The translations under genes were made by a program, and so were the position numbers. DNA of 64,000 nt from Gemmatimonadota bacterium (lineage in GTDB: Bacteria > Gemmatimonadota > Gemmatimonadetes > Gemmatimonadales > GWC2-71-9), in NCBI GenBank assembly GCA_016720805.1, contig JADKJZ010000014.1:516904-580903 (forward strand). Reading direction: 5' to 3'. The notes beneath the pieces are model-generated. The model saw nothing but the letters and a program-made list of their open reading frames with translations, did not search any database and was not told where the DNA came from. Numbering within the stretch: the first letter of the stretch is position 1; each line of letters opens with the position of its first letter. This document shows, piece by piece, positions 1 through 64,000 of the stretch.

Positions 1-824
1 ATGGCGGCATGGCGGGCCGGCTGGCTGGCATCGGCATGGTGCTCAACACGCGCCACGGCATGGCCGACATGCCATACGACCATCGCCGGGAACAGATCTA
101 CCGGGCGTCGGTGGTCTTTCTCCATCGGGTCGCATTCGTCTGCCATCGAGCGCTGGACTTCTCCGTCCGCAAGGGGCTGGTGCCGCGGCGCAAGGCCATC
201 GTGGTGTACAACGGCGTGGACATGGCGCCGTACCGGGTGCTCGATGCCGAAGGCTACGCCGACGTGCGGCGCGAACTGGCGCTCCCCCCGACCGTCAGGT
301 TGGTCGGCACGGTCTGCCGCCTCACCGCCGCAAAGGATCTTCCCAGCATGGTGCGCCTGGCGCAGCAGGCGCGAGCGCACCGCAATGACGTGGTCTTCGT
401 CATCGTCGGCGCAGGGGAGGAGGAGACGGCAATTCGGGCCCTGGTGCGCGAGCTGGCGCTGGAGGACGTCGTGCGCCTGCCCGGACGCCGGACCGACGTG
501 GCGCGGTGGCTCTCGGCGTTCGACGTGTTCGTCATGACGTCGCTGAGCGAGGGGATGTCGTTGGCGCTGATCGAGGCTGCGGCCGAGGCACGACCGATCG
601 TCACGACCGATGTCGGTGGGAGTGCCGACGTGGTGCTTGATGGCGTCAGCGGATTTGTCGTGCCGGTGGGAGCGCCAGAGTGCTTTCTCGAGCGCGTCGA
701 ATACCTTTTGGACCATCCGGTCGAGGCGGCCGCGATGGGCGCTGCTGGGCGGGAGCGCGCCCTCACGGCCTTCGACATCGAAGCGACGTGTGCGGCGTAC
801 GAGGCGTTGTACCAGCGGCGATAA
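1..824 (+). CDS. Glycosyltransferase family 4 (GT-B fold), C-terminal part; 5' end lies outside the window
   Basis: The ORF 9..824 frame stays open to the window edge. It has a GT4-type C-terminal motif (SLSEGMSLALIEAAAEARPIVTTDVGGSADVV). Stop TAA at 822-824. Confidence 0.8.
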   Translation, partial: GGMAGRLAGIGMVLNTRHGMADMPYDHRREQIYRASVVFLHRVAFVCHRALDFSVRKGLVPRRKAIVVYNGVDMAPYRVLDAEGYADVRRELALPPTVRLVGTVCRLTAAKDLPSMVRLAQQARAHRNDVVFVIVGAGEEETAIRALVRELALEDVVRLPGRRTDVARWLSAFDVFVMTSLSEGMSLALIEAAAEARPIVTTDVGGSADVVLDGVSGFVVPVGAPECFLERVEYLLDHPVEAAAMGAAGRERALTAFDIEATCAAYEALYQRR

Positions 825-825
825 C

Positions 826-888
826 CGATGATCGATGATCGATGATCGATGATCGATGGTCGATGATCGATGCTGGATGATCGATCAG
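826..888. repeat. Direct heptamer array, about 9 units of CGATGAT and variants (CGATGGT, CGATGCT, GGATGAT, CGATCAG)
   Basis: Read directly. The array starts 2 nt after the GT4 stop and contains the stop (885-887) of the convergent gene. TGA recurs every 7 nt on the + strand. Confidence 0.9.
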
Positions 889-2108
889 CGACGCTGCTGG
901 ATGTACCACCCGCCGACGATGCCCACCGCAAGCCAACCCACCAGCAGAGCGACTTCCACGGACTCCACCGGCAGTCCAGTGGCGAGCGATGCGCCGGCAA
1001 AGAGCAGCGCCGTGAGCGCTGCCCCACTGGTCGCTTCACGCCGCGGCAGCCAGCCGAGACACCAGCCAATCGATACACCGAAGAGCGCGAGCCAGAGCAC
1101 CGTCCAGCGGTAGGGCTCGGGGGCGCCAATCGCGGCGGCGAAGGGGTGGACAAACACCCAGCCGAGGCCGATGGACAGCGCGATCGTGCGGATCTGCGTC
1201 GAGCCACCAGGCAGTGGGCCGCTCCGCAACTCCACTCGGCCGCCACGCCATCGCCACGAGAATTGCCACGGCACGTCCGGTGGAATCGTCATGGCGCCCT
1301 CGAACCGCCAGACCGGCGTCCGTACCCGCCATCGCGAGGCGCGTGCACGCGCACTCAGCAGCAGTGCGTCGCCGCGTTGCGTCGCCGAGAGTTGCCGTCG
1401 GCCGTCGGCATCGACCACACGCAGGAGCGAAATGGGGCGGTCCGTGGTGGCCGCCTCGTGTCGCATCAGGTCGAGCGTGAGCGTGACCGAATCAGAGAGG
1501 TTGGGCGTCGACGCGAGCCTGTCGTTCGGCACCTCGATGCCGTTCAGCATCACGCGCTGCAGCGTCCCGGGAAACGGGTCGTGCCCGGGCCAGCGATGCA
1601 ACGGCTGCCCGACCCATGGGCTGGGCGCTGCGCCATCCGGGCGGAGCCCCCACCCAGTGGCGATCCAGACCATGGCGCTCAGCGCGATCAGCAGCGTTGC
1701 CCCGCGTCGATGCTGGGGCAGTGACCGCGTGCGCCAGTTCGCCGCGTGCGGCCACGCCCACCAGCCGGCCGCGCCACCGAGGCTGTTCGTGAGGAGATCG
1801 CTGAGTGAGGCATCGCGCCCGGCCAGCAGCACCGCCTGTGTGCCTTCGATGCCGAGGCTGAGCAGTGCCATGGCGATCACGGCGCGGCGGCCGTTCCATC
1901 CGAGCAGCCGGAGGCCGATGCCGAGCGGCAGGAAGAGCAGCAGGTTGAGCAGGACATCCGTGGTGCCGGCGTCGCCGCAGACCAAACAGCTCCAGCCGGT
2001 TTCCGCCACGCGATCGGCCTGCGCCGGGTTGGCGCCGAGCGTGGTGAGGGAGATCACGGCGAGGGAGGCGAGCACCAGGGGCACCGCGCCGACTCGCCGC
2101 TCGCTCAT
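885..2108 (-). CDS. Membrane protein with an N-terminal VanZ-like domain
   Basis: 407-aa ORF. The N-terminus resembles VanZ (DVLLNLLLFLPLGIGL..LSLGIEGTQAVL..DLLTNSLGG) and the C-terminus has hydrophobic helices. Its start overlaps the upstream GT stop by 4 nt. Confidence 0.55.
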   Translation of the reverse strand: MSERRVGAVPLVLASLAVISLTTLGANPAQADRVAETGWSCLVCGDAGTTDVLLNLLLFLPLGIGLRLLGWNGRRAVIAMALLSLGIEGTQAVLLAGRDASLSDLLTNSLGGAAGWWAWPHAANWRTRSLPQHRRGATLLIALSAMVWIATGWGLRPDGAAPSPWVGQPLHRWPGHDPFPGTLQRVMLNGIEVPNDRLASTPNLSDSVTLTLDLMRHEAATTDRPISLLRVVDADGRRQLSATQRGDALLLSARARASRWRVRTPVWRFEGAMTIPPDVPWQFSWRWRGGRVELRSGPLPGGSTQIRTIALSIGLGWVFVHPFAAAIGAPEPYRWTVLWLALFGVSIGWCLGWLPRREATSGAALTALLFAGASLATGLPVESVEVALLVGWLAVGIVGGWYIQQRR

Positions 2109-3265
2109 GGGCGGTCGGCCATGACGGCAGCGTAATAGGCGAGGTATCGCTGCACGATGGATTCCTCGCTGAATTCGGCGACCGCGTGGGCGCGCGCCGC
2201 TGCCGCGACGGTGGCTCGGGCGACCGGGTCGGCGAGCAGGCCGTGCAGGGCAGGCAGCATCGCGTCGACGTCATCCATCCGCGTGGGGACACCACCCGCT
2301 CCCGTCATCCACCGCAGCGTCGCCTCGTCGTGGATGAGGCAGGGCAGCCCGGTGGCCGCAGCCTCGAGCAAGGCGATCGGCATCATCTCGAAGAGCGAGG
2401 CCAGCACGAAGACGTCGGCCGCACGACAGAGGTCGGCGATCTCGGCACGAGGGTGGCGCACCAGGAAGCGGACCTGGTCGCCCAGCAACGCCGTCCCTTC
2501 GCGAATGATCTCGTCCGTGTCCGCCTCGCGGCCACCCGCCACGACCAGGACGAAGGGCACCTCGGGGTGGCGTGCCCGATAGGCCGCCATCGCCGACAGC
2601 AGCCAGTCGATGCGCTTGTGCGGTCGTTTGATCGCGGCCAGCGTGAGCACCACCTGCGCATTGGCCGGGATCTCGAGGGCGGCACGCACCCCGGCCGCCG
2701 CCCCGGGATGGAAACGATCGCAGTCCACGAAGTTGCCGATGGCCGTCCAGGTCGGCCGCCACACCCCTTCCGCGCGACAGCGTTCCAGCTGCGTCGGCGA
2801 GAGGTGTTGGAGATAACGGAAGCGCGACAGAAACGAAGGCGGTTCTTCCGTGCCGTGGGCGAGAATGGTCCGGGTCTGCAGCAGACCGGCGCGGCGCAGT
2901 TGGTCTAGGCGCAAGGCGAGAAGCGGATCCTGCACGTGGAGGATGTCCGCGGGCCGGCGTCGAAGCGCCTTCGCCAGCGACCAGGCGAAACTGCTCTGTT
3001 CGAGCGCATACCCCGCCGTCGCCCCGATCCGCCAGGCGAGCGCCGCAGGCAGTCGATTCCCCCAGCGGGCGTTCTCCGCCGACTCCCGGGGAAGGTTGCG
3101 GAGCACTTCCCCGTACGATGGTGGTGTCCCGCCCCCCTGATAGAGCCGCACGTCGTGGCCGCGCTGGTGCAGCGCGTGACCCAGATCGCTGGCCCAGGTC
3201 TCGATGCCGCGCGCAATGTGCCCCAGGCCGCTCGAGGCGACCGCGATGCGCAGCGGTGCGCTCAT
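2105..3265 (-). CDS. Glycosyltransferase family 4
   Basis: 386 aa. GT-B signatures (IAVASSGLGH.., LASLFEMMPIALLEAAATGLPCLIHD). Overlaps both neighbouring genes by 4 nt, consistent with an operon. Confidence 0.8.
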   Translation of the reverse strand: MSAPLRIAVASSGLGHIARGIETWASDLGHALHQRGHDVRLYQGGGTPPSYGEVLRNLPRESAENARWGNRLPAALAWRIGATAGYALEQSSFAWSLAKALRRRPADILHVQDPLLALRLDQLRRAGLLQTRTILAHGTEEPPSFLSRFRYLQHLSPTQLERCRAEGVWRPTWTAIGNFVDCDRFHPGAAAGVRAALEIPANAQVVLTLAAIKRPHKRIDWLLSAMAAYRARHPEVPFVLVVAGGREADTDEIIREGTALLGDQVRFLVRHPRAEIADLCRAADVFVLASLFEMMPIALLEAAATGLPCLIHDEATLRWMTGAGGVPTRMDDVDAMLPALHGLLADPVARATVAAAARAHAVAEFSEESIVQRYLAYYAAVMADRP

Positions 3266-4155
3266 GTCGATGCCCGAGGGCTCAACGGCAGCAGGGTGGC
3301 GAGGCGCCGCAGCTGACCGCCCAGGCCGATCGGGCCGCGTCGCGCCGCCTCCGTGAGGTATGCCCGCGCGGTGGGCAGGTCACGCACGTGGAAGAGCTCC
3401 AGCCCGTACTCGAGGTAAATCGCGTGCTCCTTGGCGCGCAGACGCTCGCCCTCGATGGTCAGGCGTTCGGCGGTCCGTCGGATGTTGGTCAACTCGGCGG
3501 CGGCGAAGCGCCGGGTCTGCGCGGTGAGCGAGGCGGGAGTCGGGCGATAGTCCACCAACACCTCGTTCACGCGCACAAAGCCCCACCCCGCATGCGCCAG
3601 TCGCAGCCAGAAGTTGTAGTCCTCCACGCCGATGAGGTCGCGCGATTCATCGAACCCCCCGACGGCCTCCCACGCGGCTCGGCGCAGCATCACGGTGGAC
3701 GTGGGGATCCAGTTCCTGCGCCACAGGACGTCGAAATCGATCTGCGCCGGCGGCGTCGGTTGGACCTTCCCTTCCATGTGGTGCCCCGCGAAGACCACGG
3801 CCACTGCCGGGTCGTCGAGGTGGCGCTGTTGGGTCGCCAGTCGAGTCGGACGGGCCAGGTCGTCGGCGTCGAGCAGCGCAATCCACTCGGTCGTGGCAGC
3901 GCGGATGCCGGTGTTCCGGGCGGCAGCGGGCCCCCCGTTCGCCTGACGGATTACCCGGGCCCCCGCGGCTTCCGCCACGGCAGCGGTGTCATCGGTGGAG
4001 CCGTCGTCGACGACAATGACTTCCTGTGGCGGCACGGTCTGGCGAAGCAGCGATGCCACTGCCTCGCCCACGAATGCGGCGGCGTGATAGGCCGGCATCA
4101 CCGCCGTCACTGGGGGTCCCTCCACGTCGCCTCCTGGGCTGGTCAGCGTGGTCAT
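3262..4155 (-). CDS. Glycosyltransferase family 2
   Basis: 297 aa. GT-A motifs (VTAVMPAYHAAAFVGEAVASLLRQT, VIVVDDGSTDDT, LLDADD). Confidence 0.85.
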   Translation of the reverse strand: MTTLTSPGGDVEGPPVTAVMPAYHAAAFVGEAVASLLRQTVPPQEVIVVDDGSTDDTAAVAEAAGARVIRQANGGPAAARNTGIRAATTEWIALLDADDLARPTRLATQQRHLDDPAVAVVFAGHHMEGKVQPTPPAQIDFDVLWRRNWIPTSTVMLRRAAWEAVGGFDESRDLIGVEDYNFWLRLAHAGWGFVRVNEVLVDYRPTPASLTAQTRRFAAAELTNIRRTAERLTIEGERLRAKEHAIYLEYGLELFHVRDLPTARAYLTEAARRGPIGLGGQLRRLATLLPLSPRAST

Positions 4156-4395
4156 CGCGCGGTGTTCCGAGTGCGCGGTGGTGTCATGTCGTCAAAAAAT
4201 TGAACAGTAATCGTCGAAAAGTTAGTCGTTCCAGTATGGCAAAAAAGTGCTAAGTCATTGTTAATCATCTGATTACCATACAACAACCGCGCCACATTTT
4301 GTGGTCCGCCTATTGCTAGGTATTTCAACAGCATGAAGGTGGTGCCGATACTGATTGCCGACGCTGTTCAGGGTACACTCACCAGGGTTCTCGCC

Positions 4396-4851
4396 ATGAC
4401 GTACACGTTCAAGCTCGCTCGCCGGATGGCCAGCAACCACGCCCGCCGTCACGCCTTCGCCGCCGCTGCGGCGCTGCTGCTCATGGCCTGCGGTGGCGAG
4501 AGCCCCACGGGACCCACCCCGCCGACGAACCCGCCGGTCACCGCCACCGCCGGCGTGTTGACGCTGGAACTGACGACCCCCAACACCAATGATGGTGCCG
4601 TGCAGTTCGCCGTCAGCGGCCCCGCGATCGACAGCGTGCGGGCGCTTGGCTACGACGGGCTCACGAGCGTCCTCCCCGGGCAGGCCCAGGTCATCGTCAC
4701 CGGCGCCGTCGCTGCTGGCACGGTGGCGCGGGTCTACGTGCATGACATCGCCAAGGCGACGGAGTATCGGGCTTGGGTGGTCGCCGCCGCAGCCCGCAGC
4801 AGTTACCAACTCCAGGATGTCGCCAGCTACCGCGCCGCGCTGGTGCGCTGA
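4396..4851 (+). CDS. Small lipoprotein of unknown function
   Basis: From the internal ATG at 4396 the product begins MTYTFKLARRMASNHARRHAFAAAAALLLMAC-GG, a lipobox-type signal. It follows an AT-rich intergenic region. No family was recognised. Confidence 0.5.
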   Translation: MTYTFKLARRMASNHARRHAFAAAAALLLMACGGESPTGPTPPTNPPVTATAGVLTLELTTPNTNDGAVQFAVSGPAIDSVRALGYDGLTSVLPGQAQVIVTGAVAAGTVARVYVHDIAKATEYRAWVVAAAARSSYQLQDVASYRAALVR

Positions 4852-5867
4852 GCGGTCGGCAGGGAGACCTCGGCCGAGACGGGACGGTGGTCCGACCCGA
4901 CATCTCGGCCGATCGCGGCACGGTGGATGACGAACTCCGGCGTCGTCAGAATATGATCGATCCGGATGCCCCATCGCCTCGTGTGCTTGGTGTTCCCGAT
5001 GCCGAGCCCGCTGCGCGAAAAGGCATTCCGCAGCCCGGCCCAGTGACGCCGATAGATGGCACTCTCGATGGGCAGGTTGAAATCTCCCGCGACAATCGTT
5101 GGCCACGGCTCCCCTCGAAAGATCCACTCCCGCGCCACGCGTGATTCGAGCTCGCGCTGGGCGGTATTTGCCCGGGTCACCGGACCCAACGTGGGGATGG
5201 TGGAGAGATCGCCGAAATTGTCGAGCGCGTCACGTGGCGTCTCGAGATGGACGACGCCCACACGCACCACACCGGCTGGCGTGTCGAGCGTCGCCCGCGC
5301 AATCGCCCCCGAACCACTCTGCTTCCAGAAGTCCATCGGGTCGCGCTCTTCCCAGCTGAGGATCGCGAAGTGGCTGGCGATACACACCGATGCCACGGCG
5401 TGGCGAATCTCCCACCGTCCGGTCGCCCGGATGCCGTCGGCGAGTGCCGCACTGCATTCCGCCACGACGAGGATCTCGGCCTGCACCCGCTCCGCCTCGG
5501 CGAGGATCGTGGCCGCCGTCGGATGGAGGGTCGGGCTGCCGGATCCCGCGTTGATCTCCATGATGCGGAGTGTCGTGTCGGCCTTCGGCTCGAAGCGCCC
5601 AAGCCCGAGCCGGATGTCGAGCAACCCGAACCCGAAGACGAGCGCCATCACCGCGCCTGCGACAATCGCGGTGCGTCGCGCTCGCACGAGTGCCGGGACG
5701 AGACCGAGGAAGCATGCGCCGGCCGCCCACCGCGGTCCATAGAGGAAGGGAAGCGCCCACCAGATCCGATCGCCGAGCACACTGACCACCACCCACGCGG
5801 CGACCATGGCGGCGGCACTCCCCCAGGCGAGGCGCCGAGCCCATCGATTGGCCGCGGGCTCAGTCAT
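4827..5867 (-). CDS. Membrane-anchored endonuclease/exonuclease/phosphatase (EEP) family protein
   Basis: N-terminal TM helices are followed by EEP motifs (LRIMEINAG, VVHLETP, IVAGDFN, SDHRPV). The start ATG at 5867 overlaps the upstream stop by 8 nt. Confidence 0.7.
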   Translation of the reverse strand: MTEPAANRWARRLAWGSAAAMVAAWVVVSVLGDRIWWALPFLYGPRWAAGACFLGLVPALVRARRTAIVAGAVMALVFGFGLLDIRLGLGRFEPKADTTLRIMEINAGSGSPTLHPTAATILAEAERVQAEILVVAECSAALADGIRATGRWEIRHAVASVCIASHFAILSWEERDPMDFWKQSGSGAIARATLDTPAGVVRVGVVHLETPRDALDNFGDLSTIPTLGPVTRANTAQRELESRVAREWIFRGEPWPTIVAGDFNLPIESAIYRRHWAGLRNAFSRSGLGIGNTKHTRRWGIRIDHILTTPEFVIHRAAIGRDVGSDHRPVSAEVSLPTAQRTSAAR

Positions 5868-7077
5868 GGCGTCGAAACGGCCAGACGACACAGCCGGCGA
5901 GGAAACCGCTGCCCCAGCTGCAGTGCACGGCGAAAAAGATGAACGGCAGTGCCGGGAGATACTGCCAGCCGGCCCGCGACGCCGTGGCAACGCTGGCGGC
6001 CAGATTCGCGACGAGATACAACGCCAGATGCGCGGCACCGAGCGATCCCATCAGGCGCACGAACAGCGGCGTGAGCAGGAGCGAGAGGACAAACGCCGGT
6101 GCCACGAGTTGCCGCCACCGCAGCGAGGCGGGATGCGCGAGGAGGGTGCGGACCTTCCAGAAGCCGTAGCGCACGTACTGCCTGGCCAGCTTGGCGAGGG
6201 AAGAGCGGACGAAATACGTCGAGCGAATCGTGGGCGAGAGATAGATCCTCGCGCCGGTGGCCCGCAGCCGGACATTCATCTCGTAGTCTTCGTTCACGGC
6301 CCAGTCTTCGCGCATGCCCCCCAGCGCGCGGACCGTCTCGGTGCGCCAGGCGCCGAGGTAGACGGTGTCCGTCCATCGTGGGGTGGTCGCGTTGCGGTAG
6401 GCCGCATCGCCAGCGGCGAACTTCGACGAGACCGCGGCGGCGACGGCGCGCGACAGCCAACTGGTGCCGGTCGCTCGCTGGACACCCCCGACGCTGCCGG
6501 CGCCCGTCTCCTCGAGGAGCCGGACACATTCGGCCAGGTAGTCGTCGGCATAGAGCGAGTGGGCGTCCATGCGCACGAGATAGCGACCGCGGGCGGCGGC
6601 GAGGCCGAGATTAAAGGCCGGGGCTTGCAGTCGCTTCGGGTTGGCGAGTCGGCGGACCCGTGGATCGCGGCTGGCGATGGCGTCCACGATCGCGGGCGAA
6701 CGGTCGTCGCTCTCGCCGTCGAGCACGAGGAGCTCCCAGCTCCCCCCGTTGGGGAGGTGGTTTGCCAGCACCGAGTCGAGACAGGCCTCGATGCCGGCCT
6801 CCTCGTTCCGCATCGGAATGACGACGGTCACCAGCGGGGTGTCAGCGTGGGGAGCGGCCACAGTCTCGGGGGATCGGGGGGCAGGGAAGGCAGCCGGGGG
6901 ACGACGCGTACCGGGCAATCTACCCGACGCACGCGCCGGGGCGTATGGGGGGCGGTGCCGCCCGTCGCCGCAGAGCGTCCTCCGTGGTGGGCGCTCCGCC
7001 GCATCCGCGAACGATACAGTGTCAAACAATTTTACACTGCCATGCCCGTAACTGCCACGCAAGCCACTGTCATTCAT
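5860..7077 (-). CDS. Glycosyltransferase family 2 with a C-terminal membrane domain
   Basis: Motifs VTVVIPMRNEE, LVLDGESDDRS and VRMDAHS, with hydrophobic C-terminal helices. The start is uncertain because the only ATG is at 7077. Confidence 0.75.
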   Translation of the reverse strand: MNDSGLRGSYGHGSVKLFDTVSFADAAERPPRRTLCGDGRHRPPYAPARASGRLPGTRRPPAAFPAPRSPETVAAPHADTPLVTVVIPMRNEEAGIEACLDSVLANHLPNGGSWELLVLDGESDDRSPAIVDAIASRDPRVRRLANPKRLQAPAFNLGLAAARGRYLVRMDAHSLYADDYLAECVRLLEETGAGSVGGVQRATGTSWLSRAVAAAVSSKFAAGDAAYRNATTPRWTDTVYLGAWRTETVRALGGMREDWAVNEDYEMNVRLRATGARIYLSPTIRSTYFVRSSLAKLARQYVRYGFWKVRTLLAHPASLRWRQLVAPAFVLSLLLTPLFVRLMGSLGAAHLALYLVANLAASVATASRAGWQYLPALPFIFFAVHCSWGSGFLAGCVVWPFRRHD

Positions 7078-7087
7078 TGATTTCAGT

Positions 7088-7102
7088 TGGCAGCAATCTT
7101 GC
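7088..7102 (+). promoter_or_regulatory. Candidate sigma-54 (-24/-12) promoter TGGCAGCAATCTTGC
   Basis: GG-N10-GC spacing is exact. The sequence is close to the TGGCACG-N4-TTGC consensus. It lies about 95 nt upstream of the protease ATG at 7198. Confidence 0.5.
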
Positions 7103-7197
7103 CCGATACTTGGCCAGTAACGCCGCGGCCCTTGGTCGTTCCGAGGATCCGCCTCTGGGGGCTACCCCGCTGGTTTCAGGCTGGAGTCACATTGATC

Positions 7198-10100
7198 ATG
7201 AATCGCCCATCACAGATCCTGCGGCTTGCGTCGCTCCTCATTGCCCTGGCAGCCACGGCCTTGCCGGGGCAGGGTGGGGCCCGGCGGGTCATCATCACGC
7301 TGCGCTCCTCCTCGGGTGAGGCCGCGCTTCGCGCGCCAGGTTCGCCCCCGGTCACCTCTACCGAACTCTCCCAGATCTCGGCGCGGCTGGACCGCGACCT
7401 GCCGACTCTGGTGGAGACCGGTCGGGCACCCTTTGCGGGGATGCTGTTCGCGCAGGTCAGCGCCGCGGAAGCGACTCGACTGGCGAGTGATCCGAACGTG
7501 GCGATGGTCGAGGAGGACCGCCTGTGGAGTCCGGCGGATGCCGTCACCGCACTCTCGTCGGGTGATCGGTGGGCGGCCCTCCGATCGCAGCCGACCGACG
7601 GCGCCGACACGACGCCGTGGGGCGTGGCCCGGGTGATGGCACCGGAAGTCTGGGCGAACGGGAATCGTGGCGCTGGCGTCAAGGTCGCCGTGATGGACTC
7701 CGGCATCGACACCGGGCATTCCGACCTCTCGGTTGCCGGCGGCTACAACGCCGTGACCCGTGTCGCCTCGGGGTATGGCGACGACATTGGCGCCTGCAAC
7801 GGCCACGGCACCCACATCGCGGGCACCATCGCGGCGCTCAGCAACGGGTCCGGCGTCGTGGGCGTCGCCCCCGATGTGCAGCTCTACGCGATCAAGGTGT
7901 TCCAGGATGTCAGTGGGTCCTGCCTCGCATACACCTCCAATCAGATCGCGGGACTCAACTGGGCCGTCTCCCAGGGGATCCGCCTCGTCAACGTCTCGAT
8001 CGGCGGCTCCTCGTCCTTCTCGTACAACGCCGCGATCGCCACCGCCGCCGACCAGGGCACGTTTCTGATCGCGGCCGCGGGCAATGGTGGCGGTGCCGTG
8101 CTCTATCCGGCGGCCGCGCCGAGCGCGATTGCGGTCGCGGCGCTCGATGACTCGAACCTGCGCGCTTCGTGGTCGTCCTTCGGCCCCGAGGTCGGCTTTG
8201 CCGCGCCGGGCGTCAACATCAATTCCACCATGCCGGGCGGTGGCTACGGCGGGAAGAGCGGGACCTCGATGGCCGCGCCACATGTGGTGGGCGTCGCCGC
8301 GCTGATCCTCGCCGCGCATCCGGGGCTGACGCTCGACGGCTTGCGGCAGAAGCTGCGGGATGGTGTCCTCGACGTCGATGCCGGCGGCTTCGACAACAAC
8401 ACCGGCTTCGGTCTGGTGCGTGCCCAGCCGTCGCTCGGCGGCGGCTCGCCGCCACCACCGGTCCCGCTCGCGATGAGTGTCTCGCCCCTGTTCCGCAGCA
8501 CCACGGCCACCGCCGGTATGGCCGCCACGGGCAGCAGTGCCTCGGTCAGCCTCAGCGGCGACAACGCAGGCACCACCGCGTGGAACGCGACGAAGCGGAA
8601 GAACTGGACGACGCTGACCACGGCAAGCGGCTCAGGCAGCGGCACCGTGGCATGGAATCGCAGTACGGCCGGCCTGACGGCGGGGACCTACGTGGACACG
8701 ATCACCGTGTCGGCGGCGGGCGTCGCGTCGCAGAGCATCATTGACACGTTGCGGATCACCGCGGCCCCGGTGCCGCTCACGATGGCCGTGGCTCCGCTCT
8801 TCCGGAGCACGGTGGCGACGGCCGGAACGGCCGCCGCGGGAAGCAGTGCGACGATCACCCTCAGTGGCGACAACGCCGGCACGACCGCCTGGACTGCGGC
8901 GAAGCGGAAGAGCTGGACGACGCTCACCACCGCGAGCGGCACGGGGAGTGGCACGGTCGCGTGGAGCCGCAGTACCGCCGGGCTCGTCGCCGGGACCTAT
9001 GTCGATACCATCACCGTGTCGGCGAGTGGTGTCGCGGCACAGAACATCATCGACACGTTGCGGATCACCGCGGCGCCGGTGCCACTCGCCCTCGCGGTGA
9101 GCCCGCTCTCGCGCAATGCCACTGCACAGGTTGGCACGGCCGCGCCGGGCGACAACGCCACGGTCACGCTGACCGGTGACAACGCCGGGACGACGCCGTG
9201 GACCACCTCGAAGCGGAAGAGCTGGACCACGCTCACGACCGGCAGCGGCACCGGCAGTGGCACCGCCTCCTGGACGCGCAGCACGGCCGGCCTCTCGGCG
9301 GGCACCTACGTGGATACCATCACGGTGACGGTGGCCGGCCTCGCGCCGCAGAGCGTCATCGACACCTTGCGCATCACCGCGGCCCCCGTGGCGCTCGCGC
9401 TGGCGGTCTCCCCGCGCTCGCGGAATACCATGGCGCAGGTCGGTACGGCCGCGTCGGGCGACAACGCAGCGGTCACGCTCACCGGTGACAACGCCGGGGG
9501 AACCGCGTGGACTGCGGCGAAGCGGAAGAGCTGGACGACGCTGACCACGAGCAGCGGCACCGGCACCGGCACCGCGGCCTGGACGCGCAGCACTGCGGGC
9601 CTGACCGCTGGCACGTACGTCGATACCATCACGGTGACGGTTGCCGGCCTCGCGCCGCAGAGCGTCATCGACACCTTGCACATCACCGCGGCCCCGGTGC
9701 CACTCGCGCTCGCGGTCAGCCCGAGCTCGCGAAACGCCAGTGCGCAGGTCGGCACGGCCGCACCCGGCGACAATGCCGGCGTGACGCTCACCGGTGACAA
9801 CGCCGGGACGACCGCATGGACCGTGGCCAAGCGGAAGAGCTGGACCACGCTCACGACCAACAGCGGCACCGGCAACGGCACCGCGGCGTGGACGCGCAGC
9901 ACGGCCGGGCTGACGGCAGGCACCTACGTTGACACCATCACGGTGACCGTCGTCGGCCTCGCGCCGCAGAGCGTCATCGACACCTTGCGCATCACCGCGG
10001 CTCCGGTGGCACTCGCGTTGGCGGTCACCCCGAGCTCGCGCAATGTCGCGACGCAGGTGGGCACGGAGGCGCCGAGCGACAACGCGGCGGTCAGCCTGAC

Positions 10101-11475
10101 CGGTGACAACGCCGGGACGACCGCGTGGACCGCGGCGAAGCGGAAGAGCTGGACCACGATCACGACCGGCAGCGGCACCGGCACCGGCACCGCGGCCTGG
10201 ACGCGCAGCACCGCAGGCCTCACGGCGGGCACCTACGTCGACACCATCACCGTGACGGTCGCCGGCCTCGCGCCGCAGCGCGTCATCGACACGTTGCGGA
10301 TCACCGCCGCACCGGTTGCGCTCACCCTGGCGGTGGCGCCTGGTTCGCGGAGCACGACTGCGGCCGCCGGTGCCCCGGCCAGCGGCGACAACGCTGCCGT
10401 GACGTTGAGCGGCGACAACGCCGGCGCCACCCCGTGGACCGCGACCAAGCGGAAGAGCTGGACGACCCTGACCACTGCGGGCGGCACCGGCAGCGGTTCG
10501 GTCGTGTGGACCCGGAACACGGCCGGCCTCAGCGCCGGTACCTATGTCGACACCATCACCGTGGCGGCGTCGGGCCTGTCGCCGCAGCGCGTGATCGACA
10601 CCTTGCGCATCACGTCGGCGCCGGTGCCCGTGACGGTCGCCGTCTCCCCCGGGGGACGTCGGGTCACGGTGACGCGCGGCAACAACGCGGCGAGTGCCAC
10701 CGCGAGCGTCACGCTGGTCGGTACCGACGCCGGCAGCACGGCGTGGCTGGCCACTCGGCGTCGGAGCCAGACGTCGTTCACGACCAGCAGCGGCGTCGGC
10801 AGCGGGACGGTGGCCTGGAACCGGAACACCAGCGCGCTCACCGCCGGCACCTACGTCGACACGATCACCGTGACCGCCGGAGCAGCCACGGCGCGGTTGA
10901 TCGACACGGTGGTGGTGACCACCCCGACCACCGCGACAATCCTCCTGCTGCCGAAGGGCAAGAAGTCGCGCTACCTCACGCAGGCTGGCCGGGCGAACGC
11001 CTTCGCCTCGACGCGTGACTCCGCCCTGGTCGAGGGCGAGGTGATCGAAGGGCAGAGCGACCAGTGGACCGCCGTCATTGGCGGGACAGGCCTCACCGTG
11101 CTCTCCCCGGTCGGTCGGTTGGGGGAATATGTGTACTGGGAGCGGCGGAGCGCGGCGTCCAACGCCGGGTTGTATGTCGACACCGTTCGGGTGCAGTTGG
11201 TTGGGTCTGCCGGTCTCGAGGCGACCTTCGTCGACTCCCTCGAGGTCGTGACGGTGGAAGTGCCCGCCGTCGGGTTGGCCGTGGACGAGCTGGTCCGCGG
11301 TGGGCAGTTGAACAACGACCAGCGCCTGCTCTTCGACAGCGAAGGCAATCGCAACGGTTACTTCGATCTCGGCGACTTCCTCGCCTGGGTCGATCGCGAC
11401 CGGATCCGGCTCTCGCCGTCTCAGGTGGCGAAGCTGCAGTCCATTCCGATCACGCCCGTTCGACCGCGGTCGTAG
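7198..11475 (+). CDS. Secreted subtilisin-like (S8) serine protease with 8-9 tandem 103-aa beta-sandwich-like repeats and a dockerin/EF-hand-like C-terminus
   Basis: Signal peptide MNRPSQILRLASLLIALAATALPGQG, then an I9-like propeptide. Catalytic motifs VMDSGID, HGTHIAG and GTSMAAPHV are present. The repeats run 8458-10923. The tail reads DSEGNRNGYFDLGDFLAWVDR. Confidence 0.85.
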   Translation: MNRPSQILRLASLLIALAATALPGQGGARRVIITLRSSSGEAALRAPGSPPVTSTELSQISARLDRDLPTLVETGRAPFAGMLFAQVSAAEATRLASDPNVAMVEEDRLWSPADAVTALSSGDRWAALRSQPTDGADTTPWGVARVMAPEVWANGNRGAGVKVAVMDSGIDTGHSDLSVAGGYNAVTRVASGYGDDIGACNGHGTHIAGTIAALSNGSGVVGVAPDVQLYAIKVFQDVSGSCLAYTSNQIAGLNWAVSQGIRLVNVSIGGSSSFSYNAAIATAADQGTFLIAAAGNGGGAVLYPAAAPSAIAVAALDDSNLRASWSSFGPEVGFAAPGVNINSTMPGGGYGGKSGTSMAAPHVVGVAALILAAHPGLTLDGLRQKLRDGVLDVDAGGFDNNTGFGLVRAQPSLGGGSPPPPVPLAMSVSPLFRSTTATAGMAATGSSASVSLSGDNAGTTAWNATKRKNWTTLTTASGSGSGTVAWNRSTAGLTAGTYVDTITVSAAGVASQSIIDTLRITAAPVPLTMAVAPLFRSTVATAGTAAAGSSATITLSGDNAGTTAWTAAKRKSWTTLTTASGTGSGTVAWSRSTAGLVAGTYVDTITVSASGVAAQNIIDTLRITAAPVPLALAVSPLSRNATAQVGTAAPGDNATVTLTGDNAGTTPWTTSKRKSWTTLTTGSGTGSGTASWTRSTAGLSAGTYVDTITVTVAGLAPQSVIDTLRITAAPVALALAVSPRSRNTMAQVGTAASGDNAAVTLTGDNAGGTAWTAAKRKSWTTLTTSSGTGTGTAAWTRSTAGLTAGTYVDTITVTVAGLAPQSVIDTLHITAAPVPLALAVSPSSRNASAQVGTAAPGDNAGVTLTGDNAGTTAWTVAKRKSWTTLTTNSGTGNGTAAWTRSTAGLTAGTYVDTITVTVVGLAPQSVIDTLRITAAPVALALAVTPSSRNVATQVGTEAPSDNAAVSLTGDNAGTTAWTAAKRKSWTTITTGSGTGTGTAAWTRSTAGLTAGTYVDTITVTVAGLAPQRVIDTLRITAAPVALTLAVAPGSRSTTAAAGAPASGDNAAVTLSGDNAGATPWTATKRKSWTTLTTAGGTGSGSVVWTRNTAGLSAGTYVDTITVAASGLSPQRVIDTLRITSAPVPVTVAVSPGGRRVTVTRGNNAASATASVTLVGTDAGSTAWLATRRRSQTSFTTSSGVGSGTVAWNRNTSALTAGTYVDTITVTAGAATARLIDTVVVTTPTTATILLLPKGKKSRYLTQAGRANAFASTRDSALVEGEVIEGQSDQWTAVIGGTGLTVLSPVGRLGEYVYWERRSAASNAGLYVDTVRVQLVGSAGLEATFVDSLEVVTVEVPAVGLAVDELVRGGQLNNDQRLLFDSEGNRNGYFDLGDFLAWVDRDRIRLSPSQVAKLQSIPITPVRPRS
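8458..10923 (+). repeat. In-frame tandem repeat with 309-bp period, 8 copies (plus a degenerate 9th downstream)
   Basis: Each copy begins PVPL/PVAL and ends DTLRITAA. Copies start at 8458, 8767, 9076, 9385, 9694, 10003, 10312 and 10621. Antisense ORFs in the track also show the 309-nt periodicity. Confidence 0.9.
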
Positions 11476-11496
11476 CGCCACGAACCGTCATGGCAG

Positions 11497-11532
11497 ATGG
11501 GGCCGCCGATCTTCCAAGATCGGCGGCCCCAT
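11497..11532. terminator. Perfect inverted repeat (bidirectional terminator candidate) between convergent genes
   Basis: The sequence is ATGGGGCCGCCGATCTT-cc-AAGATCGGCGGCCCCAT. It lies between the protease stop (11475) and the stop of the convergent gene (11565). Confidence 0.6.
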
Positions 11533-11564
11533 TCGCATGCTGGTTGCCCGAGGGTGCTGGTCGG

Positions 11565-12611
11565 TCAGCCGCTGACCGGTCCGAGCCGGGCCGCCTCGAT
11601 CGCGTGGTACATCTCCCACGCCGTCGCATGTGCGAGCCGCCAGCCGCGCCGAGTGCAGGCCGCACGCACCTGGCGGAGCGTCGTGTCGAGGTCGCCCCCC
11701 AGCATCGGGCCGGCGTTCTTCTCGATGGCCCCGTGGGTGAACAACTTCACGAAGACGTCGTTCCCGATGCGCGGCGCGGCGTTGAGCCAGCAGTCCGCCC
11801 GATCTGCCCCCGGCCGGGCATAGCCGGCCAGCTCGCCAACTTCCAGCGAGGGAAGCAGGCGCCACCGCGGGTGCGGCCGCATCGTGAGCGGCCCCTGCAC
11901 GCAGAGCAACGCGTCCGCCGGCGGCACGGCGCCGCATGTGACCAATGGGCCGCTGTCGTGCGACTTGGGGCGCTGCGGGTCATCGACGGCCCAGTAGATC
12001 GCATTGACGAGTGACGTCTGACACGGGTCCGGTGCCGAGGGCATGGTGAAGTCGGCGTAGCAGCCCAACTGGCGGAGCAAGGTCAATTCGTTGTTGAGTC
12101 CGCACCAGCGCCCATCGGGGCGCGAATTGTCCAGCGCCCAGTTGCCATGGATGAAGGCAAAGCCGGGACGCCCCTGCCAGTCATGCAACAGGCCGTGGGC
12201 GCCACGCAGGGTGTCGATGAAGCCGGTCATCCGGTCGAGGAACGCCTGCTCGCTTTCCCCGTCGTGATGCAGGTGCACCTCGACGTCGCCGAAGCCGCGG
12301 CGGGTGAGCCCCGCGAGACCCTCCAGCAGATCGGCGCGGTATTCCTCCTCCGGATAGAAGAAGGTCCACTGCGCGGGGCGTCCGCTGTCGTCCGGATGCG
12401 CCTCGGCGATGCGGGGCCACGCGGCCAGCCAGGCATCGACGCGCGTCGTCGCGACGGCGTCGCTCGCCTTCCCCCAATACGGCTCGTAGTGGTCGGCGAA
12501 CATCAGGTGCACCGTGATCGGGCGCGTCGGGTCGAATCGATGTGCGGCGTTCCGCCGGCGAGCCGACCACCACCCTGGCAGCCACCGCTGCGCTTCGCGG
12601 GGCAATTTCAT
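11565..12611 (-). CDS. Hypothetical protein, possibly polysaccharide deacetylase / glycoside-hydrolase-deacetylase barrel-like
   Basis: 348 aa. His/Asp-rich motifs (HLMFADHYEPYW, VHLHHDGE, FIHGNWALDN). It is the last gene of an EPS operon. The family assignment was not verified. Confidence 0.35.
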   Translation of the reverse strand: MKLPREAQRWLPGWWSARRRNAAHRFDPTRPITVHLMFADHYEPYWGKASDAVATTRVDAWLAAWPRIAEAHPDDSGRPAQWTFFYPEEEYRADLLEGLAGLTRRGFGDVEVHLHHDGESEQAFLDRMTGFIDTLRGAHGLLHDWQGRPGFAFIHGNWALDNSRPDGRWCGLNNELTLLRQLGCYADFTMPSAPDPCQTSLVNAIYWAVDDPQRPKSHDSGPLVTCGAVPPADALLCVQGPLTMRPHPRWRLLPSLEVGELAGYARPGADRADCWLNAAPRIGNDVFVKLFTHGAIEKNAGPMLGGDLDTTLRQVRAACTRRGWRLAHATAWEMYHAIEAARLGPVSG

Positions 12612-13759
12612 GATGCTGCTCCTGTGGCGCGGGCGGCCAGGGTTCGCTGCAGGATGGCGCGCACGGCGGCGACGGCCTCCTGCCGATCGGGGATGTGGCT
12701 GGAGTCGGCGCGGCGCGCGAGTGGTGGACCCTGCAGCGCATCCTCCAACGCAGCGGCAAGTGCCGGGACATCACCCGGGGGCACCACGCGCGAATTCGGC
12801 TCCAGCAGATCCGGAACGGCGCCCACCGCCGACGCGACGAACGGTGTGCCGCAGGCGAGACCCTCGATCAACACGTTGGGCACGCCCTCAGAGCGCGACG
12901 GGAGCACCACCACGTCGGCTGCGGCGTACCAGTCCCGCAGGGCGGCGTGACTCACGCTCCCGACCAGTTGGACCGAGTCGCCATAGCGGGCGGCCATCTG
13001 GGCCAGCTCGCCACGCTGCTCGCCATCGCCGGCGAGCACCAGGAGTGGCGCCGCCTTGCCGCGATGAATCAACGACCACGCCGCCAGCAGGACGTCCAGG
13101 CCCTTGACCGGCACCATGCGTCCGACCCAGAGCGCAATCGGCCGATCAAGCGGGAGCCCGAGGCGACGGCGGGCCGCCAGGCCGTCGGTCGGGGCGAAGC
13201 GCTGCCGGTCGACGCCGCGGGCGAAGGCATCGACCCGCTCGGGAGGCACACCAAGCGCCACCACGCTGTCGCGCAACGGCGCCCCGACGGCCAACACCCG
13301 ATCGGCCGCCAGCAGGGTCTCGACAATGATGGCACGGCGCGCCGGCTTGGCGGTCAGGATCAGGATGTCGGAGCCGCCGACCAGCAGCACACCTGGCACG
13401 CCGAATTCGCGGGCGACCTCGAGGGCAACGGTGCCATCGGGATGCGTCCAGTAGCCGAGCACGAGGTCGGGTTGCCACTCCTCGGTGATCGTGCGGGCAG
13501 CGGGAAGCACCGTCCGACGCATCCAGCGGTGATGCCGATGATGGCCGACCTTCGGTGGATACCACCAGAGCGGATGCGTCACGCCCTCGGCGGTGGTGCC
13601 GACGGCACGGCGTCGCAACCGGTCGGTCCAGGGAATCGGCGCCACGACGCGCACGTCGTCCCCGGCCAGATGCAGGCCGGTGACGAGTGCTGCGTTGAAG
13701 GTGCCCTTGTGCGGACCGTACGGCGTCGGATAGACACTGGTGACCAGAAGGATGCGCAT
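12608..13759 (-). CDS. Glycosyltransferase family 4
   Basis: MRILLVTSVYPTPYGPHKG.. N-terminus. C-terminal motif VLPSRSEGVPNVLIEGLACGTPFVASAVG. Confidence 0.85.
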   Translation of the reverse strand: MRILLVTSVYPTPYGPHKGTFNAALVTGLHLAGDDVRVVAPIPWTDRLRRRAVGTTAEGVTHPLWWYPPKVGHHRHHRWMRRTVLPAARTITEEWQPDLVLGYWTHPDGTVALEVAREFGVPGVLLVGGSDILILTAKPARRAIIVETLLAADRVLAVGAPLRDSVVALGVPPERVDAFARGVDRQRFAPTDGLAARRRLGLPLDRPIALWVGRMVPVKGLDVLLAAWSLIHRGKAAPLLVLAGDGEQRGELAQMAARYGDSVQLVGSVSHAALRDWYAAADVVVLPSRSEGVPNVLIEGLACGTPFVASAVGAVPDLLEPNSRVVPPGDVPALAAALEDALQGPPLARRADSSHIPDRQEAVAAVRAILQRTLAARATGAAS

Positions 13760-13762
13760 GCG

Positions 13763-15247
13763 TCAGCGGTCGGGGGGCACGGACGCGTCCGGAGTCGCCA
13801 GTATCCGACGACGACGTCCGCCGGTCGACGTGACGGGCTCTGGCGTCGACGACACCGGCGGTGGGGCCAGCGTGAACGGTGAGCCGAGGAGCGTCGCGGC
13901 GGCCAGGCCGAGGGCCATGTACATCATCGGGTAGTAGGCATTCGACAGGAACGAGCCGGTGACGAGGACGCCGGTGAGCATCGCCAGCATGTGTCCGGCC
14001 TGGACCTCGTGTTCGCTTGCATCCGCGCGCAACGAGCGGGCGGCGTTCGCGGCCTTGGCCATCTTCCGCAGGCCCGTGATCAGCGTGACGCAGAGCGCCA
14101 CGAAGGTGATCAGGCCCGCCACCCCGAGCTCCATGCCGACCTGGACCCACGAGGAGTGGGCCGCTCGATCCTGCTGGTTGAGCATGCCGAAGTAGGTCGG
14201 AAAGTTGGCGATGCCGTAGCCCCAGGGGCGCTTGATCATCCACACCATCCCCTGCTTCCAGAAGAAGATGCGACCGTCGTTGCCGAGGTTGTAGTCATCG
14301 CCACCGAAATCGGAGAAGCGATCACCGGCACCACTCTTCACGGCCATGTAGACGAAGCCACCCACGGCAACCGCCACCAGCCCCATGCTGAGTAATCGTC
14401 GCCACCCTCGAGCGCCGGCGCCTATCACGACCGCAGCGGCCGCGAGGAGGCCGAGCATTGAGCCGCGCGATTGCGTCGGGACGACCGCCATCACCATGAC
14501 ACCGGCGGCGCCGGTCCAGAACAGGCGTCGCCAGAAGGAGCCGACGGACAACCAGAGTGCGAGGGGAAAGGCGGCGACAACGATGGCGCCGAAGTCGTTG
14601 CTGTCCAGACCGATGCCGACGGTCGCCAACCGGCGAAGCTCGGGGCGCGCCGCGAGCACGTCGGGGTCGATCGGTTCGCCGTCCTCGTTGAGGATGAGCG
14701 CGTTCGGGTCGTAGGTGTGCAGCACGTTCGCGGACACCGCCGTCACCGACAGCACGAAGACCGCCGCCGCGATCCGCAGCGCCCGTCGGTCGCGCAGGAG
14801 CACCAGGCACGTCAGGAAGATCACGAACGAGATCAGGTAGCGTTGCCGCAGGAAGTCGAAGGAGCCCGACGGCCAGATGCCCAACGGCATGGTCACGACC
14901 ACGATGCCGAGCAGGACACACACCAGCCGCATCGGCTTCGAGCGTTCCCAGATCTGCTTCCACGCATCGGGGGGAATCGCCAGCGCGAGCATCCCCACGA
15001 AGATCAGCATCATGATCATCGGCCCCTTCGGGATCTCGAAGGCGGCGAAGACTTCCGGCAAACGCACCACGGCGTAGCCGAGGTAGAGTCCGACAAAGGG
15101 CGCCAGCGCCATTTCGCCACGGCCGGCGGTCGCCAGCGAGAAGCCGTCGAATCCGCGACGCGGGGCCTGGGCGGGGGCGGAGGTGGCGGCGCGGATCGAG
15201 CCGAGCAGATCCGCGGTCGACGTGTCGGGTGGAAAGGGCTTGCTCAC
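13763..15247 (-). CDS. O-antigen ligase / Wzy-like polymerase family membrane protein (exosortase-locus type)
   Basis: 494 aa and polytopic. Wzy_C-like core (VVPTQSRGSMLGLLAAAAVVIG) followed by a large loop. Sits in an exosortase locus. Confidence 0.75.
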   Translation of the reverse strand: MSKPFPPDTSTADLLGSIRAATSAPAQAPRRGFDGFSLATAGRGEMALAPFVGLYLGYAVVRLPEVFAAFEIPKGPMIMMLIFVGMLALAIPPDAWKQIWERSKPMRLVCVLLGIVVVTMPLGIWPSGSFDFLRQRYLISFVIFLTCLVLLRDRRALRIAAAVFVLSVTAVSANVLHTYDPNALILNEDGEPIDPDVLAARPELRRLATVGIGLDSNDFGAIVVAAFPLALWLSVGSFWRRLFWTGAAGVMVMAVVPTQSRGSMLGLLAAAAVVIGAGARGWRRLLSMGLVAVAVGGFVYMAVKSGAGDRFSDFGGDDYNLGNDGRIFFWKQGMVWMIKRPWGYGIANFPTYFGMLNQQDRAAHSSWVQVGMELGVAGLITFVALCVTLITGLRKMAKAANAARSLRADASEHEVQAGHMLAMLTGVLVTGSFLSNAYYPMMYMALGLAAATLLGSPFTLAPPPVSSTPEPVTSTGGRRRRILATPDASVPPDR

Positions 15248-16614
15248 GGTGCCTCGGGGCGGGATGCGAGGCGGTTGATCACCACCTGGAGCTTGCCGGC
15301 CGCGGTCAGGGGAATGTCGGCGACCAGCTCGATTTCGAGGATCAGCGATGGCGCGACGGCGGTCAACTCGCGGCGAATCCAGGCGTCATCCGCCGCGCTC
15401 CAAGTGGGCGCCACGAGTCGCAGCTGCACATGGGTCAGCCGTTCCTGCACCACCTGGAAGCGCTGGACCGCCGGCAACTCCTTCAGCAGGTGCGGGAAAA
15501 ACTCCCCTGGCAGTCGGCCTCCGTCGGGCGTCTGCAGCACATCCAGTTGCCGACCGACGATCGCCGCGAGCAGCGGCAGGCCACGGCCGCAGCCGCAACT
15601 GCCGGCCTGCAAGACAGCACGATCGCCGTTCGCGTAGCGAATGAAGGGCATCCCGCGGTTCGTCAGGTCGGTGACGACGACGTTCCCTTCGACCCCTGCC
15701 GCGACCGGGCGTCCGGCATCGTCGAGCACTTCGAGCAGCAGGTGCTCGGTGGTCATGTGCAAGCCCTGATGTGCCGAGCACTCCGCGCCCATCAGCATGA
15801 ATTCGCGCGAGCCGTACGTCTCGAAGACCGGCGCACGGAAGACCCGCTCGATCACGGTGCGCTGGAAACTGTGCAACTTCTCCGCGCCGACCACGATCGC
15901 GCCCGGCGCGTACGGCACCAGCCCGCGTGCCTCGAGCAGGCGGGCGAAGCTGTACAGCGCACCGGTGTAGCCGACGATGGCATCGGGCCGGTTGCGCGCC
16001 AGCGACTGGTGGAGTCGCGGCACCTCGGCTTCGGTGAGGTCGAAACTGCTCTCGGTGGTCCGGCGATAGAGCGCATCGTACAGCTGGAGCTTCCGCCGCC
16101 GCTGGGCCCCGGCCGCGCGCGGCGGGGCGCCCCAGAGATACCACTGGCGGGTGCCCGGCGCCGCGCCGGCCCACCCATAGCCGCGGTGCCACGCCGCCAT
16201 CCGGCGTTCGTTGCTGTCGGGGTCGAGGTCGAACTGGAGTGGCACCCCGCTCGATCCGCCCGTCGCCTTGGTGATCAGCGTCGTGGCCGGGGTGCTCCGC
16301 ATGGCGATCCGATGCTGACGAATCGTCTCGCGGTCGAGGACCGGCCACCGATGGAAGTCGGTCGGGGTCTGCACGCTGGCGGGGTCGAGGCCCTGACTGG
16401 CCCATGCCTCCCGGTACCACGGCGAGTGTGCACCGGCATGCCGGAGCAACGCCTGGAGGCGCTCGAACTGGAGCGATTCCAATCGTTCGCGCGACCACCA
16501 CTGTGACGCCTCAAGCTCCCGCCAGTAGCGGAAGACCGGCCGGCGCTTGAACCCCTGCTCGTAGGCACGAATCCCGGCACGCCACAGCGACACGTCCAGT
16601 CGGGAGGCGGTCAC
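15244..16614 (-). CDS. Phenylacetate-CoA ligase / coenzyme F390 synthetase-like (CapK-type) adenylate-forming enzyme
   Basis: Motifs TKATGGSSGVPLQF, YGSREF and GKLQVV. A GTG start at 16614 is preferred because it gives a homolog-like N-terminus ending ..RYWRELEASQWW. The longer ATG at 16803 would engulf the promoter candidate. Confidence 0.75.
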   Translation of the reverse strand: MTASRLDVSLWRAGIRAYEQGFKRRPVFRYWRELEASQWWSRERLESLQFERLQALLRHAGAHSPWYREAWASQGLDPASVQTPTDFHRWPVLDRETIRQHRIAMRSTPATTLITKATGGSSGVPLQFDLDPDSNERRMAAWHRGYGWAGAAPGTRQWYLWGAPPRAAGAQRRRKLQLYDALYRRTTESSFDLTEAEVPRLHQSLARNRPDAIVGYTGALYSFARLLEARGLVPYAPGAIVVGAEKLHSFQRTVIERVFRAPVFETYGSREFMLMGAECSAHQGLHMTTEHLLLEVLDDAGRPVAAGVEGNVVVTDLTNRGMPFIRYANGDRAVLQAGSCGCGRGLPLLAAIVGRQLDVLQTPDGGRLPGEFFPHLLKELPAVQRFQVVQERLTHVQLRLVAPTWSAADDAWIRRELTAVAPSLILEIELVADIPLTAAGKLQVVINRLASRPEAP

Positions 16615-16706
16615 GGCCGCGCTCGGGGCATGACGTGGCGGCCGAGCGGGGGTACCGCGGCCTCGGGGTGTGGGGTTCGTCGGGTTGCCATCATCGAGGT
16701 GGAGGA

Positions 16707-16721
16707 GCAAGTTGTGAGCCA
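16707..16721 (-). promoter_or_regulatory. Candidate sigma-54 promoter (minus strand TGGCTCACAACTTGC)
   Basis: The plus strand reads GCAAGTTGTGAGCCA. GG-N10-GC spacing is exact. It shares TTGGC..AACTTGCTC with the 22476-22490 site. It lies about 90 nt upstream of the GTG at 16614. Confidence 0.5.
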
Positions 16722-16872
16722 ATGAAAGGGACGCGCGCCACGAGTTGACGGGCACTTGGCGGCCCCGGCCCATGACTTGCTGACACCCGTTCGGTAGCCC
16801 CAAAGATAGGCACGACCCGGCTCCGAAACTGCGGCCGGCCGTACCGCTCCTTCAACCGCCCGAGGCCGTAGC

Positions 16873-17388
16873 ATGATGTCTGCCCCCGCACCGCTTTCCG
16901 CCCGCGCCCAGACGGTGATTGCCGCCGTGATCGCGGTCCTGGCCGTCGCCGCGCTTTCTCCCGTCGCCGATGCCATGGTCCCGGCCTTCCCGTTGGCGAC
17001 CGGAGAAGTGCGTTGGCGTTTCCAAGTCTTCGGGACCGTCCTCGCCGCGCTGCCGCAGCTTGCCCTGCTTCTGGCATCGATCGCCGGCCTCGGCACCCTT
17101 GCCGGCCACCGGGTGGCGGTCCGTGGCGCCTCGCTGGCCGCGCTACTGATCGCGGTCGTGGCGCTGGCATTGCTGCCCTTCTTCGGGCTCGACTTCATCG
17201 AGATGCGCCGGCTCGTCCCGATCGACCGCAAGGGCACCTTCGACATGGCGACCATGAAGACCGGGCTCTTCGGCGGCCTCTTCGTCCTGGCGCTGGCGTA
17301 CCTGGGCTGGATCGGGATTCCGGCGAGCACGAAGGAAAAGACCACCGAACGGAAGGAAGGGCAGGGACTGATCGTCGGCCAAGGCTGA
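16873..17388 (+). CDS. Small integral membrane protein (about 4 TM helices), unknown function
   Basis: 171 aa with four hydrophobic stretches and a charged C-terminal tail. Divergent from the EPS operon. Confidence 0.5.
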   Translation: MMSAPAPLSARAQTVIAAVIAVLAVAALSPVADAMVPAFPLATGEVRWRFQVFGTVLAALPQLALLLASIAGLGTLAGHRVAVRGASLAALLIAVVALALLPFFGLDFIEMRRLVPIDRKGTFDMATMKTGLFGGLFVLALAYLGWIGIPASTKEKTTERKEGQGLIVGQG

Positions 17389-17408
17389 CCGAGAGCGTCC
17401 GGCAGTGA

Positions 17409-17942
17409 CTACGGGGAGGCGTCGGTCGACGCCTCCCCGTCGTGCGTCCGGAGAATCCGCGCGGGCACCCCGCCCACGCTGACGCCCGAGGGGACGTCGC
17501 GCACCACCACCGCATTGGCACCGACCCGCACATCACTGCCGATCGTCACCGGGCCGACGATCTTCGCGCCTGCGCCGAGGAAGACGCGGTCGCCGAGCAC
17601 GGGAGACTGATCCTTCTCGGCGCCGATCGTCACCTGATGCTCGACGTAAATCCGGCTGCCGCCGCGCACGGCGCCATTGATCACCACGCCCTGGGAGTGA
17701 ATCAGCACGAAGCCCGGGCCAAAGGTGGCGCCACGACCAATGATGCACTGGCCGAACACGGCATTCACCTTGTTGCAGATCATCGTCAGCGGTGCCAGAT
17801 GGTGTCGATGCGACCAGGCCATCAGACGATAGCACGCCATGGCGAAGGTCCCGTCGGTGAGCAGCGCCTTCAGCAGGGTCGCCGGTCGCGTGTCGCCGTA
17901 GCACCATTCCGCCTTGCAGCGCAGATCCTCGAGAAAGATCAC
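17409..17942 (-). CDS. Hexapeptide-repeat (serine O-acetyltransferase-like) acetyltransferase
   Basis: 177 aa. Left-handed beta-helix repeats (IGRGATFGPGFVLIHSQGVVINGAV.., VFLGAGAKIVGPVTIGSDVRVGANAVV). Confidence 0.8.
   Translation of the reverse strand: MIFLEDLRCKAEWCYGDTRPATLLKALLTDGTFAMACYRLMAWSHRHHLAPLTMICNKVNAVFGQCIIGRGATFGPGFVLIHSQGVVINGAVRGGSRIYVEHQVTIGAEKDQSPVLGDRVFLGAGAKIVGPVTIGSDVRVGANAVVVRDVPSGVSVGGVPARILRTHDGEASTDASP
17413..17438. terminator. GC-rich perfect palindrome at a convergent gene junction
   Basis: The sequence is GGGGAGGCGTCG-gt-CGACGCCTCCCC. It overlaps the last codons of the acetyltransferase gene and lies 25 nt after the stop at 17388. Confidence 0.5.
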
Positions 17943-19255
17943 GGCGTCCCTCCGGCGGTCGCGTCGGTCAGCAGGTCGGCGAGTTGCGAGGCGAGCTGCC
18001 GGCGTTCGAACCGCGCACCGGCGTCGGCCGTCGGGGCGGCCGGCGGCCCCTCCTCCACCAGCCGTCGGAGCCAGCCGGTGATGCCCGCGACATCGGACGG
18101 AAGGTAGTGCCCCCCTGACTGGGCGCCACGCACCAGGGCGGCGATCTCTCCCTCCGGCATCACGGCGAGGATCGGCCGTTGCACGGCGAGGTACTCGAAG
18201 ACCTTGGCCGGCGCGACCCGCTCGGCCCCCGGGAGGTCGCTCAAGAGGAGCAGCAGGGCATCAGCCGACTGCATGGTGGCGAGGGCGATGGCGTGGTCGC
18301 AGTAGGGAATGTCGGCCAGGGTGACGCCGAGCGACGCGAGTGGCGCCAGCAGCGCCTGTTGTTCCGGCGTCTTTCGTCCGACCACCACGAGCTCGAGTCG
18401 GTCGCGGAACTCCGGGGCCCCGGTCACCAACTGTTCAATCGCGCTGATGAGCGGGGCGATCGAGGTGAGGTTCCAGAGCGTGCCGGTGTAGACCAAGCGG
18501 ATGCGTCCGGGGATGCGCGGCGTCGCCGGTGCGACCGTGGCCGCGACCGCCAGGTCATGCGCGTCCCAGCCATTGTAGATGCAGTGCGCAGTGGCCGCCG
18601 AGCCGGCCTCGCGGGCGCGCTCGGCGAGACGCGCGGTACTGGCGGCCGTGGTGGCGATGATCGTCCGGCTCCGTCGCAGCACGGCGCGCTGCATCCGCTG
18701 TTGCACCGCCATCACGAGGCCACCCTGCGCCGCGTTCTCCCAATAGGTGCTGCTGATGTCCCATTCGTCGCGAAAATCACTTAGCAGCGGCAGCCCGCTC
18801 CACCGCGCGAGACGGGCACCGACGAGCAGATTGGAGTAGCTCGGAGCGGTGGCGAGAATCGCATCGTGGGGCAGGCGACGCAGCAGCGCGCGCCCTTGGC
18901 GTATCGCGTCGGGATACCAGAGAATCTGGGGGTCAGGTTGCAGCACCGTGCTGGCGACGCGCCGGAGCAGCGACGGGCGCGTGGCGGCGGTCGACGACGG
19001 CGCGCTGATGCCGGTGGCCTGCTTGGCGGCGTACGATGGCTCGAGTGTGCGCGCGGTGGTGATGACGAGGTCGGGCGGAAGGTCGGCCAGGAGCGTCGGG
19101 TCGAGGAGTGGCACCGACGGGTTGGCCGCCTGGAGCACCGAGACATCCCAGCCAAAGTCGGGGAGGTAGCGTGCGAACTTCGCCGGCCGCTGGACGCCGG
19201 CACCGCCGACCGGCGGGAAGTGGTACGAGACGAGGAGGACGCGCCGTCGACCCAC
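17939..19255 (-). CDS. Glycosyltransferase family 4
   Basis: MGRRRVLLVSYHFPPVGGAGVQRPAKFARYL N-terminus, typical of GT4. 438 aa. Confidence 0.75.
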   Translation of the reverse strand: MGRRRVLLVSYHFPPVGGAGVQRPAKFARYLPDFGWDVSVLQAANPSVPLLDPTLLADLPPDLVITTARTLEPSYAAKQATGISAPSSTAATRPSLLRRVASTVLQPDPQILWYPDAIRQGRALLRRLPHDAILATAPSYSNLLVGARLARWSGLPLLSDFRDEWDISSTYWENAAQGGLVMAVQQRMQRAVLRRSRTIIATTAASTARLAERAREAGSAATAHCIYNGWDAHDLAVAATVAPATPRIPGRIRLVYTGTLWNLTSIAPLISAIEQLVTGAPEFRDRLELVVVGRKTPEQQALLAPLASLGVTLADIPYCDHAIALATMQSADALLLLLSDLPGAERVAPAKVFEYLAVQRPILAVMPEGEIAALVRGAQSGGHYLPSDVAGITGWLRRLVEEGPPAAPTADAGARFERRQLASQLADLLTDATAGGTP

Positions 19256-19262
19256 CCCCCCC

Positions 19263-19904
19263 TCAGAGCGGAGGCAGGATGCGATTCACGTCCGCGACCA
19301 GCGGCATGGCCGCGGCCCGTGCCACCGCGTCGGCCGCCGCGACATCGCGCGAGTCGACCTGGACGAAGATCCGCACCAGCGCTTCCTCGGTGCGACCGTG
19401 CACCGCGGCGTCGCGCAGCAGGTCAAACTTCACGCGGAATTCGTCATGGGCCACACGGCCCCGCCCTTGATACCAGTAGTAGACGATCGCCGACTTTCCT
19501 TCGCGGACCAGCAGCCACCGGTTCACCGTCACCGGGCCCGCCGTGGTCTGGAGCACCACGGCCTGCGACTCCACCGGCTCCCATCCCGCCCCCGGAAGGC
19601 AGTTCTTGGGGGAGTGGATGCTCTTCCCCTGTCGCTGCTCGTCGTAGTAGGAGACGAAGATCGAGTAGGCCGGTTGATTGGCGGGCTCGTATCCCCGGAG
19701 AATGAACGCGGTCATCCCGGCGACCCGTTGTTCTTCGGGGGTGATCGGAATGTCGGTCCCCGTGGACCCCAGCGACGTGACGGCGACCGAGGCGATCGGC
19801 GCGGCCAGCGGCGTGGAGGTCGCGCGGCGTGCGAGCAGGGTGGCGTTGAGCAGGCACCCCACCGTCAGAAGCGTCCCCGGCACCCATCGTTGCCATTCAC
19901 GCAT
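19263..19904 (-). CDS. EpsI family exosortase-associated protein
   Basis: Hallmark HSPKNCLPGAGW motif with an N-terminal anchor helix. The ATG at 19904 overlaps the exosortase stop by 8 nt. Confidence 0.85.
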   Translation of the reverse strand: MREWQRWVPGTLLTVGCLLNATLLARRATSTPLAAPIASVAVTSLGSTGTDIPITPEEQRVAGMTAFILRGYEPANQPAYSIFVSYYDEQRQGKSIHSPKNCLPGAGWEPVESQAVVLQTTAGPVTVNRWLLVREGKSAIVYYWYQGRGRVAHDEFRVKFDLLRDAAVHGRTEEALVRIFVQVDSRDVAAADAVARAAAMPLVADVNRILPPL

Positions 19905-20820
19905 GCGCGGTCCTCCAGCGGTGGATCGTCCGCTCCCCGTAGCCGACGATGGCGCCAAGCGCGCCGATTGCGGCAAACGAGACGACGAAGAGCGCCCATC
20001 CCTGGCTTTCGTGCATGAAGCCGCGACCAAGGTCGGGGTCGACGAAGTACATCAGGAAGGCGGTGAGGAAGATGCGCACGGCGTTGACCGCGACTGCCAC
20101 CGGAATCGCCAGCAGCAACAGCAGGACGCGGGCACTGACGGTGCGGAGATACATCCCGCCAATCATCACGCCGAGCGCGAGCAGGGCCGTGAGGGAGCGG
20201 AGCCCGCTGCACGCCTCGGCGACGAAGAGACGGAAGGTCTCGCCCGGCATCTGGCCCGCGATCTCGATCACGTTGCCCTTCATCCGCACCGGGATGTGGC
20301 GCATCTCGATCAACATCGTGCCGTACTTCGACGCGCGGAACTGCAGCGGCATGGCCAGCTTGTTCGTGATCAACGCCGGCAGGGGAATCGAGAGCAGCAG
20401 GAGCGAGAACGGCAGCCACCAGTGGCGCACTTGCCGCCAGCCGAAGGCGAACACCGTCACCCCGACCAGGGCAAGGAGGATGGAGAAGCGCTGCGTGAAG
20501 AACTCGGCGGCGAGCGAGCCGAGGGCGCGCAGGAGGACGGCGCCGAGCAGCAGGATCGTGCCCCAGGTTGGTGAGGGCCTCGCATCCGTTCGCAGGCCTG
20601 CCTTCCACGCCAACCAGAGTGCGACCGGGGTCAGCAACAGGCCGTGACCGGCATCCGGATCGACCCACCAGTCGCGCGCGAGACCACGGGCCGGGCTGGC
20701 GAAGAGGACCACAAACGCCGCCGCGGCGAGCAGCCAGGGCAGCGCGCGACGGACCGTCCATTCCCCGCGCGCCACGTCGGCGAGCGGCCGAATCGCGACG
20801 TCGACGGTGGGAGCTACCAT
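19897..20820 (-). CDS. Exosortase (EpsH/Xrt family transpeptidase)
   Basis: 307 aa and polytopic. Catalytic-Cys motif FVAEACSGLRSL. An EpsI gene lies immediately downstream. Confidence 0.9.
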   Translation of the reverse strand: MVAPTVDVAIRPLADVARGEWTVRRALPWLLAAAAFVVLFASPARGLARDWWVDPDAGHGLLLTPVALWLAWKAGLRTDARPSPTWGTILLLGAVLLRALGSLAAEFFTQRFSILLALVGVTVFAFGWRQVRHWWLPFSLLLLSIPLPALITNKLAMPLQFRASKYGTMLIEMRHIPVRMKGNVIEIAGQMPGETFRLFVAEACSGLRSLTALLALGVMIGGMYLRTVSARVLLLLLAIPVAVAVNAVRIFLTAFLMYFVDPDLGRGFMHESQGWALFVVSFAAIGALGAIVGYGERTIHRWRTAHA

Positions 20821-21569
20821 CCGCCCTTCCGGAAGAGCATGACGGGGATCGTCTTGAGCATGATCGTGAGATCCTGCCAGACACTCCGCGTCGCGATGTA
20901 CTCGAGGTCGTGCTCGACCTTCCGCTTGACGTCCTCGACCGAGGTGTCGTACTGCAGGTGGACCTGCGCGTGCCCGGTGATGCCGGGCCGCACGCGCTGG
21001 CGGTGGTGATAGTTCGGGATCTGCTCGCGCAACTCGCTGAACAGCTGGGGCCGCTCGGGACGCGGGCCCACCAGGTTCATGTCGCCCTTGATGACATTGA
21101 GCAGCTGCGGCAGCTCATCGAGACGGCAACTGCGCAGGAAGCCGCCGATCGCGGTGACCCGCTGATCGTTCGCCTTGGCCCAGACCGCCTGACCATGTCG
21201 CTCGGCGTCGACGGTCATCGTGCGGAACTTCCAGATGGTGAACGGCCGCCCACCGATGTCCTCGCGACGCCGCGAATCGTGACGGTGGGGGCGCAGCGCC
21301 CGCGCATCGAGTCCGACGCGGGTCTGGCTGTAGAACACCGGACCCCGCGAGGTGAGCCGGATGGCGAGGGCGATCAGCAGCCAGAGCGGCAGCGTGACGA
21401 TCAACCCGATCGTCGCCGCGGTGACGTTCAACGCGCGGATCAGCCGCTCATCCTGCCAGACCGACTCCTCCGCCGCCTCGGAAAGGGCGTCGGAATCGGT
21501 TCCTGATTGGTCGAGTCGCGGATCGTCCACGTGTGCCATGAGGCGAGAGGTTGGGCTGGCCATTGCCAA
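20814..21569 (-). CDS. Undecaprenyl-phosphate sugar phosphotransferase (bacterial sugar transferase family; initiating enzyme)
   Basis: Motifs [41 protein letters not shown] and PGITGHAQV. Confidence 0.9.
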
Positions 21570-22370
21570 TTAGAAGATCTGGATGCCGAGCCAAATGACC
21601 GAGGTCACGGCGCTCAGGGCGCCCATGATTCGGAAGAAGGTGCCTCCCGCCGGCTTCGTGGCCACATCGATCACGTCGCCGGCCTGCAGGTTCAGCTGGT
21701 CGATCGTGGTGGCGGTGTTGACGGCGTCCCGGAATTCCGGCCCGTCCACCACGATCTTGTCGCCGCGCTTGATCTTCGACTTCTCCCAGCGGACGTTGTT
21801 GGACGGTCCGCCCGCGAACTGCTGGATGACATCGCTCAGCAGCGTCGTCGCCGGAGGGGTGACGAAGCCGGGCTTGCCCACCGCACCGAAGACCGAGATG
21901 CGAATGGTGGGCACGACGCGCACCGTCGGGTCGCGGACCAGCTTCTTCAGCTGGGTGGTCAGATAATCCTGGAGCTCGGAACGCAGGATGCCGGCGACGG
22001 AGATCTCGATCGCGCCCGGCAGTGCGATGGTGCGCGTCGACGAGACCTGATAGAGGTTCGAGATCGAGGAGACCTCGGCCACGTCGAGGCGGATCAGGTC
22101 GCCGACCCGAAGGTCACCCTGGGACAGCCGTTCACGGATGGCGTCGGCCTGCGCCTGCTTCGCGGTCCGGAGGGCGGCGCTGTACCCGCTCCCCGCCAAG
22201 TTCTGCTCGATTTCCTTCAGCGCGCTCTCCAACTCACTGCGCGTGACCATGGCTCGCTCGGCGTTGACCATCACCGGCACGGTGGGCTGTTGGGCCCGAG
22301 CCGGCACAGTGATCATGGCTGCCACCAGCGCGGCACCGAGGAGTTCACGAATTGCGGTCCACTTGCGCAC
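21570..22370 (-). CDS. Polysaccharide export protein (Wza/EpsE-like, Poly_export plus SLBB)
   Basis: GTG start at 22370 with GGAG 7 nt upstream. Signal peptide VRKWTAIRELLGAALVAAMITVPARA-QQ. SLBB-like segments (VSVFGAVGKPG, LQAGDVIDV). Confidence 0.8.
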   Translation of the reverse strand: MRKWTAIRELLGAALVAAMITVPARAQQPTVPVMVNAERAMVTRSELESALKEIEQNLAGSGYSAALRTAKQAQADAIRERLSQGDLRVGDLIRLDVAEVSSISNLYQVSSTRTIALPGAIEISVAGILRSELQDYLTTQLKKLVRDPTVRVVPTIRISVFGAVGKPGFVTPPATTLLSDVIQQFAGGPSNNVRWEKSKIKRGDKIVVDGPEFRDAVNTATTIDQLNLQAGDVIDVATKPAGGTFFRIMGALSAVTSVIWLGIQIF

Positions 22371-22475
22371 GTTGCGCTCCGTTGGGTTGGTCCGGCGAGT
22401 CGACCACAGGCGGCCGCCTACCAGACTGGTCACTAGCGGTCGGGGTGACGTCCCAACCGGTCGCAGCAGGACAGA

Positions 22476-22490
22476 GCAAGTTCCCGGCCA
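22476..22490 (-). promoter_or_regulatory. Candidate sigma-54 promoter (minus strand TGGCCGGGAACTTGC)
   Basis: The plus strand reads GCAAGTTCCCGGCCA. GG-N10-GC spacing is exact and the -12 element is TTGCT. It lies about 105 nt upstream of the exporter GTG, at the head of the operon running 22370 to 17409. Confidence 0.5.
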
Positions 22491-22796
22491 AGGCGTCGAT
22501 TCTGCACCCCGACGCCTCAGGCCGCTGTGGGAAGCCCACCACGCCCCCAACTGCCCTCCAAAGCTACCCAATGGCTTCGGCAAAGACATTGCAGAAGGAA
22601 GCAGGGGATTCTGCCCTCGGGCGGGGCCTTGACGCTGTGCAATTAGTCTAAGTTGTTGAAATACAATGATTTATCACTGCGGCGGCGGCCCAGGCATTTC
22701 GGCCGGTCGATCACAGAATCGTGACGGATTGCCACGCATTGTTGCACGTTCGCAACAGTCGGCCTCTCGAATGGTCCTTACCACGGAAGCGCCCCC

Positions 22797-23642
22797 TTGA
22801 GCCTTGATCGTGCGCCGATTGCGAAGCACTCGCCTGTTGTGCTGATCGCGAACGACCAGGAATGGACCGCCCGGGCCGTCGAGAGCATCCTGGTGGCCAA
22901 CGGCTATCGGACCCATCGGGCCCACACCGCCGCCGAGACGCTGGCGATGGCCGACCGGCTCGATCCCGACCTCGTCATCCTCGACCAGCAACTCCCGGAC
23001 TTCCCCGGCACCGAAGTGTGCCGTCGGCTCCGCGCCGACCAGTCGTTCGGGCCGTCGCTTCCGATCATGATCACCACCGCCGGCCCCTCCGGCCGGCAGC
23101 AGCGGATGGCGGCGTACGAGGCCGGGGCGTGGGAGTTCTACGGCCAGCCCCTCGACGCCGAGGCGCTGCTCCAGAAGCTCGCCGTCTATTGCTCGGCCTA
23201 CGGCGAGGTGCGCCAGTTGCGGAGTGACGCCCTCATCGACGCCGAATCGGGGCTCTACACCCGCCCCGGGTTGACCCGGCGCGCCACCGAGTTGCTCGGG
23301 GAAGCGCGGCGGCACCAGCGCGAGCTCAGCTGTGTCGTCTGGGATATTCCTCGCCGCCTCGATCCCATCCAGGCCTCGAACCTCGGCTCTGGGTTGCGTC
23401 GCCAGGGACGCGCCGCCGATGCCTTCGGCCGGATTGCCCACGACCGTTTCGCCGTGGTGGCGCCCGGGGCGTCCCAGCAGGGTGTGGAGCGACTAGTCGA
23501 ACGCTTCGCGAACGTCTTCCGCGAGTCGCTCGCCGACGGCACCCTCGACATTCCCGCGACCGTCATCACGACCAGTCACGAATCGCTGCCGAGCGATGGC
23601 GTCGAACTGCTGGAGCTGCTCAGCCCGGCGATGGCGGCGTGA
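22797..23642 (+). CDS. Response regulator: REC domain fused to a degenerate GGDEF domain
   Basis: REC motifs (VVLIANDQ.., DLVILDQQLPDFPG). The GGDEF-like region begins DAESGLYTRPGL, with GGDEF replaced by AHDRF and RAAD located 5 residues upstream. Start codon uncertain (TTG at 22797). Confidence 0.7.
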   Translation: MSLDRAPIAKHSPVVLIANDQEWTARAVESILVANGYRTHRAHTAAETLAMADRLDPDLVILDQQLPDFPGTEVCRRLRADQSFGPSLPIMITTAGPSGRQQRMAAYEAGAWEFYGQPLDAEALLQKLAVYCSAYGEVRQLRSDALIDAESGLYTRPGLTRRATELLGEARRHQRELSCVVWDIPRRLDPIQASNLGSGLRRQGRAADAFGRIAHDRFAVVAPGASQQGVERLVERFANVFRESLADGTLDIPATVITTSHESLPSDGVELLELLSPAMAA

Positions 23643-23776
23643 TTAGGTGCTAGTCGTTGGTCGTTAGTTGTTAGGTGGCAATGAGCGAAGGGTGAAATGG
23701 GGCCGAAATCGGCGACCATTTCACCCTTTTTCTCGTAGCCTGTAGTGACCAACAACTAAGGACTAACGACTCACGA
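23643..23776. repeat. Nested hairpin element: heptamer-periodic outer arms (TAGTCGT/TGGTCGT/TAGTTGT) around an intrinsic-terminator-like inner stem
   Basis: The inner stem AAGGGTGAAATGG (23688-23700) pairs with CCATTTCACCCTT (23716-23728) and is followed by a T-tract. The outer left arm 23651-23678 is about 80 percent complementary to 23742-23770. The element abuts both convergent stop codons. Confidence 0.8.
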
Positions 23777-26224
23777 GGTCGTCGCCGGCAACTTGCCCAC
23801 ATCCTCGCCTTCATCCGTCGCGCCGTAGCCGTAGCTGTACGAGTAGTACTTGTACTCCGAGGCGCTGGAGCGCACATCGTTGAGCACCGCGCCAATGAGG
23901 CGGATCGGCAGCTGGTCGACGATCTGCAGCTTCGCCTCGGCGAGGTCGCGTTCCGTCGCGCCCGAGCGCATCACCAGGATCATGTTGCCGGTGAGGGTGC
24001 CGAGGACGAAGGGATCGATGCCGGCGCCGAGCGGCGGGGAGTCGACGATGACGACATCGTACGCCTCACGCATCGAGCTGATCAGCTCGCGCATCAGGAC
24101 ACCACCGAGCAGTTCGGGGCCGTTGCGCTTCCGGCTGCCTGCCGTGATCAGCGTGAGCATCGGATGTGAGGTCTTCCGGGTCAGCTGCGCCAGGTCCAGC
24201 TCGCCGGTCAGGTGGTCGAGCAACCCCGGGCGGCGCTCCTGGCCGAAGGTCCGGTGCAACTCGCCGCGGCGGGTGTCGCCATCGATCAGCAGTGTGCGGT
24301 AGCCCGACTCGGCGAACGAGAGTGCCAGATTCGAGGCCACCAATGACTTGCCGTCACCAGGCGACGGCGAGGAAATGGTGAGCACGCCGCGGCCCTCGCC
24401 CATGGTATGGGAGAGATTGAGGCGAATGGTGCGGAACGCTTCGATGACCTGCGCTGCTTCTTCTGCCGACGGCGTCTCGCCCTTGGCCCGGCGAATCTCC
24501 GGCACGACGCCGAGGATGGTAAGGCCGAGGCCGGAGGTGATCTGGTCGGCGTAGCGGACACGCTTGTCGGTGAGGTCGAGCAGGAACGCCAAGCCCAACC
24601 CGCCGGCGAGGCCAGCGAAGAGGCCGACCGCAATGATGACCGACTTCCGGTTCTTGGATGGGAGCAACGGGGCGACCGCCGGGTCATAGATCGAGAGATC
24701 GCTGAGGGCGCTCGCCTCGCGGAGCCGGGCGTTCTCGGAGCGGCCGGTCAGCGACTTGTAGGTCTCATCGGCAATGTCGACTTCCCGCTTGAGACGGTTC
24801 TCTTCGATCGTCCGGCTCGGAATTCCCTGCAACTCGCGACCGGCGTTGGCCACTTCGGAATCGAGGCGCGCGATGTCGCCGTCGAGGCGCCGGAGCACGG
24901 CCTGCGCGTAGGTCGGCAGCGTCTGCGAGCGGATCTCCCGGATGCGGCGGATCAACTCCGGCAGGTCGTAGACGGGGCCACCGGTGACGCCGCAGGCGCG
25001 GCAATCGTCCGAATATCCCTGCGCGCGCGCAGTCCGGAGCTGGGTTTCGTTGGAGACGAGGTCGCCCAGGACCTGCTTCAATTCGGTGCTGTTGTTGACC
25101 GAGGGGATGGTCAGGAAGAGGTCGACCGCGATCTCGCCACCCTGGGCCTTGGCAAGCGCCTCCTGCAGGTCGCGACGATCGCGGCGCAGCCCTTCGGCGG
25201 CCTCGCGCCGGGCAATGAAGGCCGTGTAGCCCTGCGGCGAGGTGCTGGAGAGACCCGGCGTGACCGGCAGTTCCATGCGCGGCTTGGTGATCGAGCCGGT
25301 CTGGAACGCCAGCAGCGCCTGCTCCGCGTTGCGCAGCCGGTCGTACGCACCGCGCAGCTGGGTGTCGACCACGCCGGCCTCGGCCGTCAGGTTGACCCGC
25401 TTCATCACCGCGGCGCGCGTCTCATACTCCTTCAGCAGGGCGTTCAGCGTCGCCGCCGTCTTCTCGGACTCCTGGCCCGACAGCGTCAGCAACACGAATC
25501 GCGCACCGCGGAAGTCGATGTTGACGCCCAGCCGGCTATTGATGTCTTCCGCCGCCTCGCGCTCCGTGATGGCGTCGAACTCGAACGTCTTCCCGTGCCA
25601 GCGCGGCAGGATCGTCGGGAGCCAGGCGAAGCCGAACTCCTTCCCGACCGAGTCGCCGACCACACCACGACTCTTCCGCGACGTCTTGAGCTGCGTCAAT
25701 TCCCAGCCCTTGCCGTCGGCACTGATCTTCATCTCGTACGCCCCGGGCGTGTAGGACGGCCCGATCTCAAGCCCGCTCAGGAGCGCCGCATCCGGGCCGC
25801 TCGGCCCGTTGGGGAGCGGCGGCCCGCCGAGCCGCTTCGGCCCGATCAGGTAGAGGTGCTGGGCCCGGGCGACGGGCTCGAGCGAGCGGTAGGATCGCAT
25901 GAACTTCTGCCACTGATCGCCACCCAGGACGGCGCCTGCCGAGATCGGCCCGTTGTCGCCGACCGGCATCGCCAGGAGCATCGAGGCCCGCACGACAAAG
26001 CTCTCCGGCCGCATCCGCGAGACCAGGAAGCCCCCGCCCAGGCCCAGCAGCGCCATCAGCAGCACCAGCCACTTGAAGCGCCGCAGGGTCGACAGGTACC
26101 GGGTGATCGGGGAGGTCCGGGGTCCGCCGCTGTTTCCGGTCAATGGCGAACCTGCGCCCAAGGCGCCGCCACCAGCGGGGAAGCTCGGCAAGTTGCCGGA
26201 GAGTGGGGTCAGCTGAGTGTTCAT
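23771..26224 (-). CDS. Fused chain-length determinant (Wzz/EpsF-like) and BY-type tyrosine autokinase (EpsG/Wzc-like)
   Basis: ATG at 26224. N-terminal TM (FKWLVLLMALLGLGGGFLV), a coiled periplasmic region and a second TM. Walker A motif SSPSPGDGKSLVASNLA. C-terminal Tyr cluster EYKYYSYSYGYG. Confidence 0.85.
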   Translation of the reverse strand: MNTQLTPLSGNLPSFPAGGGALGAGSPLTGNSGGPRTSPITRYLSTLRRFKWLVLLMALLGLGGGFLVSRMRPESFVVRASMLLAMPVGDNGPISAGAVLGGDQWQKFMRSYRSLEPVARAQHLYLIGPKRLGGPPLPNGPSGPDAALLSGLEIGPSYTPGAYEMKISADGKGWELTQLKTSRKSRGVVGDSVGKEFGFAWLPTILPRWHGKTFEFDAITEREAAEDINSRLGVNIDFRGARFVLLTLSGQESEKTAATLNALLKEYETRAAVMKRVNLTAEAGVVDTQLRGAYDRLRNAEQALLAFQTGSITKPRMELPVTPGLSSTSPQGYTAFIARREAAEGLRRDRRDLQEALAKAQGGEIAVDLFLTIPSVNNSTELKQVLGDLVSNETQLRTARAQGYSDDCRACGVTGGPVYDLPELIRRIREIRSQTLPTYAQAVLRRLDGDIARLDSEVANAGRELQGIPSRTIEENRLKREVDIADETYKSLTGRSENARLREASALSDLSIYDPAVAPLLPSKNRKSVIIAVGLFAGLAGGLGLAFLLDLTDKRVRYADQITSGLGLTILGVVPEIRRAKGETPSAEEAAQVIEAFRTIRLNLSHTMGEGRGVLTISSPSPGDGKSLVASNLALSFAESGYRTLLIDGDTRRGELHRTFGQERRPGLLDHLTGELDLAQLTRKTSHPMLTLITAGSRKRNGPELLGGVLMRELISSMREAYDVVIVDSPPLGAGIDPFVLGTLTGNMILVMRSGATERDLAEAKLQIVDQLPIRLIGAVLNDVRSSASEYKYYSYSYGYGATDEGEDVGKLPATTS

Positions 26225-26277
26225 AACGCCCGCAGAAAAGAGGGTCGAGCCACGTCGTGAGCCTAGTCGGGACCGCT

Positions 26278-26292
26278 GCGTTGCAACTGCCA
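26278..26292 (-). promoter_or_regulatory. Weak sigma-54-like site (minus strand TGGCAGTTGCAACGC)
   Basis: GG-N10-GC spacing fits, but the -12 element is ACGC rather than TTGC. It lies about 55 nt upstream of the kinase-gene ATG at 26224. Confidence 0.25.
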
Positions 26293-26445
26293 TACCGCGC
26301 CGCGGGGGTGGGGTGTGGAGTTGGTGACGCGACAATGTGTTGCGTCAGCACAACACTGTGGTGGTGCGCTCGCGAAACAGGTGATACGTTCAAACCACGG
26401 AATTGGCCAATGAGCGCCTGCGACGATGGACCCGTCCAACAGTCG

Positions 26446-26460
26446 CGGCACGCTTTCTGC
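26446..26460 (+). promoter_or_regulatory. Candidate sigma-54 promoter CGGCACGCTTTCTGC
   Basis: GGCACG matches the -24 core and GG-N10-GC spacing is exact. The -12 element is CTGC. It lies about 50 nt upstream of the regulator ATG at 26510. Confidence 0.4.
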
Positions 26461-26509
26461 CTCGGTGGTTGGGGAGTTCATCCTACGATTGCTTGAATCA
26501 GGAGTTACC

Positions 26510-27989
<1,480 letters not shown>

Positions 27990-28009
<20 letters not shown>

Positions 28010-29066
28010 CCTGATGCCGTTGGCCCCCGATGCCCGCCGCTGGTTGGACGAAGCGGCCGAGGCGCTGGTCGAGGAGTGGCGCGGCTTTGCCGTCGACGCG
28101 ATTTCGCAGGGTGAGGTGGCCGCGGCCGTGGCCGGCGTCGTCGCGCAGATTGTCGAGGCCGCTGCCGGCCGACCGCGTGCCCCGGAACCCTCCTCGCCGC
28201 TGGATCGCCGCGTGGTGGCGTTGCTTCGACGCCACCTGCTCGAACACGACGAGGCGGTGCCGCCCGGCGGACTCCGTCCCGTGCTGCGGGCGCTCGAACA
28301 GGTGGCGGCGTCGATGGAGCCGCGGTGGACCGAGCGATTCCAGGAACGGATGACCGGCCCGAGCGGCCTCGACCTGGTCGTCGAGGTGGCGCACGACCTG
28401 CGCTCGCCGCTCACGTCGATTCTCTTTCTCGCCGAGATCATGCTCCGCGGCCGGAGCGGGCCGTTGACGCCGCTGCAAGAGCGTCAACTCGGACTGGTCT
28501 ACTCGGCGGCATTCGGGTTGAACGCGGTCGCGAGCGACGTGATCGAACTGGTGCGCGGTGGCGATCGCCTGGTCGGGCGGGAGCCGCAGCCGTTCTCGGT
28601 CGCGGAAGTGCTCGAGTCGGTGCGCGACATCGTCCGTCCCATCGCCGAAGAGAAGGGGTTGGAGCTGCACTTCGAAGGGCCGGGGCGCGACCGTCGGGTC
28701 GGGCACCCCGGAGCCCTGAACCGCGTCCTGCTCAATCTGACCACCAACGCGCTGAAGTTTTCCTCGGCCGGCCACGTCGAGGTGACGTTGACCGACGGGG
28801 CAGGACTGGCGCTGGACTGCACCGTCCGCGACACCGGCCGGGGGATTCCCGAGGCCGCGATGGCGACGCTCTTCGAACCCTTCCGCCGTCGGCAGCAGCC
28901 GGGCGATTACGCCTTCTCCGGTTCGGGCCTCGGCCTCTCGATCTGTCGCAAGCTGGTCGAGGCGATGGGCTCGACGCTTGAAGTCTCCGCCGTCGCGGGC
29001 GAGGGGACCTGTTTTCAGTTCACGCTGCAGTTGCCCGAGGCCGATCCCGCCATGCTGATCGGCTGA
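27990..29066 (+). CDS. Soluble sensor histidine kinase (HisKA + HATPase_c)
   Basis: H-box [13 protein letters not shown]-box [13 protein letters not shown]-boxes DTGRGIP and [13 protein letters not shown]. No TM helix is visible. The start is either GTG at 27990 (20-nt overlap) or ATG at 28014. Confidence 0.85.
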
Positions 29067-29133
29067 GGACCTGCCGCTCCCCCCCGTCCGCTCGTACCTT
29101 TGGGGTCTTGTCCCGACACACCGAGACGATCCC

Positions 29134-30690
29134 GTGATCACCACGCACCTCGCCCATCAGTTCGGCGCTCGCGCCGCCAGGCATCCGACTCGACCCTTCC
29201 TCATCGAGGGGGAGCATCGCCACAGCTGGGGCGAGATCGCCCTTCGCAGTGACGCGCTGGCGCGTGCATTTCGCGGGCAGGGACTCGCCGCCGGCGATCG
29301 GATCGGGATCGACCTGCCCAACGGGACGGAGTGGGTGGTGGCGATGTTGGCCGCAGCCCAGGCAGGACTCACCATCGTCCCGCTCGATCCCGAGCTCGGC
29401 TACCACGAGCTGAAATACCAGTTGCGCCACGCGGAAGTCTCGGCCGTCGTGATCCCCGAGGCACCGACACCCGTCGACTACCTCGAGTTGTTCGACGAGG
29501 TCCTCCCCGAGCTGCCGTCGCTGCACCTGATCGTCTACGCCGGACCGGGGACCCGCTGGTTCGACGATCGTGCCGTCCCGTTCGGCGAGATGCTCGCGCG
29601 CGGCGAACGGCTGCCCGCACTGGCGCCGGGTGACGACGCGGATGCCGCGTTGGCGCTGGTCTACACCTCCGGCACGATGGGGAAGCCGAAAGGCGTGCTG
29701 CTCTCGCATCGCGCGATGGTCGCCTCCGCCGTGGGCACGGCGAGTGCACTCGGCCTCGCCGACGATGACTGCATCCTGCAGGCGCTCCCGCTCTTCCACG
29801 TCTTCGGCCTCTCGGTGCTGCTCACCGCGATCAGCGCCGGCGCGTCGGTGGTGCTGATGCCGCGCTTCGATGCGGCGGGCGCCCTCGCACTGATCGCCAA
29901 CGCCGGGGTCACCCATCTGCCCGGCGTGCCGACGATGTTCGAATTGCTGATGCGCGACCCGGCGTTCGTCACCACGCCGCTCGGTCGCCTGCGCGGCGGC
30001 GTTGTCGCGGGGAGCATGGTGCTCCCGCCACTGGTGGATCGGATTCGCCAGTGGTGCGATGTGGAGATCGCGTATGGCCTCACCGAGGCAGGGCCGACGG
30101 TCACCGCCACTCGGCGGAGCGATCCGCTCGAAAAGCGCCGCACGACGGTCGGGCGTCCGATCGACGGCGTCGAGGTCCGCGTGGTCGACGTCCGGAGCGG
30201 CGTGCTTCACGGTGCCGAGGCGGTGGGTGAATTGGTCGTGAAGGGCACCACGCTGATGGACGGCTATCACCGGATGCCGAACGAGACCGCGCGGACGCTC
30301 ACCCCGGAAGGCTACCTGCTGACGGGGGACCTGGCCCTGCTCGATGAGGACGGCTTCGTGACCATCGTCGCGCGCCGGAAGGAAGTGATCGTGCGGGCGG
30401 GGCAGACGGTGACGCCGCGGGAGTTGGAGGACGTGATCCGCACCCATCCTGGCGTCGAGGAGGTCTGCGTCGTCGGCGTCCCGCACGACGTGCTGGGCGA
30501 GCTGATCTGCGCCTGCGTGGTGCTGTTGGAGGGGGCCGTGGTCACCGGCCCCGATCTGCGCCGCTTCTGCCAGGACCTCCTCTCGGCCACCAAGGTGCCC
30601 GATCTGGTCCGCTTCTTCGACGGTCTCCCGATGACGGCCAGTGGCAAGGTCAAGCGCCAAGAGTTGGCACGGGTGGTCGCGCTCGGCTAG
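29134..30690 (+). CDS. AMP-dependent acyl-CoA/acyl-carrier ligase (exosortase-locus-associated type)
   Basis: AMP-binding motifs [19 protein letters not shown] and TGDL, plus C-terminal SGKVKR. GTG start. Confidence 0.85.
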
Positions 30691-30877
30691 CTTTGAGGGT
30701 CCGACGCGCGGGCGCCATTGGGGCGCCGCACGGACCGCACGCCGTCTCGATCGTTGCCTGCCCCGACCCCATGATGCCCGCCACTCGGCGCGGCGAGGTC
30801 GGGAGGACAAGACCGGGGACGGCCACACACACAGGACCGTCGTGACTTCGCTCCCCGCTTTTCGGGCCGGACGGCAT

Positions 30878-32515
30878 ATGGCCGTACCCGCCCTGCACGC
30901 GCCCAATGCGGCGCTGCTGATCGACTTCGACAATGTGACCCTTGGCGTCCGTTCCGACCTCACCAAGGAACTCCGCACCCTCCTCAACTCCGACATCATC
31001 AAGGGCAAGGTCGCCGTGCAGCGCGCCTATGCCGATTGGCGCCGCTACCCGCAGTACATCGTGCCGCTGTCGGAATCCTCAATCGACCTGATCTTCGCCC
31101 CCGCCTTCGGGACCAACAAGAAGAACGCCACCGACATCCGGCTCGCCGTCGACGCGGTGGAGCTCGTCTTCACGCGTCCGGAGATCGGCACCTTCATTCT
31201 GCTCTCGGGCGACAGCGACTTCTCGTCGCTGGTGCTGAAGCTGAAGGAGTACGGCAAGTACGTCATCGGCGTCGGCATCCGCGAGTCGGCCTCCGACATC
31301 CTGATCCAGAACTGCGACGAGTACTTCTCGTACTCGGACCTCGCAGGCCTGACCAAGGAGAGTGACGCGCCGTCGGCGCAGCGCGATCCCTGGGAGCTGG
31401 TCGTCGAGGCGGTGCAGAAGATGGCGGCGCAGGGCGACGTCATGCGCTCCGATCGCCTGAAGCAGGTCATGCAGCAGATCGACCCGAACTTCGACGAGAG
31501 CAACGCCGGCTTCAATCGCTTCTCCAAGTTCGTCACCGAGGCCGGGGCGCGCGGCTTGATCCAGGTGATCAAGCAGGAGAACGGGCAGTACGACGTCGCG
31601 CCCGGCAAGGGTGTGCCGGCGGCCGCGCCCGTGAAGGAGAGTCGCCCGCCGCGCGGTCGTGGCGGGCGTGGTCCGTCCGCGACGGCAGTCGCCGCGCCGG
31701 CGCCTGCCGTGCGCGCCGCCGAGGCCGCACCGGCCGATGGCAAGTCCGCCGAAGAGCGGGCAGGGCGTCGTCGGGGTCGTGGTCGCGGACGCGGGCGCGG
31801 GAAGGGCGAGGAGGGCGCAACTCCGTCGACCGCCGCGCCGAGTGCCGCGGCACCGTCGGCGCCGTACGTCGCCGAGCCGAGTGGGCTGACGCTCGCCGAA
31901 GCATTCCACCTTCTGGGTCGTGCGCTCGGTGAATTGCCGACGCCGGCCGGTCACGAGGTGGTCCGCGCCCGCATGGCGGCGTTGCACGGCACCGAGGATG
32001 TGCTGCTCGAAGTGCCGCGCTTCTTCAAGCTGCTGCGGCAGGCCAACGACGCCGAAGTCGCCGATGTCCGCTTGCTCGGCGACGATCAGTACGAGGTGTC
32101 GCCGCACCGGATGGAGCTGGCGATGCAACGTCGGTCCGCGCCAGAAGCCAACGCGGCCCCGGTGCTCGACGCCGAAGGCAACGCGGCGCCGCGTCCGGGG
32201 ATCCGATTCCGCGGCGGTGCGCGGACCCCGGCGTCCTCCGGGATGCCGATGGTCGGCGTGATCAACCTCACGCCGGTCGGTGCCGTGACGCTCGAGGCGC
32301 CGGTGACGAAGCCGGTGGCAGAGGCCCCGACCAAGGCGACGAAGCCCGCCAAGGGGACCAAGGCGGAGGCCAAGCCCGCCGCCAAGGTCGCCAAGGCAGC
32401 GGCACCCGCCAAGACGCCCAAGGCTGCAGCCCCCGCCAAGGCGCCGAAGGCTGCGGCCAAGCCCGCTCCCAAGGCGAAGGCGGCGGTGAAGAAGGCGGCA
32501 CCGAAGAAGAAGTAG
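30878..32515 (+). CDS. NYN-domain protein with two OST-HTH/LOTUS-like modules, an RG-rich linker and a Lys/Ala/Pro-rich basic tail
   Basis: NYN core (LIDFDNV.., KNATDIRLAVDAVE, ILLSGDSDFSSLV). LOTUS-like segments lie at about 31380-31600 and 31880-32100. The linker reads GRRRGRGRGRGRGKG. The tail reads KPAAKVAKAAAPAKTPKAAAPAKAPKAAAKPAPKAKAAVKKAAPKKK. Confidence 0.75.
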   Translation: MAVPALHAPNAALLIDFDNVTLGVRSDLTKELRTLLNSDIIKGKVAVQRAYADWRRYPQYIVPLSESSIDLIFAPAFGTNKKNATDIRLAVDAVELVFTRPEIGTFILLSGDSDFSSLVLKLKEYGKYVIGVGIRESASDILIQNCDEYFSYSDLAGLTKESDAPSAQRDPWELVVEAVQKMAAQGDVMRSDRLKQVMQQIDPNFDESNAGFNRFSKFVTEAGARGLIQVIKQENGQYDVAPGKGVPAAAPVKESRPPRGRGGRGPSATAVAAPAPAVRAAEAAPADGKSAEERAGRRRGRGRGRGRGKGEEGATPSTAAPSAAAPSAPYVAEPSGLTLAEAFHLLGRALGELPTPAGHEVVRARMAALHGTEDVLLEVPRFFKLLRQANDAEVADVRLLGDDQYEVSPHRMELAMQRRSAPEANAAPVLDAEGNAAPRPGIRFRGGARTPASSGMPMVGVINLTPVGAVTLEAPVTKPVAEAPTKATKPAKGTKAEAKPAAKVAKAAAPAKTPKAAAPAKAPKAAAKPAPKAKAAVKKAAPKKK

Positions 32516-32532
32516 CGCGACGGGCAACAGAA

Positions 32533-32610
32533 CGTGAAAGGTGAAACGTGAAAGGTGAAACGGGGGCCAATGTGGGCCTCCGTTTCACCTCTTACGTTTT
32601 ACGCTTCTCG
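32533..32610. repeat. Hairpin element with (SGTGAAA)x4 left arm, a GC inner stem and a degenerate complementary right arm
   Basis: The left side reads CGTGAAA GGTGAAA CGTGAAA GGTGAAA CGGGGGCC, the loop is aatgt, and the right side reads GGGCCTCCG TTTCACC TCTTACG TTTTACG CTTCTCG. It lies between convergent stops at 32515 and 32613. Confidence 0.8.
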
Positions 32611-32612
32611 CC

Positions 32613-33716
32613 CTACCTGCAGCCCAACGCCGTCCTTGCCCCAGGCAGGATCTCGCTCGCCATCTTGGCGGCGCCGGCATCGGTGAAGTGGGAGAAGTCC
32701 GCGAAGTAGGTCGGGGCAGGGAGCCCGTGAAAGGCCTGCCACGGGTCGACGATCGTCACCGCCGAGTCGGCGGCGACCTGCCGGACCCGTGCCGAGGCGG
32801 CGGAGTCGAAGGCGACCAGCGTCGCGCCGGTGGCGCGCGGGTAGAAGCGCTCCCACGCACGGAGCACCGACGCGGGCATCGGCGTGGTGCTGAGGAAGCC
32901 GTTCGCGTGGGTGGCGAGCAGTGGAGTGGCGCCGATCTGACGAATCGTGCCGACCAGGCGACGGAGGTCGTGCTCGAACGCGTCGAGTCGCGCGGCCGGG
33001 AGTGTCGTGAACAACGAATCCGCTGGCAGCTCCCGCCGCAGCGCGGCGATTTCCCGTCGGCGCAGGAAGTCGGCGAGCGGCGGCAACATCGTCTTGAGCT
33101 GGTTGGCGGCGCGCGCGGCGAAGCGGGACGACGGCCGCAGCGGGCGCAACGGTCCGCTGCCGGTCGAGTCCGGCCGTGCGGGCTGCGGCAGCCCGTCCCC
33201 GTCGAGATATTGTGGCGGGGTCGGATAGTAGAGCACGGCCGTGGGATGCAGTGCCGCCAGGCGGAGGCGAAGGTCCTGCTCGACGGTCGGCAGCGACATG
33301 CCGGGGAAGGCGGCGTTCAACACGTCGGCCGGACAGCCCGACGCATGGAGCGAGTCGGCGAGTTGCTTCGGATACTCGCGTTCGGGGGACTCGTAGAGGC
33401 CGAATGATTCCGAGGCGCCGGTGACGATCAGTCGCGGCACCCCGTCGACCGGCTCGGCCCCGCGGGTCCCGACGCTGTTGAAGCGCCACTTCCGGAAGGC
33501 GGTGTTCGGTGCCGGGTGAATGCCCGTCGCGTCACGGATTGCCAGATCGGTGGCGACCTGCAGGGGCGAGCCGATCGGGGTGCGCCAACGGAACCACTCC
33601 TCGACCCGCACCGCGACTTCGGCGGTCACGAGAATGAGGATGAGGAGGACGACCCCGGCCGCCAGGCGGCGCCCTGGCCCCACGCTGGCCTGATTCTCGC
33701 TCGGATCGTCCGTCAT
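32613..33716 (-). CDS. SGNH/GDSL-like hydrolase or acyltransferase partner (AlgJ/AlgX-like role), membrane anchored
   Basis: N-terminal TM (AAGVVLLILILVTAEVAV). Block I-like motif VTGASESFG. C-terminal DFSHFT (D-x-x-H). Divergent from an MBOAT gene. Confidence 0.55.
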   Translation of the reverse strand: MTDDPSENQASVGPGRRLAAGVVLLILILVTAEVAVRVEEWFRWRTPIGSPLQVATDLAIRDATGIHPAPNTAFRKWRFNSVGTRGAEPVDGVPRLIVTGASESFGLYESPEREYPKQLADSLHASGCPADVLNAAFPGMSLPTVEQDLRLRLAALHPTAVLYYPTPPQYLDGDGLPQPARPDSTGSGPLRPLRPSSRFAARAANQLKTMLPPLADFLRRREIAALRRELPADSLFTTLPAARLDAFEHDLRRLVGTIRQIGATPLLATHANGFLSTTPMPASVLRAWERFYPRATGATLVAFDSAASARVRQVAADSAVTIVDPWQAFHGLPAPTYFADFSHFTDAGAAKMASEILPGARTALGCR

Positions 33717-33760
33717 TCGACCGACCCCGGATTCGCCGTCACGAACGCCTCGGAGCCGCG

Positions 33761-35152
33761 ATGCTGTTCAACAGTTTCATCTTCCTCTTCGCCTTCCTGC
33801 CAGTCACCTACGTGGTGTTCTGGCTGCTGGGGACGGCCCGCAGTCGCTATGTCTGGCTCACCATCACCGGATATGTCTTCTACGGCTACTGGGACTGGCG
33901 CTTCTGCTTCCTGATGGCCTTCTCGACGCTGGTCAGTTATACGGCCGGACTCGGGATGCTCCGCTTCGATGCCGACCCGCGCAAGCGGAAGCTCTGCCTG
34001 ATTGTCCCGATCACGGTCGACCTGGCGCTGCTCGGCTTCTTCAAATATGCAAACTTCGGGCTCGGCGCGTTCCGGGACGCGATGCACGCCACCGGCCTCG
34101 ACGTCTCGGTCCCCCATCTCGACGTGATCCTCCCGATCGGCATCTCCTTCTACACCTTCCACACCATCAGCTACATCGTCGATGCCTATCGGCGCCAGAT
34201 CACCCCGACGAGGAACCTCTGGGAGTTCGCGTCGTACGTCTCCCTCTTCTCGCAGCTGGTCGCCGGACCGATTGTCCGCTTCCGGCAGATCGAGGCAGAC
34301 CTCGAGGCGCTCGGCACCGCGAGCCGGACCCACTGGCTCCGGACCGGCGTGTCGATCTTCGTGGTCGGGCTGGTCGAGAAGGTGATCCTCGCCGACACCC
34401 TGGCCGCGTTCGTCGACCCGGTGCTGGCGCAGTGGGGCACGGCCTCGACCGGCGCCATCTGGCTCGCGATGCTCGGCTACACCTTTCAGCTCTACTTCGA
34501 CTTCTGCGGCTACAGCAGCATGGCCGTCGGCCTCGGCTACATGTTCGGCCTGCGCATCCCGCGCAACTTCAACTCGCCCTACAAGAGCCTCGACCCGTCG
34601 GAATTCTGGAATCGTTGGCACATCTCGCTCTCGACCTGCATGCGAGACTACCTCTACATCCCCTTCGGCGGCAATCGCGGTGGCACGCTCAAGACCTACC
34701 GCAACCTGCTGCTGACGATGCTCATCGGCGGGCTGTGGCACGGCGCGAACTGGACGTTCATTGTCTGGGGACTCTACCACGGGGTATTGCTCGGCGCCCA
34801 TCGTGCCGCCGGCCGGGGCTGGGATGCCCTGCCGGCGCGCCTTCGCCAGGTCGGCATGGTGTTCGCCGCGCTGATCGGCTGGGTCTTCTTCCGGGCGCTC
34901 GACATGCCGATGGCCATCGGGATGCTGCGGAAGATGTTTTCCCCGGTGGCCGGTGTCTCCGTGCCGCAGGCCTCGTGGGCCGCCGCCGCGGTCGTCATCG
35001 CCGCGATCTGGGGGATGTACGGCCCCAACATCTACGACCTCGATTACCGGCCGCGCTGGTGGAAGAACGCCGTGCTGGCCACCGCGTTCGGCGTGGCGCT
35101 GGCGTTGATTGCGGGGGATCGGAGCAGTCCGTTCCTCTACTTCCAGTTCTAG
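33761..35152 (+). CDS. MBOAT family O-acyltransferase (AlgI/DltB-like)
   Basis: MLFNSFIFLFAFLPV N-terminus. Conserved FWNRWHISLSTCMRDYLYIPFGGNRGG and GLWHGANW motifs. Confidence 0.9.
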   Translation: MLFNSFIFLFAFLPVTYVVFWLLGTARSRYVWLTITGYVFYGYWDWRFCFLMAFSTLVSYTAGLGMLRFDADPRKRKLCLIVPITVDLALLGFFKYANFGLGAFRDAMHATGLDVSVPHLDVILPIGISFYTFHTISYIVDAYRRQITPTRNLWEFASYVSLFSQLVAGPIVRFRQIEADLEALGTASRTHWLRTGVSIFVVGLVEKVILADTLAAFVDPVLAQWGTASTGAIWLAMLGYTFQLYFDFCGYSSMAVGLGYMFGLRIPRNFNSPYKSLDPSEFWNRWHISLSTCMRDYLYIPFGGNRGGTLKTYRNLLLTMLIGGLWHGANWTFIVWGLYHGVLLGAHRAAGRGWDALPARLRQVGMVFAALIGWVFFRALDMPMAIGMLRKMFSPVAGVSVPQASWAAAAVVIAAIWGMYGPNIYDLDYRPRWWKNAVLATAFGVALALIAGDRSSPFLYFQF

Positions 35153-35263
35153 GATGATGGATGATGGATGATGGATGATGGACCAACAGCGAAGGGGAGC
35201 GTCGACTGGGGATCGGCGCTCCCCTTCGCCGTTCGCCCATCCATCATCCATCATCCATCATCC
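35151..35263. repeat. Nested hairpin element: (GGATGAT)x4 ... inner 13-bp GC stem ... (ATCATCC)x3.5
   Basis: Left arm at 35152-35179. The inner stem GCGAAGGGGAGCG (35189-35201) pairs with CGCTCCCCTTCGC (35217-35229). Right arm at 35239-35263. The element lies between convergent stops at 35152 and 35269. Confidence 0.9.
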
Positions 35264-35268
35264 GCCGT

Positions 35269-35907
35269 CTAGTAGCCGCCCGCCTTCACCCCTTCCTTCG
35301 CGCTGCCGAGACCGATGCGAATGCCGCCGTGGAACGAGTAGCTCGCGCCGCGAAGGAGCTTGTCATCGCCCGGAGCGGTATGGATCTGCGCCTGGGCGAA
35401 GGCGGTGAAGCGGTTCCAGCGGCCCTGCACGCCGGCGAGGCCGGTGAGGAAGGCGTAGGCCGACGCGTCCTGCGCGGCACTGAGGAGATCGGCGCGGGTG
35501 AAGGGATCCTGCACGACGGGGTCGACCCGCGGCGAGATCACCTGCATGATGCCGCCGCCGACGCCGAAGTACGGCTCGAGCGGGGCCTTCACCGGGAACG
35601 CCATCAGGACGGCCTGGTAGCGACGGACGTCGTTGAAGATGATCAGGCCGGACTGTTCATCCGAGCCGAGCCCCTCGTCGACGCCGACCATCAGCCCACC
35701 GCGGCGGCCCATGACCAGGATGTGGGCGCCGGCCGACGGCAGGATCTTGGTGTCCTGGGTCCGGGTCTGGATCATCATGGAGCCGGCCTGCAACCCGAGC
35801 TTCCAGGTGTAGGAGTCGTCCCGCTGGGCGGTAGCGCGGCCCGGGGTGACCACGGTCAGGGCCAGGGCGACGAGACAGGCGCCGAACGCCCGCTGGATCT
35901 GCGACAT
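35269..35907 (-). CDS. Outer-membrane beta-barrel protein (small OMP/OmpW-like)
   Basis: ATG at 35907 with GGAGG upstream. Signal peptide MSQIQRAFGACLVALALTVVTPGRATA-Q. Alternating beta-strand pattern with a C-terminal aromatic residue (..KAGGY). Confidence 0.65.
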   Translation of the reverse strand: MSQIQRAFGACLVALALTVVTPGRATAQRDDSYTWKLGLQAGSMMIQTRTQDTKILPSAGAHILVMGRRGGLMVGVDEGLGSDEQSGLIIFNDVRRYQAVLMAFPVKAPLEPYFGVGGGIMQVISPRVDPVVQDPFTRADLLSAAQDASAYAFLTGLAGVQGRWNRFTAFAQAQIHTAPGDDKLLRGASYSFHGGIRIGLGSAKEGVKAGGY

Positions 35908-35943
35908 CAGAATGCCTCCGGTAGGGAATCGACGGTGCAATCA

Positions 35944-35957
35944 GCAAGGAACAGGCC
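35944..35957 (-). promoter_or_regulatory. Possible sigma-54-like site (minus strand CGGCCTGTTCCTTGCT)
   Basis: GG-N10-GC spacing is exact and the -12 element is TTGCT. The -24 element is weaker (CGGCCT). It lies about 37 nt upstream of the OMP ATG. Confidence 0.3.
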
Positions 35958-35965
35958 GATGTGGC

Positions 35966-37171
35966 TCATACCAGCCCCAACTGCCGTCCCACCCGCTCGA
36001 ACGCGGCCAGGGCAGCGTCCAGATCTGCCCGGGTGTGATCCGCCGACAACTGGCAGCGCACTCGGGCGGCCCCCTGTGGCACCACCGGGAAACCGAAGCC
36101 GGTGACGAAGATGCCTTCATCCAGCAGGAGCTCGCTCATCCGGATGGCGGCGGCGGTTTCGCCGAGAATCACGGGGACAATGGGAGTATCGCCCGGAAGC
36201 GGCTGGAAGTGGAGGTCCAGGAGCCGCTGCCGGAAATAGCGGGCATTCTCCCGCAGCCGGGTGACCCGCTCGGGCTCCGCCTCGAGGACCTGGATGGCGG
36301 CCAACGCCGATGCCGCCACGGTCGCCGGGAGGGCGTTGGTAAAGAGCTGCGGCCGAGCGCGTTGCGTGAGGTAATCGCAGAGCGCGGCAGAGCCGGCCAC
36401 GAAGCCGCCCGCGGCCCCGCCGAGCGCCTTGCCGAGGGTCGACGTGATGATGTCCACCTCACCGACCAGTCCGAAATGTTCGGCGGTCCCGCGGCCGGTG
36501 GCGCCGAGGACCCCGGTCGCGTGCGAGTCGTCGATCCAGAGCACTGCGCCATGCTTGCGGCAGACCGCGAGCAATGCCGGGAGGTCGACGATCGTCCCCT
36601 CCATGGAGAAGACGCCGTCGGAGACAACCATCTTGACCTGCTTGTCGGCGGCGGCGGTCAACTTGGCGTCGAGGTCGGCGAAGTCCCCGTGCTTGTAGAC
36701 GCCGGTCTCGCATTTGGTGATCGACTTCGCCAGCCGCAAGCCGTCGATGATCGAGGCGTGGTTGAGCTGGTCGGAGAGGATGATGTCGTCGGCGGTCAGC
36801 ACCGTCGCGGGCAGCGCCTCGTTGGCATTCCAGCAGCTGACGAAGGAGAGCGACGCCTCGGTCCCGACCAGCCGGGCACAGGCTTCCTCGAGGTCGCGGT
36901 GGATGGTGAAGGTGCCGCAGATGAAGCGCACCGAGCCGGTTCCCGCGCCGAAGCGGTCGATCCCCGCCTTGCCGGCGGCCATCACGGTGGGGTGCGCCGC
37001 GAGGCCGAGATAGTTGTTGGAGGAGAGGATCAGCACCTCGCCGCGCCCCTCCATCTGGACCCGGGCGGCCTGCGGCGAGTCGATGTGATTGAGCGTCTTG
37101 TACACGCCGTCGCGGCGGAACTGTGCCAGCGCGTCGGTGAGGCGAGCGTCGAGTGCGGTCGGGGTGCTCAT
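35966..37171 (-). CDS. kbl: Glycine C-acetyltransferase (2-amino-3-ketobutyrate CoA ligase)
   Basis: 401 aa starting at ATG 37171. Alpha-oxoamine synthase motifs (SSNNYLGL, DDSHATG, STLGKALGG). It overlaps the tdh stop by 4 nt, the classic tdh-kbl pairing. Confidence 0.85.
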   Translation of the reverse strand: MSTPTALDARLTDALAQFRRDGVYKTLNHIDSPQAARVQMEGRGEVLILSSNNYLGLAAHPTVMAAGKAGIDRFGAGTGSVRFICGTFTIHRDLEEACARLVGTEASLSFVSCWNANEALPATVLTADDIILSDQLNHASIIDGLRLAKSITKCETGVYKHGDFADLDAKLTAAADKQVKMVVSDGVFSMEGTIVDLPALLAVCRKHGAVLWIDDSHATGVLGATGRGTAEHFGLVGEVDIITSTLGKALGGAAGGFVAGSAALCDYLTQRARPQLFTNALPATVAASALAAIQVLEAEPERVTRLRENARYFRQRLLDLHFQPLPGDTPIVPVILGETAAAIRMSELLLDEGIFVTGFGFPVVPQGAARVRCQLSADHTRADLDAALAAFERVGRQLGLV

Positions 37172-38210
37172 GCGCCGATCTCCAGGATGACCTTCCCCGC
37201 TTGCCCCGCCTTGATCACCGCGATGGCGTCGGCAATCTGTTCGAGCGGGAAGCGGTGGGTGATGACGGGGCGGGGGTCGAGTTGGCCGGCGCGGAGGAAT
37301 CGAAACATCTCGATCCAGGTCCGGTACATCCGCCGACCGGTGACGCCGTAGAGGGTCAGTCCCTTGAAGATGATGTCGCGGGCGAAGTCCACCTCGGTCG
37401 TCTTGCTCGGGGTGCCGAGGAGATTCACGCGGCCCCTGGGCGGGCGGCGGCGAACGCCTGTGCGTGTCCCGCCGGGTGACCACTCATCTCGCAGACCAGG
37501 TCGACACCGATCCCGCCGGTGAGCTCGCGGCACCTTGCCACCACGTCATCGCTGGCTGGGTCGAAGGTGTGGTGGGCCCCCATCTGCTCGGCGAGTTGCC
37601 GGCGGAAGGGGTTGAAGTCGGAGGCCAGCACCAGGGAGGCGCCGGCGGCCCGGAGGACCCCCACCGCGAAGCAGCCGATCGGGCCACAGCCCAGCACCAG
37701 CACGGTGGAGCCAGGGACTGACCCGCCCTCGAGGGCGGTGTGAACTCCGTTCCCGATCGGGTCCATGATGGCGCCGATGTCGGTCGGGATCCCGTCCAGC
37801 TTCATCACGTTGTCGGCGGGCATCGCGATGAAATCGGCGAACGCCCCGTCGCGATCGACCCCGATGATCCGGGTCCGAGCGCAGAGGTGGGCGTTGCCGG
37901 TGCGGCAGGGGATGCAGTGGCCGCAGACGATGTGTCCCTCCGCGGTCACCAGGTCGCCGATGTGAAAAAGTCCCTCGCGTTCGGTCTCCGCACCGAGCGC
38001 GACGATCTCCCCGGCGAACTCGTGGCCGATCACCACCGGCGGCTTCAGTCGTGCCGACGCCCACGCGTCCCACTCCCAGATGTGCAGGTCGGTGCCGCAG
38101 ACGCCGGCGTGGTGCACCTTGATGAGGACGTCGCGTGAGCCGACGTCGGGGACCGGTCGTTCGACGACATCCATCCCGACGCCGGGAGCTGCTTTCACGA
38201 CTGCACGCAT
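37168..38210 (-). pseudogene. tdh: L-threonine 3-dehydrogenase, reading frame broken by an apparent 1-nt deletion (or a sequencing error)
   Basis: The N-terminal 262 aa are in one frame (MRAVVKAAPG..GHEFAGE..CGHCIPCRTG..EMSGHPAGHAQAFAAARPGAA*). The C-terminal part (RVNLLGTPSKTTEVDFARDIIFKGLTLYGVTGRRMY..GKVILEIGA) is in another. The span is 1043 nt, one short of a multiple of 3. The junction is at the G/C run at 37434-37437. Confidence 0.75.
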
Positions 38211-38796
38211 GATCAATCCGGTGGTGAGGAAGCGCCAAATATGGGTGGCCGACCGGAGCAACCCAAGGTCCCCCCGTCGCAGCCGTCGGAAAGATTTTGA
38301 CCGTTCGTGGCCATTTTCGGGGGAGCGGCGGACCGGGCGCGCGGAGGGGAAAAATCCCCCGCTCGCGGCCGGTTGGAGGATGTCGTCGCGTGCGCGGCGC
38401 GCACCGCGCGGCATCGGCGCGTTCGGGAGGTGATGCACGTGGTGGTGCGTGACGTGCACTCGCGCGTGTCGCGGGAAGCCGCATTTCACAAGGCTTTGCG
38501 GTCGACGCGCACACAGTGCGACATCGCGACGTGCCGGTGCGCGCGATGCAACACACGCCGCGCGCGCATCGTGATGCCGCCCCGTGGCGCCGCGTTCTCG
38601 GCGCCAAATCCATGTGGACGATCGGTGGAAGCCGATGCCCCGGTGAGGGTTCCGGGTTGCGGGGGGTATTGCGCCCGGAAGGAAAATTTTGATCTTGTAT
38701 ATGCCGACGCTACTCCGCCGACAGGAGCGGGTCGTCGCCGTGAGTACCGCACGTACGTCGAGTGCTCACGAATTTTTTAATCCTCAGGGAGGCTCC

Positions 38797-39000
38797 ATGG
38801 CTACCAAGAAGGCTGCGAAGAAGGCCGCGAAGCGGCCGGCGAAGAAGGCCGCGAAGAAGGCTGCCAAGCGTCCGGCGAAGAAGGCCGCGAAGAAGGGCGC
38901 GAAGAAGGCTGCCAAGCGTCCGGCGAAGAAGGCTGCCAAGAAGGCCGCCAAGCGTCCGGCGAAGAAGGCCGCCAAGAAGGCCGCGAAGAAGGCTGCGTAA
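38797..39000 (+). CDS. Histone H1-like / AlgP-like Lys-Ala-Pro repeat basic protein
   Basis: GGAGG lies 5 nt upstream of the ATG. The product is 67 aa, MATKKAAKKAAKRPAKKAAKKAAKRPAKK.. A hairpin terminator lies downstream. Confidence 0.7.
   Translation: MATKKAAKKAAKRPAKKAAKKAAKRPAKKAAKKGAKKAAKRPAKKAAKKAAKRPAKKAAKKAAKKAA
38806..38997 (+). repeat. In-frame 36-bp (12-aa, KKAAKKAAKRPA) tandem repeat, about 5 copies
   Basis: Read directly from the coding sequence of the H1-like gene. Confidence 0.8.
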
Positions 39001-39041
39001 GCAGTCGCTCTCGCGGCCTTCGCCGTGAGAGGCAGCTAAGT

Positions 39042-39076
39042 AAAAAGGGCCGGCACGTTGCCGGCCCTATGCTTTT
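39042..39076. terminator. Rho-independent terminator (A-tract, GGGCCGGCA-cgt-TGCCGGCCC, T-tract)
   Basis: The 9-bp perfect GC stem (39047-39067) is flanked by AAAAA on the 5' side and TATGCTTTT on the 3' side. It lies between convergent genes. Confidence 0.75.
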
Positions 39077-39091
39077 CCCCCCAACGACATC

Positions 39092-39958
39092 TCAGGCTCG
39101 GGCGTTGTGTCGCCCGCTCACCGTCTGTTCCGCCGCCGGCTTGCAGAAGAGCGCGCCGCGCGACGCCATCCCGCGCGTCCGACGGCCGGTCGGCGGCAGG
39201 GTTTCCCGCAGCCAACTGGTATAGTGCCCGGCGAACCCTTCCGGCCCGGCCCCCTGCCCATCCGGCACCAGCGCGTGCAATCCGCCGGGAGCGGTCAGCC
39301 CCTGGAGCTCGGTCAGCAGGACCTGCCGCTCCCCCGGCGAGAGGGAGGCGAGGGTGCCGGCGTCGAGTACCACCAGCGCGAAGCCCCCCGGGATGCAGGG
39401 GAGCCACTGGCCGAATTGGACGCAGATCGCATCGAAGGTCGAGGAGAGCGCTTCATCGGCGACCCGACCCTCGGCCCGCTCCACGACGGTGAAGTCCCGG
39501 TCGAGAAAGGTGACGTCGGCGTCGTGGGCCGCAAGCAGGTAGGCGCACTGCTCGGCGCCGACACCGACCACGAGCGCCTGGTCGCCCGGTTCGATCCGCG
39601 GGGCCAGTCCAGCCACCAGATGCGTGTCGTCGAGGTTCCAGTGGATCGGTTCGCGCTGCGCCGCGCGACGCTTCGGGTAGGACTTCCGCCACGCCTCGAA
39701 GCCGCGGATCCCGAGCATCTGGATGATCAGCGCGTCGACCGCTTCCTGCGCAAGGACTTCGGTGAGCAGGAACTGGTCGGCGTCCGATCGGCGCACCTCG
39801 CAGACCGCCTTGTCCGCGAGGCGCATCAGCTCCTCGCGGGAGATCCGGTTCTTGAACTGCTCGACCCGGTCCATGATGTAGAGATCGTATTGCTGGCGCA
39901 GCGAGCGGAGAGGACGCCGCCGGGGGGCGGTCGCGAGAAGCTGCTGCTGGGAAAGCAT
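39092..39958 (-). CDS. Hypothetical protein with a possible class I methyltransferase-like C-terminal half
   Basis: 288 aa. The Rossmann-like stretch ALVVGVGAEQCAYLLAAHDADVTFLDRD weakly resembles SAM motif I. No firm family assignment. Confidence 0.35.
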   Translation of the reverse strand: MLSQQQLLATAPRRRPLRSLRQQYDLYIMDRVEQFKNRISREELMRLADKAVCEVRRSDADQFLLTEVLAQEAVDALIIQMLGIRGFEAWRKSYPKRRAAQREPIHWNLDDTHLVAGLAPRIEPGDQALVVGVGAEQCAYLLAAHDADVTFLDRDFTVVERAEGRVADEALSSTFDAICVQFGQWLPCIPGGFALVVLDAGTLASLSPGERQVLLTELQGLTAPGGLHALVPDGQGAGPEGFAGHYTSWLRETLPPTGRRTRGMASRGALFCKPAAEQTVSGRHNARA

Positions 39959-39988
39959 CCCACAACTTTGCGAAATTGCGCCCCCGCG

Positions 39989-41143
39989 TCAATCCGCTCG
40001 GAGGATGGCCCCCTTCAAATAGCCGGTTTCCGGGATGGTGATCACCTCCGGATGGTCCACGCCCTGGCCCAGAACCGAGTGCAGCGTCAGCCGGCGGCCA
40101 CTGTCGGCGGCCGCCCCGGCGAGCATCGCGAGGAATTCCGGCCGACGCACATGGAAGGAACAGGACGCACTGACGAGCCAGCCGCCGGGTGCCAGGAGGC
40201 GCATCGCCCGGCGATTCACCTCGTGGTACCCGCGCAGGGCGGCCGGGACGCTGGCCTTGCTCTTCGCGAACGCCGGCGGGTCGACCACGACCACATCGAA
40301 GCGGCGGCCCTCGCGCCCCCACGCCGGGAGGACGTCGAAGGCATCGCCGGTGACGAAGTCGATCTGGCCGAAACCATTGAGGGCGGCGTGTTCCGCCCCG
40401 CGGGCGAGCGCCTCGGCCGAGACGTCGAGCGCGGTCACGGCGGAGGCGCGCTGCGCCAGGTGGAGCGCAAAGGAGCCATGGTAGGAGAAGCAGTCGAGCG
40501 CGGTCCCACCCGCGGGGACGAGTGATCCGGCGAGCTGCCGGTTTTCGCGCTGGTCGAGGAAGGCGCCGGTCTTCTGCCCCGTCCACGGTGCGGCGTACCA
40601 GCGCACCGACCCCTCGCGCACTTCGACCCGCTCCGGCACGGACCCCATCGCCAACTCGACCCGATCGTCGAGTCCCTCGAGACGGCGCGTGGGGACGTCG
40701 TGCCGGAAGAGAATCCCCTCGGGCTGGAACACCTCGCGGAGCGCCTCGACGATCATCGCCCGCTGCGTCTCGAGACCGGCCGAGAGGAGCTGCACCACCA
40801 ACCAGCGGTCGTAGCGGTCGACGATCAGCGCCGGGAGGCCGTCGCCCTCGGCGTGGACGGCACGCCACGCCGACGCATCGAGGCCGAGCCGTCGGTCGCG
40901 GCATTCGGTGAGCCGATCGCGCCACCATCCGCCGTCGATCGGGACGTCGCGTCGCTCGAGCAGGCGCAGGCGAATCTCCGAGCTCGGGGAGCAGAGTGCC
41001 CGCCCCAGGAAGCGGCCGCGCCCGTCGCGCACGGCGACCACGCCTGCTTCCGGCGGGTGCTCGCGCACGTCGCTTCGGTAAATCCACGGGTGCCCCGTGG
41101 TCCAGCGCTTGGCACCGCGATCGCTCACGACGGCATCGGTCAT
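39989..41143 (-). CDS. rlmI: Class I SAM-dependent rRNA (cytosine-C5) methyltransferase, RlmI-like (PUA + MTase)
   Basis: 384 aa. N-terminal motifs GHPWIYRSDV and GRFLGRALCSPSSEIRLRLL. MTase motifs LDCFSYHGSFAL and DVVVVDPPAFAK. Confidence 0.7.
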   Translation of the reverse strand: MTDAVVSDRGAKRWTTGHPWIYRSDVREHPPEAGVVAVRDGRGRFLGRALCSPSSEIRLRLLERRDVPIDGGWWRDRLTECRDRRLGLDASAWRAVHAEGDGLPALIVDRYDRWLVVQLLSAGLETQRAMIVEALREVFQPEGILFRHDVPTRRLEGLDDRVELAMGSVPERVEVREGSVRWYAAPWTGQKTGAFLDQRENRQLAGSLVPAGGTALDCFSYHGSFALHLAQRASAVTALDVSAEALARGAEHAALNGFGQIDFVTGDAFDVLPAWGREGRRFDVVVVDPPAFAKSKASVPAALRGYHEVNRRAMRLLAPGGWLVSASCSFHVRRPEFLAMLAGAAADSGRRLTLHSVLGQGVDHPEVITIPETGYLKGAILRAD

Positions 41144-41194
41144 CGGTCCCTCCGGCTGGCGTTGCCGGGGCGACCCCCGCTGATTTCGTTCCGC

Positions 41195-41818
41195 ATGCGC
41201 GAGAATCTAGCCGCCACCCTCCGTCTCCTGCTCGTGACCGACGACGCCCTCCTCGGCGCGCGCGACCCGATCGCCGTGGCGCGGGCGGCCGTCGCGGGAG
41301 GCGTGACCGCCATCCAGCTCCGGCTCAAGCACGCCTCCGATCGTGATCTGCTCGCGCTGGCCCGTCACCTGGTGGCGTTGCTCCCCGTCCCGATCTTCGT
41401 CAACGACCGACTCGACATCGCCCTCGCCGCCGGCGCGGCGGGCGCCCATCTTGGCGCGGACGACCTTCCCCCAGCCCGAGCTCGGCGCATTGTTCCGGCT
41501 GGCTTCCTCCTCGGAGCGTCGGTGGGCAGTCCCGCCGAGATCGAGCGCGGTCTCGCCGCCGACTATTGGGGAATCGGGCCCCTGCACGGCACCAGCACGA
41601 AGGGCGACGCGGGGGACGCGCTTGGACTTGATGGCGCCGCGACGCTGCTGGCGCAGGCAGGCACGCGGCCATGCGTGGTTATCGGTGGCGTGCTGCCGGA
41701 CGATGTCGCGCCGGCGCTCGCGGCAGGCTTTGCGGGCGTCGCGGTCGTGCGCGGAATTCTGGGGGGGGAGGATGTCGAGGAGAGGGCGAGGAAGTACCGG
41801 ATGATGGATGATGGATGA
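41195..41818 (+). CDS. thiE: Thiamine-phosphate synthase
   Basis: 207 aa. Motifs LLLVTD.., VTAIQLRLK, FVNDRLDIALAAGA.GAHLG and VVIGGV. The last 5 codons (MMDDG) and the stop lie inside a GGATGAT array. Confidence 0.8.
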   Translation: MRENLAATLRLLLVTDDALLGARDPIAVARAAVAGGVTAIQLRLKHASDRDLLALARHLVALLPVPIFVNDRLDIALAAGAAGAHLGADDLPPARARRIVPAGFLLGASVGSPAEIERGLAADYWGIGPLHGTSTKGDAGDALGLDGAATLLAQAGTRPCVVIGGVLPDDVAPALAAGFAGVAVVRGILGGEDVEERARKYRMMDDG

Positions 41819-41865
41819 TGGATAATTGCAGAATGCTGTCATCCATCATCGATCATCGATCATCC
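41799..41865. repeat. Hairpin element (GGATGAT)x3-GGATAAT / loop / CATCC-ATCATCG-ATCATCG-ATCATCC
   Basis: Read directly. The left arm contains the thiE stop (41816-41818). The right arm contains the mltG stop (41860-41862). Confidence 0.9.
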
Positions 41866-42852
41866 CTTCGGACCCCGCACGCGCTTGATGTTCCGCAAAT
41901 GCTCCGCATACTCCACCGCAAAGAGATGCGTCCCGTCGCCGACGGCGACGAAATAGAGCTCGCGCCCCGGGGCGGGGGAGAGCACCGCGTCGATCGCGGC
42001 ATCGCTCGGGTTGCCGATCGGGGTCGGCGGGAGCCCCGGATGGAGATAACTGTTGTACGGTGAGGGGTAGGCGTAGTCCTTGTTGTAGAGCCGCGGCTTC
42101 CGCGCGCCCGAGTCGACGAGGTAGGCGTACTGAATCGTCGGGTCGGCCTGGAGGGGCATGCCGAGGCGGAGGCGGTTGCGGTAGACGGCCGCGATCCGCG
42201 GCAGTTCGGCAGCGCGCATCGCCTCGGCCTCGATGATTGAGGCAAGCGAGATCACGTCCGCTTGATCGAGGTCGGCCGCGTCCGCGCGTGTCTTCCAGTC
42301 GGCCGGCCAGTGCGCGCGGCGCGCGTCGAGGAACGACTCGAGCACCTCCCGCGCGCCGCCGAGGCCGGTGAAGGTGAAGGTCACCGGCCGGAGCCATCCT
42401 TCGACGGTGGCCCCGGGGATGCCGAACTCGCGTCGGAGGGCGGAGTCGCGCGCAACGCGGAGGAGGGTGTCGGCGGGAATCGCGAGCACGCTTTCCGCGC
42501 GGCGTGCCAGGTCGAAGAGGGTGGCGCCTTCGGGGAGGGTGATCTTGAATCGCACCGCGTCGCCCCGCGCGAGCCGGTCAAGCAACGCGGCGGTCGAGCT
42601 GCCGGGGGCGAACTCGTAGACACCGGGCTTGAGCCGCCGGTCGACCCCCTGCATCCGCCCCCGCAGCCGGAACCAGCGGGCATTGGCGATGATGCCACGC
42701 GCCACGAGCGAGTCGCCGATGCTGGCGAGCGTGCTCCCTTTCGGCACACCGACCCGCACCGGCGGACCATCGCCGCCGCCACAGGCCGTCAGGGCCGCCA
42801 GCGTGAGCACCATCAGCCGACGCCGCATCACCGCCTCCGCCCGTCGAGCCAA
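41860..42852 (-). CDS. mltG: Endolytic murein transglycosylase MltG (YceG-like)
   Basis: N-terminal anchor, then YNSYLHPGLPPTPIGNPS and YFVAVGDGTHLFA motifs. Confidence 0.85.
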   Translation of the reverse strand: MARRAEAVMRRRLMVLTLAALTACGGGDGPPVRVGVPKGSTLASIGDSLVARGIIANARWFRLRGRMQGVDRRLKPGVYEFAPGSSTAALLDRLARGDAVRFKITLPEGATLFDLARRAESVLAIPADTLLRVARDSALRREFGIPGATVEGWLRPVTFTFTGLGGAREVLESFLDARRAHWPADWKTRADAADLDQADVISLASIIEAEAMRAAELPRIAAVYRNRLRLGMPLQADPTIQYAYLVDSGARKPRLYNKDYAYPSPYNSYLHPGLPPTPIGNPSDAAIDAVLSPAPGRELYFVAVGDGTHLFAVEYAEHLRNIKRVRGPKG

Positions 42853-43268
42853 CGTTCCAGCACGATCGCGGCGGCCATCGCGTCGATGTCGGCCTTTCGC
42901 TGGCGCGGGGCGACGCCGCGCTCGGTCAGCCGCTCGAGCGTTTCGGCGGTGGTGAAGCTCTCGTCGATCCAGTCGATGGGCAGCGCGGCCCGCGCGGCGA
43001 ACTGCTCGCCCATGGCGCGAGCCGCCTGGGCGGACTCCCCCTCGGCACCCTCATCGTCCAACGGGAGCCCAACCACCAACCCGACCGGATGTTCCCGCTC
43101 GATCAGGTCGAGAAACTGCCCCAACGGCAAGCGCTTCCCCGCCCGGCGCGTGAGCGTGCCGAGCGGGGAAGCGAGGAGCTGCGTCTCGTCGGTGATGGCG
43201 ACGCCGATGCGGGCGTGGCCCCAGTCGAGGGCCATCACCCGGCCGGTGGTTGGGATGGGGGCGGACAT
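42828..43268 (-). CDS. ruvX: Holliday-junction resolvase-like / pre-16S rRNA nuclease (YqgF)
   Basis: Motifs VMALDWGHARIGVAITD and GLVVGLPL..DG. Start ATG at 43268 chosen. Overlaps the mltG start. Confidence 0.8.
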   Translation of the reverse strand: MSAPIPTTGRVMALDWGHARIGVAITDETQLLASPLGTLTRRAGKRLPLGQFLDLIEREHPVGLVVGLPLDDEGAEGESAQAARAMGEQFAARAALPIDWIDESFTTAETLERLTERGVAPRQRKADIDAMAAAIVLERWLDGRRR

Positions 43269-43358
43269 ACGTGCGCACGTGCGGTGGCGTGTAGGGGCGA
43301 AGTCGGGCGAAGTAGGGGCGCAGCATGCCGCGCCCATACAAGCGCCCGTGCGTCGCCC

Positions 43359-44606
43359 CTACTGCGCCATCGACGCGAAGAACTCCTTGTTCGTCTTCGT
43401 CCGCTTCATCCGCTCGAGGAGGAACTCCATCGCCTCGACCACCGGCATGTCCGCCAGGAAGTTGCGGAGCAGGTAGACGCGGTTGAGCTCGTCCTTGTCG
43501 AGCAGGAGCTCCTCCTTCCGGGTACCCGACTTGTTGATGTCGATGGCGGGGTAGATCCGGCGATCGGCGAGGCGGCGGTCGAGGACGAGTTCAGCGTTGC
43601 CGGTGCCCTTGAACTCCTCGAAGATCACCTCGTCCATCCGCGACCCGGTGTCGATCAGCGCGGTGGCGATGATCGTGAGCGAGCCGCCGCCCTCGATGTT
43701 TCGGGCGGCGCCGAAGAAGCGCTTCGGCTTCTGCAGCGCGTTCGCGTCGACACCACCAGAGAGGATCTTGCCGGAGTGCGGCACGACCACGTTGTGCGCG
43801 CGCGCCAGGCGGGTGATCGAGTCGAGGAGGATGATCACGTCGCGGCCATGCTCGACCAGACGCTTCGCCTTCTCGATGACCATGTCCGCGACCTGCACGT
43901 GGCGGTCCGCCGGCTCGTCGAACGTCGAGGCAATCACCTCGGCCTGGACGTTCTCCTGCATGTCCGTCACTTCCTCGGGGCGCTCGTCGATCAGCAGCAC
44001 GATGAGGTAGCTCTCGGGGTGGTTCTCGGTGATCGCGTTGGCGAGCTTCTGCAGCAGGATCGTCTTGCCGGCCTTCGGCGGCGCCACGATGAGCCCGCGC
44101 TGGCCCTTGCCGATCGGCGACATCAGGTCGACGACGCGCATCGAGAGATCGTTCTTGCTCCCCTCGAGACGGATCCGCTCATCCGGATAGCGCGGCTTCA
44201 GGTTGTCGAAGGCGATCCGGGTCTTGGTCTTGTCCGGCTCCTCGAAGTTGACGCTCTCGACCTTGAGCAGCGCGAGGTACCGTTCCCCCTCCTTCGGTGG
44301 CCGCACCTGACCCTGCACCGTGTCGCCGGTGCGGAGGTCGAACCGCTTGATCTGGCTCGGCGAGACGTAAATGTCGTCAGGGCCGTAGAGGTAGTTCCAA
44401 TCCTGCGACCGGAGGAAGCCGTAGCCTTCCGGCAGGATTTCGAGCACCCCTTCGCCGCGGATGACCGTGTCCTTGTCGAGCAGCGACTGCTCGATGCGGA
44501 AGATCAGGTCCTGCTTGCGGAGGCCTGAATAGTTGGTGATGTTGAGTTCGGCGGCGAGCACATGGAGCTCGGCGACGGATTTCTGCTTCAGTTCAGCAAT
44601 ATCCAC
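43359..44606 (-). CDS. rho: Transcription termination factor Rho
   Basis: GTG at 44606 with GGAG upstream. The N-terminus [23 protein letters not shown].. matches the Rho N-terminal domain. Motifs [15 protein letters not shown] and RFFGAARN are present. Confidence 0.95.
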
Positions 44607-44723
44607 GGATATCTCCGGGTGGCATCGCCAACCCCGCCGGCCAACGCGGCACGACAGGATGGAGTGGGCTTTGGGCGTTCGGTCTGGTGTCTGGGCGTAT
44701 GGGGCTCGCGCGAAGGCGCGAAG

Positions 44724-45935
44724 ATGACCATCGGAAGGGACGCGGGGGATCCTGCAATTGCCCAATCATATGGGGCGTTTGGCGCCCCGTCAACACCGGC
44801 GATGACCGACCCGCGGGCGTTCTTCTCCGTCTGGCGATCGCAACCGCTGGCCGGGACCCGGGAGGTGCTGGACGGCGTGGTTGCCCCGGAACACCGGGGA
44901 CCCTCGCCCGCGCTCACGGCCCTGCTGGCCTCCTGGCCGGGCGCCTGGTATTGGGCGGACGACGCCAGGACCCGGCTGGTACTCATTCAGGGGACGGTCC
45001 CGGCCCGCCCCGAACGGTGGCTCTGGCACGGCGGGCTGTTGCTGCTGACCATCCTCTGCACGCTCGGGGCGGGGGCCGTCTTGCAGAGCCGCTGGGTACC
45101 CACCGTCCACCCAGGCTTCTGGGGTGCGGTCCGCTCCGTGGTCGAATTTGCGGAATTCGCGCTCCAGGGAGGGTGGCGGACCTTGCTGCCGGGTTGGGAG
45201 TTCGCCGCCCCGCTCCTCTCGATCCTCCTCGTCCACGAGCTGGGCCACTATTGGACGGCACGCCGCTACGCCATCGATGTCTCGCCACCCTACTTCCTGC
45301 CGGTGCCGCCGAATCTTTCACCGATCGGCGGACTCGGGGCGTACATCCGGCTCCGCTCCCCGATCTATGATCGGCGGCAGCTGCTCGATGTCGGCGCCGC
45401 GGGCCCCCTCGCGGGATTCGTGGTGGCCATCGGCGTGATGATCTGGGGCTACTCGCTGTCGCATCGGATGGAGTTCCCGCTGGCTGGATCGCCGTCCTTC
45501 GTGCTCTTTGCAGGGAAGCCGGCCTTTCTGGGCGATTCGTTCCTGACCCATCAGCTGCGGGAGTGGCTGCTGCCGGGCACGGGGGCGGTGCTCCTCTCGC
45601 CGCAGGCGTTTGCGGGGTGGGTCGGCCTCTTCATCACCGGACTCAACTTGCTGCCCCTGTCACAGCTGGACGGCGGGCACGTCCTCTACGGTCTGTTGGG
45701 GCGGCGACAGAAGACGATCGGCCTGCTCTGCGTCGGTGCGCTGCTCATTCTCGCGCAGCAGGCACCGATGTGGTATCTCTGGGTGGTCCTCACCTTCGCG
45801 ATCGGTGGCGGACGCTGGACCCACCCGGAAGTGGTACTGCCTGACCGTCCGGTGCTCGCGGCCGGACGCTGGACCGGCTTCTGCTGTATCGTTGTCTTCC
45901 TGCTGACCTTCGTGCCAGTCCCTTTCCTTCGCTGA
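44724..45935 (+). CDS. Site-2 protease family (M50) membrane metalloprotease
   Basis: HELGH zinc motif ([10 protein letters not shown]). Polytopic. [14 protein letters not shown] (NxxPxxxLDG) motif. Start uncertain (ATG at 44724 or 44802). Confidence 0.8.
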
Positions 45936-45946
45936 CGAGGTCCCGC

Positions 45947-46147
45947 ATGGCCGAGCCCGATCCGATGTCCAAGTTGCGCCACGACCTCGCCAACCCGCTG
46001 GCCGCCATTCTCGCCGAGACGCAATTGCTGCTGATTGGTGATGAGGAGATGTCGCCCGATGTGAAGCAGGCGCTCAAGGAGATCGAGAAGCTGGCGATCC
46101 GGATGCGCGCCATCCTGCGCGGCACCCAGGAGCCGCCCCAGGGGTAG
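45947..46147 (+). CDS. Stand-alone HisKA/DHp-like mini-protein (66 aa)
   Basis: LRHDLANPLAAILAETQLL resembles a histidine-kinase H-box helix and is followed by a second helix. There is no ATPase domain. It begins 11 nt after the M50 gene. Confidence 0.45.
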   Translation: MAEPDPMSKLRHDLANPLAAILAETQLLLIGDEEMSPDVKQALKEIEKLAIRMRAILRGTQEPPQG

Positions 46148-46153
46148 CCGACG

Positions 46154-47464
46154 CTAGTGCTCGCGCCGGGCCCGATCGCCGGCGACGAGGTCGTCGAGGC
46201 CGGGCTGGAAATCAGGCGCCGCATTGCCCGGTCCGCCCCCGCGACGAGAGAGCGCGGCAAGCCATGGCGGTGTGACGACGGTGGTGCCGATCACCATCAG
46301 CATCACCGCACCGAAATGCTCGGACGTGAGCGCACCAGTCGCCAGCCCCATCTGCGCAAAGATCAATCCGACCTCGCCGCGCGGCACCATCGCGGCGCCG
46401 ATCAGCGCGTGCCGAACCGGCAGCCAGAACGGGGCATAGCCCGCGACGAACTTCCCCACGATCCCGATCAGCAGGAGCAGGCCGCCGAGCTGCAACGCCG
46501 CCGGCTGCAGCATCGCCGCGACGTCCACGGAGGCGCCGACGGAGGCGAAGAAGATCGGCACGAAGAAGTGCCCGAGTCCGGTGGTGGACTCTTCGATGGT
46601 ATGACGCTGCTTCGTCTCGTGCAGGATCAGCCCCGCAGCGAAGGCGCCGATGATCATCGCCGACCCCGCCAGGCCGGCGGCGGCGGCAAGGGCGAGTGCG
46701 AAGGCGAGGGCGAGCGCGCCCGTGGCACCGCTGACCTGCAGGCGCGAGATGGTGGCGAAGAGGCGCGGTGCGACGAGTCGGCCGGCCAGCAACGCGACGA
46801 CCAGGAAGCCGACGGCCACACCGCCGGTCTTCAGGGCGCTCGCGGTGGTGACCACGCCCCCCTCGGCGAGCGTGGCGACGATCGCAAGAATGACCAGCCC
46901 GACAACGTCGTCGAGGACGGCGGCACCCAGGACGGTCCTTCCCTCGGTGCTGTCGAGCTCGCCGAGGTCGCCAAGGATGCGGGCCGAGATGCCGATCGAG
47001 GTGGCGGTGAGCGCCGCGGCACAGACGACCGAGGGCAGCATCGGCAGGCCGAGCGCCGTGGTCACGGCGAGGCCTGCCGCGAACGGCAGCGCCACGCCGA
47101 CGCTGCCTACGGTCACGGCGGCCGGGCCGACCTTCAGCAACGAGGCGAGGTCGGTGTGCAGGCCGATCTGGAAGAGGAGGATGACCACGCCGAATTCCGC
47201 GATCATCGCCAGCATCGGATCGCCAGGGGTCACGATGCCGAGCAGCGACGGCCCGACCAGGATGCCGGCGAGCAATTCGCCGAGGACGGCGGGCTGGCCG
47301 ACGCGCATCGCGACCCAGCCCCCGAGGCGCGCCACCGTGACCAGGGCGGCGAGCACCAGGAAGAGCCCGGTCACGGCATGTCCATCGGCGGATGGAGCCG
47401 TCGAAAAGAGTCCGAGTACGATCATACCCCCAAGGTACACTCCCGAATGGAACCCTTGCACCAT
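46154..47464 (-). CDS. Cation:proton antiporter (CPA2 / Kef-type Na+/H+ exchanger family)
   Basis: 436 aa with about 12 TM helices. Motifs QPAVLGELLAGILVGPS and AEFGVVILLFQIGL. The start may instead be an internal Met. Confidence 0.8.
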   Translation of the reverse strand: MVQGFHSGVYLGGMIVLGLFSTAPSADGHAVTGLFLVLAALVTVARLGGWVAMRVGQPAVLGELLAGILVGPSLLGIVTPGDPMLAMIAEFGVVILLFQIGLHTDLASLLKVGPAAVTVGSVGVALPFAAGLAVTTALGLPMLPSVVCAAALTATSIGISARILGDLGELDSTEGRTVLGAAVLDDVVGLVILAIVATLAEGGVVTTASALKTGGVAVGFLVVALLAGRLVAPRLFATISRLQVSGATGALALAFALALAAAAGLAGSAMIIGAFAAGLILHETKQRHTIEESTTGLGHFFVPIFFASVGASVDVAAMLQPAALQLGGLLLLIGIVGKFVAGYAPFWLPVRHALIGAAMVPRGEVGLIFAQMGLATGALTSEHFGAVMLMVIGTTVVTPPWLAALSRRGGGPGNAAPDFQPGLDDLVAGDRARREH

Positions 47465-47511
47465 GGCATTACACTTCGAAACGCGCCACGCGGTGCGTCG
47501 AGGAGATCGCG

Positions 47512-49470
47512 ATGAGCAGGGATCAGAGTTGGTTGGAACGGACGTTGTACGGGACCGGGACGCCGTCGCCCCTGGCGCAGCTACTCGCGAAGCACGAGGG
47601 GTTGGCGTGGGCGAGCGTTGCGGGGTTGCTCCTCTTCACCAGCTGGATCGTCGAGCGGACCGCGATCTTCGCACCGTGGGTCGCACTCGCAGGCTACGGC
47701 CTCGTCGGCGTGATTGGCGGCCGCCAGCCGGTGCTGCACTTGGTGCGCGCGCTGCGGCGTGGCGCATTCCATCTCGACATCGACTTCCTGATGGTCGTCG
47801 CCGCGATTGGTGCAGCGAGTGTCGGCGCGTGGGCCGAGGGCGCCTTCCTCCTCTTTCTCTTTGCCCTGGCGAACGCACTCGAGGAGTACGCCCTCGACCG
47901 CGCGCGGTCGGCGATCCGCAACCTCGCCGACTTGGCGCCGGCGCAGGCGCGCCTGCTGCGCGATGGCGTCGAGGTGGAGATCCCGGTCGAGCAGGTGCGC
48001 ATCGGTGATGTGCTGGTGGTTCGTCCCGCCGAGCGGTTGCCGGCCGATGGCACGGTACGGACGGGACGATCGGCCATCAATCAGGCCCCGATCACCGGGG
48101 AATCGGTGCCGGTGGAGAAGGAGCCGGGCGATGAGGTCTTCGCCGGCACGGTGAACGGCGATGGCGCCCTCGAGATCACGGCGACGCGCGCGGTCGGTGA
48201 CCGTACACTCGACCGCGTCATCCGGCTGGTCGAGGAGGCGCAGGCGGCGAAGGCACCGGTCCAGCGCATCACCGAGCGGTTCGAGCGGATCTTCGTCCCG
48301 GCCGTCGTGATTGGCGACATCCTGCTGATCGTGGTGCCGGGGCTGATGGGGTGGATGCCGTGGGGCGAGAGCCTCTATCGCGGCATGACGGTACTGGTCG
48401 CGGCCTCGCCCTGCGCGATTGCGCTCGGCGCACCGGCCGCGATGCTGGCCGGCATCGCGCAAGCGGCAAAGCACGGCGTGCTGCTGAAGGGCGGCGCCTC
48501 CCTCGAGGCGCTCGCCACGGTGCGCGCCGTCGCCTTCGACAAGACCGGGACGCTGACGGCGGGGCGCCCCGAGGTGACCGACGTGACCCCGATGCCCGGC
48601 GTCACCATCCCTGAGCTGCTTGGGATGGCAGCGGCGGTCGAAGCGCGGTCACAGCATCCGCTGGCCCAGGCGGTGGTGCGTCGTGCGGCAACGGACGGGG
48701 TCACGTTGCCCGCCGCCGGTGAGCTGCAGAGCATGACGGCGCGGGGCGTGCGGGCCGACGTGGCCGGCCTGCCGGTGCTGATTGGGAGTGCGCGGCTCTG
48801 GACCGATGACGGGATCGCCTTCCCGGCCGAGATCACGGCGGCGCTGGAGGAAATGAGTGCCCGCGGCCGCAGCATGATGATCGTTCGCCATGGCGAGCGT
48901 TGGCTCGGCGTGCTGGGCCTGCTCGATCCGCCGCGGCCCTCGGTGCATGCCACGCTGGAGCGATTGCGGGCGTTGCACCTCAAACCGCTGGTGATGCTCA
49001 CCGGCGATCACCGCGGCGTCGGCGAGGCGATCGGTCGCGAGGTCGGTGTCGATGAGGTGCGCGCTGATCTGCTCCCCGAGGACAAGGTCACCGCCATCCA
49101 CGAACTGATGGCGGCGCACGGGACCATGGTGATGGTGGGCGACGGCGTGAATGACGCGCCGGCGCTCGCCGCGTCGACGGTGGGGATCGCGATGGGAGGC
49201 GCCGGCACCGCCGCCGCGCTCGAGACCGCCGACGCCGCCCTCATGGGCGACGACCTGGCCCGCCTCCCCTGGGCGATCGGCCTGGCCCGGGCCACGCGGC
49301 GGATCGTTTTCCAGAACCTGGCGATCGCCGGCGGCGTCATGCTGACGCTGCTGATCCTGGCGGCGAGCGGGATCCTCACGATCGGCCCCGCAGTGGTCGG
49401 GCACGAGGGGAGCACGCTGGTGGTGATTGCGAATGCGTTGCGGCTGCTGGCGTACAAGGATGATGGATGA
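47512..49470 (+). CDS. Heavy-metal P1B-type ATPase without an N-terminal metal-binding domain (SPC / HEGST motifs; P1B-4-like, Co/Zn-type)
   Basis: GGAG lies upstream of the ATG. Motifs TGES, SPC in the TM region (VAASPCAIALG), DKTGTLT, GDGVNDAPAL and HEGSTLVV. The last 3 codons and the stop lie in a GGATGAT array. Confidence 0.85.
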   Translation: MSRDQSWLERTLYGTGTPSPLAQLLAKHEGLAWASVAGLLLFTSWIVERTAIFAPWVALAGYGLVGVIGGRQPVLHLVRALRRGAFHLDIDFLMVVAAIGAASVGAWAEGAFLLFLFALANALEEYALDRARSAIRNLADLAPAQARLLRDGVEVEIPVEQVRIGDVLVVRPAERLPADGTVRTGRSAINQAPITGESVPVEKEPGDEVFAGTVNGDGALEITATRAVGDRTLDRVIRLVEEAQAAKAPVQRITERFERIFVPAVVIGDILLIVVPGLMGWMPWGESLYRGMTVLVAASPCAIALGAPAAMLAGIAQAAKHGVLLKGGASLEALATVRAVAFDKTGTLTAGRPEVTDVTPMPGVTIPELLGMAAAVEARSQHPLAQAVVRRAATDGVTLPAAGELQSMTARGVRADVAGLPVLIGSARLWTDDGIAFPAEITAALEEMSARGRSMMIVRHGERWLGVLGLLDPPRPSVHATLERLRALHLKPLVMLTGDHRGVGEAIGREVGVDEVRADLLPEDKVTAIHELMAAHGTMVMVGDGVNDAPALAASTVGIAMGGAGTAAALETADAALMGDDLARLPWAIGLARATRRIVFQNLAIAGGVMLTLLILAASGILTIGPAVVGHEGSTLVVIANALRLLAYKDDG

Positions 49471-49542
49471 TGGATGATGGACGATGGATGATGGATGATG
49501 GATGACGGCTCCGATCGATCCATCATCCATCATCCATCATCC
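49458..49542. repeat. Hairpin element (GGATGAT-type)x7 / 12-nt loop / TCC(ATCATCC)x3
   Basis: Read directly. It lies at a co-directional junction between the ATPase and ADH genes. Confidence 0.9.
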
Positions 49543-49604
49543 TACTTCCCCTCGCCCTATTCTCCGGCCATCCTTCCCGCTCCCCGTTCCGCCCGGAGTC
49601 CCAC

Positions 49605-50720
49605 ATGCCACAGCTCGGCGAAACCGTTCGTGCCGCGGTCATCGATACGCCCAATGCGCCGCTCCGCGTGGTGAGCTTCGGGACTCCCACCCTCGCGCCC
49701 GGCTCCGCCCTGCTGCGCACCTCCTACTCCGAAGTGTGCGGCACCGATGTGCACATCTGGCGGGGCCGCATGCCGGGGGTGCCGTTCCCGATCATTCCCG
49801 GGCACGTCAGCGTCGGTGTCCTCGCGGCGGTCAGCGGGAAACTTCTTGATATTCACGGTACCCGATTCAAGGAAGGCGACCTGGTCACCTTTCTGGACGT
49901 GCACGGCACCTGCGGCAACTGCTGGTACTGCCTCGTGGCGAAGCAGACCACGCGCTGTCCGCATCGGCGCGTGTACGGCATCACCTACGGCGTCGACGAC
50001 GGCCTGTTGGGTGGATGGTCAGAGGCCATCTACATGAAGCCCGGCCTCAAGATGATTCGCATCCCGACCGGCCTCCGGCCGGAGACCTTCATCGGCGGCG
50101 GTTGCGGCCTGGTGACCGCCGTCCACGTGATGGACCGCGCCGACGTGCAACTCGGGCAGACGGTGGTCGTGCTCGGTGTCGGTCCGGTGGGGCAGTCGAT
50201 CATCGCCCTCTCGGCACAGGCCGGAGCAGGGCAGGTCATCGGCATCGGTGAGCCGGTCGATCGTCTGGCCTACGCCAAGCGGATGGGAGCGACGCATGTC
50301 ATCGGACTCGACTTGCCGCCCGCCGATCGGGTGGCTGAAGTGCGCCGGATGACGCAGGGACGCGGGGCTGACATCGTGATCGAGGCGACGGGCGCCCCGG
50401 CCGCCGTGACGCAGGCACTCGACCTGGTCCGCGACGGTGGCCGCGTGGTGGTCTGTGGGCAGTACTCCGACCACGGCGACACCCCGCTCAATCCGCACCG
50501 GCAGATCAACCGGACCCATGTGGAGATCCGCGGCGTCTGGGGTTCCGACTACTCGCACTTCCACCGTGCCGTCGAATTCGCCACGCACTGGGGCGATCGG
50601 ATTCCGTGGGCCGAGCAGGTGTCCGGTCGCTACCCGCTGGAGCGGGTGCAGGAGGCGCTCGAAGCGGTCGAACAGCGCCGCGTGCTCAAGGCGCTGGTGG
50701 TGCCGGGCGCGTCGGTGTGA
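49605..50720 (+). CDS. Zinc-dependent alcohol dehydrogenase (MDR superfamily)
   Basis: Motifs CGTDVHIW, GHVSVG, CGNCWYC and GVGPVGQ. Confidence 0.85.
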   Translation: MPQLGETVRAAVIDTPNAPLRVVSFGTPTLAPGSALLRTSYSEVCGTDVHIWRGRMPGVPFPIIPGHVSVGVLAAVSGKLLDIHGTRFKEGDLVTFLDVHGTCGNCWYCLVAKQTTRCPHRRVYGITYGVDDGLLGGWSEAIYMKPGLKMIRIPTGLRPETFIGGGCGLVTAVHVMDRADVQLGQTVVVLGVGPVGQSIIALSAQAGAGQVIGIGEPVDRLAYAKRMGATHVIGLDLPPADRVAEVRRMTQGRGADIVIEATGAPAAVTQALDLVRDGGRVVVCGQYSDHGDTPLNPHRQINRTHVEIRGVWGSDYSHFHRAVEFATHWGDRIPWAEQVSGRYPLERVQEALEAVEQRRVLKALVVPGASV

Positions 50721-52636
50721 CCTCGGCGGACCATTCCCGTCCTGCCACCGAAGCGCTCGCAGCGTGGTTCCTCGGCCCCGGCGGCGAGAACGCGGCGGAG
50801 CTCGAAGCGCTCGCCGCCGAGGCCATCCGCGACCATGTCGACTGGCGGCGTGCCTTCCATCCGGAGGACGGTGCCGTCCTCTCGCCCGAGCGGATCGCCG
50901 CGCCAGGTGCGGAGGCTGCGCGCGCCCTGCTCGCGCGCGAGTTCCGATCGCTGCTGGTCGAGCTCAAGCGCGATGTCCCCTTCTACAGCGGGCGCTACCT
51001 CGGCCACATGCTCGGCGAGCAGACGCTCGCGGCGCAGCTGGGGTACCTCGCGGCGATGCTCTACAATCCGAACAACGTCGCGGCCGAAGTGTCACCGGTC
51101 ACGTCGCGGCTCGAGGTGGAGGTCGCAGAGCAGCTCGCGGCGATGATCGGCTACGCGGCCGATACGTCATGGGGCCATCTGACCTCCGGTGGCACGATCG
51201 CGAATTTCGAGGCGCTGTGGATCGCCCGGAGCATTCGCTATCACGGCGTGGCACTGGCGCTGGCCGCCGCCGGCGCCGGGGTTTCGCTCATGATCCGGCT
51301 TCCCGACGGGGCGCGCCGCGACCTGCGCGACCTCTCGCTCTGGCAACTCCTCAATCTCGAGCCGGCCGACACGCTCGATGCCGACCGGGAACTGCGTCGG
51401 CTGCTTCCACCCGCCGAGGCGCGTGCGGCCCTCGACGCGCATTCGCTCGCCACGATCGGCTATCAGGACTACGCGCGCCAACTCTCGAGCGCGTATGGCG
51501 ACGCCTTGGCGCCAGGGGTGGTGCTGGTGGCCTCGACGGCGCATTACTCCTGGGAGAAGATCACCCGCGCGCTCGGCATCGGCGGACACTGCATGGTGGC
51601 GGTGCCCGTCGATGCGCACGCGCGGATGGACCCCGCCGCGCTCTGGAGCATCCTGCAGGAGTGCGCCGCGACGCGGACTCCGGTGCTCGCGCTGGTGAGT
51701 GTCTGCGGCAGCACGGAGGAGGGGGCGGTCGACCAGCTCGACCAGATCGGGGCGGTGCGCGAGCGCGCCGCGCGCGAGCTGGGGCTGACCTTCCACTGGC
51801 ACGCCGACGCTTGCTTCGGGGGCTACGCCGCCTCGGTGACGCGCGCGGCCGATGGCTCGCGCCGGCACGGCGAATCCATCCGCACCGCGACCGGGATCGC
51901 GTGGCCCAGTGACGCGTGGGTCGCCGCGATGACGGCGCTCGAGCAGACCGACTCGGTCACCATCGATCCGCACAAGCTCGGCTACATCCCCTATCCGGCC
52001 GGCGCGTTCCTGCTGCGTGACCGACGCGCGCGCGCACTCGTGGCGATCGACCCGCCATACCTCACGCAGTCGACCCACGATGCGCATGCTGACGAGCGCT
52101 TCCTGGGGCGGTGGATTCTCGAGGGGTCGAAGCCCGGGGCCGCGGCGGCTGCGGTGTGGCTGTCCCATCGCGTGGTGCCGCTCGACGAGCGCGGGTATGG
52201 CACCATCATCGCACGCGCCGTGGCCGGCGCACACCGCCTTCACCAGGCGCTCGACGTGCCAGGCAGCGTGCGCTTGCCACTGCCGGATCTCTCGGTGGTC
52301 AACTGGGTGATGACGAGCCCAGGGGTGCACGGTCTCGTGGCACTCAATGCGATGAACGAGTCGATCTATCGCCAGTTGTCGCCGGGTGACGAGCCGCCGC
52401 GCTACTTCATCACGCGGACGCGACTCGCCTCACCATCGGCCGACGGCATCGTCCTGCCGCTGCTGGGGGCGCTGGGGGTGTCGGAGATGGAGTGGCGACG
52501 CCACGGCCTGGTGGTGCTGCGCGCGGTCGTGATGACGCCGTACCTCGTCGATCCGCCGGGGACGGCCGATCACTGCGCCGGGCTGGTGGCCGCGCTGCAC
52601 GAAGCCACCCTGCGCGCGGCGGCCGAGTTCAGCTGA
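50717..52636 (+). CDS. Group II pyridoxal-dependent decarboxylase (aromatic-amino-acid/tyrosine decarboxylase-like)
   Basis: The GTG start overlaps the ADH stop (GTGA). Motifs LTSGGTIANFEALW and the PLP-lysine motif DPHKLGYIPYPAG. Confidence 0.75.
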   Translation: MTSADHSRPATEALAAWFLGPGGENAAELEALAAEAIRDHVDWRRAFHPEDGAVLSPERIAAPGAEAARALLAREFRSLLVELKRDVPFYSGRYLGHMLGEQTLAAQLGYLAAMLYNPNNVAAEVSPVTSRLEVEVAEQLAAMIGYAADTSWGHLTSGGTIANFEALWIARSIRYHGVALALAAAGAGVSLMIRLPDGARRDLRDLSLWQLLNLEPADTLDADRELRRLLPPAEARAALDAHSLATIGYQDYARQLSSAYGDALAPGVVLVASTAHYSWEKITRALGIGGHCMVAVPVDAHARMDPAALWSILQECAATRTPVLALVSVCGSTEEGAVDQLDQIGAVRERAARELGLTFHWHADACFGGYAASVTRAADGSRRHGESIRTATGIAWPSDAWVAAMTALEQTDSVTIDPHKLGYIPYPAGAFLLRDRRARALVAIDPPYLTQSTHDAHADERFLGRWILEGSKPGAAAAAVWLSHRVVPLDERGYGTIIARAVAGAHRLHQALDVPGSVRLPLPDLSVVNWVMTSPGVHGLVALNAMNESIYRQLSPGDEPPRYFITRTRLASPSADGIVLPLLGALGVSEMEWRRHGLVVLRAVVMTPYLVDPPGTADHCAGLVAALHEATLRAAAEFS

Positions 52637-54038
52637 AGAGCGGGCGCGGCTCGCTGGGCCCGACGCCGAGCCAGGCGCAGATGACCGGGTAGAGGTCGAC
52701 GGTGCGCAGCGGGCCGGCCGGGAGGGGTCGGTTTGACCATGCCGGCGTGAGCATGTGACCCGCGATCAACGAGCCGTGACCGGACTTGTGCTCCGGATAC
52801 TCCCACGCCTCGCGGAAGTCCCACCCCTCGGCTGCGGCGATCACGAGGTCGCCGGTGCGCGGCGCCTGGAATTGATCGAGCAGCGAGACCGGCCCATCGG
52901 GGAACGGGCCGTCAATCGTGCGCGCCAACCACTCGCGATGATCATGCGTCGCATCGGCGCCGATCACCAGGGGATCACCGCTGACCCGCGTGTAGTGAAT
53001 CGCCTCGCCATCGCGGCGAAGCGTCGCCTCGCCCGCGTCGGATGCCACCCGCACGCCACCGCCAGCTTCCGCTCCCGCCACCAGTGCGATCCCCGCTTCC
53101 GCGGTGAGGGCGGCGACGGCGTCGCCTTGCACGCCGAGCGCACCAGACGCGCGGAGCTGTGCGAGCGGATGCCGTGCGGCGCGTGGGATGTTGGGCTCGG
53201 CATAGACGGCGGCCTGCGCGTTGCCCGCCACCATCACCGCGACCTGCGGGTCCCGAGTCCAGAGGACCGGATGCGCCAGCGTCCGCGCGCCGCGCCGCCG
53301 GAACCAGGTCGCGAGGTCGAGGTGGTGGTGCACCGGCGCCGCGCCGTGGTCGCTCACGATCATGATCAGCGTGTCGTCGAGCCGACCCAGCGCGCGCAGC
53401 CGCTCGGTGAGCGCACCGATCGTGGCGTCGACCTTCCGGAGCGAGTCGAGCACGCGCGGCGCGTCGGGAGTGGCCGCGTGGGTGTGGCCGTCGACGGCGG
53501 GGAACTGCGCAAAGCAGAACCGCCAGTCGCCGCCGACCTGCGCCAGGAGCTCGGCGGCAACGGCGTCGTCGCCCGGCTGGTGGTTCTCGGTGTAGTGCGA
53601 GACGGTGCCCCAGAACTTGCGGGCGCCCTGGATCCGGTCGGCGTCGACCGAGAGGCCGCGGGTGATCATCGAGAAGATCGCGATGCTCTCGGGCACCAGC
53701 TCGAAGATGGTCGCCACGTCGGGCGCGATGTCGCGGTTCAGGTGCCCCGCCTGCCAGCCGCAGTAGCTGCGCACGGCGTCGCGATCGGCCCACCAGCGGC
53801 CGGTGTAGGCCTCGCGATCGAGCCAGCGGATCGAGGGGACGTTGCAACGCCCGGGCAATGCGCCGGTCAGGAAGGGGAGGTACGCCACCGACGTGGTCGA
53901 GGGAAACGCCGTCGCGGCCCGCGACCGGGTACCACCCGCCGTCAGGGCGGCAAGGTGCGGAAGGTGGCCGGCGGCGAGTTCGCGTTCGGCAACATCGGCC
54001 CGGAGGCCATCAACCAGCAGGAGGAGGACGCGCTTCAC
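52629..54038 (-). CDS. Alkaline-phosphatase superfamily enzyme (type I phosphodiesterase/nucleotide pyrophosphatase-like)
   Basis: Motifs VLLLLVDGLRAD, FPSTTS and VSDHGA. The start is GTG at 54038 (preferred) or GTG at 54113; the latter would translate the heptamer array. Confidence 0.7.
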   Translation of the reverse strand: MKRVLLLLVDGLRADVAERELAAGHLPHLAALTAGGTRSRAATAFPSTTSVAYLPFLTGALPGRCNVPSIRWLDREAYTGRWWADRDAVRSYCGWQAGHLNRDIAPDVATIFELVPESIAIFSMITRGLSVDADRIQGARKFWGTVSHYTENHQPGDDAVAAELLAQVGGDWRFCFAQFPAVDGHTHAATPDAPRVLDSLRKVDATIGALTERLRALGRLDDTLIMIVSDHGAAPVHHHLDLATWFRRRGARTLAHPVLWTRDPQVAVMVAGNAQAAVYAEPNIPRAARHPLAQLRASGALGVQGDAVAALTAEAGIALVAGAEAGGGVRVASDAGEATLRRDGEAIHYTRVSGDPLVIGADATHDHREWLARTIDGPFPDGPVSLLDQFQAPRTGDLVIAAAEGWDFREAWEYPEHKSGHGSLIAGHMLTPAWSNRPLPAGPLRTVDLYPVICAWLGVGPSEPRPLFS

Positions 54039-54053
54039 GGCGGGCAGTTTAAT

Positions 54054-54109
54054 GCGGGGAGCGGGGAGCGAGAAGCGAGGGGTGAGGGGTGAGGGGTGAG
54101 GGGTGAGGG
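54054..54109. repeat. Direct heptamer array GCGGGGA x2, GCGAGAA, GCGAGGG, GTGAGGG x4
   Basis: Read directly. It lies in the divergent region between the AP-superfamily gene and the Nramp gene. No complementary arm was found nearby. Confidence 0.85.
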
Positions 54110-54157
54110 GCACGTTGGCCGGGTATACTCCAGCACTCCCCTGAAACAGGATGTTGT

Positions 54158-55471
54158 ATGGCGACTGAGCCCCCGATCGTGGAACGTCCGAGTGACGCGG
54201 CGCGATGGGCCCGTGGTGGCCCCCGTGCCGTGCGTCGGTTCTGGCACTCCCTCGGGCCGGGGCTGATTACCGGGGCCGCCGATGACGATCCATCCGGCAT
54301 CGCCACCTACTCGATTGCCGGCGCCCGCTTCGGCACCTCGCTGCTCTGGATGTCGGTGCTCACCTGGCCGTTGATGGCAGCGGTGCAGACGATGTGCGCC
54401 CGAATCGGCATGGTGACCGGCCATGGCCTGGCGGCGGCGCTGCAACAGAAGTTTCCCCGCCCCGTGCTGCTGGTGATGTGTGTCGGGTTGATGATTGCCA
54501 ACACCATCAACATCGGCGCCGATCTCGCCGGGATGGCCGACGCCGCCGAGCTGATCACCGGGATCAACTCCCATTTGCTCGTCGTGGTCTTCGGTGGCCT
54601 GATCGCGTGGGCGACGGTCCAGCTGCGCTACGCCGCCTTTGCGCGCATCCTCAAGTGGCTCGCCCTGGTGCTTGGCGTCTACATCATCGCGGCGATCGAT
54701 CTCAAGCCGGTCTGGAGCTCGGTGCTGCACGACACCTTCCTCCCCTCCGGCCTCGATTCGCGCGAGGCGTGGTCCACCGTGGTCGCGATCCTCGGCACGA
54801 CGATCTCGCCCTACCTCTTCTTCTGGCAGGCGTCGCAGGAAGTCGAGGAAGAGAAGGCCGCCGGCAAGGTGACGGAGGAAGCCCGGCGCGGCGCGACGGC
54901 GGCGCAGCTCCGCGCCCGGAAGCTCGACGTCGGCTTCGGCACCTTCTTCTCCAACCTCGCGATGTTCTTCATCATCCTGACGACGGCGCTGACCCTGCAC
55001 AAGGCGGGCATTACCGAACTCGCGACCGGCGCCGAGGTGGCGAAGGCGCTCGAGCCGCTCGCCGGGCGCTTCTCGTCGTGGCTGTACGCCATCGGCGTGA
55101 TCGGCACCGGCGCGCTGGCGATTCCCACGCTGGCCGGCTCCGCGGCGTACGCCTTCGCCGAGACGCTTGGCTGGCAGCAAGGGATGGACGAGGACTTCCG
55201 TCGCGCCGAGCCGTTCTACGCCGTGATCGTCGTGGCGCTGCTGATCGGCGTCCTGCTCGATTTCGCCAACGTCTCGCCCGTCAAGGCGCTGTACTGGACC
55301 GCCGTCCTCAACGGCGTGCTGGCGCCCTTCCTGCTCACGGCGATTCTGATGGTCGCCGGCAACAAGGCCATCATGCAGGGGCAGCCGTCGTCGCGGCTCG
55401 GGATGGTGACGGTCGGCATCACGACGGTGGTGATGTTTGGGGCGGCGATTGCGATGTTTGTGGCGAGATGA
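54158..55471 (+). CDS. mntH: Nramp family divalent metal (Mn2+/Fe2+) transporter
   Basis: GPGLITGAADDDPSGIATYS motif. 437 aa and polytopic. Confidence 0.85.
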   Translation: MATEPPIVERPSDAARWARGGPRAVRRFWHSLGPGLITGAADDDPSGIATYSIAGARFGTSLLWMSVLTWPLMAAVQTMCARIGMVTGHGLAAALQQKFPRPVLLVMCVGLMIANTINIGADLAGMADAAELITGINSHLLVVVFGGLIAWATVQLRYAAFARILKWLALVLGVYIIAAIDLKPVWSSVLHDTFLPSGLDSREAWSTVVAILGTTISPYLFFWQASQEVEEEKAAGKVTEEARRGATAAQLRARKLDVGFGTFFSNLAMFFIILTTALTLHKAGITELATGAEVAKALEPLAGRFSSWLYAIGVIGTGALAIPTLAGSAAYAFAETLGWQQGMDEDFRRAEPFYAVIVVALLIGVLLDFANVSPVKALYWTAVLNGVLAPFLLTAILMVAGNKAIMQGQPSSRLGMVTVGITTVVMFGAAIAMFVAR

Positions 55472-55628
55472 TGGATGATGGATGATGGATGATGGATGAT
55501 GGATGGCGGGAAAGTGAGCCGGCATCGGCCATGGCGAGCGGTCCAGCATCCCCGATCCATCATCTATCATCCATCATCCATCATCCATCATCCATCATCC
55601 ATCATCCATCATCCATCATCCATCATCC
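55466..55628. repeat. Largest hairpin element: (GGATGAT-type)x5.5 / about 50-nt spacer / (ATCATCC)x10
   Basis: The left arm (55466-55507) includes the Nramp stop at 55469-55471. The right arm (55559-55628) is 10 near-perfect units. Confidence 0.9.
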
Positions 55629-55728
55629 GCTGTCAGGAGAGTAGATTTCCGCATGCGCTCTCTCTGGTCCGACACCGACGCCGCCCGCTGCACGCACGCC
55701 GCTGGATTTCCGGGTCTACTCGTCCCGA

Positions 55729-57636
55729 TTGCTGGGGCAGGATCCCGCCCTGGTGCTGCACGGCGGCGGCAACACCTCCGTGAAGGACACCGTCCCCGAT
55801 CTCTTCGGCGACGAGGTCCCGGTCCTCCACATCAAGGGAAGCGGCTGGGACCTCGCGACCATCGAGGCCGCGGGTTTTGCCCCCGTGCGCCTCGACGTCC
55901 TCCGGCGGATGGCGGACCTTCCCGTCCTCTCCGATACGGACATGGTGCGTGCGCAGCGCGCGGCAATGCTCGACCCGGGTGCGCCGACGCCCTCGGTCGA
56001 GGCCATTCTCCATGCCATCATCCCCTTCACGTACGTCGACCACACCCACGCCGACGCCGTGGTGGCGGTGAGCAACTCGCCAGGCGGCGAGGCGGCCATC
56101 CGCGCCATCTATGGACCTCGCGTGCTGGTGGTGCCCTACGTGATGCCGGGCTTCGTGCTCGCGCGTGCGGTGCGCGAGATGACCACGGTGACGGACTGGA
56201 GCGCGGTCGACGGGATCGTCCTCCTCAATCACGGCGTCTTCTCGTTCGGTGACGACGCGAAGAGCAGCTACGAGCGGATGATCGCGCTGGTCTCGCGCGC
56301 GGAGGAGTACCTCGCGTCGAAGGGCGCCTCGCTGGTGCCGCCGAGCACGGCCCAGGGGGCAACGCTCGCGCATGAGGAACTCCTCCGGCTGGCCGCGCTG
56401 CGTCGCGCGGTTGGCCTCGCCAAGGGCACGCCGGTGATCGCGGCGCTTGACCGCGCCGATGATTCCGTCGCCTTCGCCTCGCGCGCCGACGTGGCCCAGG
56501 TCGCCACGCGCGGTCCGCTCACGCCGGACCACGTGATTCGCACCAAGCCGCTGGCGCTGGTGGCGAGTGGTGACTGGGAGACGGCACTTCAGGGGTATGC
56601 CGAGCGGTACCGCGCCTACTTCGGCCGCCATGCCACGCCGGCGCTCACCTGTCTCGATCCGGCCCCGCGCTGGGTCATCTGGCCGGGCGTCGGCTTCGTG
56701 GCGATCGGCGCCTCGGTGAAGGATGCCGCGATCGTGACCGACCTGGCCCGGCACACCGCGCGCGCCATCGGCTGGGGTGAGCAGTTGGGTGGCTGGACAC
56801 CACTCCCCGAGGCCGACCTCTTCGCCGTGGAGTATTGGGAGCTCGAACAGACCAAGTTACGGCAGGGTGGCGCACCGCCGTCGATGCAGGGGAAGGTGGC
56901 GCTGGTGACCGGAGCGGCGAGCGGGATCGGGCGCGCCGTGGCGCTGGCGCTGCACGCAGAGGGGGCGGCGGTCCTCGCGACCGACATCAATCCCGAGGTC
57001 ACCGCCCTCTCGCGGGGTGGGTCACTCGTGGGTTGGGTGGCCGATGCGACCGACGCGGCCGCGATGGCAGGCGCGATCGCGGAATGCGTCCGCCGATTCG
57101 GCGGCCTCGACCACCTGGTGAGCAACGCGGGGATTTTTTCGGCGGGCGCGCGGATCGAACAGCTCGACGACGCACGCTGGGCCGAGAGCCTGCAGCTCAA
57201 CCTCACCAGCCACATGACCTTGCTCCGGAGCGCCGTTCCGTTCCTGCGCCACGGCTTCGAGCCGAGCGTGGTGATCGTCGGGTCGAAGAACGTCCCGGCG
57301 CCGGGTCCTGGCGCGGCGGCGTATTCGGTGGCCAAGGCTGGGCTCGCCCAGCTGGCGCGGGTCGCCGCCCTCGAACTGGGCACGGACGGCATCCGCATCA
57401 ACACCGTCCACCCGCATCTGGTGGTCGACACCGCGCTCTGGACTCCGGAAGTGCTGGCCTCGCGGGCCCAGTCGTACGGCCTCACCACCGAGGACTACAT
57501 CCGCAACAACCTCCTCGGCGTCGAGATCACCACGCGCGACGTCTCGAACGCGGTGCTCGCGTTGCTGGGGCCGACCTTTGCGAAGACGACCGGCGCGCAG
57601 ATTCCGATCGACGGCGGCAGCGACCGCGTGGTGTAG
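55729..57636 (+). CDS. Bifunctional class II aldolase / short-chain dehydrogenase (rhamnulose-1-phosphate aldolase/alcohol dehydrogenase-like)
   Basis: N-terminal motif LLGQDPALVLHGGGNTSVK. SDR half with VTGAASGIGRA and YSVAKAG. The annotated TTG start is doubtful (see finding at 55653-55731). Confidence 0.8.
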   Translation: MLGQDPALVLHGGGNTSVKDTVPDLFGDEVPVLHIKGSGWDLATIEAAGFAPVRLDVLRRMADLPVLSDTDMVRAQRAAMLDPGAPTPSVEAILHAIIPFTYVDHTHADAVVAVSNSPGGEAAIRAIYGPRVLVVPYVMPGFVLARAVREMTTVTDWSAVDGIVLLNHGVFSFGDDAKSSYERMIALVSRAEEYLASKGASLVPPSTAQGATLAHEELLRLAALRRAVGLAKGTPVIAALDRADDSVAFASRADVAQVATRGPLTPDHVIRTKPLALVASGDWETALQGYAERYRAYFGRHATPALTCLDPAPRWVIWPGVGFVAIGASVKDAAIVTDLARHTARAIGWGEQLGGWTPLPEADLFAVEYWELEQTKLRQGGAPPSMQGKVALVTGAASGIGRAVALALHAEGAAVLATDINPEVTALSRGGSLVGWVADATDAAAMAGAIAECVRRFGGLDHLVSNAGIFSAGARIEQLDDARWAESLQLNLTSHMTLLRSAVPFLRHGFEPSVVIVGSKNVPAPGPGAAAYSVAKAGLAQLARVAALELGTDGIRINTVHPHLVVDTALWTPEVLASRAQSYGLTTEDYIRNNLLGVEITTRDVSNAVLALLGPTFAKTTGAQIPIDGGSDRVV

Positions 57637-58674
57637 TCAGGCGCGCTCGGGAAAGAGCCCCAGCAATCCGGCTTCCGACGCGGCACAGACGCCGCGCTCG
57701 GTGATCAGTGCGGTGACCAGGCGGGCCGGCGTGACGTCGAAGCCTGGGTTGTGCGCCGCCACACCGGGGAGGGAATGCACCTCGCGCGGGTCGCGCTCCT
57801 CGATCACGATGCTCATCCCGTCCCGCGACGCCCAATCGATGCTCGAGGACGGTGCCGCCACGTAGAACGGGATGCCGGTGTCGTGTGCCGCGAGCGCCTT
57901 CAGGTAGGTCCCGATCTTGTTGGCCACGTCACCGGTGCGCGTCGTGCGGTCGGTCCCCACGATGCACGCGTCGACCTTCCCTTGCCGCATCAGCAACCCG
58001 CCGGCGTTGTCGACGATCACCGTGTGCGGCACGCCGTGCTGCCCCAGCTCCCACGCCGTCAGGTAGCCCTGATTGCGCGGGCGGGTCTCGTCGACCCAGA
58101 CGTGGAGGGGGATGCCGGCGTCGTGGGCGCGGTAGATCGGGCCGAGGGCGGTCCCCCAATCGATGGTGGCGAGCCAGCCGGCGTTGCAGTGGGTGAGGAG
58201 TTGCAGCGGCCGTTCGGGATGCTGCGCCCAGAGGGCACGGAGGAGCGGCTCGCCGTGCGCCGCCATCGCCGCACACGCCGCCACGTCGTCGTCCGCCATC
58301 TGGGCTGCCGCCTGATAGGCCGCCTCGACGCGCTGTGCCGGGGCAAGCGGGCGCAGGAGGGTGGTCATCCGGTCGAGCGCCCAGCGGAGGTTCACTGCCG
58401 TGGGGCGGGTGGCGAGCAGCGTGGTGGCGGCGGCGTCGAGGGCGGCATCGGACGGATCGGCGTGCATCGCCAGCGCGATGCCATACGCGCCGGCCACGCC
58501 AATCAGCGGCGCGCCACGGAGCTGCATGCTGCTGATGGCGTGAGCCATCGCCTCCAGCGTATCGAGGCGGACCACGACGAAGTCGTGCGGGAGGCGGGTC
58601 TGGTCGATGATCTCGACCCCGCGTCCATCGGGGGCAATCCAGAGGGTGCGGGTCGGTTGGCCTGCGACGTTCAC
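57637..58674 (-). CDS. mtnA: S-methyl-5-thioribose-1-phosphate isomerase
   Basis: Motifs IDQTRLPH, MQLRGAPLIGVAGAYG, THCNAG and VGTDR..NGDVANKIGTY. Confidence 0.9.
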   Translation of the reverse strand: MNVAGQPTRTLWIAPDGRGVEIIDQTRLPHDFVVVRLDTLEAMAHAISSMQLRGAPLIGVAGAYGIALAMHADPSDAALDAAATTLLATRPTAVNLRWALDRMTTLLRPLAPAQRVEAAYQAAAQMADDDVAACAAMAAHGEPLLRALWAQHPERPLQLLTHCNAGWLATIDWGTALGPIYRAHDAGIPLHVWVDETRPRNQGYLTAWELGQHGVPHTVIVDNAGGLLMRQGKVDACIVGTDRTTRTGDVANKIGTYLKALAAHDTGIPFYVAAPSSSIDWASRDGMSIVIEERDPREVHSLPGVAAHNPGFDVTPARLVTALITERGVCAASEAGLLGLFPERA

Positions 58675-58777
58675 GGACGGCTCCGGGGCGGGGCGGGGTG
58701 CCGGAGAATAACCCCGACATTCCGCGGCCGCCGTCGCGCGCTATACTCCACCCCATCCCCACCCCGTGGAGCCTGCC

Positions 58778-59224
58778 ATGTCACCACTCTCCCTCGCCGG
58801 TCGTTCAGCGGCCATGCTGCTGATCGTCGGCTGTGCCTCGCCCAAGGCCGAAGCCGGCGTCGACAGCGCCGCCGTGGCCGCGGCGCGTGCCGACTCGCTC
58901 GCGAAGGCCACACTGATCGAGGCGACGACGCTCCGCGACTCGGCCGAGGCCACCCTCGCCACGCTGCTCAAGAATCCGGCGACCGCCGTCTTCGACAGCG
59001 TGGTGGTCATCCAGCCGCCGGCCGTTGGCGACCGCCTCCCGCCGATGGTGGTCTGCGGGCAGATCAGCGGGAAGCCGGGGATCGGCGGCCGTTCCACGCC
59101 GACCCGCTTCGTCTACCAGACCAAATTCGCGCTCTTCGTGGAAGAGGCGGCGAACCGTCAGGCATTCGCGGATCTCGTCGGGCGGACCTGCGGCGCAACC
59201 GGCGCGCGCGTGGTGGGGCCGTAG
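58778..59224 (+). CDS. Lipoprotein of unknown function
   Basis: MSPLSLAGRSAAMLLIVGC-ASPK lipobox. Start ATG at 58778 preferred over GTG at 58766. Confidence 0.5.
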   Translation: MSPLSLAGRSAAMLLIVGCASPKAEAGVDSAAVAAARADSLAKATLIEATTLRDSAEATLATLLKNPATAVFDSVVVIQPPAVGDRLPPMVVCGQISGKPGIGGRSTPTRFVYQTKFALFVEEAANRQAFADLVGRTCGATGARVVGP

Positions 59225-59310
59225 GCTGGGCCTCCGACGCGCTTCGTCGGTCACACAGCATGGCGGCCGGAATGTCGATATCGGTGACGGTCCTGGTGCG
59301 CGCTCTCGGA

Positions 59311-59898
59311 TCAGAGGTCGGAATCAACCGGGATTCTGAACCAGACATGCCATTCGGTCCGCGTGCGTCTGACAATGAAGTCGTAGACCGAAATGGTCCC
59401 ACCAGTGCTGTCCAGCGAAGCTTCTGCGACACGCACCGTCCGGTAGTCTCCTAGCGGCCCGGTCGGTATGGAATCACGGTATCGCCCGACAAGGGCTGGC
59501 ACACCGGGGCGTGAGATGCCAACGCCCACACGAGTGATCGATTCTGCGGGGCACGACGAGGTATCAGCGTTTGGCATCATGCGATGTGGGCATGGTCCGC
59601 GTGAGGCTTCGAGAGTGATCGGGATCTTTTCTCGAGCCAGGAAGCGGTTCCGTGCGCGATTGACGTCGTCAGGCAGGGCATTGGCAGTGTTCCCCGGATC
59701 GTCCGCTGGTGGCCGCGAAGCGACTTCAAGGATGCCCTTCGCCCATCGCTGTCGCTCACCTCGAATCACCGCTTCGAAGACGCGTTCCTCCAGATCGACA
59801 CGGGAGGGAGCGCTGCCGATGGCGTGCCAACAACCCGCAACAAGGAGCGGCGAGAGTAGGCGCACGCCGAGCATCGAGACCCGAAATCCCGGTCTCAT
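59311..59898 (-). CDS. Orphan lipoprotein (lower-GC islet)
   Basis: MRPGFRVSMLGVRLLSPLLVAGC lipobox. Its start overlaps the upstream gene stop by 4 nt (ATGA). No family recognised. Confidence 0.5.
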   Translation of the reverse strand: MRPGFRVSMLGVRLLSPLLVAGCWHAIGSAPSRVDLEERVFEAVIRGERQRWAKGILEVASRPPADDPGNTANALPDDVNRARNRFLAREKIPITLEASRGPCPHRMMPNADTSSCPAESITRVGVGISRPGVPALVGRYRDSIPTGPLGDYRTVRVAEASLDSTGGTISVYDFIVRRTRTEWHVWFRIPVDSDL

Positions 59899-61031
59899 TG
59901 CGGTACTGGCGGTGGCGTCTGGGTATTCACGTCACTGCACATGATCGCGTGTCGCGTCAACAGCCCACGATCGCCGTCTTCATGCTCTTCCATGAACGCG
60001 TGGTCGATTTCATGGGCGAGCATGAACTGCAAGGTCATTTCAACCCCCGCACGCATCCCCTTATGCGCCTTGTCGTAGTGGACGCCGGTGAAGATGTCTG
60101 CGAGGACGATCCGCGTACCTCCAGCATAGTTCATCTCCCCCCACCCCGCGATGTCATTCTTGCTAGCCGTGTAGAGCTTAAGGTTTCCTCGAGCGAGAAC
60201 CGTGTCGAGTGCGAAGGCGAGTGGGACGCACTCCCCGCCTCTCGCTCGCATCCGTTCAATCGCTGCTCGGATCCGATCTATGGCCAGCGGCTCAGGGTCT
60301 CTTCCAATACACCAGGCCAGATGGCCGGGGTGGGATGGGAGGGGAGAGCAGCCCCACAGCGTGTCGGAGTCGATAGGATCCGGCTCGAATTGGGAGATGG
60401 AATCTGCAATGTCGGGTACCGCCGGGACAGTAGGCGTCCCGGTCGTCGGTGCGGTTTCTTCGCCTGGGCCAGATCCAGGTCCAGAACCCGGTCCGGCAGG
60501 TGTGCTTCCGGGTGGAGGAACCCATCGGTAAGTGGAGACCCAGTCGCAGGAAGCCGTTCTGTAAACCGTGACATGAAGCACGGGGAGCTCACCTTCCGCG
60601 CCTGGTTCAACCCAACGCTCGATGCGATCTGTGACGGACATCTGGCACGTCATGCCGTCATACTCCCAGTAACCCTCGCCTTCCCATTCGTTCGATGCTT
60701 GGGATGCCCACCTGACTCCCTGTCGAATGGCCTGGTGAATGGCCTGGATGGTGCTCTCCAACGTATCACGGTTAACGCCAACGCAGCTAAAGAATTTATC
60801 CACACCAGGTAGCAACGTAATTCCAACGGTTGTTGAGTCGGGTATCCCGACAAGGGGTCGGCACCCAGCGTCAACCATCATCCCCGAGGCCGTGATACCA
60901 AGGTCACTATCGAGGGAAACGTTGCGGTAACCTGGGTCCTTCTGCACGATTGTACTGTCGCTCGAACACCCGAGTGACATGGCAGCGAGCAGCCAGGAGA
61001 CGGCCAAGAATGAGCGGCGTAGCTGATTCAC
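59895..61031 (-). CDS. Orphan two-domain lipoprotein with a C-terminal HExxH (zincin-like) motif
   Basis: GTG at 61031 gives VNQLRRSFLAVSWLLAAMSLGC-SS, a lipobox signal. A Pro/Gly/Thr linker (PPPGSTPAGPGSGPGSGPGEETAPTTGTPTVP) follows. The C-terminal domain contains LAHEIDHAFMEEHED. Confidence 0.5.
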   Translation of the reverse strand: MNQLRRSFLAVSWLLAAMSLGCSSDSTIVQKDPGYRNVSLDSDLGITASGMMVDAGCRPLVGIPDSTTVGITLLPGVDKFFSCVGVNRDTLESTIQAIHQAIRQGVRWASQASNEWEGEGYWEYDGMTCQMSVTDRIERWVEPGAEGELPVLHVTVYRTASCDWVSTYRWVPPPGSTPAGPGSGPGSGPGEETAPTTGTPTVPAVPDIADSISQFEPDPIDSDTLWGCSPLPSHPGHLAWCIGRDPEPLAIDRIRAAIERMRARGGECVPLAFALDTVLARGNLKLYTASKNDIAGWGEMNYAGGTRIVLADIFTGVHYDKAHKGMRAGVEMTLQFMLAHEIDHAFMEEHEDGDRGLLTRHAIMCSDVNTQTPPPVPQ

Positions 61032-61473
61032 TGTGGACTCCCAAATGCGGGGTAAAGCGTCGCGTGCGGGGCCATCTCGCCACGAAAGCAAAGGGCGTGT
61101 GAGTAATCGCATATTGAAGGCCGGTCCGTTCGGTTGTACATCCATGAGGCGGAAGAAAGATGTTGGTCGCTTCCCCTCCGCCGGACGAAACGGAGAACGT
61201 GCTTATCACACCGGAGAGTGGCCCATTTGGAGTGTCGTGAATCGACCATTCCCTAGATACCGCCGACCCCGGCTGAATGGAAGGGGTGGCGTTTTAGCCG
61301 AGACTGTTCTCGGAGTTGCACCTTTTCGGCGCACCGCGGATTTTGTTGGTGCACGAACCAACTGACCAAAGCGACCCAGCCGGTCCACCGGACCCGTGGT
61401 GCCGCCGGGCGATCGTGGCCAAGCGCGGGGCTTCGTTGGCCGGGGCCCTCTCCCCGTTCCCCCTGGTGCCTCC

Positions 61474-63858
61474 ATGGCTCGAATGAAGTCTGCGTCGATC
61501 GCGGTCCTGCTCTCCCTCGCCATCGCCACGCCGCTCGCGGCCCAGACCACCATGTCAGCGGGAGCGTTGCAGCTCTCCGTGAACCGCCAGGGAACGCTCA
61601 CCGCGCTGCGCAGCACCGCGACGGGCCTCAACTACCTGCATCCGACGCACCCCGCACCGCTGCTCACGCTCGTGAGCGGTGGCCGCCGCTACCCGGCGAC
61701 CGCGATGTCGCTTGCGCAGGCCAAGGACGGCAAGCGGCTCACGCTGCAGTTCGCGCCGACGGCCGTCCGCATCGTGGTCCGGGTTCGCGAGCGGCCGACG
61801 CACCTGGGGCTCGACATCGTCTCCGCGACGCCGGCGCCGATGGTCGAGGCCGTAGTCTGGGGCCCGTATCCCACCACGATCACCAAGACGATCGGCGAGG
61901 TGATCGGCGTGGTGCGCGACGGCACCACGTCGCTCGGCATGCAGGTGCTCAACCTCAAGACGCTCGGCGGCGACCTGCCGAACAACGAGGGGAGCACCTG
62001 GGCGCGCGGCATTGCGGCGTTGGCGATCCCCGGAGGGAGCGCGCTGCAAGCGTACGCCATCAACCGGGACCGGGCGCGTCGGGTCGATGCCTGGGGCGGG
62101 ACGCGCAAGAACATGCCGGTCCCCCCGATCCCTGGCGAGACGGTGGTCGGGAGCAGCATCGCGCTCTTCACCGCAGCGGAGTCGGAGACGCTCGATCGAC
62201 TCGAGCGAATTGGTGTGGCGGAGGGGCTGCCGCATCCGACGATCGACGGCGTGTGGTTCCCGAAGTCGGCGCTGTTCGGGCGGTCGTACCTGATCTCATC
62301 CTTCGGCGAGGGTGAGGTCGACGAGATGCTCGGCTACACCAAGCGCGCGGGGCTCTATTCGCTGTACCACGAGGGCCCCTTCAAGAGCTGGGGGCATTTC
62401 GTGTTGTCGGAGAGCCAGTTTCCGAATGGCCGCACGGGAATGCGGCTCGCGGTCGAGAAGGCGCACGCGGCCGGACTGCACCTCGGGGTGCACACGCTGA
62501 CCAACTTCATCAACACCAACGACCCGTACGTGACGCCGGTGCCCGACGACCGACTCTCACTGACGGGCTCGTCAAGGCTCGTGCAGGCGGTGGATGCCGT
62601 GCAGCGGGAGATCGAGGTCGCCTCGCCGGAGTACTTCAACGAAGAGAAGGAGAATCATCTCCACACCATCAAGATCGGGCGCGAGCTGATCCGGTACCGC
62701 ACCGTCACGGCGGCGGCACCGTACCGGCTGCTCGACGCCCAGCGTGGCGCCTTCGGCACCACCGCCTCGGCGCATGCGGCGGGCGAGTCAGTCGGCAAGC
62801 TCTTCGATCACAGCTATAACGTCTTCTTCCCGAACTTTGCCATGCAGCGCGAGGTGGCCCGCAACCTCGCCGACTTCCTCAACGAGACCGGTGTCGATCA
62901 CATCGACTTCGACGGCCACGAGGGCGGCCTCGCCTCGGGCCAGGGGGACTACGCGGTCGGGCTCTTCGCCGAGGACGTGCTGAAGCAGGTGAAGCACGAC
63001 CTGATCAACGGCACCAGTATCAGCAAGACCTTCTACTGGCGGATCGGGTCGTACTACAACTGGGGCGAGCCGTGGTACGGCGGTTTCAAGGAGAGCATGC
63101 AGCAGTACCGGATCGACAATCAGGGGCTGTTCGACCGGAACTACATGCCGCACATGCTCGGCTGGTACCTCCTGACCGACAAGACCACGCTGCCGGAATT
63201 GGAGTGGATGCTGGCGCGGGCGGCTGGGTACAGCGCGGGCTTCGCGATGGTGGCACGCCCGCCGGCGTTGCGCGCCAATCCCCTCACGCCAGTCCTCCTC
63301 GATGCGATTCGTGAATGGGAAGCAGCTCGAACCAGCGGAGCCTTTGATAGTGCGCAGCGCGAGCGGCTCAAGGACCCCAAGAACGAATTCCACCTGGAGA
63401 AGACCGCGCCGGGGGCATGGACGCTGGCGCAGTACCTCCTCTCGCCGCTCTACCTGCGCACCAAGGTGGAGCGGCAACCCGGCGAGCCGACCGGCACGAC
63501 ATGGGAGCTGTCGCAGCCATGGGGTGAGCAGCGGCTGCAGTTTCGCCTCTCGCTGGCCGGCAAGGCGGTCACGGCGAAGAACTTCCGGCTGCAGATCGAC
63601 CGCACCGTCGAGGTGGTGATTCCGGTGGAGCTGCAGGGTGGCGAGAGCCTGGTGTGTGACGGCTCGACGACCATTCGGGTCTATGACGCCGGTGGGCGGC
63701 TGAAGACGACGTTCACGTTGGCGGCACTCCCACCGATGGTGGCGCAGGGGGCGCACACGGTCACGCTCGATTCGGACTTTGGCGGCGACGAGCCGCCGAG
63801 GATCGAGGTGCAGTTCAAGGGGTTGGGGAAGGGGGAACCGATCCGCGCCCGGCCGTAG
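61474..63858 (+). CDS. Large secreted protein of unknown family (possible carbohydrate-active TIM-barrel-like core)
   Basis: Signal peptide MARMKSASIAVLLSLAIATPLAA-QT. 794 aa. Acidic and aromatic motifs (GLHLGVHTL, VDHIDFDGHEGG, YNWGEPWYGG). The function is inferred only weakly. Confidence 0.45.
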   Translation: MARMKSASIAVLLSLAIATPLAAQTTMSAGALQLSVNRQGTLTALRSTATGLNYLHPTHPAPLLTLVSGGRRYPATAMSLAQAKDGKRLTLQFAPTAVRIVVRVRERPTHLGLDIVSATPAPMVEAVVWGPYPTTITKTIGEVIGVVRDGTTSLGMQVLNLKTLGGDLPNNEGSTWARGIAALAIPGGSALQAYAINRDRARRVDAWGGTRKNMPVPPIPGETVVGSSIALFTAAESETLDRLERIGVAEGLPHPTIDGVWFPKSALFGRSYLISSFGEGEVDEMLGYTKRAGLYSLYHEGPFKSWGHFVLSESQFPNGRTGMRLAVEKAHAAGLHLGVHTLTNFINTNDPYVTPVPDDRLSLTGSSRLVQAVDAVQREIEVASPEYFNEEKENHLHTIKIGRELIRYRTVTAAAPYRLLDAQRGAFGTTASAHAAGESVGKLFDHSYNVFFPNFAMQREVARNLADFLNETGVDHIDFDGHEGGLASGQGDYAVGLFAEDVLKQVKHDLINGTSISKTFYWRIGSYYNWGEPWYGGFKESMQQYRIDNQGLFDRNYMPHMLGWYLLTDKTTLPELEWMLARAAGYSAGFAMVARPPALRANPLTPVLLDAIREWEAARTSGAFDSAQRERLKDPKNEFHLEKTAPGAWTLAQYLLSPLYLRTKVERQPGEPTGTTWELSQPWGEQRLQFRLSLAGKAVTAKNFRLQIDRTVEVVIPVELQGGESLVCDGSTTIRVYDAGGRLKTTFTLAALPPMVAQGAHTVTLDSDFGGDEPPRIEVQFKGLGKGEPIRARP

Positions 63859-63943
63859 CGCTGGGTGCGCGGGTCGGGTCGAGTGCGTTATACCTTGCTT
63901 GAATGTCTGTGGTGACGATTCTACGAACCGAGGAGCAGCTGAC

Positions 63944-64000
63944 GTGACGACGAGCACCCCACCAGCCCCACGCAGTGGCACGCCGAGCATTCGATGGTGG
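63944..64000 (+). CDS. Possible 5' end of the next CDS (runs off the window)
   Basis: GAGGAG lies 8 nt upstream of the GTG at 63944 and the frame is open to the window end. It is too short to evaluate. Confidence 0.2.
   Translation, partial: MTTSTPPAPRSGTPSIRWW

Follow-up and report, generated by a model that had tools for sequence, protein, structure and literature searches.

Directly behind a stop codon in a Gemmatimonadota bacterium, the 128-bp gap between a convergent REC gene and kinase gene is filled entirely by an element whose outer arms are built of 7-nucleotide (nt) units. What does an element of this kind do at the ends of two genes, and how did it come to be there? We addressed these questions in the 64,000-nt stretch of DNA that contains the locus (here, the window) and in related loci. 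Judged by its nearest relatives, the window belongs to a member of the order Gemmatimonadales. The first gene encodes a response regulator (REC, GGDEF-like; 22797-23642, + strand, 281 amino acids) and ends at a TGA at 23640-23642. The second, of the Wzz/GNVR/P-loop tyrosine-kinase type (23771-26335, - strand), ends at a TGA that reads TCA on the + strand (23771-23773) and lies within the right-arm array. An initial sequence-only reading had named the first gene REC-GGDEF. Pfam bears out the REC part, its only detection in the 281-amino-acid protein; GGDEF went undetected there and is present in homologues. The flanking genes belong to a polysaccharide-export locus with a gene order conserved across the order, and the spacer has a G+C content of 49% versus 68% for the window.

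Immediately after the TGA, the + strand reads TTAGGTGC TAGTCGT TGGTCGT TAGTTGT TAGGTGG. The linker TTAGGTGC (23643-23650, + strand) holds a first out-of-frame TAG (23644) and leads into the outer left arm, TAGTCGT TGGTCGT TAGTTGT TAGGTG (23651-23677, + strand), which is marked out by TRF, by an inverted-repeat search, and by a shuffle test. In an alternative register the units of this arm read GTCGTTA; it is rich in G+T, with G minus C of +5. The outer right arm, GACCAAC AACTAAG GACTAAC GACTCAC GA (23745-23776, + strand), is the complement of the left and reads TGAGTCG TTAGTCC TTAGTTG TTGGTCA on the - strand. TRF assigns a period of 7 to both arrays: the left (23651-23674; 3.4 copies, 82% matches, score 34) begins 9 nt past the TGA, and the right (23747-23776; 4.3 copies, 73% matches, score 32) includes the kinase stop. 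The units are therefore degenerate, with 73 to 82% TRF matches, and neither arm contains a GGG run, so that the G-tract or G-quadruplex feature is absent. The two arms form an inverted repeat (23652-23672 with 23751-23771; 21 nt, 90% complementary), in agreement with the earlier description of a distal arm largely complementary to the first and containing the kinase stop. On re-reading the sequence, every base quoted in that description, together with its TAG positions, stem, and stop codons, was found to be correct.

The periodicity of the arms exceeds what is found in shuffled intergenic sequence, the comparison on which the sequence-only reading had staked its argument. Identity at a lag of 7 is 0.68 in each arm versus 0.04 to 0.48 at the remaining lags of 2 to 13. 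Among 20,000 dinucleotide-preserving shuffles of the spacer, 0.025% matched the observed period-7 score (P = 0.00025), and 0.3% did so with the period free to vary from 4 to 12 (P = 0.003). The units follow one another directly without intervening spacers, which rules out CRISPR and other spaced-repeat systems. We also considered an integron attC site, which carries RYYYAAC near the open reading frame (ORF) and GTTRRRY at the far end; we rejected it, as the matching core motif sits at the opposite end from the one expected and the locus is a conserved housekeeping locus, not a cassette array. The heptamer GTTAGGT (23670-23676) fits GTTRRRY, yet it lies at the ORF-proximal end.

Enclosed by the outer arms is a second hairpin. 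Its left arm, GCGAAGG GTGAAAT GG (23685-23700, + strand), was found as an inverted repeat and by folding, keeps the 7-nt register of the outer left arm, and is homologous to a second site in the window (32534-32606). The stem pairs AAGGGTGAAATGG (23688-23700) with the inner right arm CCATTTCACCCTT (23716-23728, + strand), an inverted repeat of 13 nt that is 100% complementary. As RNA, the inner hairpin folds at -29.9 kcal/mol on the + strand (13- to 14-bp stem, z = -6.8) and -27.5 kcal/mol on the - strand. It thereby has one feature of intrinsic terminators, a stable stem-loop with GC pairs that closely follows a stop codon. The sequence-only reading had called this a classic intrinsic terminator. 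The perfect 13-bp stem and the T run are there; "classic" fits less well. The loop is 15 nt long (23701-23715, + strand) and contains a 4-bp mini-hairpin (GCCG, 23702-23705, with CGGC, 23710-23713). The run of five T (23727-23731, + strand) has two T within the stem and three beyond it, and on the - strand it becomes an A run ahead of the stem, serving as a U-tract for the + transcript only. In addition, a consensus terminator scan did not call the site. Rfam at the gathering threshold returned no match anywhere in the window, and the only hits of a permissive search of 23500-31000, one to a microRNA model and one to a Ruegeria sRNA, are below threshold and due to chance.

The outer arms add substantially to this fold. 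The whole spacer folds as RNA at -74.8 kcal/mol on the + strand (z about -11) and -61.6 kcal/mol on the - strand (z about -9), and comparing folds with and without the outer arms puts their contribution at about 45 kcal/mol on the + strand and about 34 kcal/mol on the - strand. The + strand folds 13 kcal/mol better at this locus because the mismatches here are G-U on that strand. Since the U-run precedes the right arm, the outer stem is restricted to read-through RNA, kinase-sense RNA, or DNA; if termination at the inner hairpin were efficient, it would preclude the outer stem in REC-sense RNA. The U-run is short, ahead of the right arm, and on one strand only, which counts against a terminator.

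The TAG triplets after the REC stop raise the possibility of a different role, in which a stop-bearing heptamer would serve as an all-frame backup stop and, within three units, halt ribosomes that had read through or shifted frame at the end of either gene. A heptamer with a stop codon gives stops in all frames because 7 is 2 x 3 + 1. The TAGs at 23644, 23651, 23665, and 23672 lie in frames +1, +2, +1, and +2 relative to the REC gene and thus cover both frames other than the gene's own, as had been noted. The paired families of the window (GGATGAT, CGATGAT, GTGAAAG, and GTCGTTA) carry stops on the sense strand, most of their arms in all three frames, and several ORFs terminate at a TGA inside an array. 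Stops fill all three frames in 16 of 48 sense arms and in no antisense arm. Yet 27 of the 48 sense arms contain no stop whatsoever, being built of units such as GCGAGAA, GCGAACn, AGGAAAC, CAGGGTT, CCGAGGA, and GGGGCGC. Stop content, which the sequence-only reading had noted as shared by two unrelated units, is thus confined to certain unit families and does not characterize the class as a whole, and this already speaks against backup stops as a general explanation. Such a role would also leave the complementary second arm and the central hairpin unexplained, and we consider it very improbable.

We next compared this spacer across relatives. It is identical in a second sample of the window species (99.5% DNA identity). 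In a species with 79.9% identity to the window, represented by nine samples whose spacers are identical except for one single-nucleotide polymorphism, the alignment is continuous across the spacer, and the inner stem is the same with arms of GTCGTAA, GTCGTGA, and GTCCTGA. Arms of the GTCGTnn type are also found in L093 (TGAGTCG and TGAGTCC; REC protein 84% identical) and, around a different core, in L005 (kinase protein 83% identical). Beyond these, the arms consist of GCGAACn in L091, which is the closest other species, and in L004 and L095; of GGACCGn in L094 (REC protein 77% identical); and of GCGAGAA in L036 and L006 (kinase protein 61 to 62% identical). Four unit families (GTCGTnn, GCGAACn, GGACCGn, and GCGAGAA) therefore occupy the orthologous spacer in different species. 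More distant orthologues, with kinase proteins from 73% (L003) to about 54 to 57% identical and including L010, L011, L014, L026, and L038, have a plain hairpin at this site, several with A- or U-tracts, which indicates that the position of the terminator is conserved.

Several observations indicate that the arms are true inverted copies of each other and not two independently slipping arrays. Within a species the arms are 87 to 90% complementary, and between species orthologous arms are 44 to 74% identical. Irregular units are mirrored in both arms: AGTTGTT in the window, AGGGAAC in L029, and GATAGCC in L094. Positions 6 and 7 of the unit have undergone compensatory change, reading TA/TA in the window, GA/TC in the species with nine samples (L001), and AG/CT in L005. 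Between the window and L082, identity is 91% in the core and 79.9% for the sequences as a whole, which align straight across the spacer.

These data must also be weighed against a neutral origin, in which slippage-prone heptamers build up beside an otherwise normal terminator and repair templated by the palindrome transfers changes from one arm to its partner, with no selection on the arms. Heptanucleotides are reported as the commonest long simple repeat, and 7 as the favored long-repeat period, in many bacteria, and this has been attributed to polymerase slippage (cited in PMC4692102 and PMC4679880); a shared period alone is therefore no proof of selection on the architecture. The arms evolve far faster than the core, and the mirrored irregular units fit arm-to-arm templating. 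Furthermore, many units are one or two changes away from the GCGAAGG at the base of the inner stem (GCGAGAA, GCGAACG, GTGAAAG, and GTGAGGG), which suggests one route by which arrays are seeded. The arrays are, however, stable between strains: we found no variation in copy number, which would point to slippage, in the two samples of the window species, the nine L001-species samples at this spacer, or two assemblies of a GCGAGAA site, a small sample in which degenerate arrays would be expected to be stable anyway. Neutral accretion also meets difficulty in how the arrays are oriented and placed, as described below, and we regard it as quite unlikely.

To place the element in context, we searched for arrays across 1.11 Mb of Gemmatimonadales sequence, comprising the window and 75 related loci. 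Within the window there are 12 period-7 arrays and none with periods of 4, 5, or 8 to 11. Across the 1.11 Mb, at an array score of at least 12, 42 arrays have a period of 7, compared with 1, 0, 0, 0, 1, and 2 for periods of 4, 5, 8, 10, 11, and 13; 7 is the sole strongly overrepresented period that is not a multiple of three, and multiples of three are mostly coding repeats. The arrays start 0 to 20 nt past a stop codon. In a spacer census based on a crude GC3-based gene call and an array score of at least 9, period-7 arrays occur in 16 of 78 convergent spacers, 4 of 85 co-directional spacers, and 0 of 83 divergent spacers; other periods from 4 to 12 gave at most one case per spacer class. Most arrays are arranged as inverted pairs, of which we found 24 from at least 12 heptamer unit families, in support of the earlier assertion that unrelated unit sequences share the period and the stem-on-stem layout.

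The polarity of these pairs is strict. The stop-proximal arm has more G than C in 23 of the 24 pairs and is purine rich in 23 of the 24, the exception to the latter being the G+T-rich proximal arm described above. The order of a G- or purine-rich arm, a hairpin, and a pyrimidine-rich arm reads identically on both strands. A strand-symmetric process such as neutral accretion does not predict a proximal G-rich arm in 23 of 24 pairs; it likewise does not predict the absence of arrays from divergent spacers, though these spacers are longer.

The distribution of the arrays is patchy: of 37 Gemmatimonadales loci that span at least 15 kb, only 9 have any, and termination in most relatives therefore does without heptamer arrays. 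Density peaks in the clade of the window, where the window has 12 arrays in 64 kb, L001 has 7 in 22.6 kb, and L005 has 5 in 19 kb. As to whether heptamers are private to a locus or recur, each genome has a dominant unit plus locus-specific units. The dominant unit is GGATGAT in the window, GCGAGAA in L001, L005, L006, and L036, CAGGAAA in L029 and L030, CAGGGTT in L027, L033, and L072, and AGTGAGA in L062. We conclude that the element is a member of a population of heptamer-armed hairpins, restricted to one clade, that lie directly after stop codons in some Gemmatimonadales.

Other members of this population in the window illustrate its range (coordinates on the + strand). A CGATGAT array of 8.6 copies (819-885), partly self-complementary, fills a 60-nt convergent spacer, and another convergent spacer holds a pair of GGATGAT (4.4 copies) and ATCATCC (3.7 copies) around a GCGAAGGGGAGCG hairpin (35152-35263). 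A GGATGAT/TCATCGA pair (41799-41865) lies between co-directional genes of the - strand and overlaps the stop of the upstream gene. At 49458-49542, GGATGAT (6.9 copies) is paired with ATCCATC (3.6 copies), and the TGA of the upstream ORF lies inside the array; at 55467-55628, between co-directional + strand genes, GATGATG (5.6 copies) is paired with ATCCATC (10.6 copies), again with the stop of the upstream ORF within the array. Units of the G4 type occur only in the array at 54054-54110.

The convergent spacer at 32534-32606 bears on how such elements spread. It contains four GTGAAAG/GTGAAAC units, a core of GGGGGCC..GGGCCTCC, and a degenerate complementary arm, and its hairpin aligns with the inner hairpin of the REC-kinase spacer at the invariant positions GGTGAAA.GG.GCC.A..T.GGC..CC.TTTCACC. 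At 32534-32606, the shared hairpin is flanked by the four units. These are the only two copies of the inner element in the 64-kb window. The shared hairpin, together with the unbroken 7-nt register, indicates that the element in the REC-kinase spacer is a nested composite of two heptamer-armed layers. The L004 spacer is likewise layered, with GCGAACn outside and GTGAGGG inside.

Copies are also found at separate sites. L001 and L005 each have three sites within 10 kb that bear GCGAGAA arms around one conserved core, GGCCCRGCGG-AGAGATCT-CCGCCGRGCC; the three corresponding sites of the window carry GGATGAT, GTGAAAG, and nothing. The empty site reads TAG c TTTGAGGG (30688-30700). At its filled counterpart (L001 5486-5661), a block of ~180 nt, made up of a ~95-nt heptamer-armed hairpin and a ~80-nt C/T-rich tail, stands between the stop codon and conserved downstream sequence common to the window. 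The homology to 32534-32606 and the GCGAGAA elements at three sites show that copy-paste also happens. The sequence-only reading had argued for selection on the architecture rather than copying of one repeat; the at least 12 units, the four unit families at this one spacer, the 87 to 90% complementary arms, and the 91% identical core bear out that the layout is more than copies of a single repeat, and the copying described here leaves the argument supported in part.

Elements are replaced as well as copied. L091 is 88.9% identical to the window over 1,669 nt, including an upstream noncoding spacer, and the last 30 residues of REC are identical. This similarity vanishes at base 23640, beyond which lies an unrelated GCGAACn element. 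So abrupt a loss is the mark of replacement, not drift.

This turnover introduces the main rival to a function at gene ends. The element could be a selfish, nonautonomous MITE- or REPIN-like sequence that is tolerated after stop codons, with the heptamer arrays as its terminal inverted repeats and any terminator activity incidental or inherited from the hairpin it carries. MITEs combine terminal inverted repeats with a target-site duplication, and inverted arms are present here. The three GCGAGAA sites with one core, the site left empty in the window, and the switch to an unrelated element in L091 would all be expected of it, the homology of the inner layer to 32534-32606 suggests nested insertion, and a 111-kb contig terminates inside a heptamer array, as multicopy DNA would. 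REPs are found in similar places, fewer than 20 bp away from gene 3' ends, and in some cases provide the stop codon (PMC3733652). A selfish element would account just as well for the dispersed copies, the filled and empty site, and the replacement in the closest other species, and is compatible with a terminator role. Against it, comparison of the filled and empty sites (L001 versus the window) revealed no clear target-site duplication, with at most TA. Among eight ORFs in the gaps left by the crude gene caller, which matched a peptidase M50, a Na/H exchanger, an endonuclease/exonuclease/phosphatase family protein, or nothing, we found no transposase and saw no RAYT; the window is about 1 to 2% of a genome. 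The five GGATGAT-type elements of the window have unrelated cores, and the REC-kinase element persists across 80%-identical species, its core being better conserved than the genes on either side. Moreover, described REPs and MITEs lack tandem heptamer arrays. We hold a purely selfish origin to be possible and lean against it. A metagenome scan with a 21-mer common to the inner stems of the window and L001 hit two contigs, both inside coding sequence, and we attribute these hits to chance.

In a stronger version, the element would be an undescribed small mobile palindrome with tandem-heptamer arms that inserts, nests, and replaces itself at the first base after stop codons. This would require a dedicated enzyme, and we consider it unlikely. 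If it were true, the stop codon would possibly be supplied by the element, and the fixed 7-nt unit would reflect the mechanism of that enzyme and not generic polymerase slippage.

A further alternative places the function in DNA: the spacer could form a cruciform or a G-quadruplex, or its repeats could be bound by a protein that recognizes 7-bp units, such as a nucleoid or replication protein. Folded as single-stranded DNA, the whole spacer reaches -41.9 kcal/mol on the + strand (z about -10) and -35.4 kcal/mol on the - strand (z about -8), and heptamers of Xanthomonas and Nostoc form G-quadruplexes in vitro (PMC4692102). The arms at this locus have no G runs, however, and at least 12 unrelated units argue against one sequence-specific binding protein. 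By hand count, transition mismatches readable as G-U outnumber others by about 26 to 9, which lends slight support to action at the RNA level; the G-U versus A-C asymmetry over all pairs, also counted by hand, is 15 against 11 and is uninformative as to which strand's RNA is selected. A site acting in DNA is, in our estimation, extremely improbable.

We therefore return to a role at the 3' ends of transcripts. Bidirectional and U-tract-poor hairpin terminators of high-GC bacteria sit between convergent genes, and two-way terminators have a GC hairpin bordered on its 5' side by A- or purine-rich sequence and on its 3' side by U- or pyrimidine-rich sequence, an order that reads alike from either strand. 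The arm polarity of the heptamer-armed elements parallels this A-tract/hairpin/U-tract order, and in distant relatives the orthologous spacers hold such terminators; unlike the short A and U runs of two-way terminators, the flanks here are tandem heptamer arrays of 20 to 70 nt, and termination is putative. Because the terminator site is conserved, the elements are placed only at gene ends, and their polarity is the same on both strands, we favor, with moderate confidence, a layered palindromic 3'-end element that most likely acts as a putative bidirectional terminator or insulator and stable RNA 3' end, with arms grown by slippage.

Under this terminator model, the inner hairpin and its short U-run would end most REC-sense transcripts. 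Kinase-sense transcripts, for which there is no U-run, and some REC-sense read-through transcripts would carry the distal pyrimidine-rich arm, and this arm could zip onto the proximal G-rich arm to give a stem of roughly 40 to 45 bp (-62 to -75 kcal/mol). Such a stem could dislodge RNA polymerase, as in a U-tract-poor terminator, and could block 3' exonucleases or serve as an RNase III site. The outcome would be that the convergent genes are kept from producing mutual antisense RNA. As for origin, the 7-nt units would expand and turn over through replication slippage, with complementarity of the arms kept by selection for pairing, hairpin-templated correction, or both, and whole elements may be gained, lost, replaced, and copied between sites.

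The closest described relatives of these arrays are the GGGAATC repeats of Xanthomonas and the GGGGA(C/T)T repeats of Nostoc, which are intergenic, lie 0 to 50 bp from a stop codon or overlap it, and are G-rich on the coding strand (Rehm et al. 2015, PMC4692102). Each genome has 70 to 75 convergent array pairs with the potential to form a stem-loop, and such arrays are rare between divergent genes (PMC4692102). Sister species share the gene pairs that bear arrays, with variation in length and sequence, and in Xanthomonas transcripts start or stop more often at G-quadruplex-capable arrays than at control repeats (PMC4692102). The REC-kinase element resembles these in having at least three head-to-tail 7-nt units beyond chance expectation, in its intergenic placement less than 50 bp from or overlapping stops with the G-rich strand coding, and in the convergent (inverted) orientation of its two arrays. 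It differs in that Xanthomonas and Nostoc each rely on one dominant G-tract unit and G-quadruplexes, whereas there are at least 12 units here, most without G runs; the arrays here enclose a separate GC hairpin and can nest in two layers, some families have a conserved core and vary in presence between species, and the phylum is Gemmatimonadota.

Two other groups of repeats share some of these features. Cyanobacterial STRR heptanucleotides, and an excess of heptanucleotides in bacteria, were reported in a 2007 genome survey and a Calothrix study, as cited in PMC4692102 and PMC4679880. In these accounts, they have in common with the present elements a period of 7, intergenic location, lineage-specific units, and a proposed slippage origin, and are described as direct arrays, unlike the inverted pairs around a terminator-like hairpin at stops seen here. 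REP and REPIN sequences are extragenic palindromes located under 20 bp from where convergent or co-directional genes end; they often occur as inverted dimers that form a long hairpin, sometimes donate a stop codon, show G-T pairing in their stems suggestive of an RNA role, and fall into lineage-specific, multicopy families (PMC3733652, PMC3116915). The inverted-hairpin layout and the placement near gene 3' ends are alike. As to copy number, the inner element is present twice in 64 kb and the GCGAGAA element three times in 10 kb of L001. REPs are single palindromes of 20 to 40 nt with an unpaired GTAG/CGTC tag (PMC3733652), unlike the tandem heptamers here, where GTAG occurs only within paired units of L005.

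In the Gemmatimonas and Gemmatimonadetes literature outside subscription journals, we found no description of such elements. The layout as such is known from the Xanthomonas and Nostoc repeats; a many-unit, hairpin-wrapping, nested form sets the Gemmatimonadota elements apart. On the practical side, the elements break metagenome assemblies, and gene callers can be misled at gene 3' ends because some ORFs end inside the arrays. The Xanthomonas and Nostoc study explicitly leaves open what the arrays do, why heptanucleotide repeats abound in the intergenic DNA of bacteria, and what role stop-adjacent inverted pairs play (PMC4692102). The Gemmatimonadales clade offers a cleaner test of these questions than G-quadruplex-forming arrays do, as it combines many unrelated units with one layout and needs no quadruplex. 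The compensatory change in the arms, the strict G-rich-first polarity, and the presence of four unit families or a plain terminator at one site amount to natural swap experiments, and swap experiments of this kind would address whether the arms affect termination, read-through, or mRNA stability.

The REC gene and the tyrosine-kinase-type gene, which converge on the heptamer-armed hairpin, are 78% complementary over the final 18 nt of their coding sequences (23625 to 23642 and 23771 to 23788, respectively; CCGGCGATGGCGGCGTGA / TCACGAGGTCGTCGCCGG), so a weak extension of the palindrome reaches into each gene. Such complementarity may be a chance product of GC-rich codons.

Heptamer arrays mostly occur as inverted pairs. 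The array at 819 to 885, made of 8.6 copies of CGATGAT, has no second array to pair with and takes up the whole of a convergent spacer of 60 nt. Its self-folding is modest (-28.9 kcal/mol, z=-3.1) and is explained by the palindrome ATCGAT contained in the unit. A G-rich array at 54054 to 54110 likewise has no inverted partner; its units begin as GCGGGGA, grade into GCGAGAA and then GCGAGGG, and finish as four copies of GTGAGGG. No other array in the window combines this type with such a location, and none of the others has G-quadruplex-type units. The spacer that holds it is probably divergent, since the adjacent minus-strand gene likely starts at GTG 54038 (VKRVLLLLVDGL...).

Repeats of other kinds lie within coding sequence. 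A 309-nt tandem repeat at 8520 to 10628 (6.8 copies, 78% identity) falls within a 1463-codon ORF (7087 to 11475) that presumably encodes a repetitive protein, either secreted or located at the cell surface. A 104-codon ORF (38689 to 39000) holds repeats of 24, 36, and 48 nt (38806 to 38997) that translate to an AKKAAKKA-like lysine/alanine-rich sequence that resembles a histone-H1-like tail. Elsewhere, the stretch from 59225 to 61395 has a G+C content of 0.60, compared with 0.68 for the window, and may be foreign DNA; Pfam matches were found for neither of its minus-strand ORFs, of 416 aa (59895 to 61145) and 195 aa (59311 to 59898).

A non-coding stretch, TTTGAGGGTCCGACGCGCGGGCGCCATTGGGGCGCCGCACGGACCGCACGCC, is near-invariant among the window (30692 to 30745) and the minus strands of two related loci, L001 (5486 to 5535) and L005 (about 1870 to 1920), despite the species being only ~80% identical overall. 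A stop codon lies immediately upstream of it. Because the stretch contains a GGCGCC-ATTGG-GGCGCC hairpin, we consider it a candidate structured RNA or leader; a permissive Rfam search of 23500 to 31000 returned no match to it.

Heptamer-armed elements also disrupt short-read metagenome assemblies, as shown by a 111,703-bp contig (which holds the related locus L097) that terminates within a GCGAGAA array and core, at L097 17931 to 17965. In the window, three ORFs enter GGATGAT-type arrays, each terminating at the TGA of its array (41860 to 41865, 49458 to 49470, and 55467 to 55471). Thus, these arrays either have replaced or provide the native stop codon and final residues of the three proteins.

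Follow-up and report, generated by a model that had tools for sequence, protein, structure and literature searches.

Paired heptamer-array hairpins at gene 3' ends in a Gemmatimonadales bacterium from wastewater

Heptamer arrays in the window

The DNA analysed, referred to as the window, was a stretch of 64,000 nucleotides from a Gemmatimonadota bacterium (GenBank assembly GCA_016720805.1, contig JADKJZ010000014.1). At 35152-35263, a hairpin occupied the whole spacer separating the stop codons of two convergent genes, an MBOAT gene and a gene for a 212-aa secreted protein. This prototype element was composed of (GGATGAT)x4.4, a perfect 13-bp GC stem and (ATCATCC)x3.7, in this order. The 5' arm (35152-35182, + strand) overlapped the MBOAT stop codon TAG (35150-35152) by one base, its final G. 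The central stem with its 15-nt loop covered 35189-35229, GCGAAGGGGAGCG (35189-35201) pairing with CGCTCCCCTTCGC (35217-35229), and was bordered by single GCGAAC-like relic units, AACAGCGAA at 35184-35192 and CGTTCGCC at 35230-35237. The 3' arm (35238-35263, + strand) was followed by GCCGT and then by the stop codon CTA (35269-35271) of the convergent gene. Arms, stem and convergent stops agreed with the original prediction, which had set the gap to the stop codon at 6 nt instead of 5 nt. A convergent gene was present as well, but its designation as an OMP gene was unsupported, since the 212-aa protein had no family match.

RNA of the entire prototype spacer folded as one hairpin, with a dG of -89.6 kcal/mol for the + strand (z -10.7) and of -95.4 kcal/mol for the - strand (z -11.9); arms and stem together formed a single, very stable structure, as had been proposed. 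The arrays are independent of the MBOAT gene itself. As a negative control, 117 unrelated MBOAT 3' ends were inspected, and none was followed by a heptamer array. The 22-nt MBOAT 3' end was a codon-level conserved motif of at least 120 unrelated organisms in the JGI metagenomes, and its matches there included no allele of this species.

Arrays in the window were detected with Tandem Repeats Finder, which recovered the seven further loci of the original prediction at the positions claimed. All eight loci consisted of 7-nt units, repeated 3.4-10.6 times at 73-100% matches, and the unit GGATGAT recurred at five of them. A single array without a separate inverted arm, (CGATGAT)x8.6 at 826-885 (+ strand), filled the whole 60-nt spacer between the convergent stop codons TAA (822-824) and TCA (885-887). 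Between convergent genes at 23651-23776, (TAGTCGT)x3.4 (23651-23674) was paired with (GACTAAC)x4.3 (23747-23776), and the right arm overlapped a stop codon (23771-23773); the core consisted of an inner hairpin, GGGTGAAATGG/CCATTTCACCC, plus TTTTT (23690-23731). A degenerate pair lay between the convergent genes at 32534-32610, where (SGTGAAA)x3.9 (32534-32560) was accompanied by a GC hairpin (32553-32590), whose tail was rich in T, and by a degenerate inverted arm extending to about 32610. At 41799-41864, (GGATGAT)x3.6 and (ATCATCS)x3.7 were separated by a gap of 15 nt between tandem minus-strand genes, and the array overlapped the stop codon of YceG (41860-41862). The pair at 49458-49542, (GGATGAT)x6.9 and (ATCATCC)x3.6 with a gap of 12 nt, supplied the TGA of a P-type ATPase gene together with the four codons before it (..KDDG*, stop codon 49468-49470). 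The longest arm was found at 55467-55628, where (GGATGAT)x5.6 (55467-55505) was paired with (ATCATCC)x10.6 (55555-55628) and provided the stop codon TGA (55469-55471) of an Nramp gene.

The remaining locus differed in kind. At 54054-54110 (+ strand), GCGGGGA x2.4 and then GAGGGGT x4.9 formed a one-armed G-rich array between the starts of divergent genes, a phosphodiesterase gene (54038) and the Nramp gene (54158). This array contained a G-quadruplex-like motif and had neither an inverted arm nor a hairpin (fold z +0.36). The location at gene 3' ends that had been claimed for all loci was true of the six paired elements and of the single array between convergent stops at 826-885, but not of this unpaired and unfolded array at divergent 5' ends.

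Frequency and genomic position

Perfect heptamer arrays of at least three copies were found 10 times in the window, against 0.01 expected from Markov-1 simulations; the other periods from 4 to 12 (4-6 and 8-12) gave 0-2 arrays each. Period 7 also accounted for 46 of about 86 arrays in 18 Gemmatimonadales loci (131 kb). In other phyla, 102 loci (720 kb) contained about 545 arrays, of which 302 had this period, 169 of them with units other than GGATGAT.

All eight loci fell within the non-coding 5.2% of the window (P ~5e-11). Divergent spacers made up 56% of the spacer length of the window, yet contained none of the six paired elements (P 0.008); when about 17 such elements from all loci were counted, P was <=0.01. 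Array arms lay -19 to +19 nt from stop codons, and arms abutting or overlapping stop codons were seen across genomes. A crude cross-phylum test of GGATGAT arrays at ORF ends, based on rough gene calling, suggests a preference for the sense strand (24 sense vs 10 antisense). Convergent junctions without arrays nonetheless had plain GC hairpins.

Inverted pairs were detected automatically at five loci of the window, the sixth (32534-32610) being degenerate, and 13 pairs lay in related genomes. The G-rich arm was the 5' arm on both strands in 20/20 GGATGAT-type pairs and in 18/18 pairs of any unit in Gemmatimonadales-type loci. Pairs could also be nested, as in L093, where AGGTCGT arrays outside enclosed GTGAAAC arrays and a GC core.

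Strain variation

An activated-sludge MAG (GCA_016709975.1) belonged to the same species as the window and grouped with the Gemmatimonadales. The strains compared were 98-99.8% identical. Variation of unit number, named in the original prediction as a point for comparison, was found at junctions 826, 54054 and 55467. Locus 826 was 13 nt shorter in the sister MAG, in which locus 32534-32610 was unchanged. Junction 54054 had 5 vs 4 units between strains and a GGTCGTA array instead in contig L128, and at junction 55467 of contig L125 the left arm had gained one unit and the right arm had lost four.

The prototype junction existed as three alleles (A, A' and B), all beside an identical 837-nt flanking haplotype. 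In allele B, arms of GCGAACR (5-6 units) and YGTTCGC (4-5 units) enclosed a different central stem, and its units contained a stop triplet on neither strand.

Arms of a pair were unequal in copy number (5.6 vs 10.6), and some contained arm-specific variant units, for example in L024 and at 41839-41864. The two arms thus evolve independently of each other, as slippage within each arm predicts. Two adjacent genes of the window recurred in a Gemmatimonadales MAG at 75% and 66% amino-acid identity, and the arrays of that MAG were located at different junctions; orthologous junctions do not retain the arrays. The gene beside the array in L086 had been considered as an ATPase orthologue, which was ruled out by BLASTP, the true orthologues being located elsewhere.

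Stop codons and terminator signals

Since 7 = 1 mod 3, three stop-bearing units put a stop codon in all frames. This claim of the original prediction is arithmetically true, and array-borne stops really end three genes (MBOAT, P-type ATPase and Nramp). Both facts would suit a fail-safe module, in which the gene-proximal array offers stops in three frames so that no ribosome enters the spacer, and the pair serves as a bidirectional terminator or insulator hairpin. Gene-adjacent arms almost always had at least three units, and the hairpins were very stable, which also favours such a module. In Gemmatimonadales-type loci, both arms had stops on their inward strand in 17 of 18 pairs, and 16 of 18 pairs had no stop on the outward strand. 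Six of the seven unit families of these loci had an inward stop, against an expected fraction of 0.35 (P ~0.01), so some selection for stops may be possible.

The pairs of other phyla with units other than GGATGAT were mixed, in contrast (two with inward-only stops, two with outward-only stops, one with both and five with none), and inward stops occurred in about half of approximately 16 unit families pooled from all phyla sampled, close to the fraction of 0.35 that the composition of the arms predicts. The statement that every unit carries a stop was correct for the units of the window, but not for the GCGAACR arrays that sister strains carry as an allele of the prototype junction. With a stop-less allele beside the flanks of the prototype and inward stops near the composition expectation, a stop module is not a defining property of the elements. 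Stop codons contain no C, and a C-poor arm therefore carries them almost automatically. In Xanthomonas, the stop-less GGGAATC pairs obey the same orientation rule, the G-rich strand being the coding strand after the stop (PMC4692102). The stop content is thus largely a by-product of the C-poor gene-proximal arm and not the reason for the elements. A fail-safe module, against which the absence of arrays from orthologous junctions and of a U tract from GGATGAT hairpins also speaks, is considered unlikely.

Most array hairpins lacked a U tract and are therefore not canonical intrinsic terminators, so the terminator claim was not supported. GGATGAT hairpins continued into GCCGUC, UACUUC or GCUGUC. 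A terminator consensus scan flagged 32553-32590 as the sole array locus; the TTTTT of the inner hairpin at 23690-23731 was the other such feature. Terminator-like sites were not enriched (6 vs 7.9 expected and 5 vs 5.7 expected). An Rfam scan of the whole window gave no matches at the gathering threshold. A Rho gene is located in the window at 43359-44765.

Origin of the arrays

The elements are best read as heptanucleotide microsatellite hairpins of the LSSR/STRR type, in which slippage-driven arrays gather around 3'-end hairpins; a probability of roughly 60% is assigned to this reading. In this reading, units of 7 nt far outnumber all other tandem repeats, both in this Gemmatimonadales genome and in many others, are tolerated only outside coding sequence and collect around GC-rich palindromes already present downstream of genes. 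Two arrays come to lie there as an inverted ('convergent') pair, each incoming gene meeting the G-rich, C-poor arm first. Their expansion, contraction and replacement are very fast and are most probably caused by replication slippage, and palindrome-mediated copying might make both arms alike. Arrays extend up to stop codons and, in some genes, form the stop or the final codons. A 3'-end hairpin common to convergent or tandem genes thereby gains an extra-long stem.

Slippage is suggested by the unit-wise changes in length and by the homogenisation within each arm. Hairpin-templated symmetry was rejected as a continuing process on account of the arm-specific units and unequal copy numbers; it would have acted at most at the birth of a pair. 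Arrays of this kind could plausibly act as transcript-end, stability or insulator hairpins. Slippage alone leaves three features unexplained, namely the recurrence of GGATGAT at 5/8 loci of the window and in many phyla, the constant 5' position of the G-rich arm, and the simultaneous replacement of both arms by an unrelated heptamer beside an identical flank.

The recurrence of one unit would be expected if (GGAUGAU)n, or the corresponding DNA, were an array of binding sites for a conserved protein or for the translation or transcription machinery. RNA binders of the CsrA type recognise GGA motifs and would be candidate readers. GGATGAT occurred in the same orientation in Gemmatimonadota, Bacteroidota, Planctomycetota, Acidobacteriota, Verrucomicrobiota, Acidimicrobiia and some Proteobacteria. 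At least 120 stretches were present in a 596-Gb collection, against about 0.3 expected with a random 21-mer as the baseline. Further units (GTGAAAC, AGGTCGT, TGAGTCS and GGGGTGA) recurred between genomes as well. Many unrelated units behaved identically within the same genomes, however, copy number was not conserved, and no candidate binding protein was identified, which makes a role as binding sites quite improbable.

A conserved activity on gene-end hairpins or cruciforms that writes or maintains arrays, or a conserved factor reading a cross-phylum 3'-end signal, would account for the G-rich-first orientation, for the recurrence of units from Bacteroidota to Gemmatimonadota and for the swap of both arms. 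Staggered 7-nt nick-and-fill or palindrome-templated copying is one possibility for the writing. This proposal is given similarly long odds.

Insertion of a REP/BIME- or MITE-like mobile palindrome downstream of genes, the second reading offered by the original prediction, would fit the dispersed, extragenic and palindromic copies at 3' ends, the sharp-edged swap of the whole hairpin at the prototype junction and a strain-level synteny break that coincided with one array. Some related genomes even contained a true REP-like palindrome between heptamer arms. The centres of the eight loci were, however, unrelated palindromes, including a T-tailed terminator-like hairpin, and in the DNA examined, which included about 75 kb of the genome of this species, allele-specific centres and arm-centre-arm units occurred only at their own junction. 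Inspection of the flanks by reading gave no consistent direct repeats, Pfam revealed no transposase or RAYT among the approximately 50 genes of the window, and the arms were unequal in copy number and drifted independently. Copies without a common core, target-site duplication or nearby transposase are very unlikely to be REP or MITE elements.

An assembly artefact of repetitive or palindromic reads has a practically negligible probability: contig L002 folded back on itself at a hairpin and many short-read contigs stopped inside arrays, but independent assemblies from ENA and Logan, the NCBI MAG and the window all contained the same arrays with coherent alleles.

The value of the work is descriptive. 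Paired heptamer-array hairpins are extended to the Gemmatimonadota and are widespread in Bacteroidota, Planctomycetota, Acidobacteriota and other phyla. The strain series from wastewater metagenomes captured whole units gained or lost and whole arrays swapped beside otherwise identical flanks. The data support a rule by which the G-rich arm is turned towards the incoming gene, and the stop content largely follows from it. In practice, short-read assemblies break at these arrays, which can also give rise to fold-back chimeras, can provide the stop codon or final residues of annotated proteins, and would be usable as high-resolution strain markers. Population data of this species could make the reasons for period 7 and for GGATGAT approachable.

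Comparison with known systems

REP/BIME sequences and intrinsic terminators are extragenic palindromes at gene 3' ends, and inverted short motifs can be recruited into their stems. Unlike REP/BIME, the elements described here share no consensus palindrome and have no RAYT among the approximately 50 window genes; unlike intrinsic terminators, they mostly have no U tract.

In the literature collection searched, nothing relevant to GGATGAT arrays was present. The element had been regarded as undescribed, but convergent heptamer pairs of Xanthomonas (PMC4692102) and STRR hairpins of cyanobacteria (PMC2670836) precede it. What is found here is a known repeat class in a wastewater Gemmatimonadales bacterium, and not a new class.

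Mrazek (2007) found that heptanucleotides outnumber all other LSSR classes and are characteristic of non-pathogens with large, high-GC genomes, and proposed polymerase slippage on a 7-nt segment as the cause (summarised in PMC4679880 and PMC4692102). That survey was statistical, and hairpin pairing, overlap with stop codons and replacement between strains are not part of it as summarised there (PMC4679880, PMC4692102).

Direct repeats of TAACTGA were described by MacGregor (2015) in Beggiatoaceae, Cyanobacteria and Bacteroidetes, mostly just upstream of start codons and in one orientation, with 1 inverted pair among 170 (PMC4679880). They resemble the present arrays as intergenic heptamers with stop triplets and a patchy distribution across phyla (PMC4679880), whereas the arrays of the window are at 3' ends and mostly paired.

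Cyanobacterial STRR are intergenic 7-bp tandem units able to fold into hairpins, the region between hupS and hupL being one example, and roles in transcript stability, translational coupling or termination have been proposed (PMC2670836). Phylum and units differ from those reported here, and neither pairing around a separate GC palindrome nor allele replacement is described there (PMC2670836).

The closest precedent is Xanthomonas, in which Rehm et al. (2015) reported 70-75 'convergent' inverted heptamer-array pairs per genome that are capable of forming stem-loops (PMC4692102). These pairs have a strong non-coding bias, are depleted between divergent ORFs and are enriched 0-50 bp past stop codons on the coding strand, some overlapping the stop (PMC4692102). 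The GGGAATC and GGGGA(C/T)T arrays of Xanthomonas and Nostoc have a 7-nt unit and a modal copy number near 4 (PMC4692102). Length and sequence of the Xanthomonas arrays differ among close relatives, and the single or paired type is usually retained (PMC4692102). The pairs of the window likewise consist of two neighbouring, convergently oriented arrays of one unit, one on each strand, near stop codons and outside divergent spacers. Unlike GGGNATC of Xanthomonas, the units GGATGAT, CGATGAT, TAGTCGT, GTGAAAS and GCGAACR have no GGG run and cannot form a G-quadruplex; a G-tract unit (GGGGTGA) was present only in the one-armed array at 54054. The arrays reported here further differ from those of Xanthomonas in the several unrelated unit families within one genome, some of them nested, in the stop triplet of most units and in the host phylum, Gemmatimonadota.

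Structure and frequency of the arrays

The prototype and its relatives are hypervariable heptanucleotide microsatellite arrays, which gather in inverted pairs on either side of 3'-end hairpins. The stop codon of the MBOAT-family gene (Pfam PF03062) is a TAG at 35150-35152, and the left arm of the prototype, (GGATGAT)x4.4, occupies 35152-35182 on the plus strand. A perfect 13-bp stem follows (GCGAAGGGGAGCG, 35189-35201, with CGCTCCCCTTCGC, 35217-35229; loop of 15 nt), and then the right arm, (ATCATCC)x3.7 (35238-35263, plus strand). The convergent gene, encoding a secreted protein of 212 aa without a match in the family search, which leaves the name 'OMP' tentative, has its stop at 35269-35271 on the minus strand. 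Arms, stem and convergent stops were read as originally described, except that the right arm lies 5 bases from the adjacent convergent stop, not 6. At each of the seven other sites first named, Tandem Repeats Finder returned a period of 7.

The window has 10 perfect period-7 arrays with 3 or more copies, compared with 0.01 in Markov-1 simulations; the other periods from 4 to 12 gave 0-2 arrays each. All 8 loci are non-coding, though coding sequence makes up about 95% of the window (P about 5e-11). RNA folding of the prototype yielded a stable, single continuous hairpin whichever strand was folded, at -89.6 kcal/mol (z -10.7) and -95.4 kcal/mol (z -11.9). Z-scores were -5 to -10 for the remaining paired loci and -3.5 for the lone CGATGAT array at 826; the G-rich array at 54054 gave no fold (z +0.36). 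The window was without a match in Rfam.

Gene context

A GC3-based gene map was checked against the depositors' gene calls. It contains an exosortase/EPS locus and housekeeping genes (Rho, RuvX, YceG), and its junctions are convergent in 12 cases, tandem in 26 and divergent in 12. Between convergent genes, the arrays at 826, 23651, 32534 and 35152 take up the whole spacer from one stop to the other; those at 41799, 49458 and 55467 lie behind the stop of the upstream gene of a tandem pair, and the one-armed, G-rich array at 54054 lies between divergent starts. Paired elements were absent from divergent spacers of the window (0 of 6), though these make up 56% of spacer length (P 0.008); with the paired elements of 18 Gemmatimonadales loci added (about 17 with usable context), P was at most 0.01. 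Three flanking genes terminate on array sequence, as had been claimed: the array supplies the G of the MBOAT TAG, the end of the P-type ATPase (..K-D-D-G-stop, AAG GAT GAT GGA TGA), and the end of Nramp (AGA TGA). Plain GC hairpins occupy the array-free convergent junctions 11473-11567 and 38998-39094; arrays seem to be added to a hairpin that is itself the constant element.

The array at 54054-54110, (GGGGTGA)x5, matches a G-quadruplex motif and is located in a divergent promoter region, 16 nt upstream of the phosphodiesterase start and 48 nt upstream of the Nramp start. It has 5 or 4 units depending on the strain, gives way to a GGTCGTA array in contig L128, and may change promoter spacing. 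In related genomes, arrays of TCGCTTC (L095:4862-4900), CTCCCTT (L087:168-219) and AAGAGAG (L083:40-61), pyrimidine-rich or stop-less, immediately precede start codons. Units at 5' ends may be unlike those at 3' ends.

Recovery and strain variation

By exact-protein look-ups, the NCBI MAG GCA_016709975.1 (contig JADJLS010000003.1) was assigned to another strain of the window's species (98-99% identity), and window genes were also found in many wastewater and activated-sludge contigs. The NCBI MAG and independent assemblies from ENA and Logan contain the same arrays, which are therefore not assembly artefacts. The arrays do break assemblies, and many other short-read contigs stop inside them. 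Contig L002 (ERZ965210 k127_115946) runs at 1793-2008 through the hairpin and then back along the MBOAT gene in reverse complement, and is a fold-back chimera caused by the palindrome.

At the prototype junction three alleles were found, with identical stop-codon positions. Allele A is that of the window; A' (seven contigs) has the same arms and 13-bp stem with different spacers and loop. Allele B (contigs L001, L129, L137 and L004) has a left arm of (GCGAACR)x5-6, a stem unlike that of A (GGCGGTGTCACGG), a right arm of (YGTTCGC)x4-5, and TGA instead of TAG as MBOAT stop; it folds equally well (-89.2 kcal/mol, z -15.7). Single GCGAAC-like units still flank the stem of allele A, which suggests that most of an older GCGAAC array gave way to GGATGAT arrays. 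The adjoining 837 nt contain only eight variable sites, and one haplotype is common to allele A of the window, allele B of L129 and allele A' of L136; turnover or shuffling of the alleles thus outpaces the accumulation of SNPs nearby. The sister MAG carries a stop-less GCGAACG-type array in a divergent spacer (CGCCGTT x3.9, L149:18174-18200), so the allele-B unit is also a genome-wide unit.

More than 120 unrelated metagenome contigs (L150-L269) share the final 22 nt of the MBOAT gene without a difference (35129-35150; CCGTTCCTCTACTTCCAGTTCT, ..PFLYFQF), which is codon-level conservation of the C-terminal end in this family of acyltransferases. Downstream of most genes with this end lies an operon partner rather than a hairpin, and a downstream heptamer array was seen at 0 of 117 unrelated MBOAT 3' ends.

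Unit number also varied between strains elsewhere. At junction 55467 of another strain, the left arm is one unit longer and the right arm four units shorter, and junction 826 is 13 nt shorter in the sister MAG, in which junction 32534 is identical. At 49458, some strains have a divergent 264-aa gene ahead of the ADH gene in place of the P-type ATPase, and no array. Homology between window 49458-49604 and L140-L142:780-945 restarts about 10 nt beyond the right end of the array; a strain-level synteny break thus coincides with the array. The adjacent Na/H exchanger and P-type ATPase are syntenic in a related MAG labelled Gemmatimonadales (66% and 75% protein identity), and array presence was not conserved at its orthologous junctions. 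Within the S8 peptidase gene (7087-11475, 1462 aa), a 309-nt unit is repeated 6.8 times (8520-10628, 78% matches); the protein has 1425 aa in the sister MAG, and repeat number may be strain-dependent.

Distribution and anatomy of the family

A scan for (GGATGAT)x3 with one genome per species gave more than 120 stretches among the matches listed, mostly from Bacteroidota, Gemmatimonadota, Verrucomicrobiota, Planctomycetota and Acidobacteriota. Heptamer arrays in general abound in these genomes (L005-L124), and their units number in the dozens. Period 7 accounted for 46 of about 86 tandem arrays in 131 kb of Gemmatimonadales DNA and for 302 of about 545 in 720 kb from other phyla around the matches listed; of these 302, 169 are built from units other than GGATGAT. 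Flavobacteriales, Phycisphaeraceae, Acidobacteria, Acidimicrobiia and an alphaproteobacterial MAG likewise have paired GGATGAT...ATCATCC arrays that flank terminator-like stems; GGATGAT, CGATGAT, GTGAAAC, AGGTCGT, TGAGTCS and GGGGTGA recur between genomes. Arrays can be nested (L093:1670-1880; AGGTCGT outside, GTGAAAC inside, GC core). Arms are often unequal (e.g. 5.6 and 10.6 units), and some were homogenised each to its own variant, GGATGAT facing ATCATCG or TCCATGA with one mismatch per unit; complementarity is therefore not tightly maintained once a pair has formed.

The G-rich arm is 5' on both strands in all 18 pairs at Gemmatimonadales-type loci, in 8 of 8 GGATGAT-type pairs from other phyla, and in 12 of 15 families.

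Termination, stop codons and mobility

The array hairpins may plausibly act in termination or in stabilising RNA, and the window carries a Rho gene. Among the array loci, a stem followed by a T tract was found only at 32553-32590, with TTTTT also present at the inner hairpin 23690-23731. The GGATGAT hairpins lack a U tract and are at most candidate terminators, and terminator-like sites overall were not enriched. Within 38689-39068, a small ORF with 24/36-nt tandem repeats, whose KKAA-rich, histone-H1-like tail is encoded at 38806-38997, precedes a textbook bidirectional terminator without heptamer arrays (39046-39068, 10-bp stem, A/T tracts on both sides).

The suggestion of a stop module held in so far as both arms have a stop triplet on their inward strand in 17 of 18 pairs at Gemmatimonadales-type loci, and 6 of 7 unit families there carry an inward stop (arm composition predicts 0.35; P about 0.01). 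Several results speak against stops as the selected feature: allele B units are stop-less; non-GGATGAT pairs elsewhere had stops inward only (2), outward only (2), both ways (1) or not at all (5); and about half of some 16 pooled families had inward stops, close to expectation. As C is absent from all stop codons, they come almost automatically with a C-poor arm, and Xanthomonas GGGAATC follows the same strand rule with a stop-less unit (PMC4692102).

The proposed REP/MITE-like identity was rejected: the centres of the window loci share no sequence, allele-specific centres did not recur in the window or the compared contigs, no consistent target-site duplications were read in the flanks of the window loci, and no transposase is among the window genes. 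In contig L058 heptamer arms flank a REP-like palindrome. This long dispersed palindrome, GTCATCCTGAGCGAAGCG...CGCTCAGGATGAC, lies between heptamer arms in several Gemmatimonadales MAGs (L058:2205-2335 and 6600-6760; L055, 3 sites; L086:4473-4518; L043) and looks like a genuine REP/MITE-like family separate from the arrays.

Comparison with known systems

The heptanucleotide arrays are a known kind of repeat and no new class. According to Mrazek et al. (2007), as cited in PMC4679880 and PMC4692102, heptanucleotide repeats are the most abundant long SSRs, are typical of large high-GC genomes, and were proposed to arise by slippage. In the literature search, no mention was found of GGATGAT arrays or of heptamer arrays in Gemmatimonadota. 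Added here are several coexisting, nested unit families, stop codons supplied by arrays, replacement of both arms beside identical flanks, and a fixed orientation with one GGATGAT unit recurring across phyla. Simple slippage does not explain the last two, so a dedicated generating or reading mechanism keeps a modest probability, improbable as it is. Cyanobacterial STRRs are 7-bp repeats forming hairpins at gene ends (PMC2670836). The view that the architecture was undescribed did not stand, since most of it is already present in Xanthomonas GGGAATC (Rehm et al. 2015, PMC4692102): these arrays form convergent inverted pairs near or overlapping stop codons on the coding strand, are depleted between divergent ORFs, prefer four units, and vary between relatives.

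Follow-up and report, generated by a model that had tools for sequence, protein, structure and literature searches.

Among long simple-sequence repeats, heptanucleotides are reported to be the most common class in many bacteria (Mrazek 2007, cited in PMC4679880 and PMC4692102). In Xanthomonas (unit GGGAATC) and Nostoc (unit GGGGAYT), heptameric tandem repeats are found in intergenic regions, typically as arrays of about four units (Rehm et al. 2015, PMC4692102). There are about 185 of these heptamers per genome, with 70-75 convergent opposite-strand pairs per genome that are capable of forming stem-loops; they lie within about 50 nt of a stop codon or overlap it, with the G-rich strand on the coding strand (PMC4692102). 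Their presence at a given gene is not conserved among related species, and transcript starts and ends are more frequent at these repeats than at controls (PMC4692102). Direct repeats of another heptamer, TAACTGA, occur in Beggiatoaceae, Cyanobacteria, and Bacteroidetes, and their forward strand carries stop codons in all three frames (MacGregor 2015, PMC4679880). Most of these arrays are located just upstream of start codons, where they were proposed to be sites for translational regulators, and only one set is indirect; in 13 cases, the array overlaps the stop codon of the upstream ORF and is thus necessarily located at an ORF end (PMC4679880).

The repeat analyzed here lies between the convergent genes thiE and mltG of a Gemmatimonadales genome, in a 64-kb stretch of DNA that we call the window. 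It represents, at one locus, a little-known type of bacterial repeat that has been described before, and not a new system; its closest precedent is the Xanthomonas GGGAATC repeats. Both are made of tandem 7-nt units, form a convergent, stem-loop-capable pair, lie close to stop codons, and vary in presence and number. However, Xanthomonas units contain tracts of three or more Gs and no stop codon, whereas the SGATGAT units of the thiE-mltG element have at most GG and contain a stop, and the arms terminate all three frames. The host also differs, and in Gemmatimonadales different unit families occur side by side and can be nested in a single palindrome. With the TAACTGA arrays, the element shares three-frame stops and the overlap with upstream stop codons, but those arrays are direct repeats near start codons, whereas this element is an inverted pair between two 3' ends. 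The element combines the properties described in these two studies, in another phylum, with a non-quadruplex unit and with coexisting unit families. Our search of the literature for the exact repeat string, or for heptanucleotide repeats in Gemmatimonadetes, returned nothing relevant.

Abundant extragenic palindromes are also known as REP/BIME elements, which occupy 3' and intercistronic spacers in enterobacteria and pseudomonads, are thought to act as mRNA 3' stabilizers or terminator-like structures, and bind gyrase and IHF. REPs are unique palindromes of 20-40 nt that carry a GTAG/CGTC tag and are mobilized by RAYT transposases. The elements described below resemble REP/BIME in being abundant palindromes of 3' and intercistronic spacers, but they have tandem heptamer arms of variable length and no tag. 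MITEs have terminal inverted repeats around a conserved internal sequence, and a target-site duplication; the elements of the window have unrelated centres, and the thiE-mltG element shows no duplicated flank. Finally, bidirectional intrinsic terminators also provide a single stable hairpin for two convergent transcripts, directly after both stops; they have a U-tract, however, whereas the thiE-mltG hairpin has no U- or A-tract on either side, a stem of 43% GC, and periodic mismatches.

Results

Structure of the thiE-mltG element

The thiE gene (41195..41818, + strand) encodes a thiamine-phosphate synthase of 207 aa, as deduced from the ORF translation and a match to Pfam TMP-TENI (E=2e-43), and ThiE homologues of 207 aa align with 100% coverage. 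Facing it, mltG (41860..42828, - strand) encodes a YceG-like endolytic transglycosylase (Pfam YceG, E=1.5e-72); its maximal ORF reaches 42852, and its likely start at 42828 overlaps the ruvX stop, as at syntenic loci. Gene identities near the element were taken from Pfam and synteny, because the GC3-based gene caller missed thiE and called an antisense shadow instead.

Between and into these two genes, positions 41799-41865 consist of two heptamer arrays in inverted orientation, separated by an 11-nt centre. The left arm (41799..41826, + strand) comprises three GGATGAT units followed by GGATAAT, with TGA in all three frames, and its first GG is part of the CGG codon of a conserved ThiE arginine. 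The centre, or loop (41827..41837), reads TGCAGAATGCT and is predicted to fold into a small inner stem of 3 bp. The right arm (41838..41865, - strand) reads GGATGAT CGATGAT CGATGAT GGATGAC on the - strand. TRF assigns period 7 to both arms, with 3.6 and 3.7 copies and 100% and 94% match. In the 64-kb window, GGATGATGGATGAT has 39 matches with at most 2 mismatches, versus 0.42 expected; the abundance of the repeat is thus far from chance.

The predicted RNA fold of the element reaches -43.7 kcal/mol on the + strand (z=-5.63, with 0 of 200 shuffles folding as well) and -40.2 kcal/mol on the - strand (z=-5.27). The stem is about 28 bp long, with 43% GC, and is interrupted by a G.G or C.C mismatch at each seventh position, because GGATGAT-type units in one arm face CGATGAT-type units in the other. 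As the mismatches are G.G and C.C, the strand asymmetry of this hairpin is uninformative on an RNA-level versus a DNA-level role.

The element is bordered by GAAGTACC before GGATGAT on the + strand and by CCGAAG before GGATGAT on the - strand, and the stem is followed by CCCTTCGGACC and GGTACTTCCTC on the + and - strands, respectively. No U-tract is present 3' of the stem on either strand, and a consensus terminator scan of positions 41000-43000 yielded 0 sites. We saw no target-site duplication or duplicated flank at the element, and its flanks lack the GTAG or CGTC tetranucleotide that is conserved at one end of REP palindromes (PMC3733652). An Rfam search of the whole window gave zero matches at gathering thresholds. 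The sole Rfam match with E<=1 near the hairpin, to a plant miRNA family, is spurious (22.8 bits against an 80-bit cut-off).

Stop codons of both genes within the arms

A sequence-only reading of this region had noted that both genes end inside the hairpin, and the ORFs and the sequence bear this out for the two genes and for the interval between them. The thiE ORF ends in ...KYRMMDDG*, of which the last five residues (MMDDG) and the stop are encoded by the left arm; the stop TGA (41816..41818, + strand) belongs to the third unit, at offset +17 from the array start. The mltG ORF ends in ...VRGPKG*, and the array contributes only its final Gly codon (GGA, 41865-41863, - strand) and its stop TGA (41862-41860, - strand), in the first unit of the right arm at offset +3. 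The Pfam domains end 19 residues ahead of the stop in ThiE (TMP-TENI) and 6 residues ahead of it in MltG (YceG). The 41 nt from stop to stop (41819-41859) are entirely hairpin.

This arrangement follows from the unit itself. In GGATGATGGATGATGGATGAT, TGA occurs in all three frames; the complementary strand, ATCATCC, is stop-free. As the unit carries a TGA and its length of 7 nt is not divisible by 3, every frame is stopped within three units, and in the palindrome the stop-bearing strand of each arm faces the gene that reads into that arm. An ORF that runs into an SGATGAT arm reads only 1, 3 or 5 codons of the array before it stops; these encode G, DDG or MMDDG (offsets +3, +10 and +17), and since the inward strands stop all frames, each of the two convergent genes has to end within that distance. 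Within the window, offset +3 is found in mltG and in the gene ending at 55471, offset +10 in the gene ending at 49470 (tail KDDG*), and offset +17 in thiE. Given arrays of a TGA-bearing heptamer at both ORF ends, the two in-arm stops are therefore forced and represent no extra coincidence.

Comparison with orthologous loci

Among 120 ThiE homologues, conservation extends through ...AARRYR, and many proteins stop right at that point. The MMDDG tail is present in four close relatives. Tails SSMIDHR and STMIDDR coincide with CGATCAT/CGATGAT arrays, NGER-type tails coincide with other heptamers, the MMDDG, SSMIDHR and STMIDDR tails are confined to array-bearing genes, and no array-free orthologue ending in MMDDG was seen among the 120 homologues. 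The array-free thiE ends at syntenic loci read TAT CGA TAG (L132), TAT CGC TAG (L134), and TAT CGA TGA (L135). As array-free ThiE proteins end at RYR*, the conserved end is intact and MMDDG is a lineage-specific appended tail; the earlier suggestion of an appended tail is thus supported by array-free orthologues that have neither the tail nor the same stop position. For MltG, 120 homologues share ...NI[KR]RVR, followed in most of them by 0-4 variable residues, and the closest ones end in VRSR, VRGR, VRAP or VRQ. The accompanying idea that ancestral C-terminal codons had been replaced finds no demonstrable case, as ThiE keeps ...KYR and MltG keeps ...NIKRVR plus a short variable tail.

We also compared syntenic loci from independent assemblies, with the genes Peptidase_M50, rho, ruvX and mltG, then thiE facing mltG, and then a PUA-methyltransferase gene. 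Their thiE-mltG spacers are completely different in content. At L130, (CACCCCT)x4-5 is flanked by GGATGAT arms, while L001-L004 carry a CGATGAT arm, a 100-nt insert, and a CGATCAT/CGATGAT palindromic arm. This last palindrome stands alone at L005-L007, where the two stops are 4 nt apart. At L131, GTGAACG/GTGACCA arms are opposed to GTTACTG arms and the MltG stop is a TAA in the first unit; at L132, the spacer is 350 nt long with several arrays, and the MltG stop lies in the first unit, AGATGAC. Four spacers (L008, L133, L134 and L135) are without heptamers. Heptamer presence, unit type and number therefore all vary among orthologous spacers. In addition, L001 and L002-L004 have identical MltG but are set apart by precisely one 7-nt unit, the hallmark of slippage. 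On this comparison, a heptamer element has clearly been gained or remodelled at the thiE-mltG site.

Other features were observed at these loci. The thiE-mltG spacer of L133 contains three direct copies of about 95 nt (2150-2410), and L002 has a GTCATCCCGAGCGCAGCGAGGGA-type palindrome between heptamer arms (3990-4075). Two metagenome contigs, L007 (ending at 4040) and L009 (ending at 4027), break within about 70 nt of the mltG stop, in or beside the spacer repeat, and heptamer elements may therefore break short-read assemblies. In the rho-ruvX spacer of relatives (L002 2440-2566, and the same region of L005 and L008), heptamer arms with units GTCGTGA, GTCGTTG and ATGAGTC are found; in L002 and L008, these arms enclose a nearly identical core of about 50 nt and end directly at the ruvX ATG. 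The corresponding site of the window (43269-43358) is without heptamer arms and without this core.

Heptamer elements in the window

The window holds 5-6 SGATGAT elements. One is a single (CGATGAT)x8.6 array (826..885, + strand), located 4 nt after the TAA stop of the upstream + strand ORF. Another, between convergent genes (35152..35263), is composed of (GGATGAT)x4.4, an inner GC-rich hairpin, and (ATCCATC)x3.7; one TAG stop overlaps the array start and the other lies 5-8 nt outside the opposite arm. At 49458..49542, the element follows a + strand gene whose tail (...YKDDG*) and stop are encoded by the array at offset +10. The element at 55466..55628, between co-directional genes, has one arm of 5.6 units and one of 10.6; a TGA of the array (AGA TGA, offset +3) terminates the upstream gene, and the element ends just ahead of the AGGAG/ATG of the next gene. 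Two further elements have this architecture but are built from other units. The first one (23648..23776) has TAGTCGT and GACTAAC arms with an inner hairpin and then a T-run, and the stop of the convergent - strand gene is a TGA that lies in unit 1 of the right arm. The second one (32534..32610, GTGAAAG/GTGAAAC) also lies between convergent genes. Among the window copies, the centres show no relationship to one another and measure 11 to 54 nt. For some elements, G-U pairs make the predicted RNA fold differ between strands, as in the region 23640-23785 (-78.9 versus -62.1 kcal/mol on opposite strands) and at L131 (-56.1 versus -42.3 kcal/mol). Other convergent spacers of the window carry ordinary GC-rich palindromes, for example at 11497-11532 (17-bp stem), and the hairpin thus seems to be the common denominator of such sites.

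Several other repeats and gene ends were noted in the window. A single (GAGGGGT)x4.9 array at 54077-54110, apparently 5' of a gene or between divergent ones, could form a G-quadruplex and is similar to the GGGGAYT repeats of Nostoc; the L130 thiE-mltG element has this unit at its centre. Positions 8520-10628 hold 6.8 tandem copies of a 309-nt repeat (78% match), and here the - strand shows successive open frames of high GC3, mostly of 102 codons, closed by in-frame stops. Coding tandem repeats lie within or at ORF ends at 38806-38997 (24-48 nt) and 32326-32509 (15-27 nt); they are AAGAAGGCCGCG-like and predicted to be Lys/Ala-rich. At 57636/57637, the stop codons of convergent ORFs abut, with no spacer and no inverted repeat. 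A rare canonical-looking terminator is found at 39046-39068, with a 10-bp GC-rich palindrome (AGGGCCGGC...GCCGGCCCT) and a T-run on the - strand.

Heptamer arrays in Gemmatimonadales and other phyla

Scanning one genome per species for four SGATGAT units revealed at least 120 loci. Among the matches listed, 31 come from Gemmatimonadales/Gemmatimonadota MAGs and the remaining ones mostly from Bacteroidota, Verrucomicrobiota, Planctomycetota and relatives; inverted pairs account for 12 Gemmatimonadales loci and 5 others among these listed matches. For the 92 non-Gemmatimonadales arrays listed, a long ORF ends at the array start on the SGATGAT strand in 33 cases, and on the other side in 5.

Among the tandem repeats in 332 kb of Gemmatimonadales DNA, those with period 7 prevail (172 rows, versus 59 with period 6 and 22 with period 8), and we found 34 non-redundant inverted heptamer pairs. 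These are built from many units, including GTCGTGA, GAGTCNT, GTGACCA, GACGGAT, GGTGAAC, AGGTCGT, GAAGCGA, GAAGGGA and ACGGCGA, and some are nested, with GAAGCGA outside GGATGAT on both sides. Half of the pairs (17) are flanked by convergent ORFs; of the others, 16 are entered by a single ORF and 1 by none. ORF stops at these pairs range from -28 to +24 nt relative to the array start, 26 of the 49 being at or inside the array. When only the strict SGATGAT register is considered, an in-array TGA at offset 3, 10 or 17 is used in 12 of 34 cases. The arms of a pair are often unequal in unit number (e.g., 5.6 versus 10.6). Together with the regular G.G/C.C mismatches, this indicates that perfect pairing is not being maintained.

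The strand reading inward in these pairs is always the C-poor one. It contains a stop in every T-containing unit family (12 named units, about six independent families), and the four stop-less units have no T. When the bases of the units are permuted, only 27-80% of the arrangements contain a stop, which corresponds to a joint p of roughly 0.01 over these approximately six independent families; the enrichment of stops on the inward strand is thus mildly significant relative to permutations.

Discussion

Origin of the element

We are highly confident in a descriptive account in which slippage built the palindrome, the stops are forced, and the tails are appended. Replication slippage of 7-nt units would have extended the arrays in place. 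At thiE, the seed may have been the ancestral final codon and stop, CGA TGA; a register shift by one base, from CGA TGA T to CGG ATG AT, would then have put ThiE into the frame that stops 17 nt into the array. As the array creeps over a stop codon, its three-frame stops would keep C-terminal extensions short and harmless. Seeding by CGA TGA alone leaves unexplained why one and the same unit should prevail at many unrelated loci and across several MAGs. The sequence-only reading had proposed insertion into, or recruitment at, both 3' ends, and while its description of the sequence is confirmed, this interpretation is partly supported: a gain or remodelling at the site is consistent with the orthologues, and insertion of a ready-made element is less likely than growth in place. 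Growth in place is favoured because CGA TGA makes up six-sevenths of CGATGAT, because the unit types of the two arms differ, and because strains differ by one unit.

The recurrence of SGATGAT at many unrelated sites of the window and in several Gemmatimonadales MAGs, and the occupation of whole intergenic spaces, as by REP/BIME, would also be expected from a mobile REP- or MITE-like element, inserted by a transposase (e.g., RAYT) at thiE-mltG and other 3' ends and bringing its own stops. However, copies share no internal sequence, their centres being unrelated and ranging from 11 to about 100 nt, the flanks show neither target-site duplication nor GTAG/CGTC tag, and the arms of one element differ in unit type and copy number. 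In addition, the orthologous site holds different heptamer families in relatives, with single-unit differences between strains, and the first unit coincides with a conserved Arg codon and the ancestral stop; we thus regard mobility as quite unlikely. Fast turnover and unit-number polymorphism, like the unequal arms, fit with neutral microsatellite debris that accumulates in tolerant 3' spacers. In many bacteria, long simple-sequence repeats are reportedly most often heptanucleotides, and SGATGAT arrays in many other phyla adjoin ORF ends without a partner arm. The hairpin would then be functionless and the polarity of the arrays a result of purifying selection against protein extension. This also seems unlikely, as independent arrays are not expected to give 34 same-unit inverted pairs within 300 nt or symmetric nesting such as GAAGCGA outside GGATGAT on both sides, and as many arrays begin a few nucleotides past an intact native stop, where a filter against extension would not act.

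A function at the DNA level is, in our opinion, very unlikely. Strict unit identity across loci could represent a recognition sequence, and the binding of gyrase and IHF by REP/BIME offers a parallel for a protein-binding array, a cruciform or a G-quadruplex that affects supercoiling, replication or chromosome organization. But many unrelated units share the same architecture, which argues against one sequence-specific binder, and G-U-compatible substitutions in some arms suggest pairing at the RNA level. Xanthomonas heptamers have been interpreted as G-quadruplex formers (PMC4692102); GGATGAT, however, has GG runs only and CGATGAT has none, which makes a stable G-quadruplex unlikely, and in the absence of a G3 tract the quadruplex reading of the Xanthomonas repeats does not apply to SGATGAT.

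Possible role at transcript ends

Overall, the explanation that we favour, as a probable one, is an SGATGAT palindrome belonging to a dispersed family of elements located just after gene 3' ends, grown in place, with a putative role at transcript ends. Taken alone, an RNA 3'-end role for the hairpin has about even chances. The stem, at -40 to -44 kcal/mol on either strand, would form in both convergent transcripts and could serve as a bidirectional transcript-end structure, either as a hairpin-type terminator or as a REP-like barrier to 3' exonucleases. Such a role is favoured by the exclusively 3' location of heptamer palindromes, by the ordinary GC-rich palindromes in other convergent spacers of the window, and by the lack of enrichment of canonical terminators, and it is consistent with the G-U-compatible substitutions that in some members make one RNA strand fold much better. 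Speaking against a classical terminator are the lack of a U-tract, the often unequal arms, and the elements that abut the next start codon. Elements that reach the start of the next co-directional gene are awkward for a strong terminator, and a REP-like 3' exonuclease barrier, or intercistronic stabilizer, may fit these co-directional cases better.

Canonical terminators with a hairpin and a T-run are not enriched window-wide (19 found versus about 19.6 expected). Raw MFE values in 120-nt windows downstream of 46 gene ends were not distinct from those of random windows, but this comparison carries no information, since coding DNA rich in GC folds with equal strength. Two other roles were considered and rejected: a CsrA sponge based on GGA motifs, as GGA is absent from the CGATGAT variants and the stem hides the motifs, and anti-Shine-Dalgarno mimicry by ATCATCC, for which the match is too weak.

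A broader proposal is that Gemmatimonadales, and perhaps other lineages, systematically cap their 3' ends with self-assembling heptamer palindromes selected for inward three-frame stops; we consider it rather doubtful. That such caps would combine a fail-safe translation stop with a transcript-end module, seeded by the last codon and the stop (such as CGA TGA), and would be more than microsatellite debris, is likewise a speculative suggestion to which we give little credence.

Implications

For annotation, odd short C-terminal tails (MMDDG, DDG, SSMIDHR, NGER, and others) and the associated stop positions in these genomes are repeat-derived and evolutionarily labile, and array-encoded tails should not be counted as functional motifs. 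At a single site, the window illustrates a repeat that grows from a stop-codon context, forms a palindrome common to two convergent genes, and is rendered harmless by stops in all frames. The element is mainly useful as a clear illustration and as a pointer to a 3'-end architecture across the lineage. If the proposed function is true, these elements would be the most prominent signals visible at 3' ends in a high-GC lineage without enriched canonical terminators. They would also extend the heptamer phenomenon of Xanthomonas and Nostoc to another phylum and to a non-G-quadruplex unit, which would argue that the common denominator of these repeats is the hairpin, not the quadruplex.

Follow-up and report, generated by a model that had tools for sequence, protein, structure and literature searches.

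The Nramp–RhaD intergenic region

The 64-kb stretch of DNA that was analyzed (the window) carries on its + strand a gene for an Nramp (MntH-like) divalent-metal transporter (54158..55471; Pfam PF01566, E 2.1e-77), whose closest homologues are found in Gemmatimonadales. It is followed on the same strand by a gene for a bifunctional class II aldolase/short-chain dehydrogenase (55653..57636; Pfam Aldolase_II and adh_short), the homologues of which are named RhaD-like. In the window one extra base near 55692 shifts the frame of the RhaD-like gene after codon 13. The ORF is intact in L001, a near-identical strain, where it reads MRSLWSDTDAARCRTPLDFRVYSS..., and this allele places the start codon at ATG 55653. 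The GGAGA at 55636..55640 (+ strand), 12 nt before the ATG, is judged from its sequence to be the likely Shine-Dalgarno motif of this gene.

An element spanning 55466-55628 lies in the gap between the two genes (55472-55652), and its left arm begins within the last Nramp codons (distance 0). The left arm (55466..55505, + strand) consists of AGATGAT, four copies of GGATGAT and a final GGATG (5.6 units), the spacer or loop (55506..55554, + strand) of 49 weakly structured nucleotides, and the right arm (55555..55628, + strand) of ATCC, ATCATCT and nine copies of ATCATCC (10.6 units), in agreement with a preliminary description of about 5.5 and 10 heptamer units around a spacer of about 50 nt. Both arms are near-perfect 7-nt tandem repeats that are longer than expected by chance: Tandem Repeats Finder reported a left array at 55467-55505 (period 7, 5.6 copies, 100% matches, score 78) and a right array at 55555-55628 (period 7, 10.6 copies, 97% matches, score 141). 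The right arm had been called the longest simple repeat, and its score is indeed the highest among the short-period arrays of the 64-kb window, where only a 309-nt coding repeat (8520-10628) is larger. With at most one mismatch allowed, the 14-mer GGATGATGGATGAT occurs 30 times in the window, compared with 0.01 expected occurrences. These results show that the element consists of two inverted long simple-sequence repeats with a heptanucleotide unit, located in a genome of Gemmatimonadales.

The first repeat unit, AGATGAT, contains the Nramp stop codon (TGA, 55469-55471), as had been noted before and as the ORF 54158-55471 confirms. The left arm contains a stop in every frame. The right arm has no G and neither start nor stop codon on the + strand and gives rise to a spurious ORF of the SSIIHHP type (55496-55783), while on the - strand it carries stops in all frames, since GGATGAT contains TGA and the frame shifts with every 7-nt unit; both features had been recognized earlier. 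RNA folding paired the two arrays as a perfect 39-bp stem with 43% G+C, which bears out the proposal that they form one inverted unit. The RNA of 55440-55660 folds with -116.8 kcal/mol (z = -6.6), and the element folds on both strands (-99 to -117 kcal/mol, z about -6.6). A search of the whole window against Rfam 15 at the gathering score yielded no match.

Between the right arm and the RhaD-like ATG lie 24 nt, close to the 25 nt given previously, the start being 55653 and not 55654. Because these 24 nt, which include the GGAGA, leave no room for a promoter, the RhaD-like mRNA must begin within the element or extend across it, and the suggestion that the element could affect the downstream gene by its proximity is thus upheld.

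Two direct arrays, (GCGGGGA)2.4 and (GAGGGGT)4.9, are located upstream of the Nramp gene (54054..54110, + strand) and belong to the same repeat phenomenon outside the hairpin. They adjoin a conserved TATACT box and vary from strain to strain, and relatives carry other 7-mers at this position. The (GAGGGGT)4.9 array (54077-54110) has at least four G-tracts of at least three Gs, the pattern of a G-quadruplex, which GGATGAT, with at most GG, does not form.

Related elements in the window

The 64-kb window contains four GGATGAT/ATCATCC hairpins, including the Nramp–RhaD element. Element D (35150..35265), between a convergent MBOAT gene and an unknown gene, is built of TAG and (GGATGAT)4.4, an inner 17-bp hairpin and (ATCATCC)3.7, and folds with -89.6 kcal/mol (z -11.5). 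Element E (41799..41865) is located between two - strand genes, of which the upstream one is YceG/MltG-like and has its stop (41860-41862) within the first unit. Element F (49458..49542), between the genes for a P-type ATPase and a Zn-dependent ADH, consists of (GGATGAT)6.9, a 12-nt loop and (ATCATCC)3.6, with the ATPase stop (49468-49470) inside the left arm. Each of the four pairs provides the stop codon of the preceding gene or touches it, and the loops or spacers of the four copies are mutually unrelated.

At least three further hairpins or arrays in the window are built from other 7-mers. A (CGATGAT)8.6 array (826..885), which is 6/7 self-complementary, exactly fills the 60-nt gap between two convergent stop codons. 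A hairpin with degenerate 7-nt periodic arms (23645..23774; RGTCGTT-type on the left and its complement on the right) lies between convergent genes and encloses a classical terminator stem with a T-run (23690-23731); it folds with -77.4 kcal/mol (z -10.2). Another hairpin between convergent genes has GTGAAAS heptamer arms (32531..32602; -46.5 kcal/mol, z -8.6). In imperfect elements the RNA of the + strand folds more stably than that of the - strand (-77.4 versus -61.6 and -54.0 versus -44.4 kcal/mol), because the mismatches are G-U on one strand. The hairpins and arrays of both kinds all adjoin gene ends, and the genes that flank the family members are functionally unrelated. Taken together, the data show that the Nramp–RhaD element is one copy of a genome-wide intergenic hairpin family whose stems are inverted tandem heptanucleotide arrays; membership in a family with a shared design across the window had been proposed previously and is supported here.

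Variation among strains and relatives

In L001 the element has 6.5 and 6 units, compared with 5.5 and 10 in the window, and its right arm consists of only ATCATCT and five copies of ATCATCC. L001 is an independent sample in which the element was assembled through, and its spacer and variant units are identical to those of the window.

Comparison with more distant strains allowed the two arms to be recognized as insertions. The left arm corresponds to a 43-nt insertion (55466-55508) between copies of TGGCG (55461-55465 and 55504-55508) in the last Nramp codons, where L188, L130 and L131 read TTTGTGGCGGGGTAG. Deletion of this insertion restores ...FVAGK followed by TGA; the insertion precedes the former Nramp stop by two codons and brings in a new one. 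The right arm is a 70-nt insertion between GATCC and GCTGT, where L188 reads CTCGATCCGCTGT. In L188, a relative with ∼90% identity, the gap between the Nramp and RhaD-like genes is occupied by (GAGAAGC)2, a 33-nt spacer and (GCTTCTC)2, the unit of which can also be written GCGAGAA/TTCTCGC. This hairpin folds with -56 kcal/mol (z -7.1), and its spacer cannot be aligned with that of the window.

Homology of the spacer at 55506-55554 to the L188 spacer is accordingly absent, and it is likewise unrelated to the spacers of the sister elements. Its similarity to the sequence after the Nramp stop of L128 is marginal, the score being reached in 13 of 500 shuffles (p about 0.03). A 23-nt piece of the spacer was scanned against metagenomes for more alleles, and the three matches lay inside unrelated coding regions and were attributed to chance.

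Near-identical strains carry (CRGCGAA)5 ... (TTCGCYG)4 at the site of element D, with flanks that are 97.8-99.8% identical. In the window the GGATGAT arms of element D lie outside remnants of CRGCGAA and are accompanied by a short GCC/GCC duplication. In L086 the orthologues of the genes flanking element F share an ATGA overlap and have no element between them, and therefore the elements are dispensable insertions and not conserved regulatory sites. They are also absent from orthologous sites in other relatives. Length and sequence hence vary among close relatives (L001, the alleles of element D, and L188, L130 and L131), and the structural breakpoints between strains coincide with array edges. 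These comparisons show that unit and loop are replaced at orthologous gaps, while the design of inverted 7-mer arrays flush with a gene end persists.

Array pairs in public loci

The order of the arms was determined in the window and 120 public loci. GGATGAT preceded ATCATCC in all 17 inverted pairs, and the reverse order was found in none. Inverted pairs were frequent, with 13 inverted neighboring array pairs, and at least seven unit families occurred as complementary neighboring arrays. Perfect arrays of at least 19 nt, composed of many different 7-mers, numbered 316 in 916 kb of public loci. One unit is dispersed over many loci, as multiple contigs with GGATGAT were present in individual Gemmatimonadota MAGs. 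The view that GGATGAT, which occurs in many phyla, is for this reason a specially conserved motif was rejected, since in viral contigs composition-matched control units were found at 2 and 28 loci compared with 14 for GGATGAT.

For units other than GGATGAT, the orientation of arrays relative to the nearest gene showed a tendency only, based on rough gene calls and with several exceptions, among them the GAGGGGT array upstream of the Nramp gene; the statement on orientation is consequently confined to GGATGAT inverted pairs. When all loci were screened for long ORFs running into arrays, 54% of the control random positions were also located in long ORFs, as this is high-G+C DNA, and the comparison was blurred by variant units standing before the exact arrays. 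The arrays break short-read assemblies, yield fold-back chimeras and spurious ORFs, and change the annotated ends of real genes.

Putative role of the hairpins

The most likely reading of the element, which we hold tentatively, is that of a hairpin at the 3' end of RNA that serves as a terminator, exonuclease barrier or processing site and changes by slippage and a copying process. The transcript of either strand would fold into a perfect ∼39-bp stem, which would mark and protect the 3' end of the upstream message, whether by acting as a weak or factor-independent terminator, by blocking 3'-to-5' exonucleases, or by offering a site to a double-strand RNase (RNase III-type). The Nramp gene would be uncoupled from the unrelated downstream gene by this stem. 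With the arms in fixed order, ribosomes coming from either side would meet stops in all three frames before reaching the stem, and the side facing a downstream start codon may be kept free of AUG and stop codons. Arm lengths would drift through replication slippage; since the same few units recur at unrelated loci, copying of arrays from one locus to another would have to occur as well. The perfect arrays with their stable folds, the four pairs at stop codons of functionally unrelated genes, the design that is kept while its sequence is replaced, the copy-number difference from L001, the 17:0 arm order and the precedent in Xanthomonas speak for this reading. Further support is seen in the hairpins of other 7-mers at convergent gene ends, one of which surrounds a classical terminator with a T-run.

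The element is not the compact G+C-rich stem-loop with U-tract of an intrinsic terminator: no U-tract was found 3' of the stem, where the sequence continues GCTGTCAGGAG, and a consensus terminator scan of 45-64 kb returned none at the element and no excess over shuffled sequence (7 terminators versus 5.1 ± 2.2). Ordinary compact terminator hairpins are also present in this genome, and therefore the long hairpins are not required for termination. A strong terminator at element F would silence the downstream gene, given the ATGA-overlapping pair in L086. A consensus promoter scan of 45-64 kb gave no excess over shuffles, and the sole promoter-like match, a - strand -10 box formed by GATGAT of the right arm, is probably a coincidence. 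An effect of the pyrimidine-rich 3' arm on termination through a weaker RNA:DNA hybrid was not used, the difference being small by nearest-neighbor values; anti-Shine-Dalgarno mimicry, a resemblance to C/D boxes and decoys of restriction sites (GGATG) were considered and dropped.

The rapid gain, loss and replacement of the elements is equally compatible with a function and with neutral or selfish DNA. Heptamer-biased slippage, hairpin-templated strand switching and ectopic copying could create and mirror such arrays as by-products that have no role in the cell and are tolerated mainly at gene ends and in intergenic gaps. We consider this possible, if rather less than likely, and a good part of the comparative data agrees with it: presence at orthologous junctions varies among relatives, unit and spacer are replaced between strains with 99.8% identical flanks, and the arm lengths vary independently. 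One element splits an overlapping gene pair, arrays eat into last codons, and perfect arrays of many 7-mers are common, with 316 in 916 kb, and in viral contigs control units of matched composition reach the frequency of GGATGAT. A length of ∼7 nt has in addition been proposed to be prone to slippage of the replicative polymerase (Mrazek, 2007, as cited in PMC4692102 and PMC4679880). However, slippage alone cannot bring one 7-mer to many unrelated loci and leaves the 17:0 arm order unexplained. Moreover, the hairpin design at the Nramp–RhaD gap outlasts a complete change of sequence, and arms are flush with the stop codons on both sides of convergent gaps. Several copies with identical arms, gained and lost between relatives, could instead point to a mobile palindromic element of the REP/REPIN or MITE type that prefers gene ends or hairpins and whose transposase is encoded elsewhere, and the clean insertion of the arms with short duplications (TGGCG on the left, ATCC on the right, GCC/GCC in element D) is compatible with such mobility. 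We nevertheless judge this to be unlikely, because the spacers of the copies are unrelated and the short duplications flank single arms rather than the whole element. The interior of element D is older local sequence, so its arms were acquired separately, one on each side, and not as one unit. The terminal inverted repeats, conserved interior and whole-element target-site duplication of a MITE were not found, nor was the fixed imperfect palindrome of 20-40 nt with a common head motif (such as GTAG of REP) that characterizes REP/REPIN, and arm length is variable.

It is distinctly unlikely that the arms are written in trans by a repeat-adding or template-switching activity that extends DNA 3' ends stalled at the base of a hairpin, using one G-rich heptamer throughout the genome. 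The G-rich strand would then point inward on both sides, which would explain the 17:0 order, the arm lengths would be independent, and the newest unit would be outermost, as are the GGATGAT arms of element D relative to the CRGCGAA remnants. A change of the favored unit over time would lead to different units at one site in relatives, and a bacterial process would build palindromes by telomere-like addition. The idea of a contingency (phase-variation-like) locus, in which slippage of the right arm 24 nt before the RhaD-like start tunes translation or transcription, appears decidedly improbable: the change from 10 units in the window to 6 in L001, the lack of promoter space before the ATG and the strain-variable arrays that abut the TATACT box upstream of the Nramp gene would suit it, yet convergent genes flank most members of the family, leaving nothing to tune. 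The associated genes are moreover ordinary metabolic and housekeeping genes, and the Xanthomonas study reached an equal conclusion (PMC4692102). A role at the DNA level, as cruciforms, as sites of protein binding, or as Chi-like signals oriented toward a break-prone palindrome center that would limit degradation after hairpin cleavage, is very improbable, since no protein partner is known, each of the many units would need recognition, and the greater stability of the + strand RNA fold in imperfect elements weakly favors a constraint at the RNA level. The strict arm order does place the 3' end of the G-rich strand toward the center on both sides, the orientation that an oriented recombination signal would need, as judged from Chi recognition, and structural breakpoints between strains coincide with array edges. 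Finally, we regard it as extremely unlikely that arrays or unequal arm lengths were made by the assembler. Short-read contigs of the same species do break inside arrays, such a hairpin turned contig L141 into a fold-back chimera, and a single-base frameshift lies nearby in the window, but the independent sample L001 carries the element with identical spacer and variant units, and similar arrays are present in isolate genomes and long-read assemblies of many taxa.

Dispersed 7-nt tandem repeats of bacteria have been noted since 2007, and the present locus extends the class of intergenic heptanucleotide repeats to Gemmatimonadota. The present analysis adds to the preliminary description that copy number is polymorphic between strains, that unit and spacer are replaced at orthologous sites, that the arms keep a strict order and that there is a published precedent in Xanthomonas and Nostoc. 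The locus offers clean natural comparisons, with one gap holding hairpins of different unit and loop, different alleles in near-identical strains, arms recognizable as separate insertions with preserved boundaries, and strict arm order. Two questions thereby become tractable, namely the effect of the hairpins on transcripts and the route by which identical 7-mers reach unrelated loci.

Comparison with known repeat systems

Like intrinsic terminators, the elements place a stable hairpin directly after the stop codon and are bidirectional between convergent genes, and the hairpin at 23645-23774 encloses a canonical terminator. In contrast to them, the Nramp–RhaD element has a 39-bp stem of 43% G+C, a loop of at least 49 nt and no U-tract. 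The REP/BIME (REPIN) sequences of proteobacteria are extragenic palindromes at gene 3' ends and between the genes of operons. They are present in many copies per genome, are gained and lost at the strain level, and form RNA stem-loops that stabilize the upstream mRNA. REP units have a fixed sequence of 20-40 nt, a conserved head motif and a dedicated RAYT transposase, whereas the heptamer stems are tandem arrays of variable length with unrelated loops and no transposase linked to them so far. Long inverted arms of short tandem repeats, variable and unequal in length, around a central part that differs between copies are also found in the Foldback (FB) transposons of Drosophila. These are eukaryotic and kilobase-sized, and transposition machinery is known in some copies; the likeness is an analogy only and implies no homology.

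Direct repeats of the heptamer TAACTGA are found in marine Beggiatoaceae, Cyanobacteria and some Bacteroidetes (MacGregor, 2015; PMC4679880). Nearly all of these arrays are direct (inverted in 1 of 170) and are located just upstream of start codons, and a translational role has been proposed for them (PMC4679880). Together with the cyanobacterial STRR heptamers they resemble the present arrays as dispersed intergenic tandem 7-mers with a patchy distribution across phyla and no known spreading mechanism, but those of the Gemmatimonadales form inverted pairs at the 3' ends of genes.

The closest known class is that of the intergenic heptanucleotide simple-sequence repeats of Xanthomonas and Nostoc. 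The GGGAATC heptamers of Xanthomonas and the GGGGAYT heptamers of Nostoc PCC 7120, which have no known function (Rehm et al., 2015; PMC4692102), belong to the 'long SSR' class of Mrazek et al. (2007). The Xanthomonas repeats are 89-93% intergenic, lie on average 28 nt from the upstream ORF and 160 nt from the next ORF, form a convergent inverted arrangement at 70 of 186 repeat sites, and are mostly transcribed (PMC4692102). Both systems share with ours a tandem 7-nt unit dispersed over many loci, an intergenic location in ∼90% of cases that is much nearer to the upstream ORF's end than to the ORF that follows, and frequent convergent inverted pairs capable of forming stem-loops. The G-rich strand is the coding strand downstream of a gene and the non-coding strand upstream of one, close relatives differ greatly in repeat length and sequence, and the associated genes have no common theme. 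The Gemmatimonadales arrays differ in phylum and unit, and GGATGAT cannot form G-quadruplexes, as the Xanthomonas and Nostoc units can. The argument from stop codons does not apply to Xanthomonas, because GGGAATC contains no stop codon, whereas the arrays described here overlap and supply the stop codons of genes, and their units replace each other at one site.

Structure and Setting of the Element

The gap between the Nramp metal-transporter gene and the RhaD-like aldolase/dehydrogenase gene contains an inverted pair of heptanucleotide arrays, in agreement with the preliminary description. Tandem Repeats Finder places the left array at 55467-55505 (period 7, 5.6 copies, 100% matches) and the right array at 55555-55628 (period 7, 10.6 copies, 97% matches), separated by a 49-nt spacer. 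The right array had been called the longest simple repeat of the window, and its score of 141 is indeed the best among the short-period arrays there. With at most one mismatch, a 14-mer of the repeat occurs 30 times in the window versus 0.01 expected, a pattern far above chance level. The two arms form a perfect stem of ∼39 bp, and the predicted fold (-116.8 kcal/mol, z -6.6) is about equally stable on the + and - strands.

The Nramp ORF (54158-55471; Pfam Nramp, E 2e-77) ends with a TGA that lies inside AGATGAT, the first unit of the left arm, as already noticed in the preliminary description. Its further reading of the right arm was also confirmed: all frames are open on the + strand, giving rise to a spurious SSIIHHP-type ORF, while the TGA of the complement GGATGAT closes every frame. 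The start of the downstream gene had been put at about 25 nt from the element; the distance held, but the start itself had to be corrected to ATG 55653 on the basis of the intact allele of L001, a contig from another sample, which reads MRSLWSDTDAARCRTPLDFRVYSS... Since this ATG is the start, the right arm ends 24 nt before it, a gap that is too small for a promoter; GGAGA is found 12 nt 5' of the ATG. In the window, the RhaD-like gene has one extra base near 55692 (CGCTGCACGCACG vs CGCTGCCGCACG in L001, where the ORF is intact) and loses its frame after codon 13, a sign of either an indel in the assembly or a gene that recently became a pseudogene.

Related Elements in the Window

Further copies of the GGATGAT...ATCATCC design are present at 35150-35265 (element D), 41799-41865 (element E), and 49458-49542 (element F), and in all copies the first unit contains or adjoins the upstream gene's stop codon. 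Other 7-mers make up comparable designs, namely (CGATGAT)8.6, filling a 60-nt gap between two convergent stops, RGTCGTT-type arms around a classical terminator with a T-run (23645-23774), and GTGAAAS arms (32531-32602). Elements of both kinds are all predicted to form long hairpins (z -3.5 to -11.5). The spacers of the elements are mutually unrelated, their flanking genes have no functional theme in common, and an Rfam scan of the window gave no match. The window, with a G+C content of about 69%, also contains compact terminator-like hairpins of the ordinary type at 39036-39070 and 11470-11535, one reading GGGCCGGC...GCCGGCCC followed by UUUUU on the - strand and a second having a 16-bp G+C-rich stem; therefore, heptamer hairpins are not the sole 3'-end structures of this genome.

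Two other repeats were observed in the window. A 1462-aa ORF with an S8 subtilase domain (7087-11475) contains 6.8 tandem copies of a 309-nt (103-aa) unit with 78% identity (8520-10628), and its antisense frame is nearly open, with one stop per repeat. A small ORF on 24/36-nt tandem repeats (38795-39000) encodes a lysine/alanine repeat protein (MATKKAAKKAAKRPAKKAAKK...) resembling histone H1 or AlgP tails, and a similar repeat is found in a Gemmatimonadota MAG (L057).

Variation Among Relatives

The window derives from a Gemmatimonadales bacterium, and homologues of the Nramp and RhaD-like proteins are named Gemmatimonadales or Gemmatimonadaceae. L001, 97.5% identical to the window over 3.6 kb, matches it in spacer and variant units but has 6.5 left and 6 right units versus 5.5 and 10. 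Contigs of the species built from short reads stop within these arrays. In L188, a locus with the same gene order and about 85% nucleotide identity, the orthologous gap reads TAG, GAC(GAGAAGC)2, a 33-nt spacer, (GCTTCTC)2, and GATCC/GCTGT; its unit differs from that of the window and its spacer cannot be aligned with the window spacer, but a hairpin of -56 kcal/mol (z -7.1) is again predicted. The hairpin design thus appears to be retained at this gap despite a complete change of sequence. The same array as in L188 (unit GCGAGAA) starts directly after TAG in L130 and L131 (90-92% amino-acid identity). L128, a 77% relative, has no array 3' of the Nramp gene and a different gene next to it.

The arm boundaries TTTGTGGCGGG (left) and GATCCGCTGT (right) are common to the window and L188, and therefore the left arm is read as a 43-nt insertion between two TGGCG copies and the right arm as a 70-nt insertion after GATCC. 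The left insertion sits two codons ahead of an older Nramp stop, and its excision restores ...FVAGK-TGA. The arms are separate insertions.

An alternative allele of element D lacks the GGATGAT arms and consists of TGA, (CRGCGAA)5, an inner hairpin unlike that of the window, and (TTCGCYG)4; it is found in contigs whose MBOAT protein is identical and whose nucleotide identity is 97.8-99.8% (L140 2538-2650; L143 1490-1545). In the window, the allele is TAG followed by (GGATGAT)4.4...(ATCATCC)3.7, and because remnants of the other unit, one CAGCGAA and two TTCGCCG, persist in its spacer, the GGATGAT arms represent an outer layer that was placed around an older hairpin on both sides. L086, a Gemmatimonadales MAG contig syntenic with 44.8-50.7 kb of the window (about 73% identity), has no element F; its ATPase and ADH genes overlap by the sequence ATGA. 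In the haplotype L132-L134 (ADH 100% identical), homology to the window starts at 49545, ∼3 nt past the right edge of F (49542). The focal element belongs to a dispersed, hypervariable family sited at gene ends.

Gene content at the edge of F is variable (window 49545-52640): in the L132-L134 haplotype, the divergent gene upstream is another one and an array is absent (L132 760-945), and L128 (800-930) is without the ADH and PLP-decarboxylase block, its ATPase stop being followed by (GCGAACR)5, which fills the 41-nt convergent gap.

Arrays also occur 5' of Nramp, where the divergent promoter region (54054-54110) contains (GCGGGGA)2.4 and (GAGGGGT)4.9. The latter is a canonical G-quadruplex motif of five GGGG tracts separated by 3-nt loops; about 15 nt lie between its end and a TATACT box conserved among relatives. 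Other 7-mers occupy this site in L004 ((GGTCGTA)3.5; 99% identical), L188 ((RGTCGTT)5), L130 ((GCGAGAA)3), and L128 ((GAGGACC)5), and a change of copy number or unit could modify the Nramp promoter in its -35 region.

The elements harm short-read assemblies and gene calls, and many contigs of the species end in the arrays. L141 (1822-2008) passes through a heptamer hairpin into the reverse complement of its own source gene; its loop is inverted with respect to L140, and the contig represents a fold-back chimera of the assembly.

Wider Distribution

Exact (GGATGAT)3 was found at no fewer than 120 loci in species-representative genomes, many from Gemmatimonadota and others from Acidobacteria, Phycisphaerae, Verrucomicrobia, Bacteroidota, Chloroflexi, and further groups. 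Among the matches listed, other 7-mer arrays are dense at these loci (at least 316 perfect arrays of ≥19 nt in 916 kb), and at least 13 complementary pairs occur among neighbouring arrays, all in high-G+C genomes (Gemmatimonadota, Acidobacteria, Phycisphaeraceae, Pyrinomonadaceae). A lenient detector yielded at least 17 GGATGAT...ATCATCC pairs ≤200 nt apart among the matches listed and none in the opposite order, an outcome with a probability of about 8e-6 under equal chances for the two orders. Arrays of other units show no more than a tendency in how they are oriented relative to genes. A small set of units (GGATGAT, CRGCGAA, GCGAGAA, RGTCGTT/GGTCGTA, and GAGGGGT) recurs both at unrelated loci and in different genomes of the clade, for which independent slippage is insufficient as an explanation.

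The idea that GGATGAT is a special unit was rejected, as viral contigs contain it at 14 loci versus 2 and 28 for two composition-matched permutations. In a Verrucomicrobia MAG (L010 2757-2787), (ATCATCC)3 lies just 3' of an ATG, in frame with a twin-arginine-like signal peptide (MNPSSIIHHPSS...TRRDFF); this array may be translated, or the annotated start may be wrong.

Possible Function and Origin

The elements appear to lie mostly at expected transcript ends, convergent gaps among them, with one enclosing a canonical terminator. Since the design is retained and sited where transcripts should end, a predicted RNA 3'-end structure would be the most likely role, although we propose it tentatively. 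The hairpin might terminate transcription (weakly or independently of factors), block exonucleases, or be cut by a double-strand RNase, and would insulate Nramp from the unrelated RhaD-like gene. The earlier interpretation is supported in part, as the inverted pair and its stem were found, but no U-tract follows the stem; this is a weak point of a 3'-end role, as are the large loop, the dispensability of the elements in relatives, and the splitting of an overlapping gene pair by one of them. That the arrays are a functionless by-product tolerated by the cell is somewhat less probable. The strict arm order would be consistent with translation: GGAUGAU offers stops in all frames to ribosomes from either side, so that an arm could replace the last codons of a gene, and AUCAUCC, with neither start nor stop codons, would be harmless ahead of the next gene.

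Slippage may account for copy-number drift. Another process would be needed to carry identical units from locus to locus and to add arms as mirror images; hairpin-templated strand switching, ectopic copying, or some enzyme are candidates. A repeat-adding process acting at hairpin bases seems very improbable.

Comparison With Known Repeats

The focal element failed the defining tests of REP/REPIN, MITE, and intrinsic terminators as well as of Rfam families. The closest described class is that of the heptameric SSRs of Xanthomonas and Nostoc, which are 89-93% intergenic, have a mean distance of 28 nt to the upstream ORF versus 160 nt to the next, show a convergent inverted arrangement at 70 of 186 repeat sites, and vary strongly among close relatives, no function having been found (PMC4692102). 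Our element shares with them the intergenic position nearer to the upstream ORF, the convergent inverted pairs, the variability between relatives, and the orientation of the G-rich strand relative to neighbouring genes; as this parallel has been reported, the strict arm order is not new. Sequences of this kind also include the TAACTGA repeats of Beggiatoaceae (PMC4679880), which differ in being direct and situated 5' of start codons. The element is therefore best filed in the heptanucleotide long-SSR class, which is already described, as a case from a new phylum with a new unit. New here are the supply of a stop codon by the repeat, the demonstrable origin of both arms as insertions, and the replacement of unit and loop at orthologous sites between near-identical strains.
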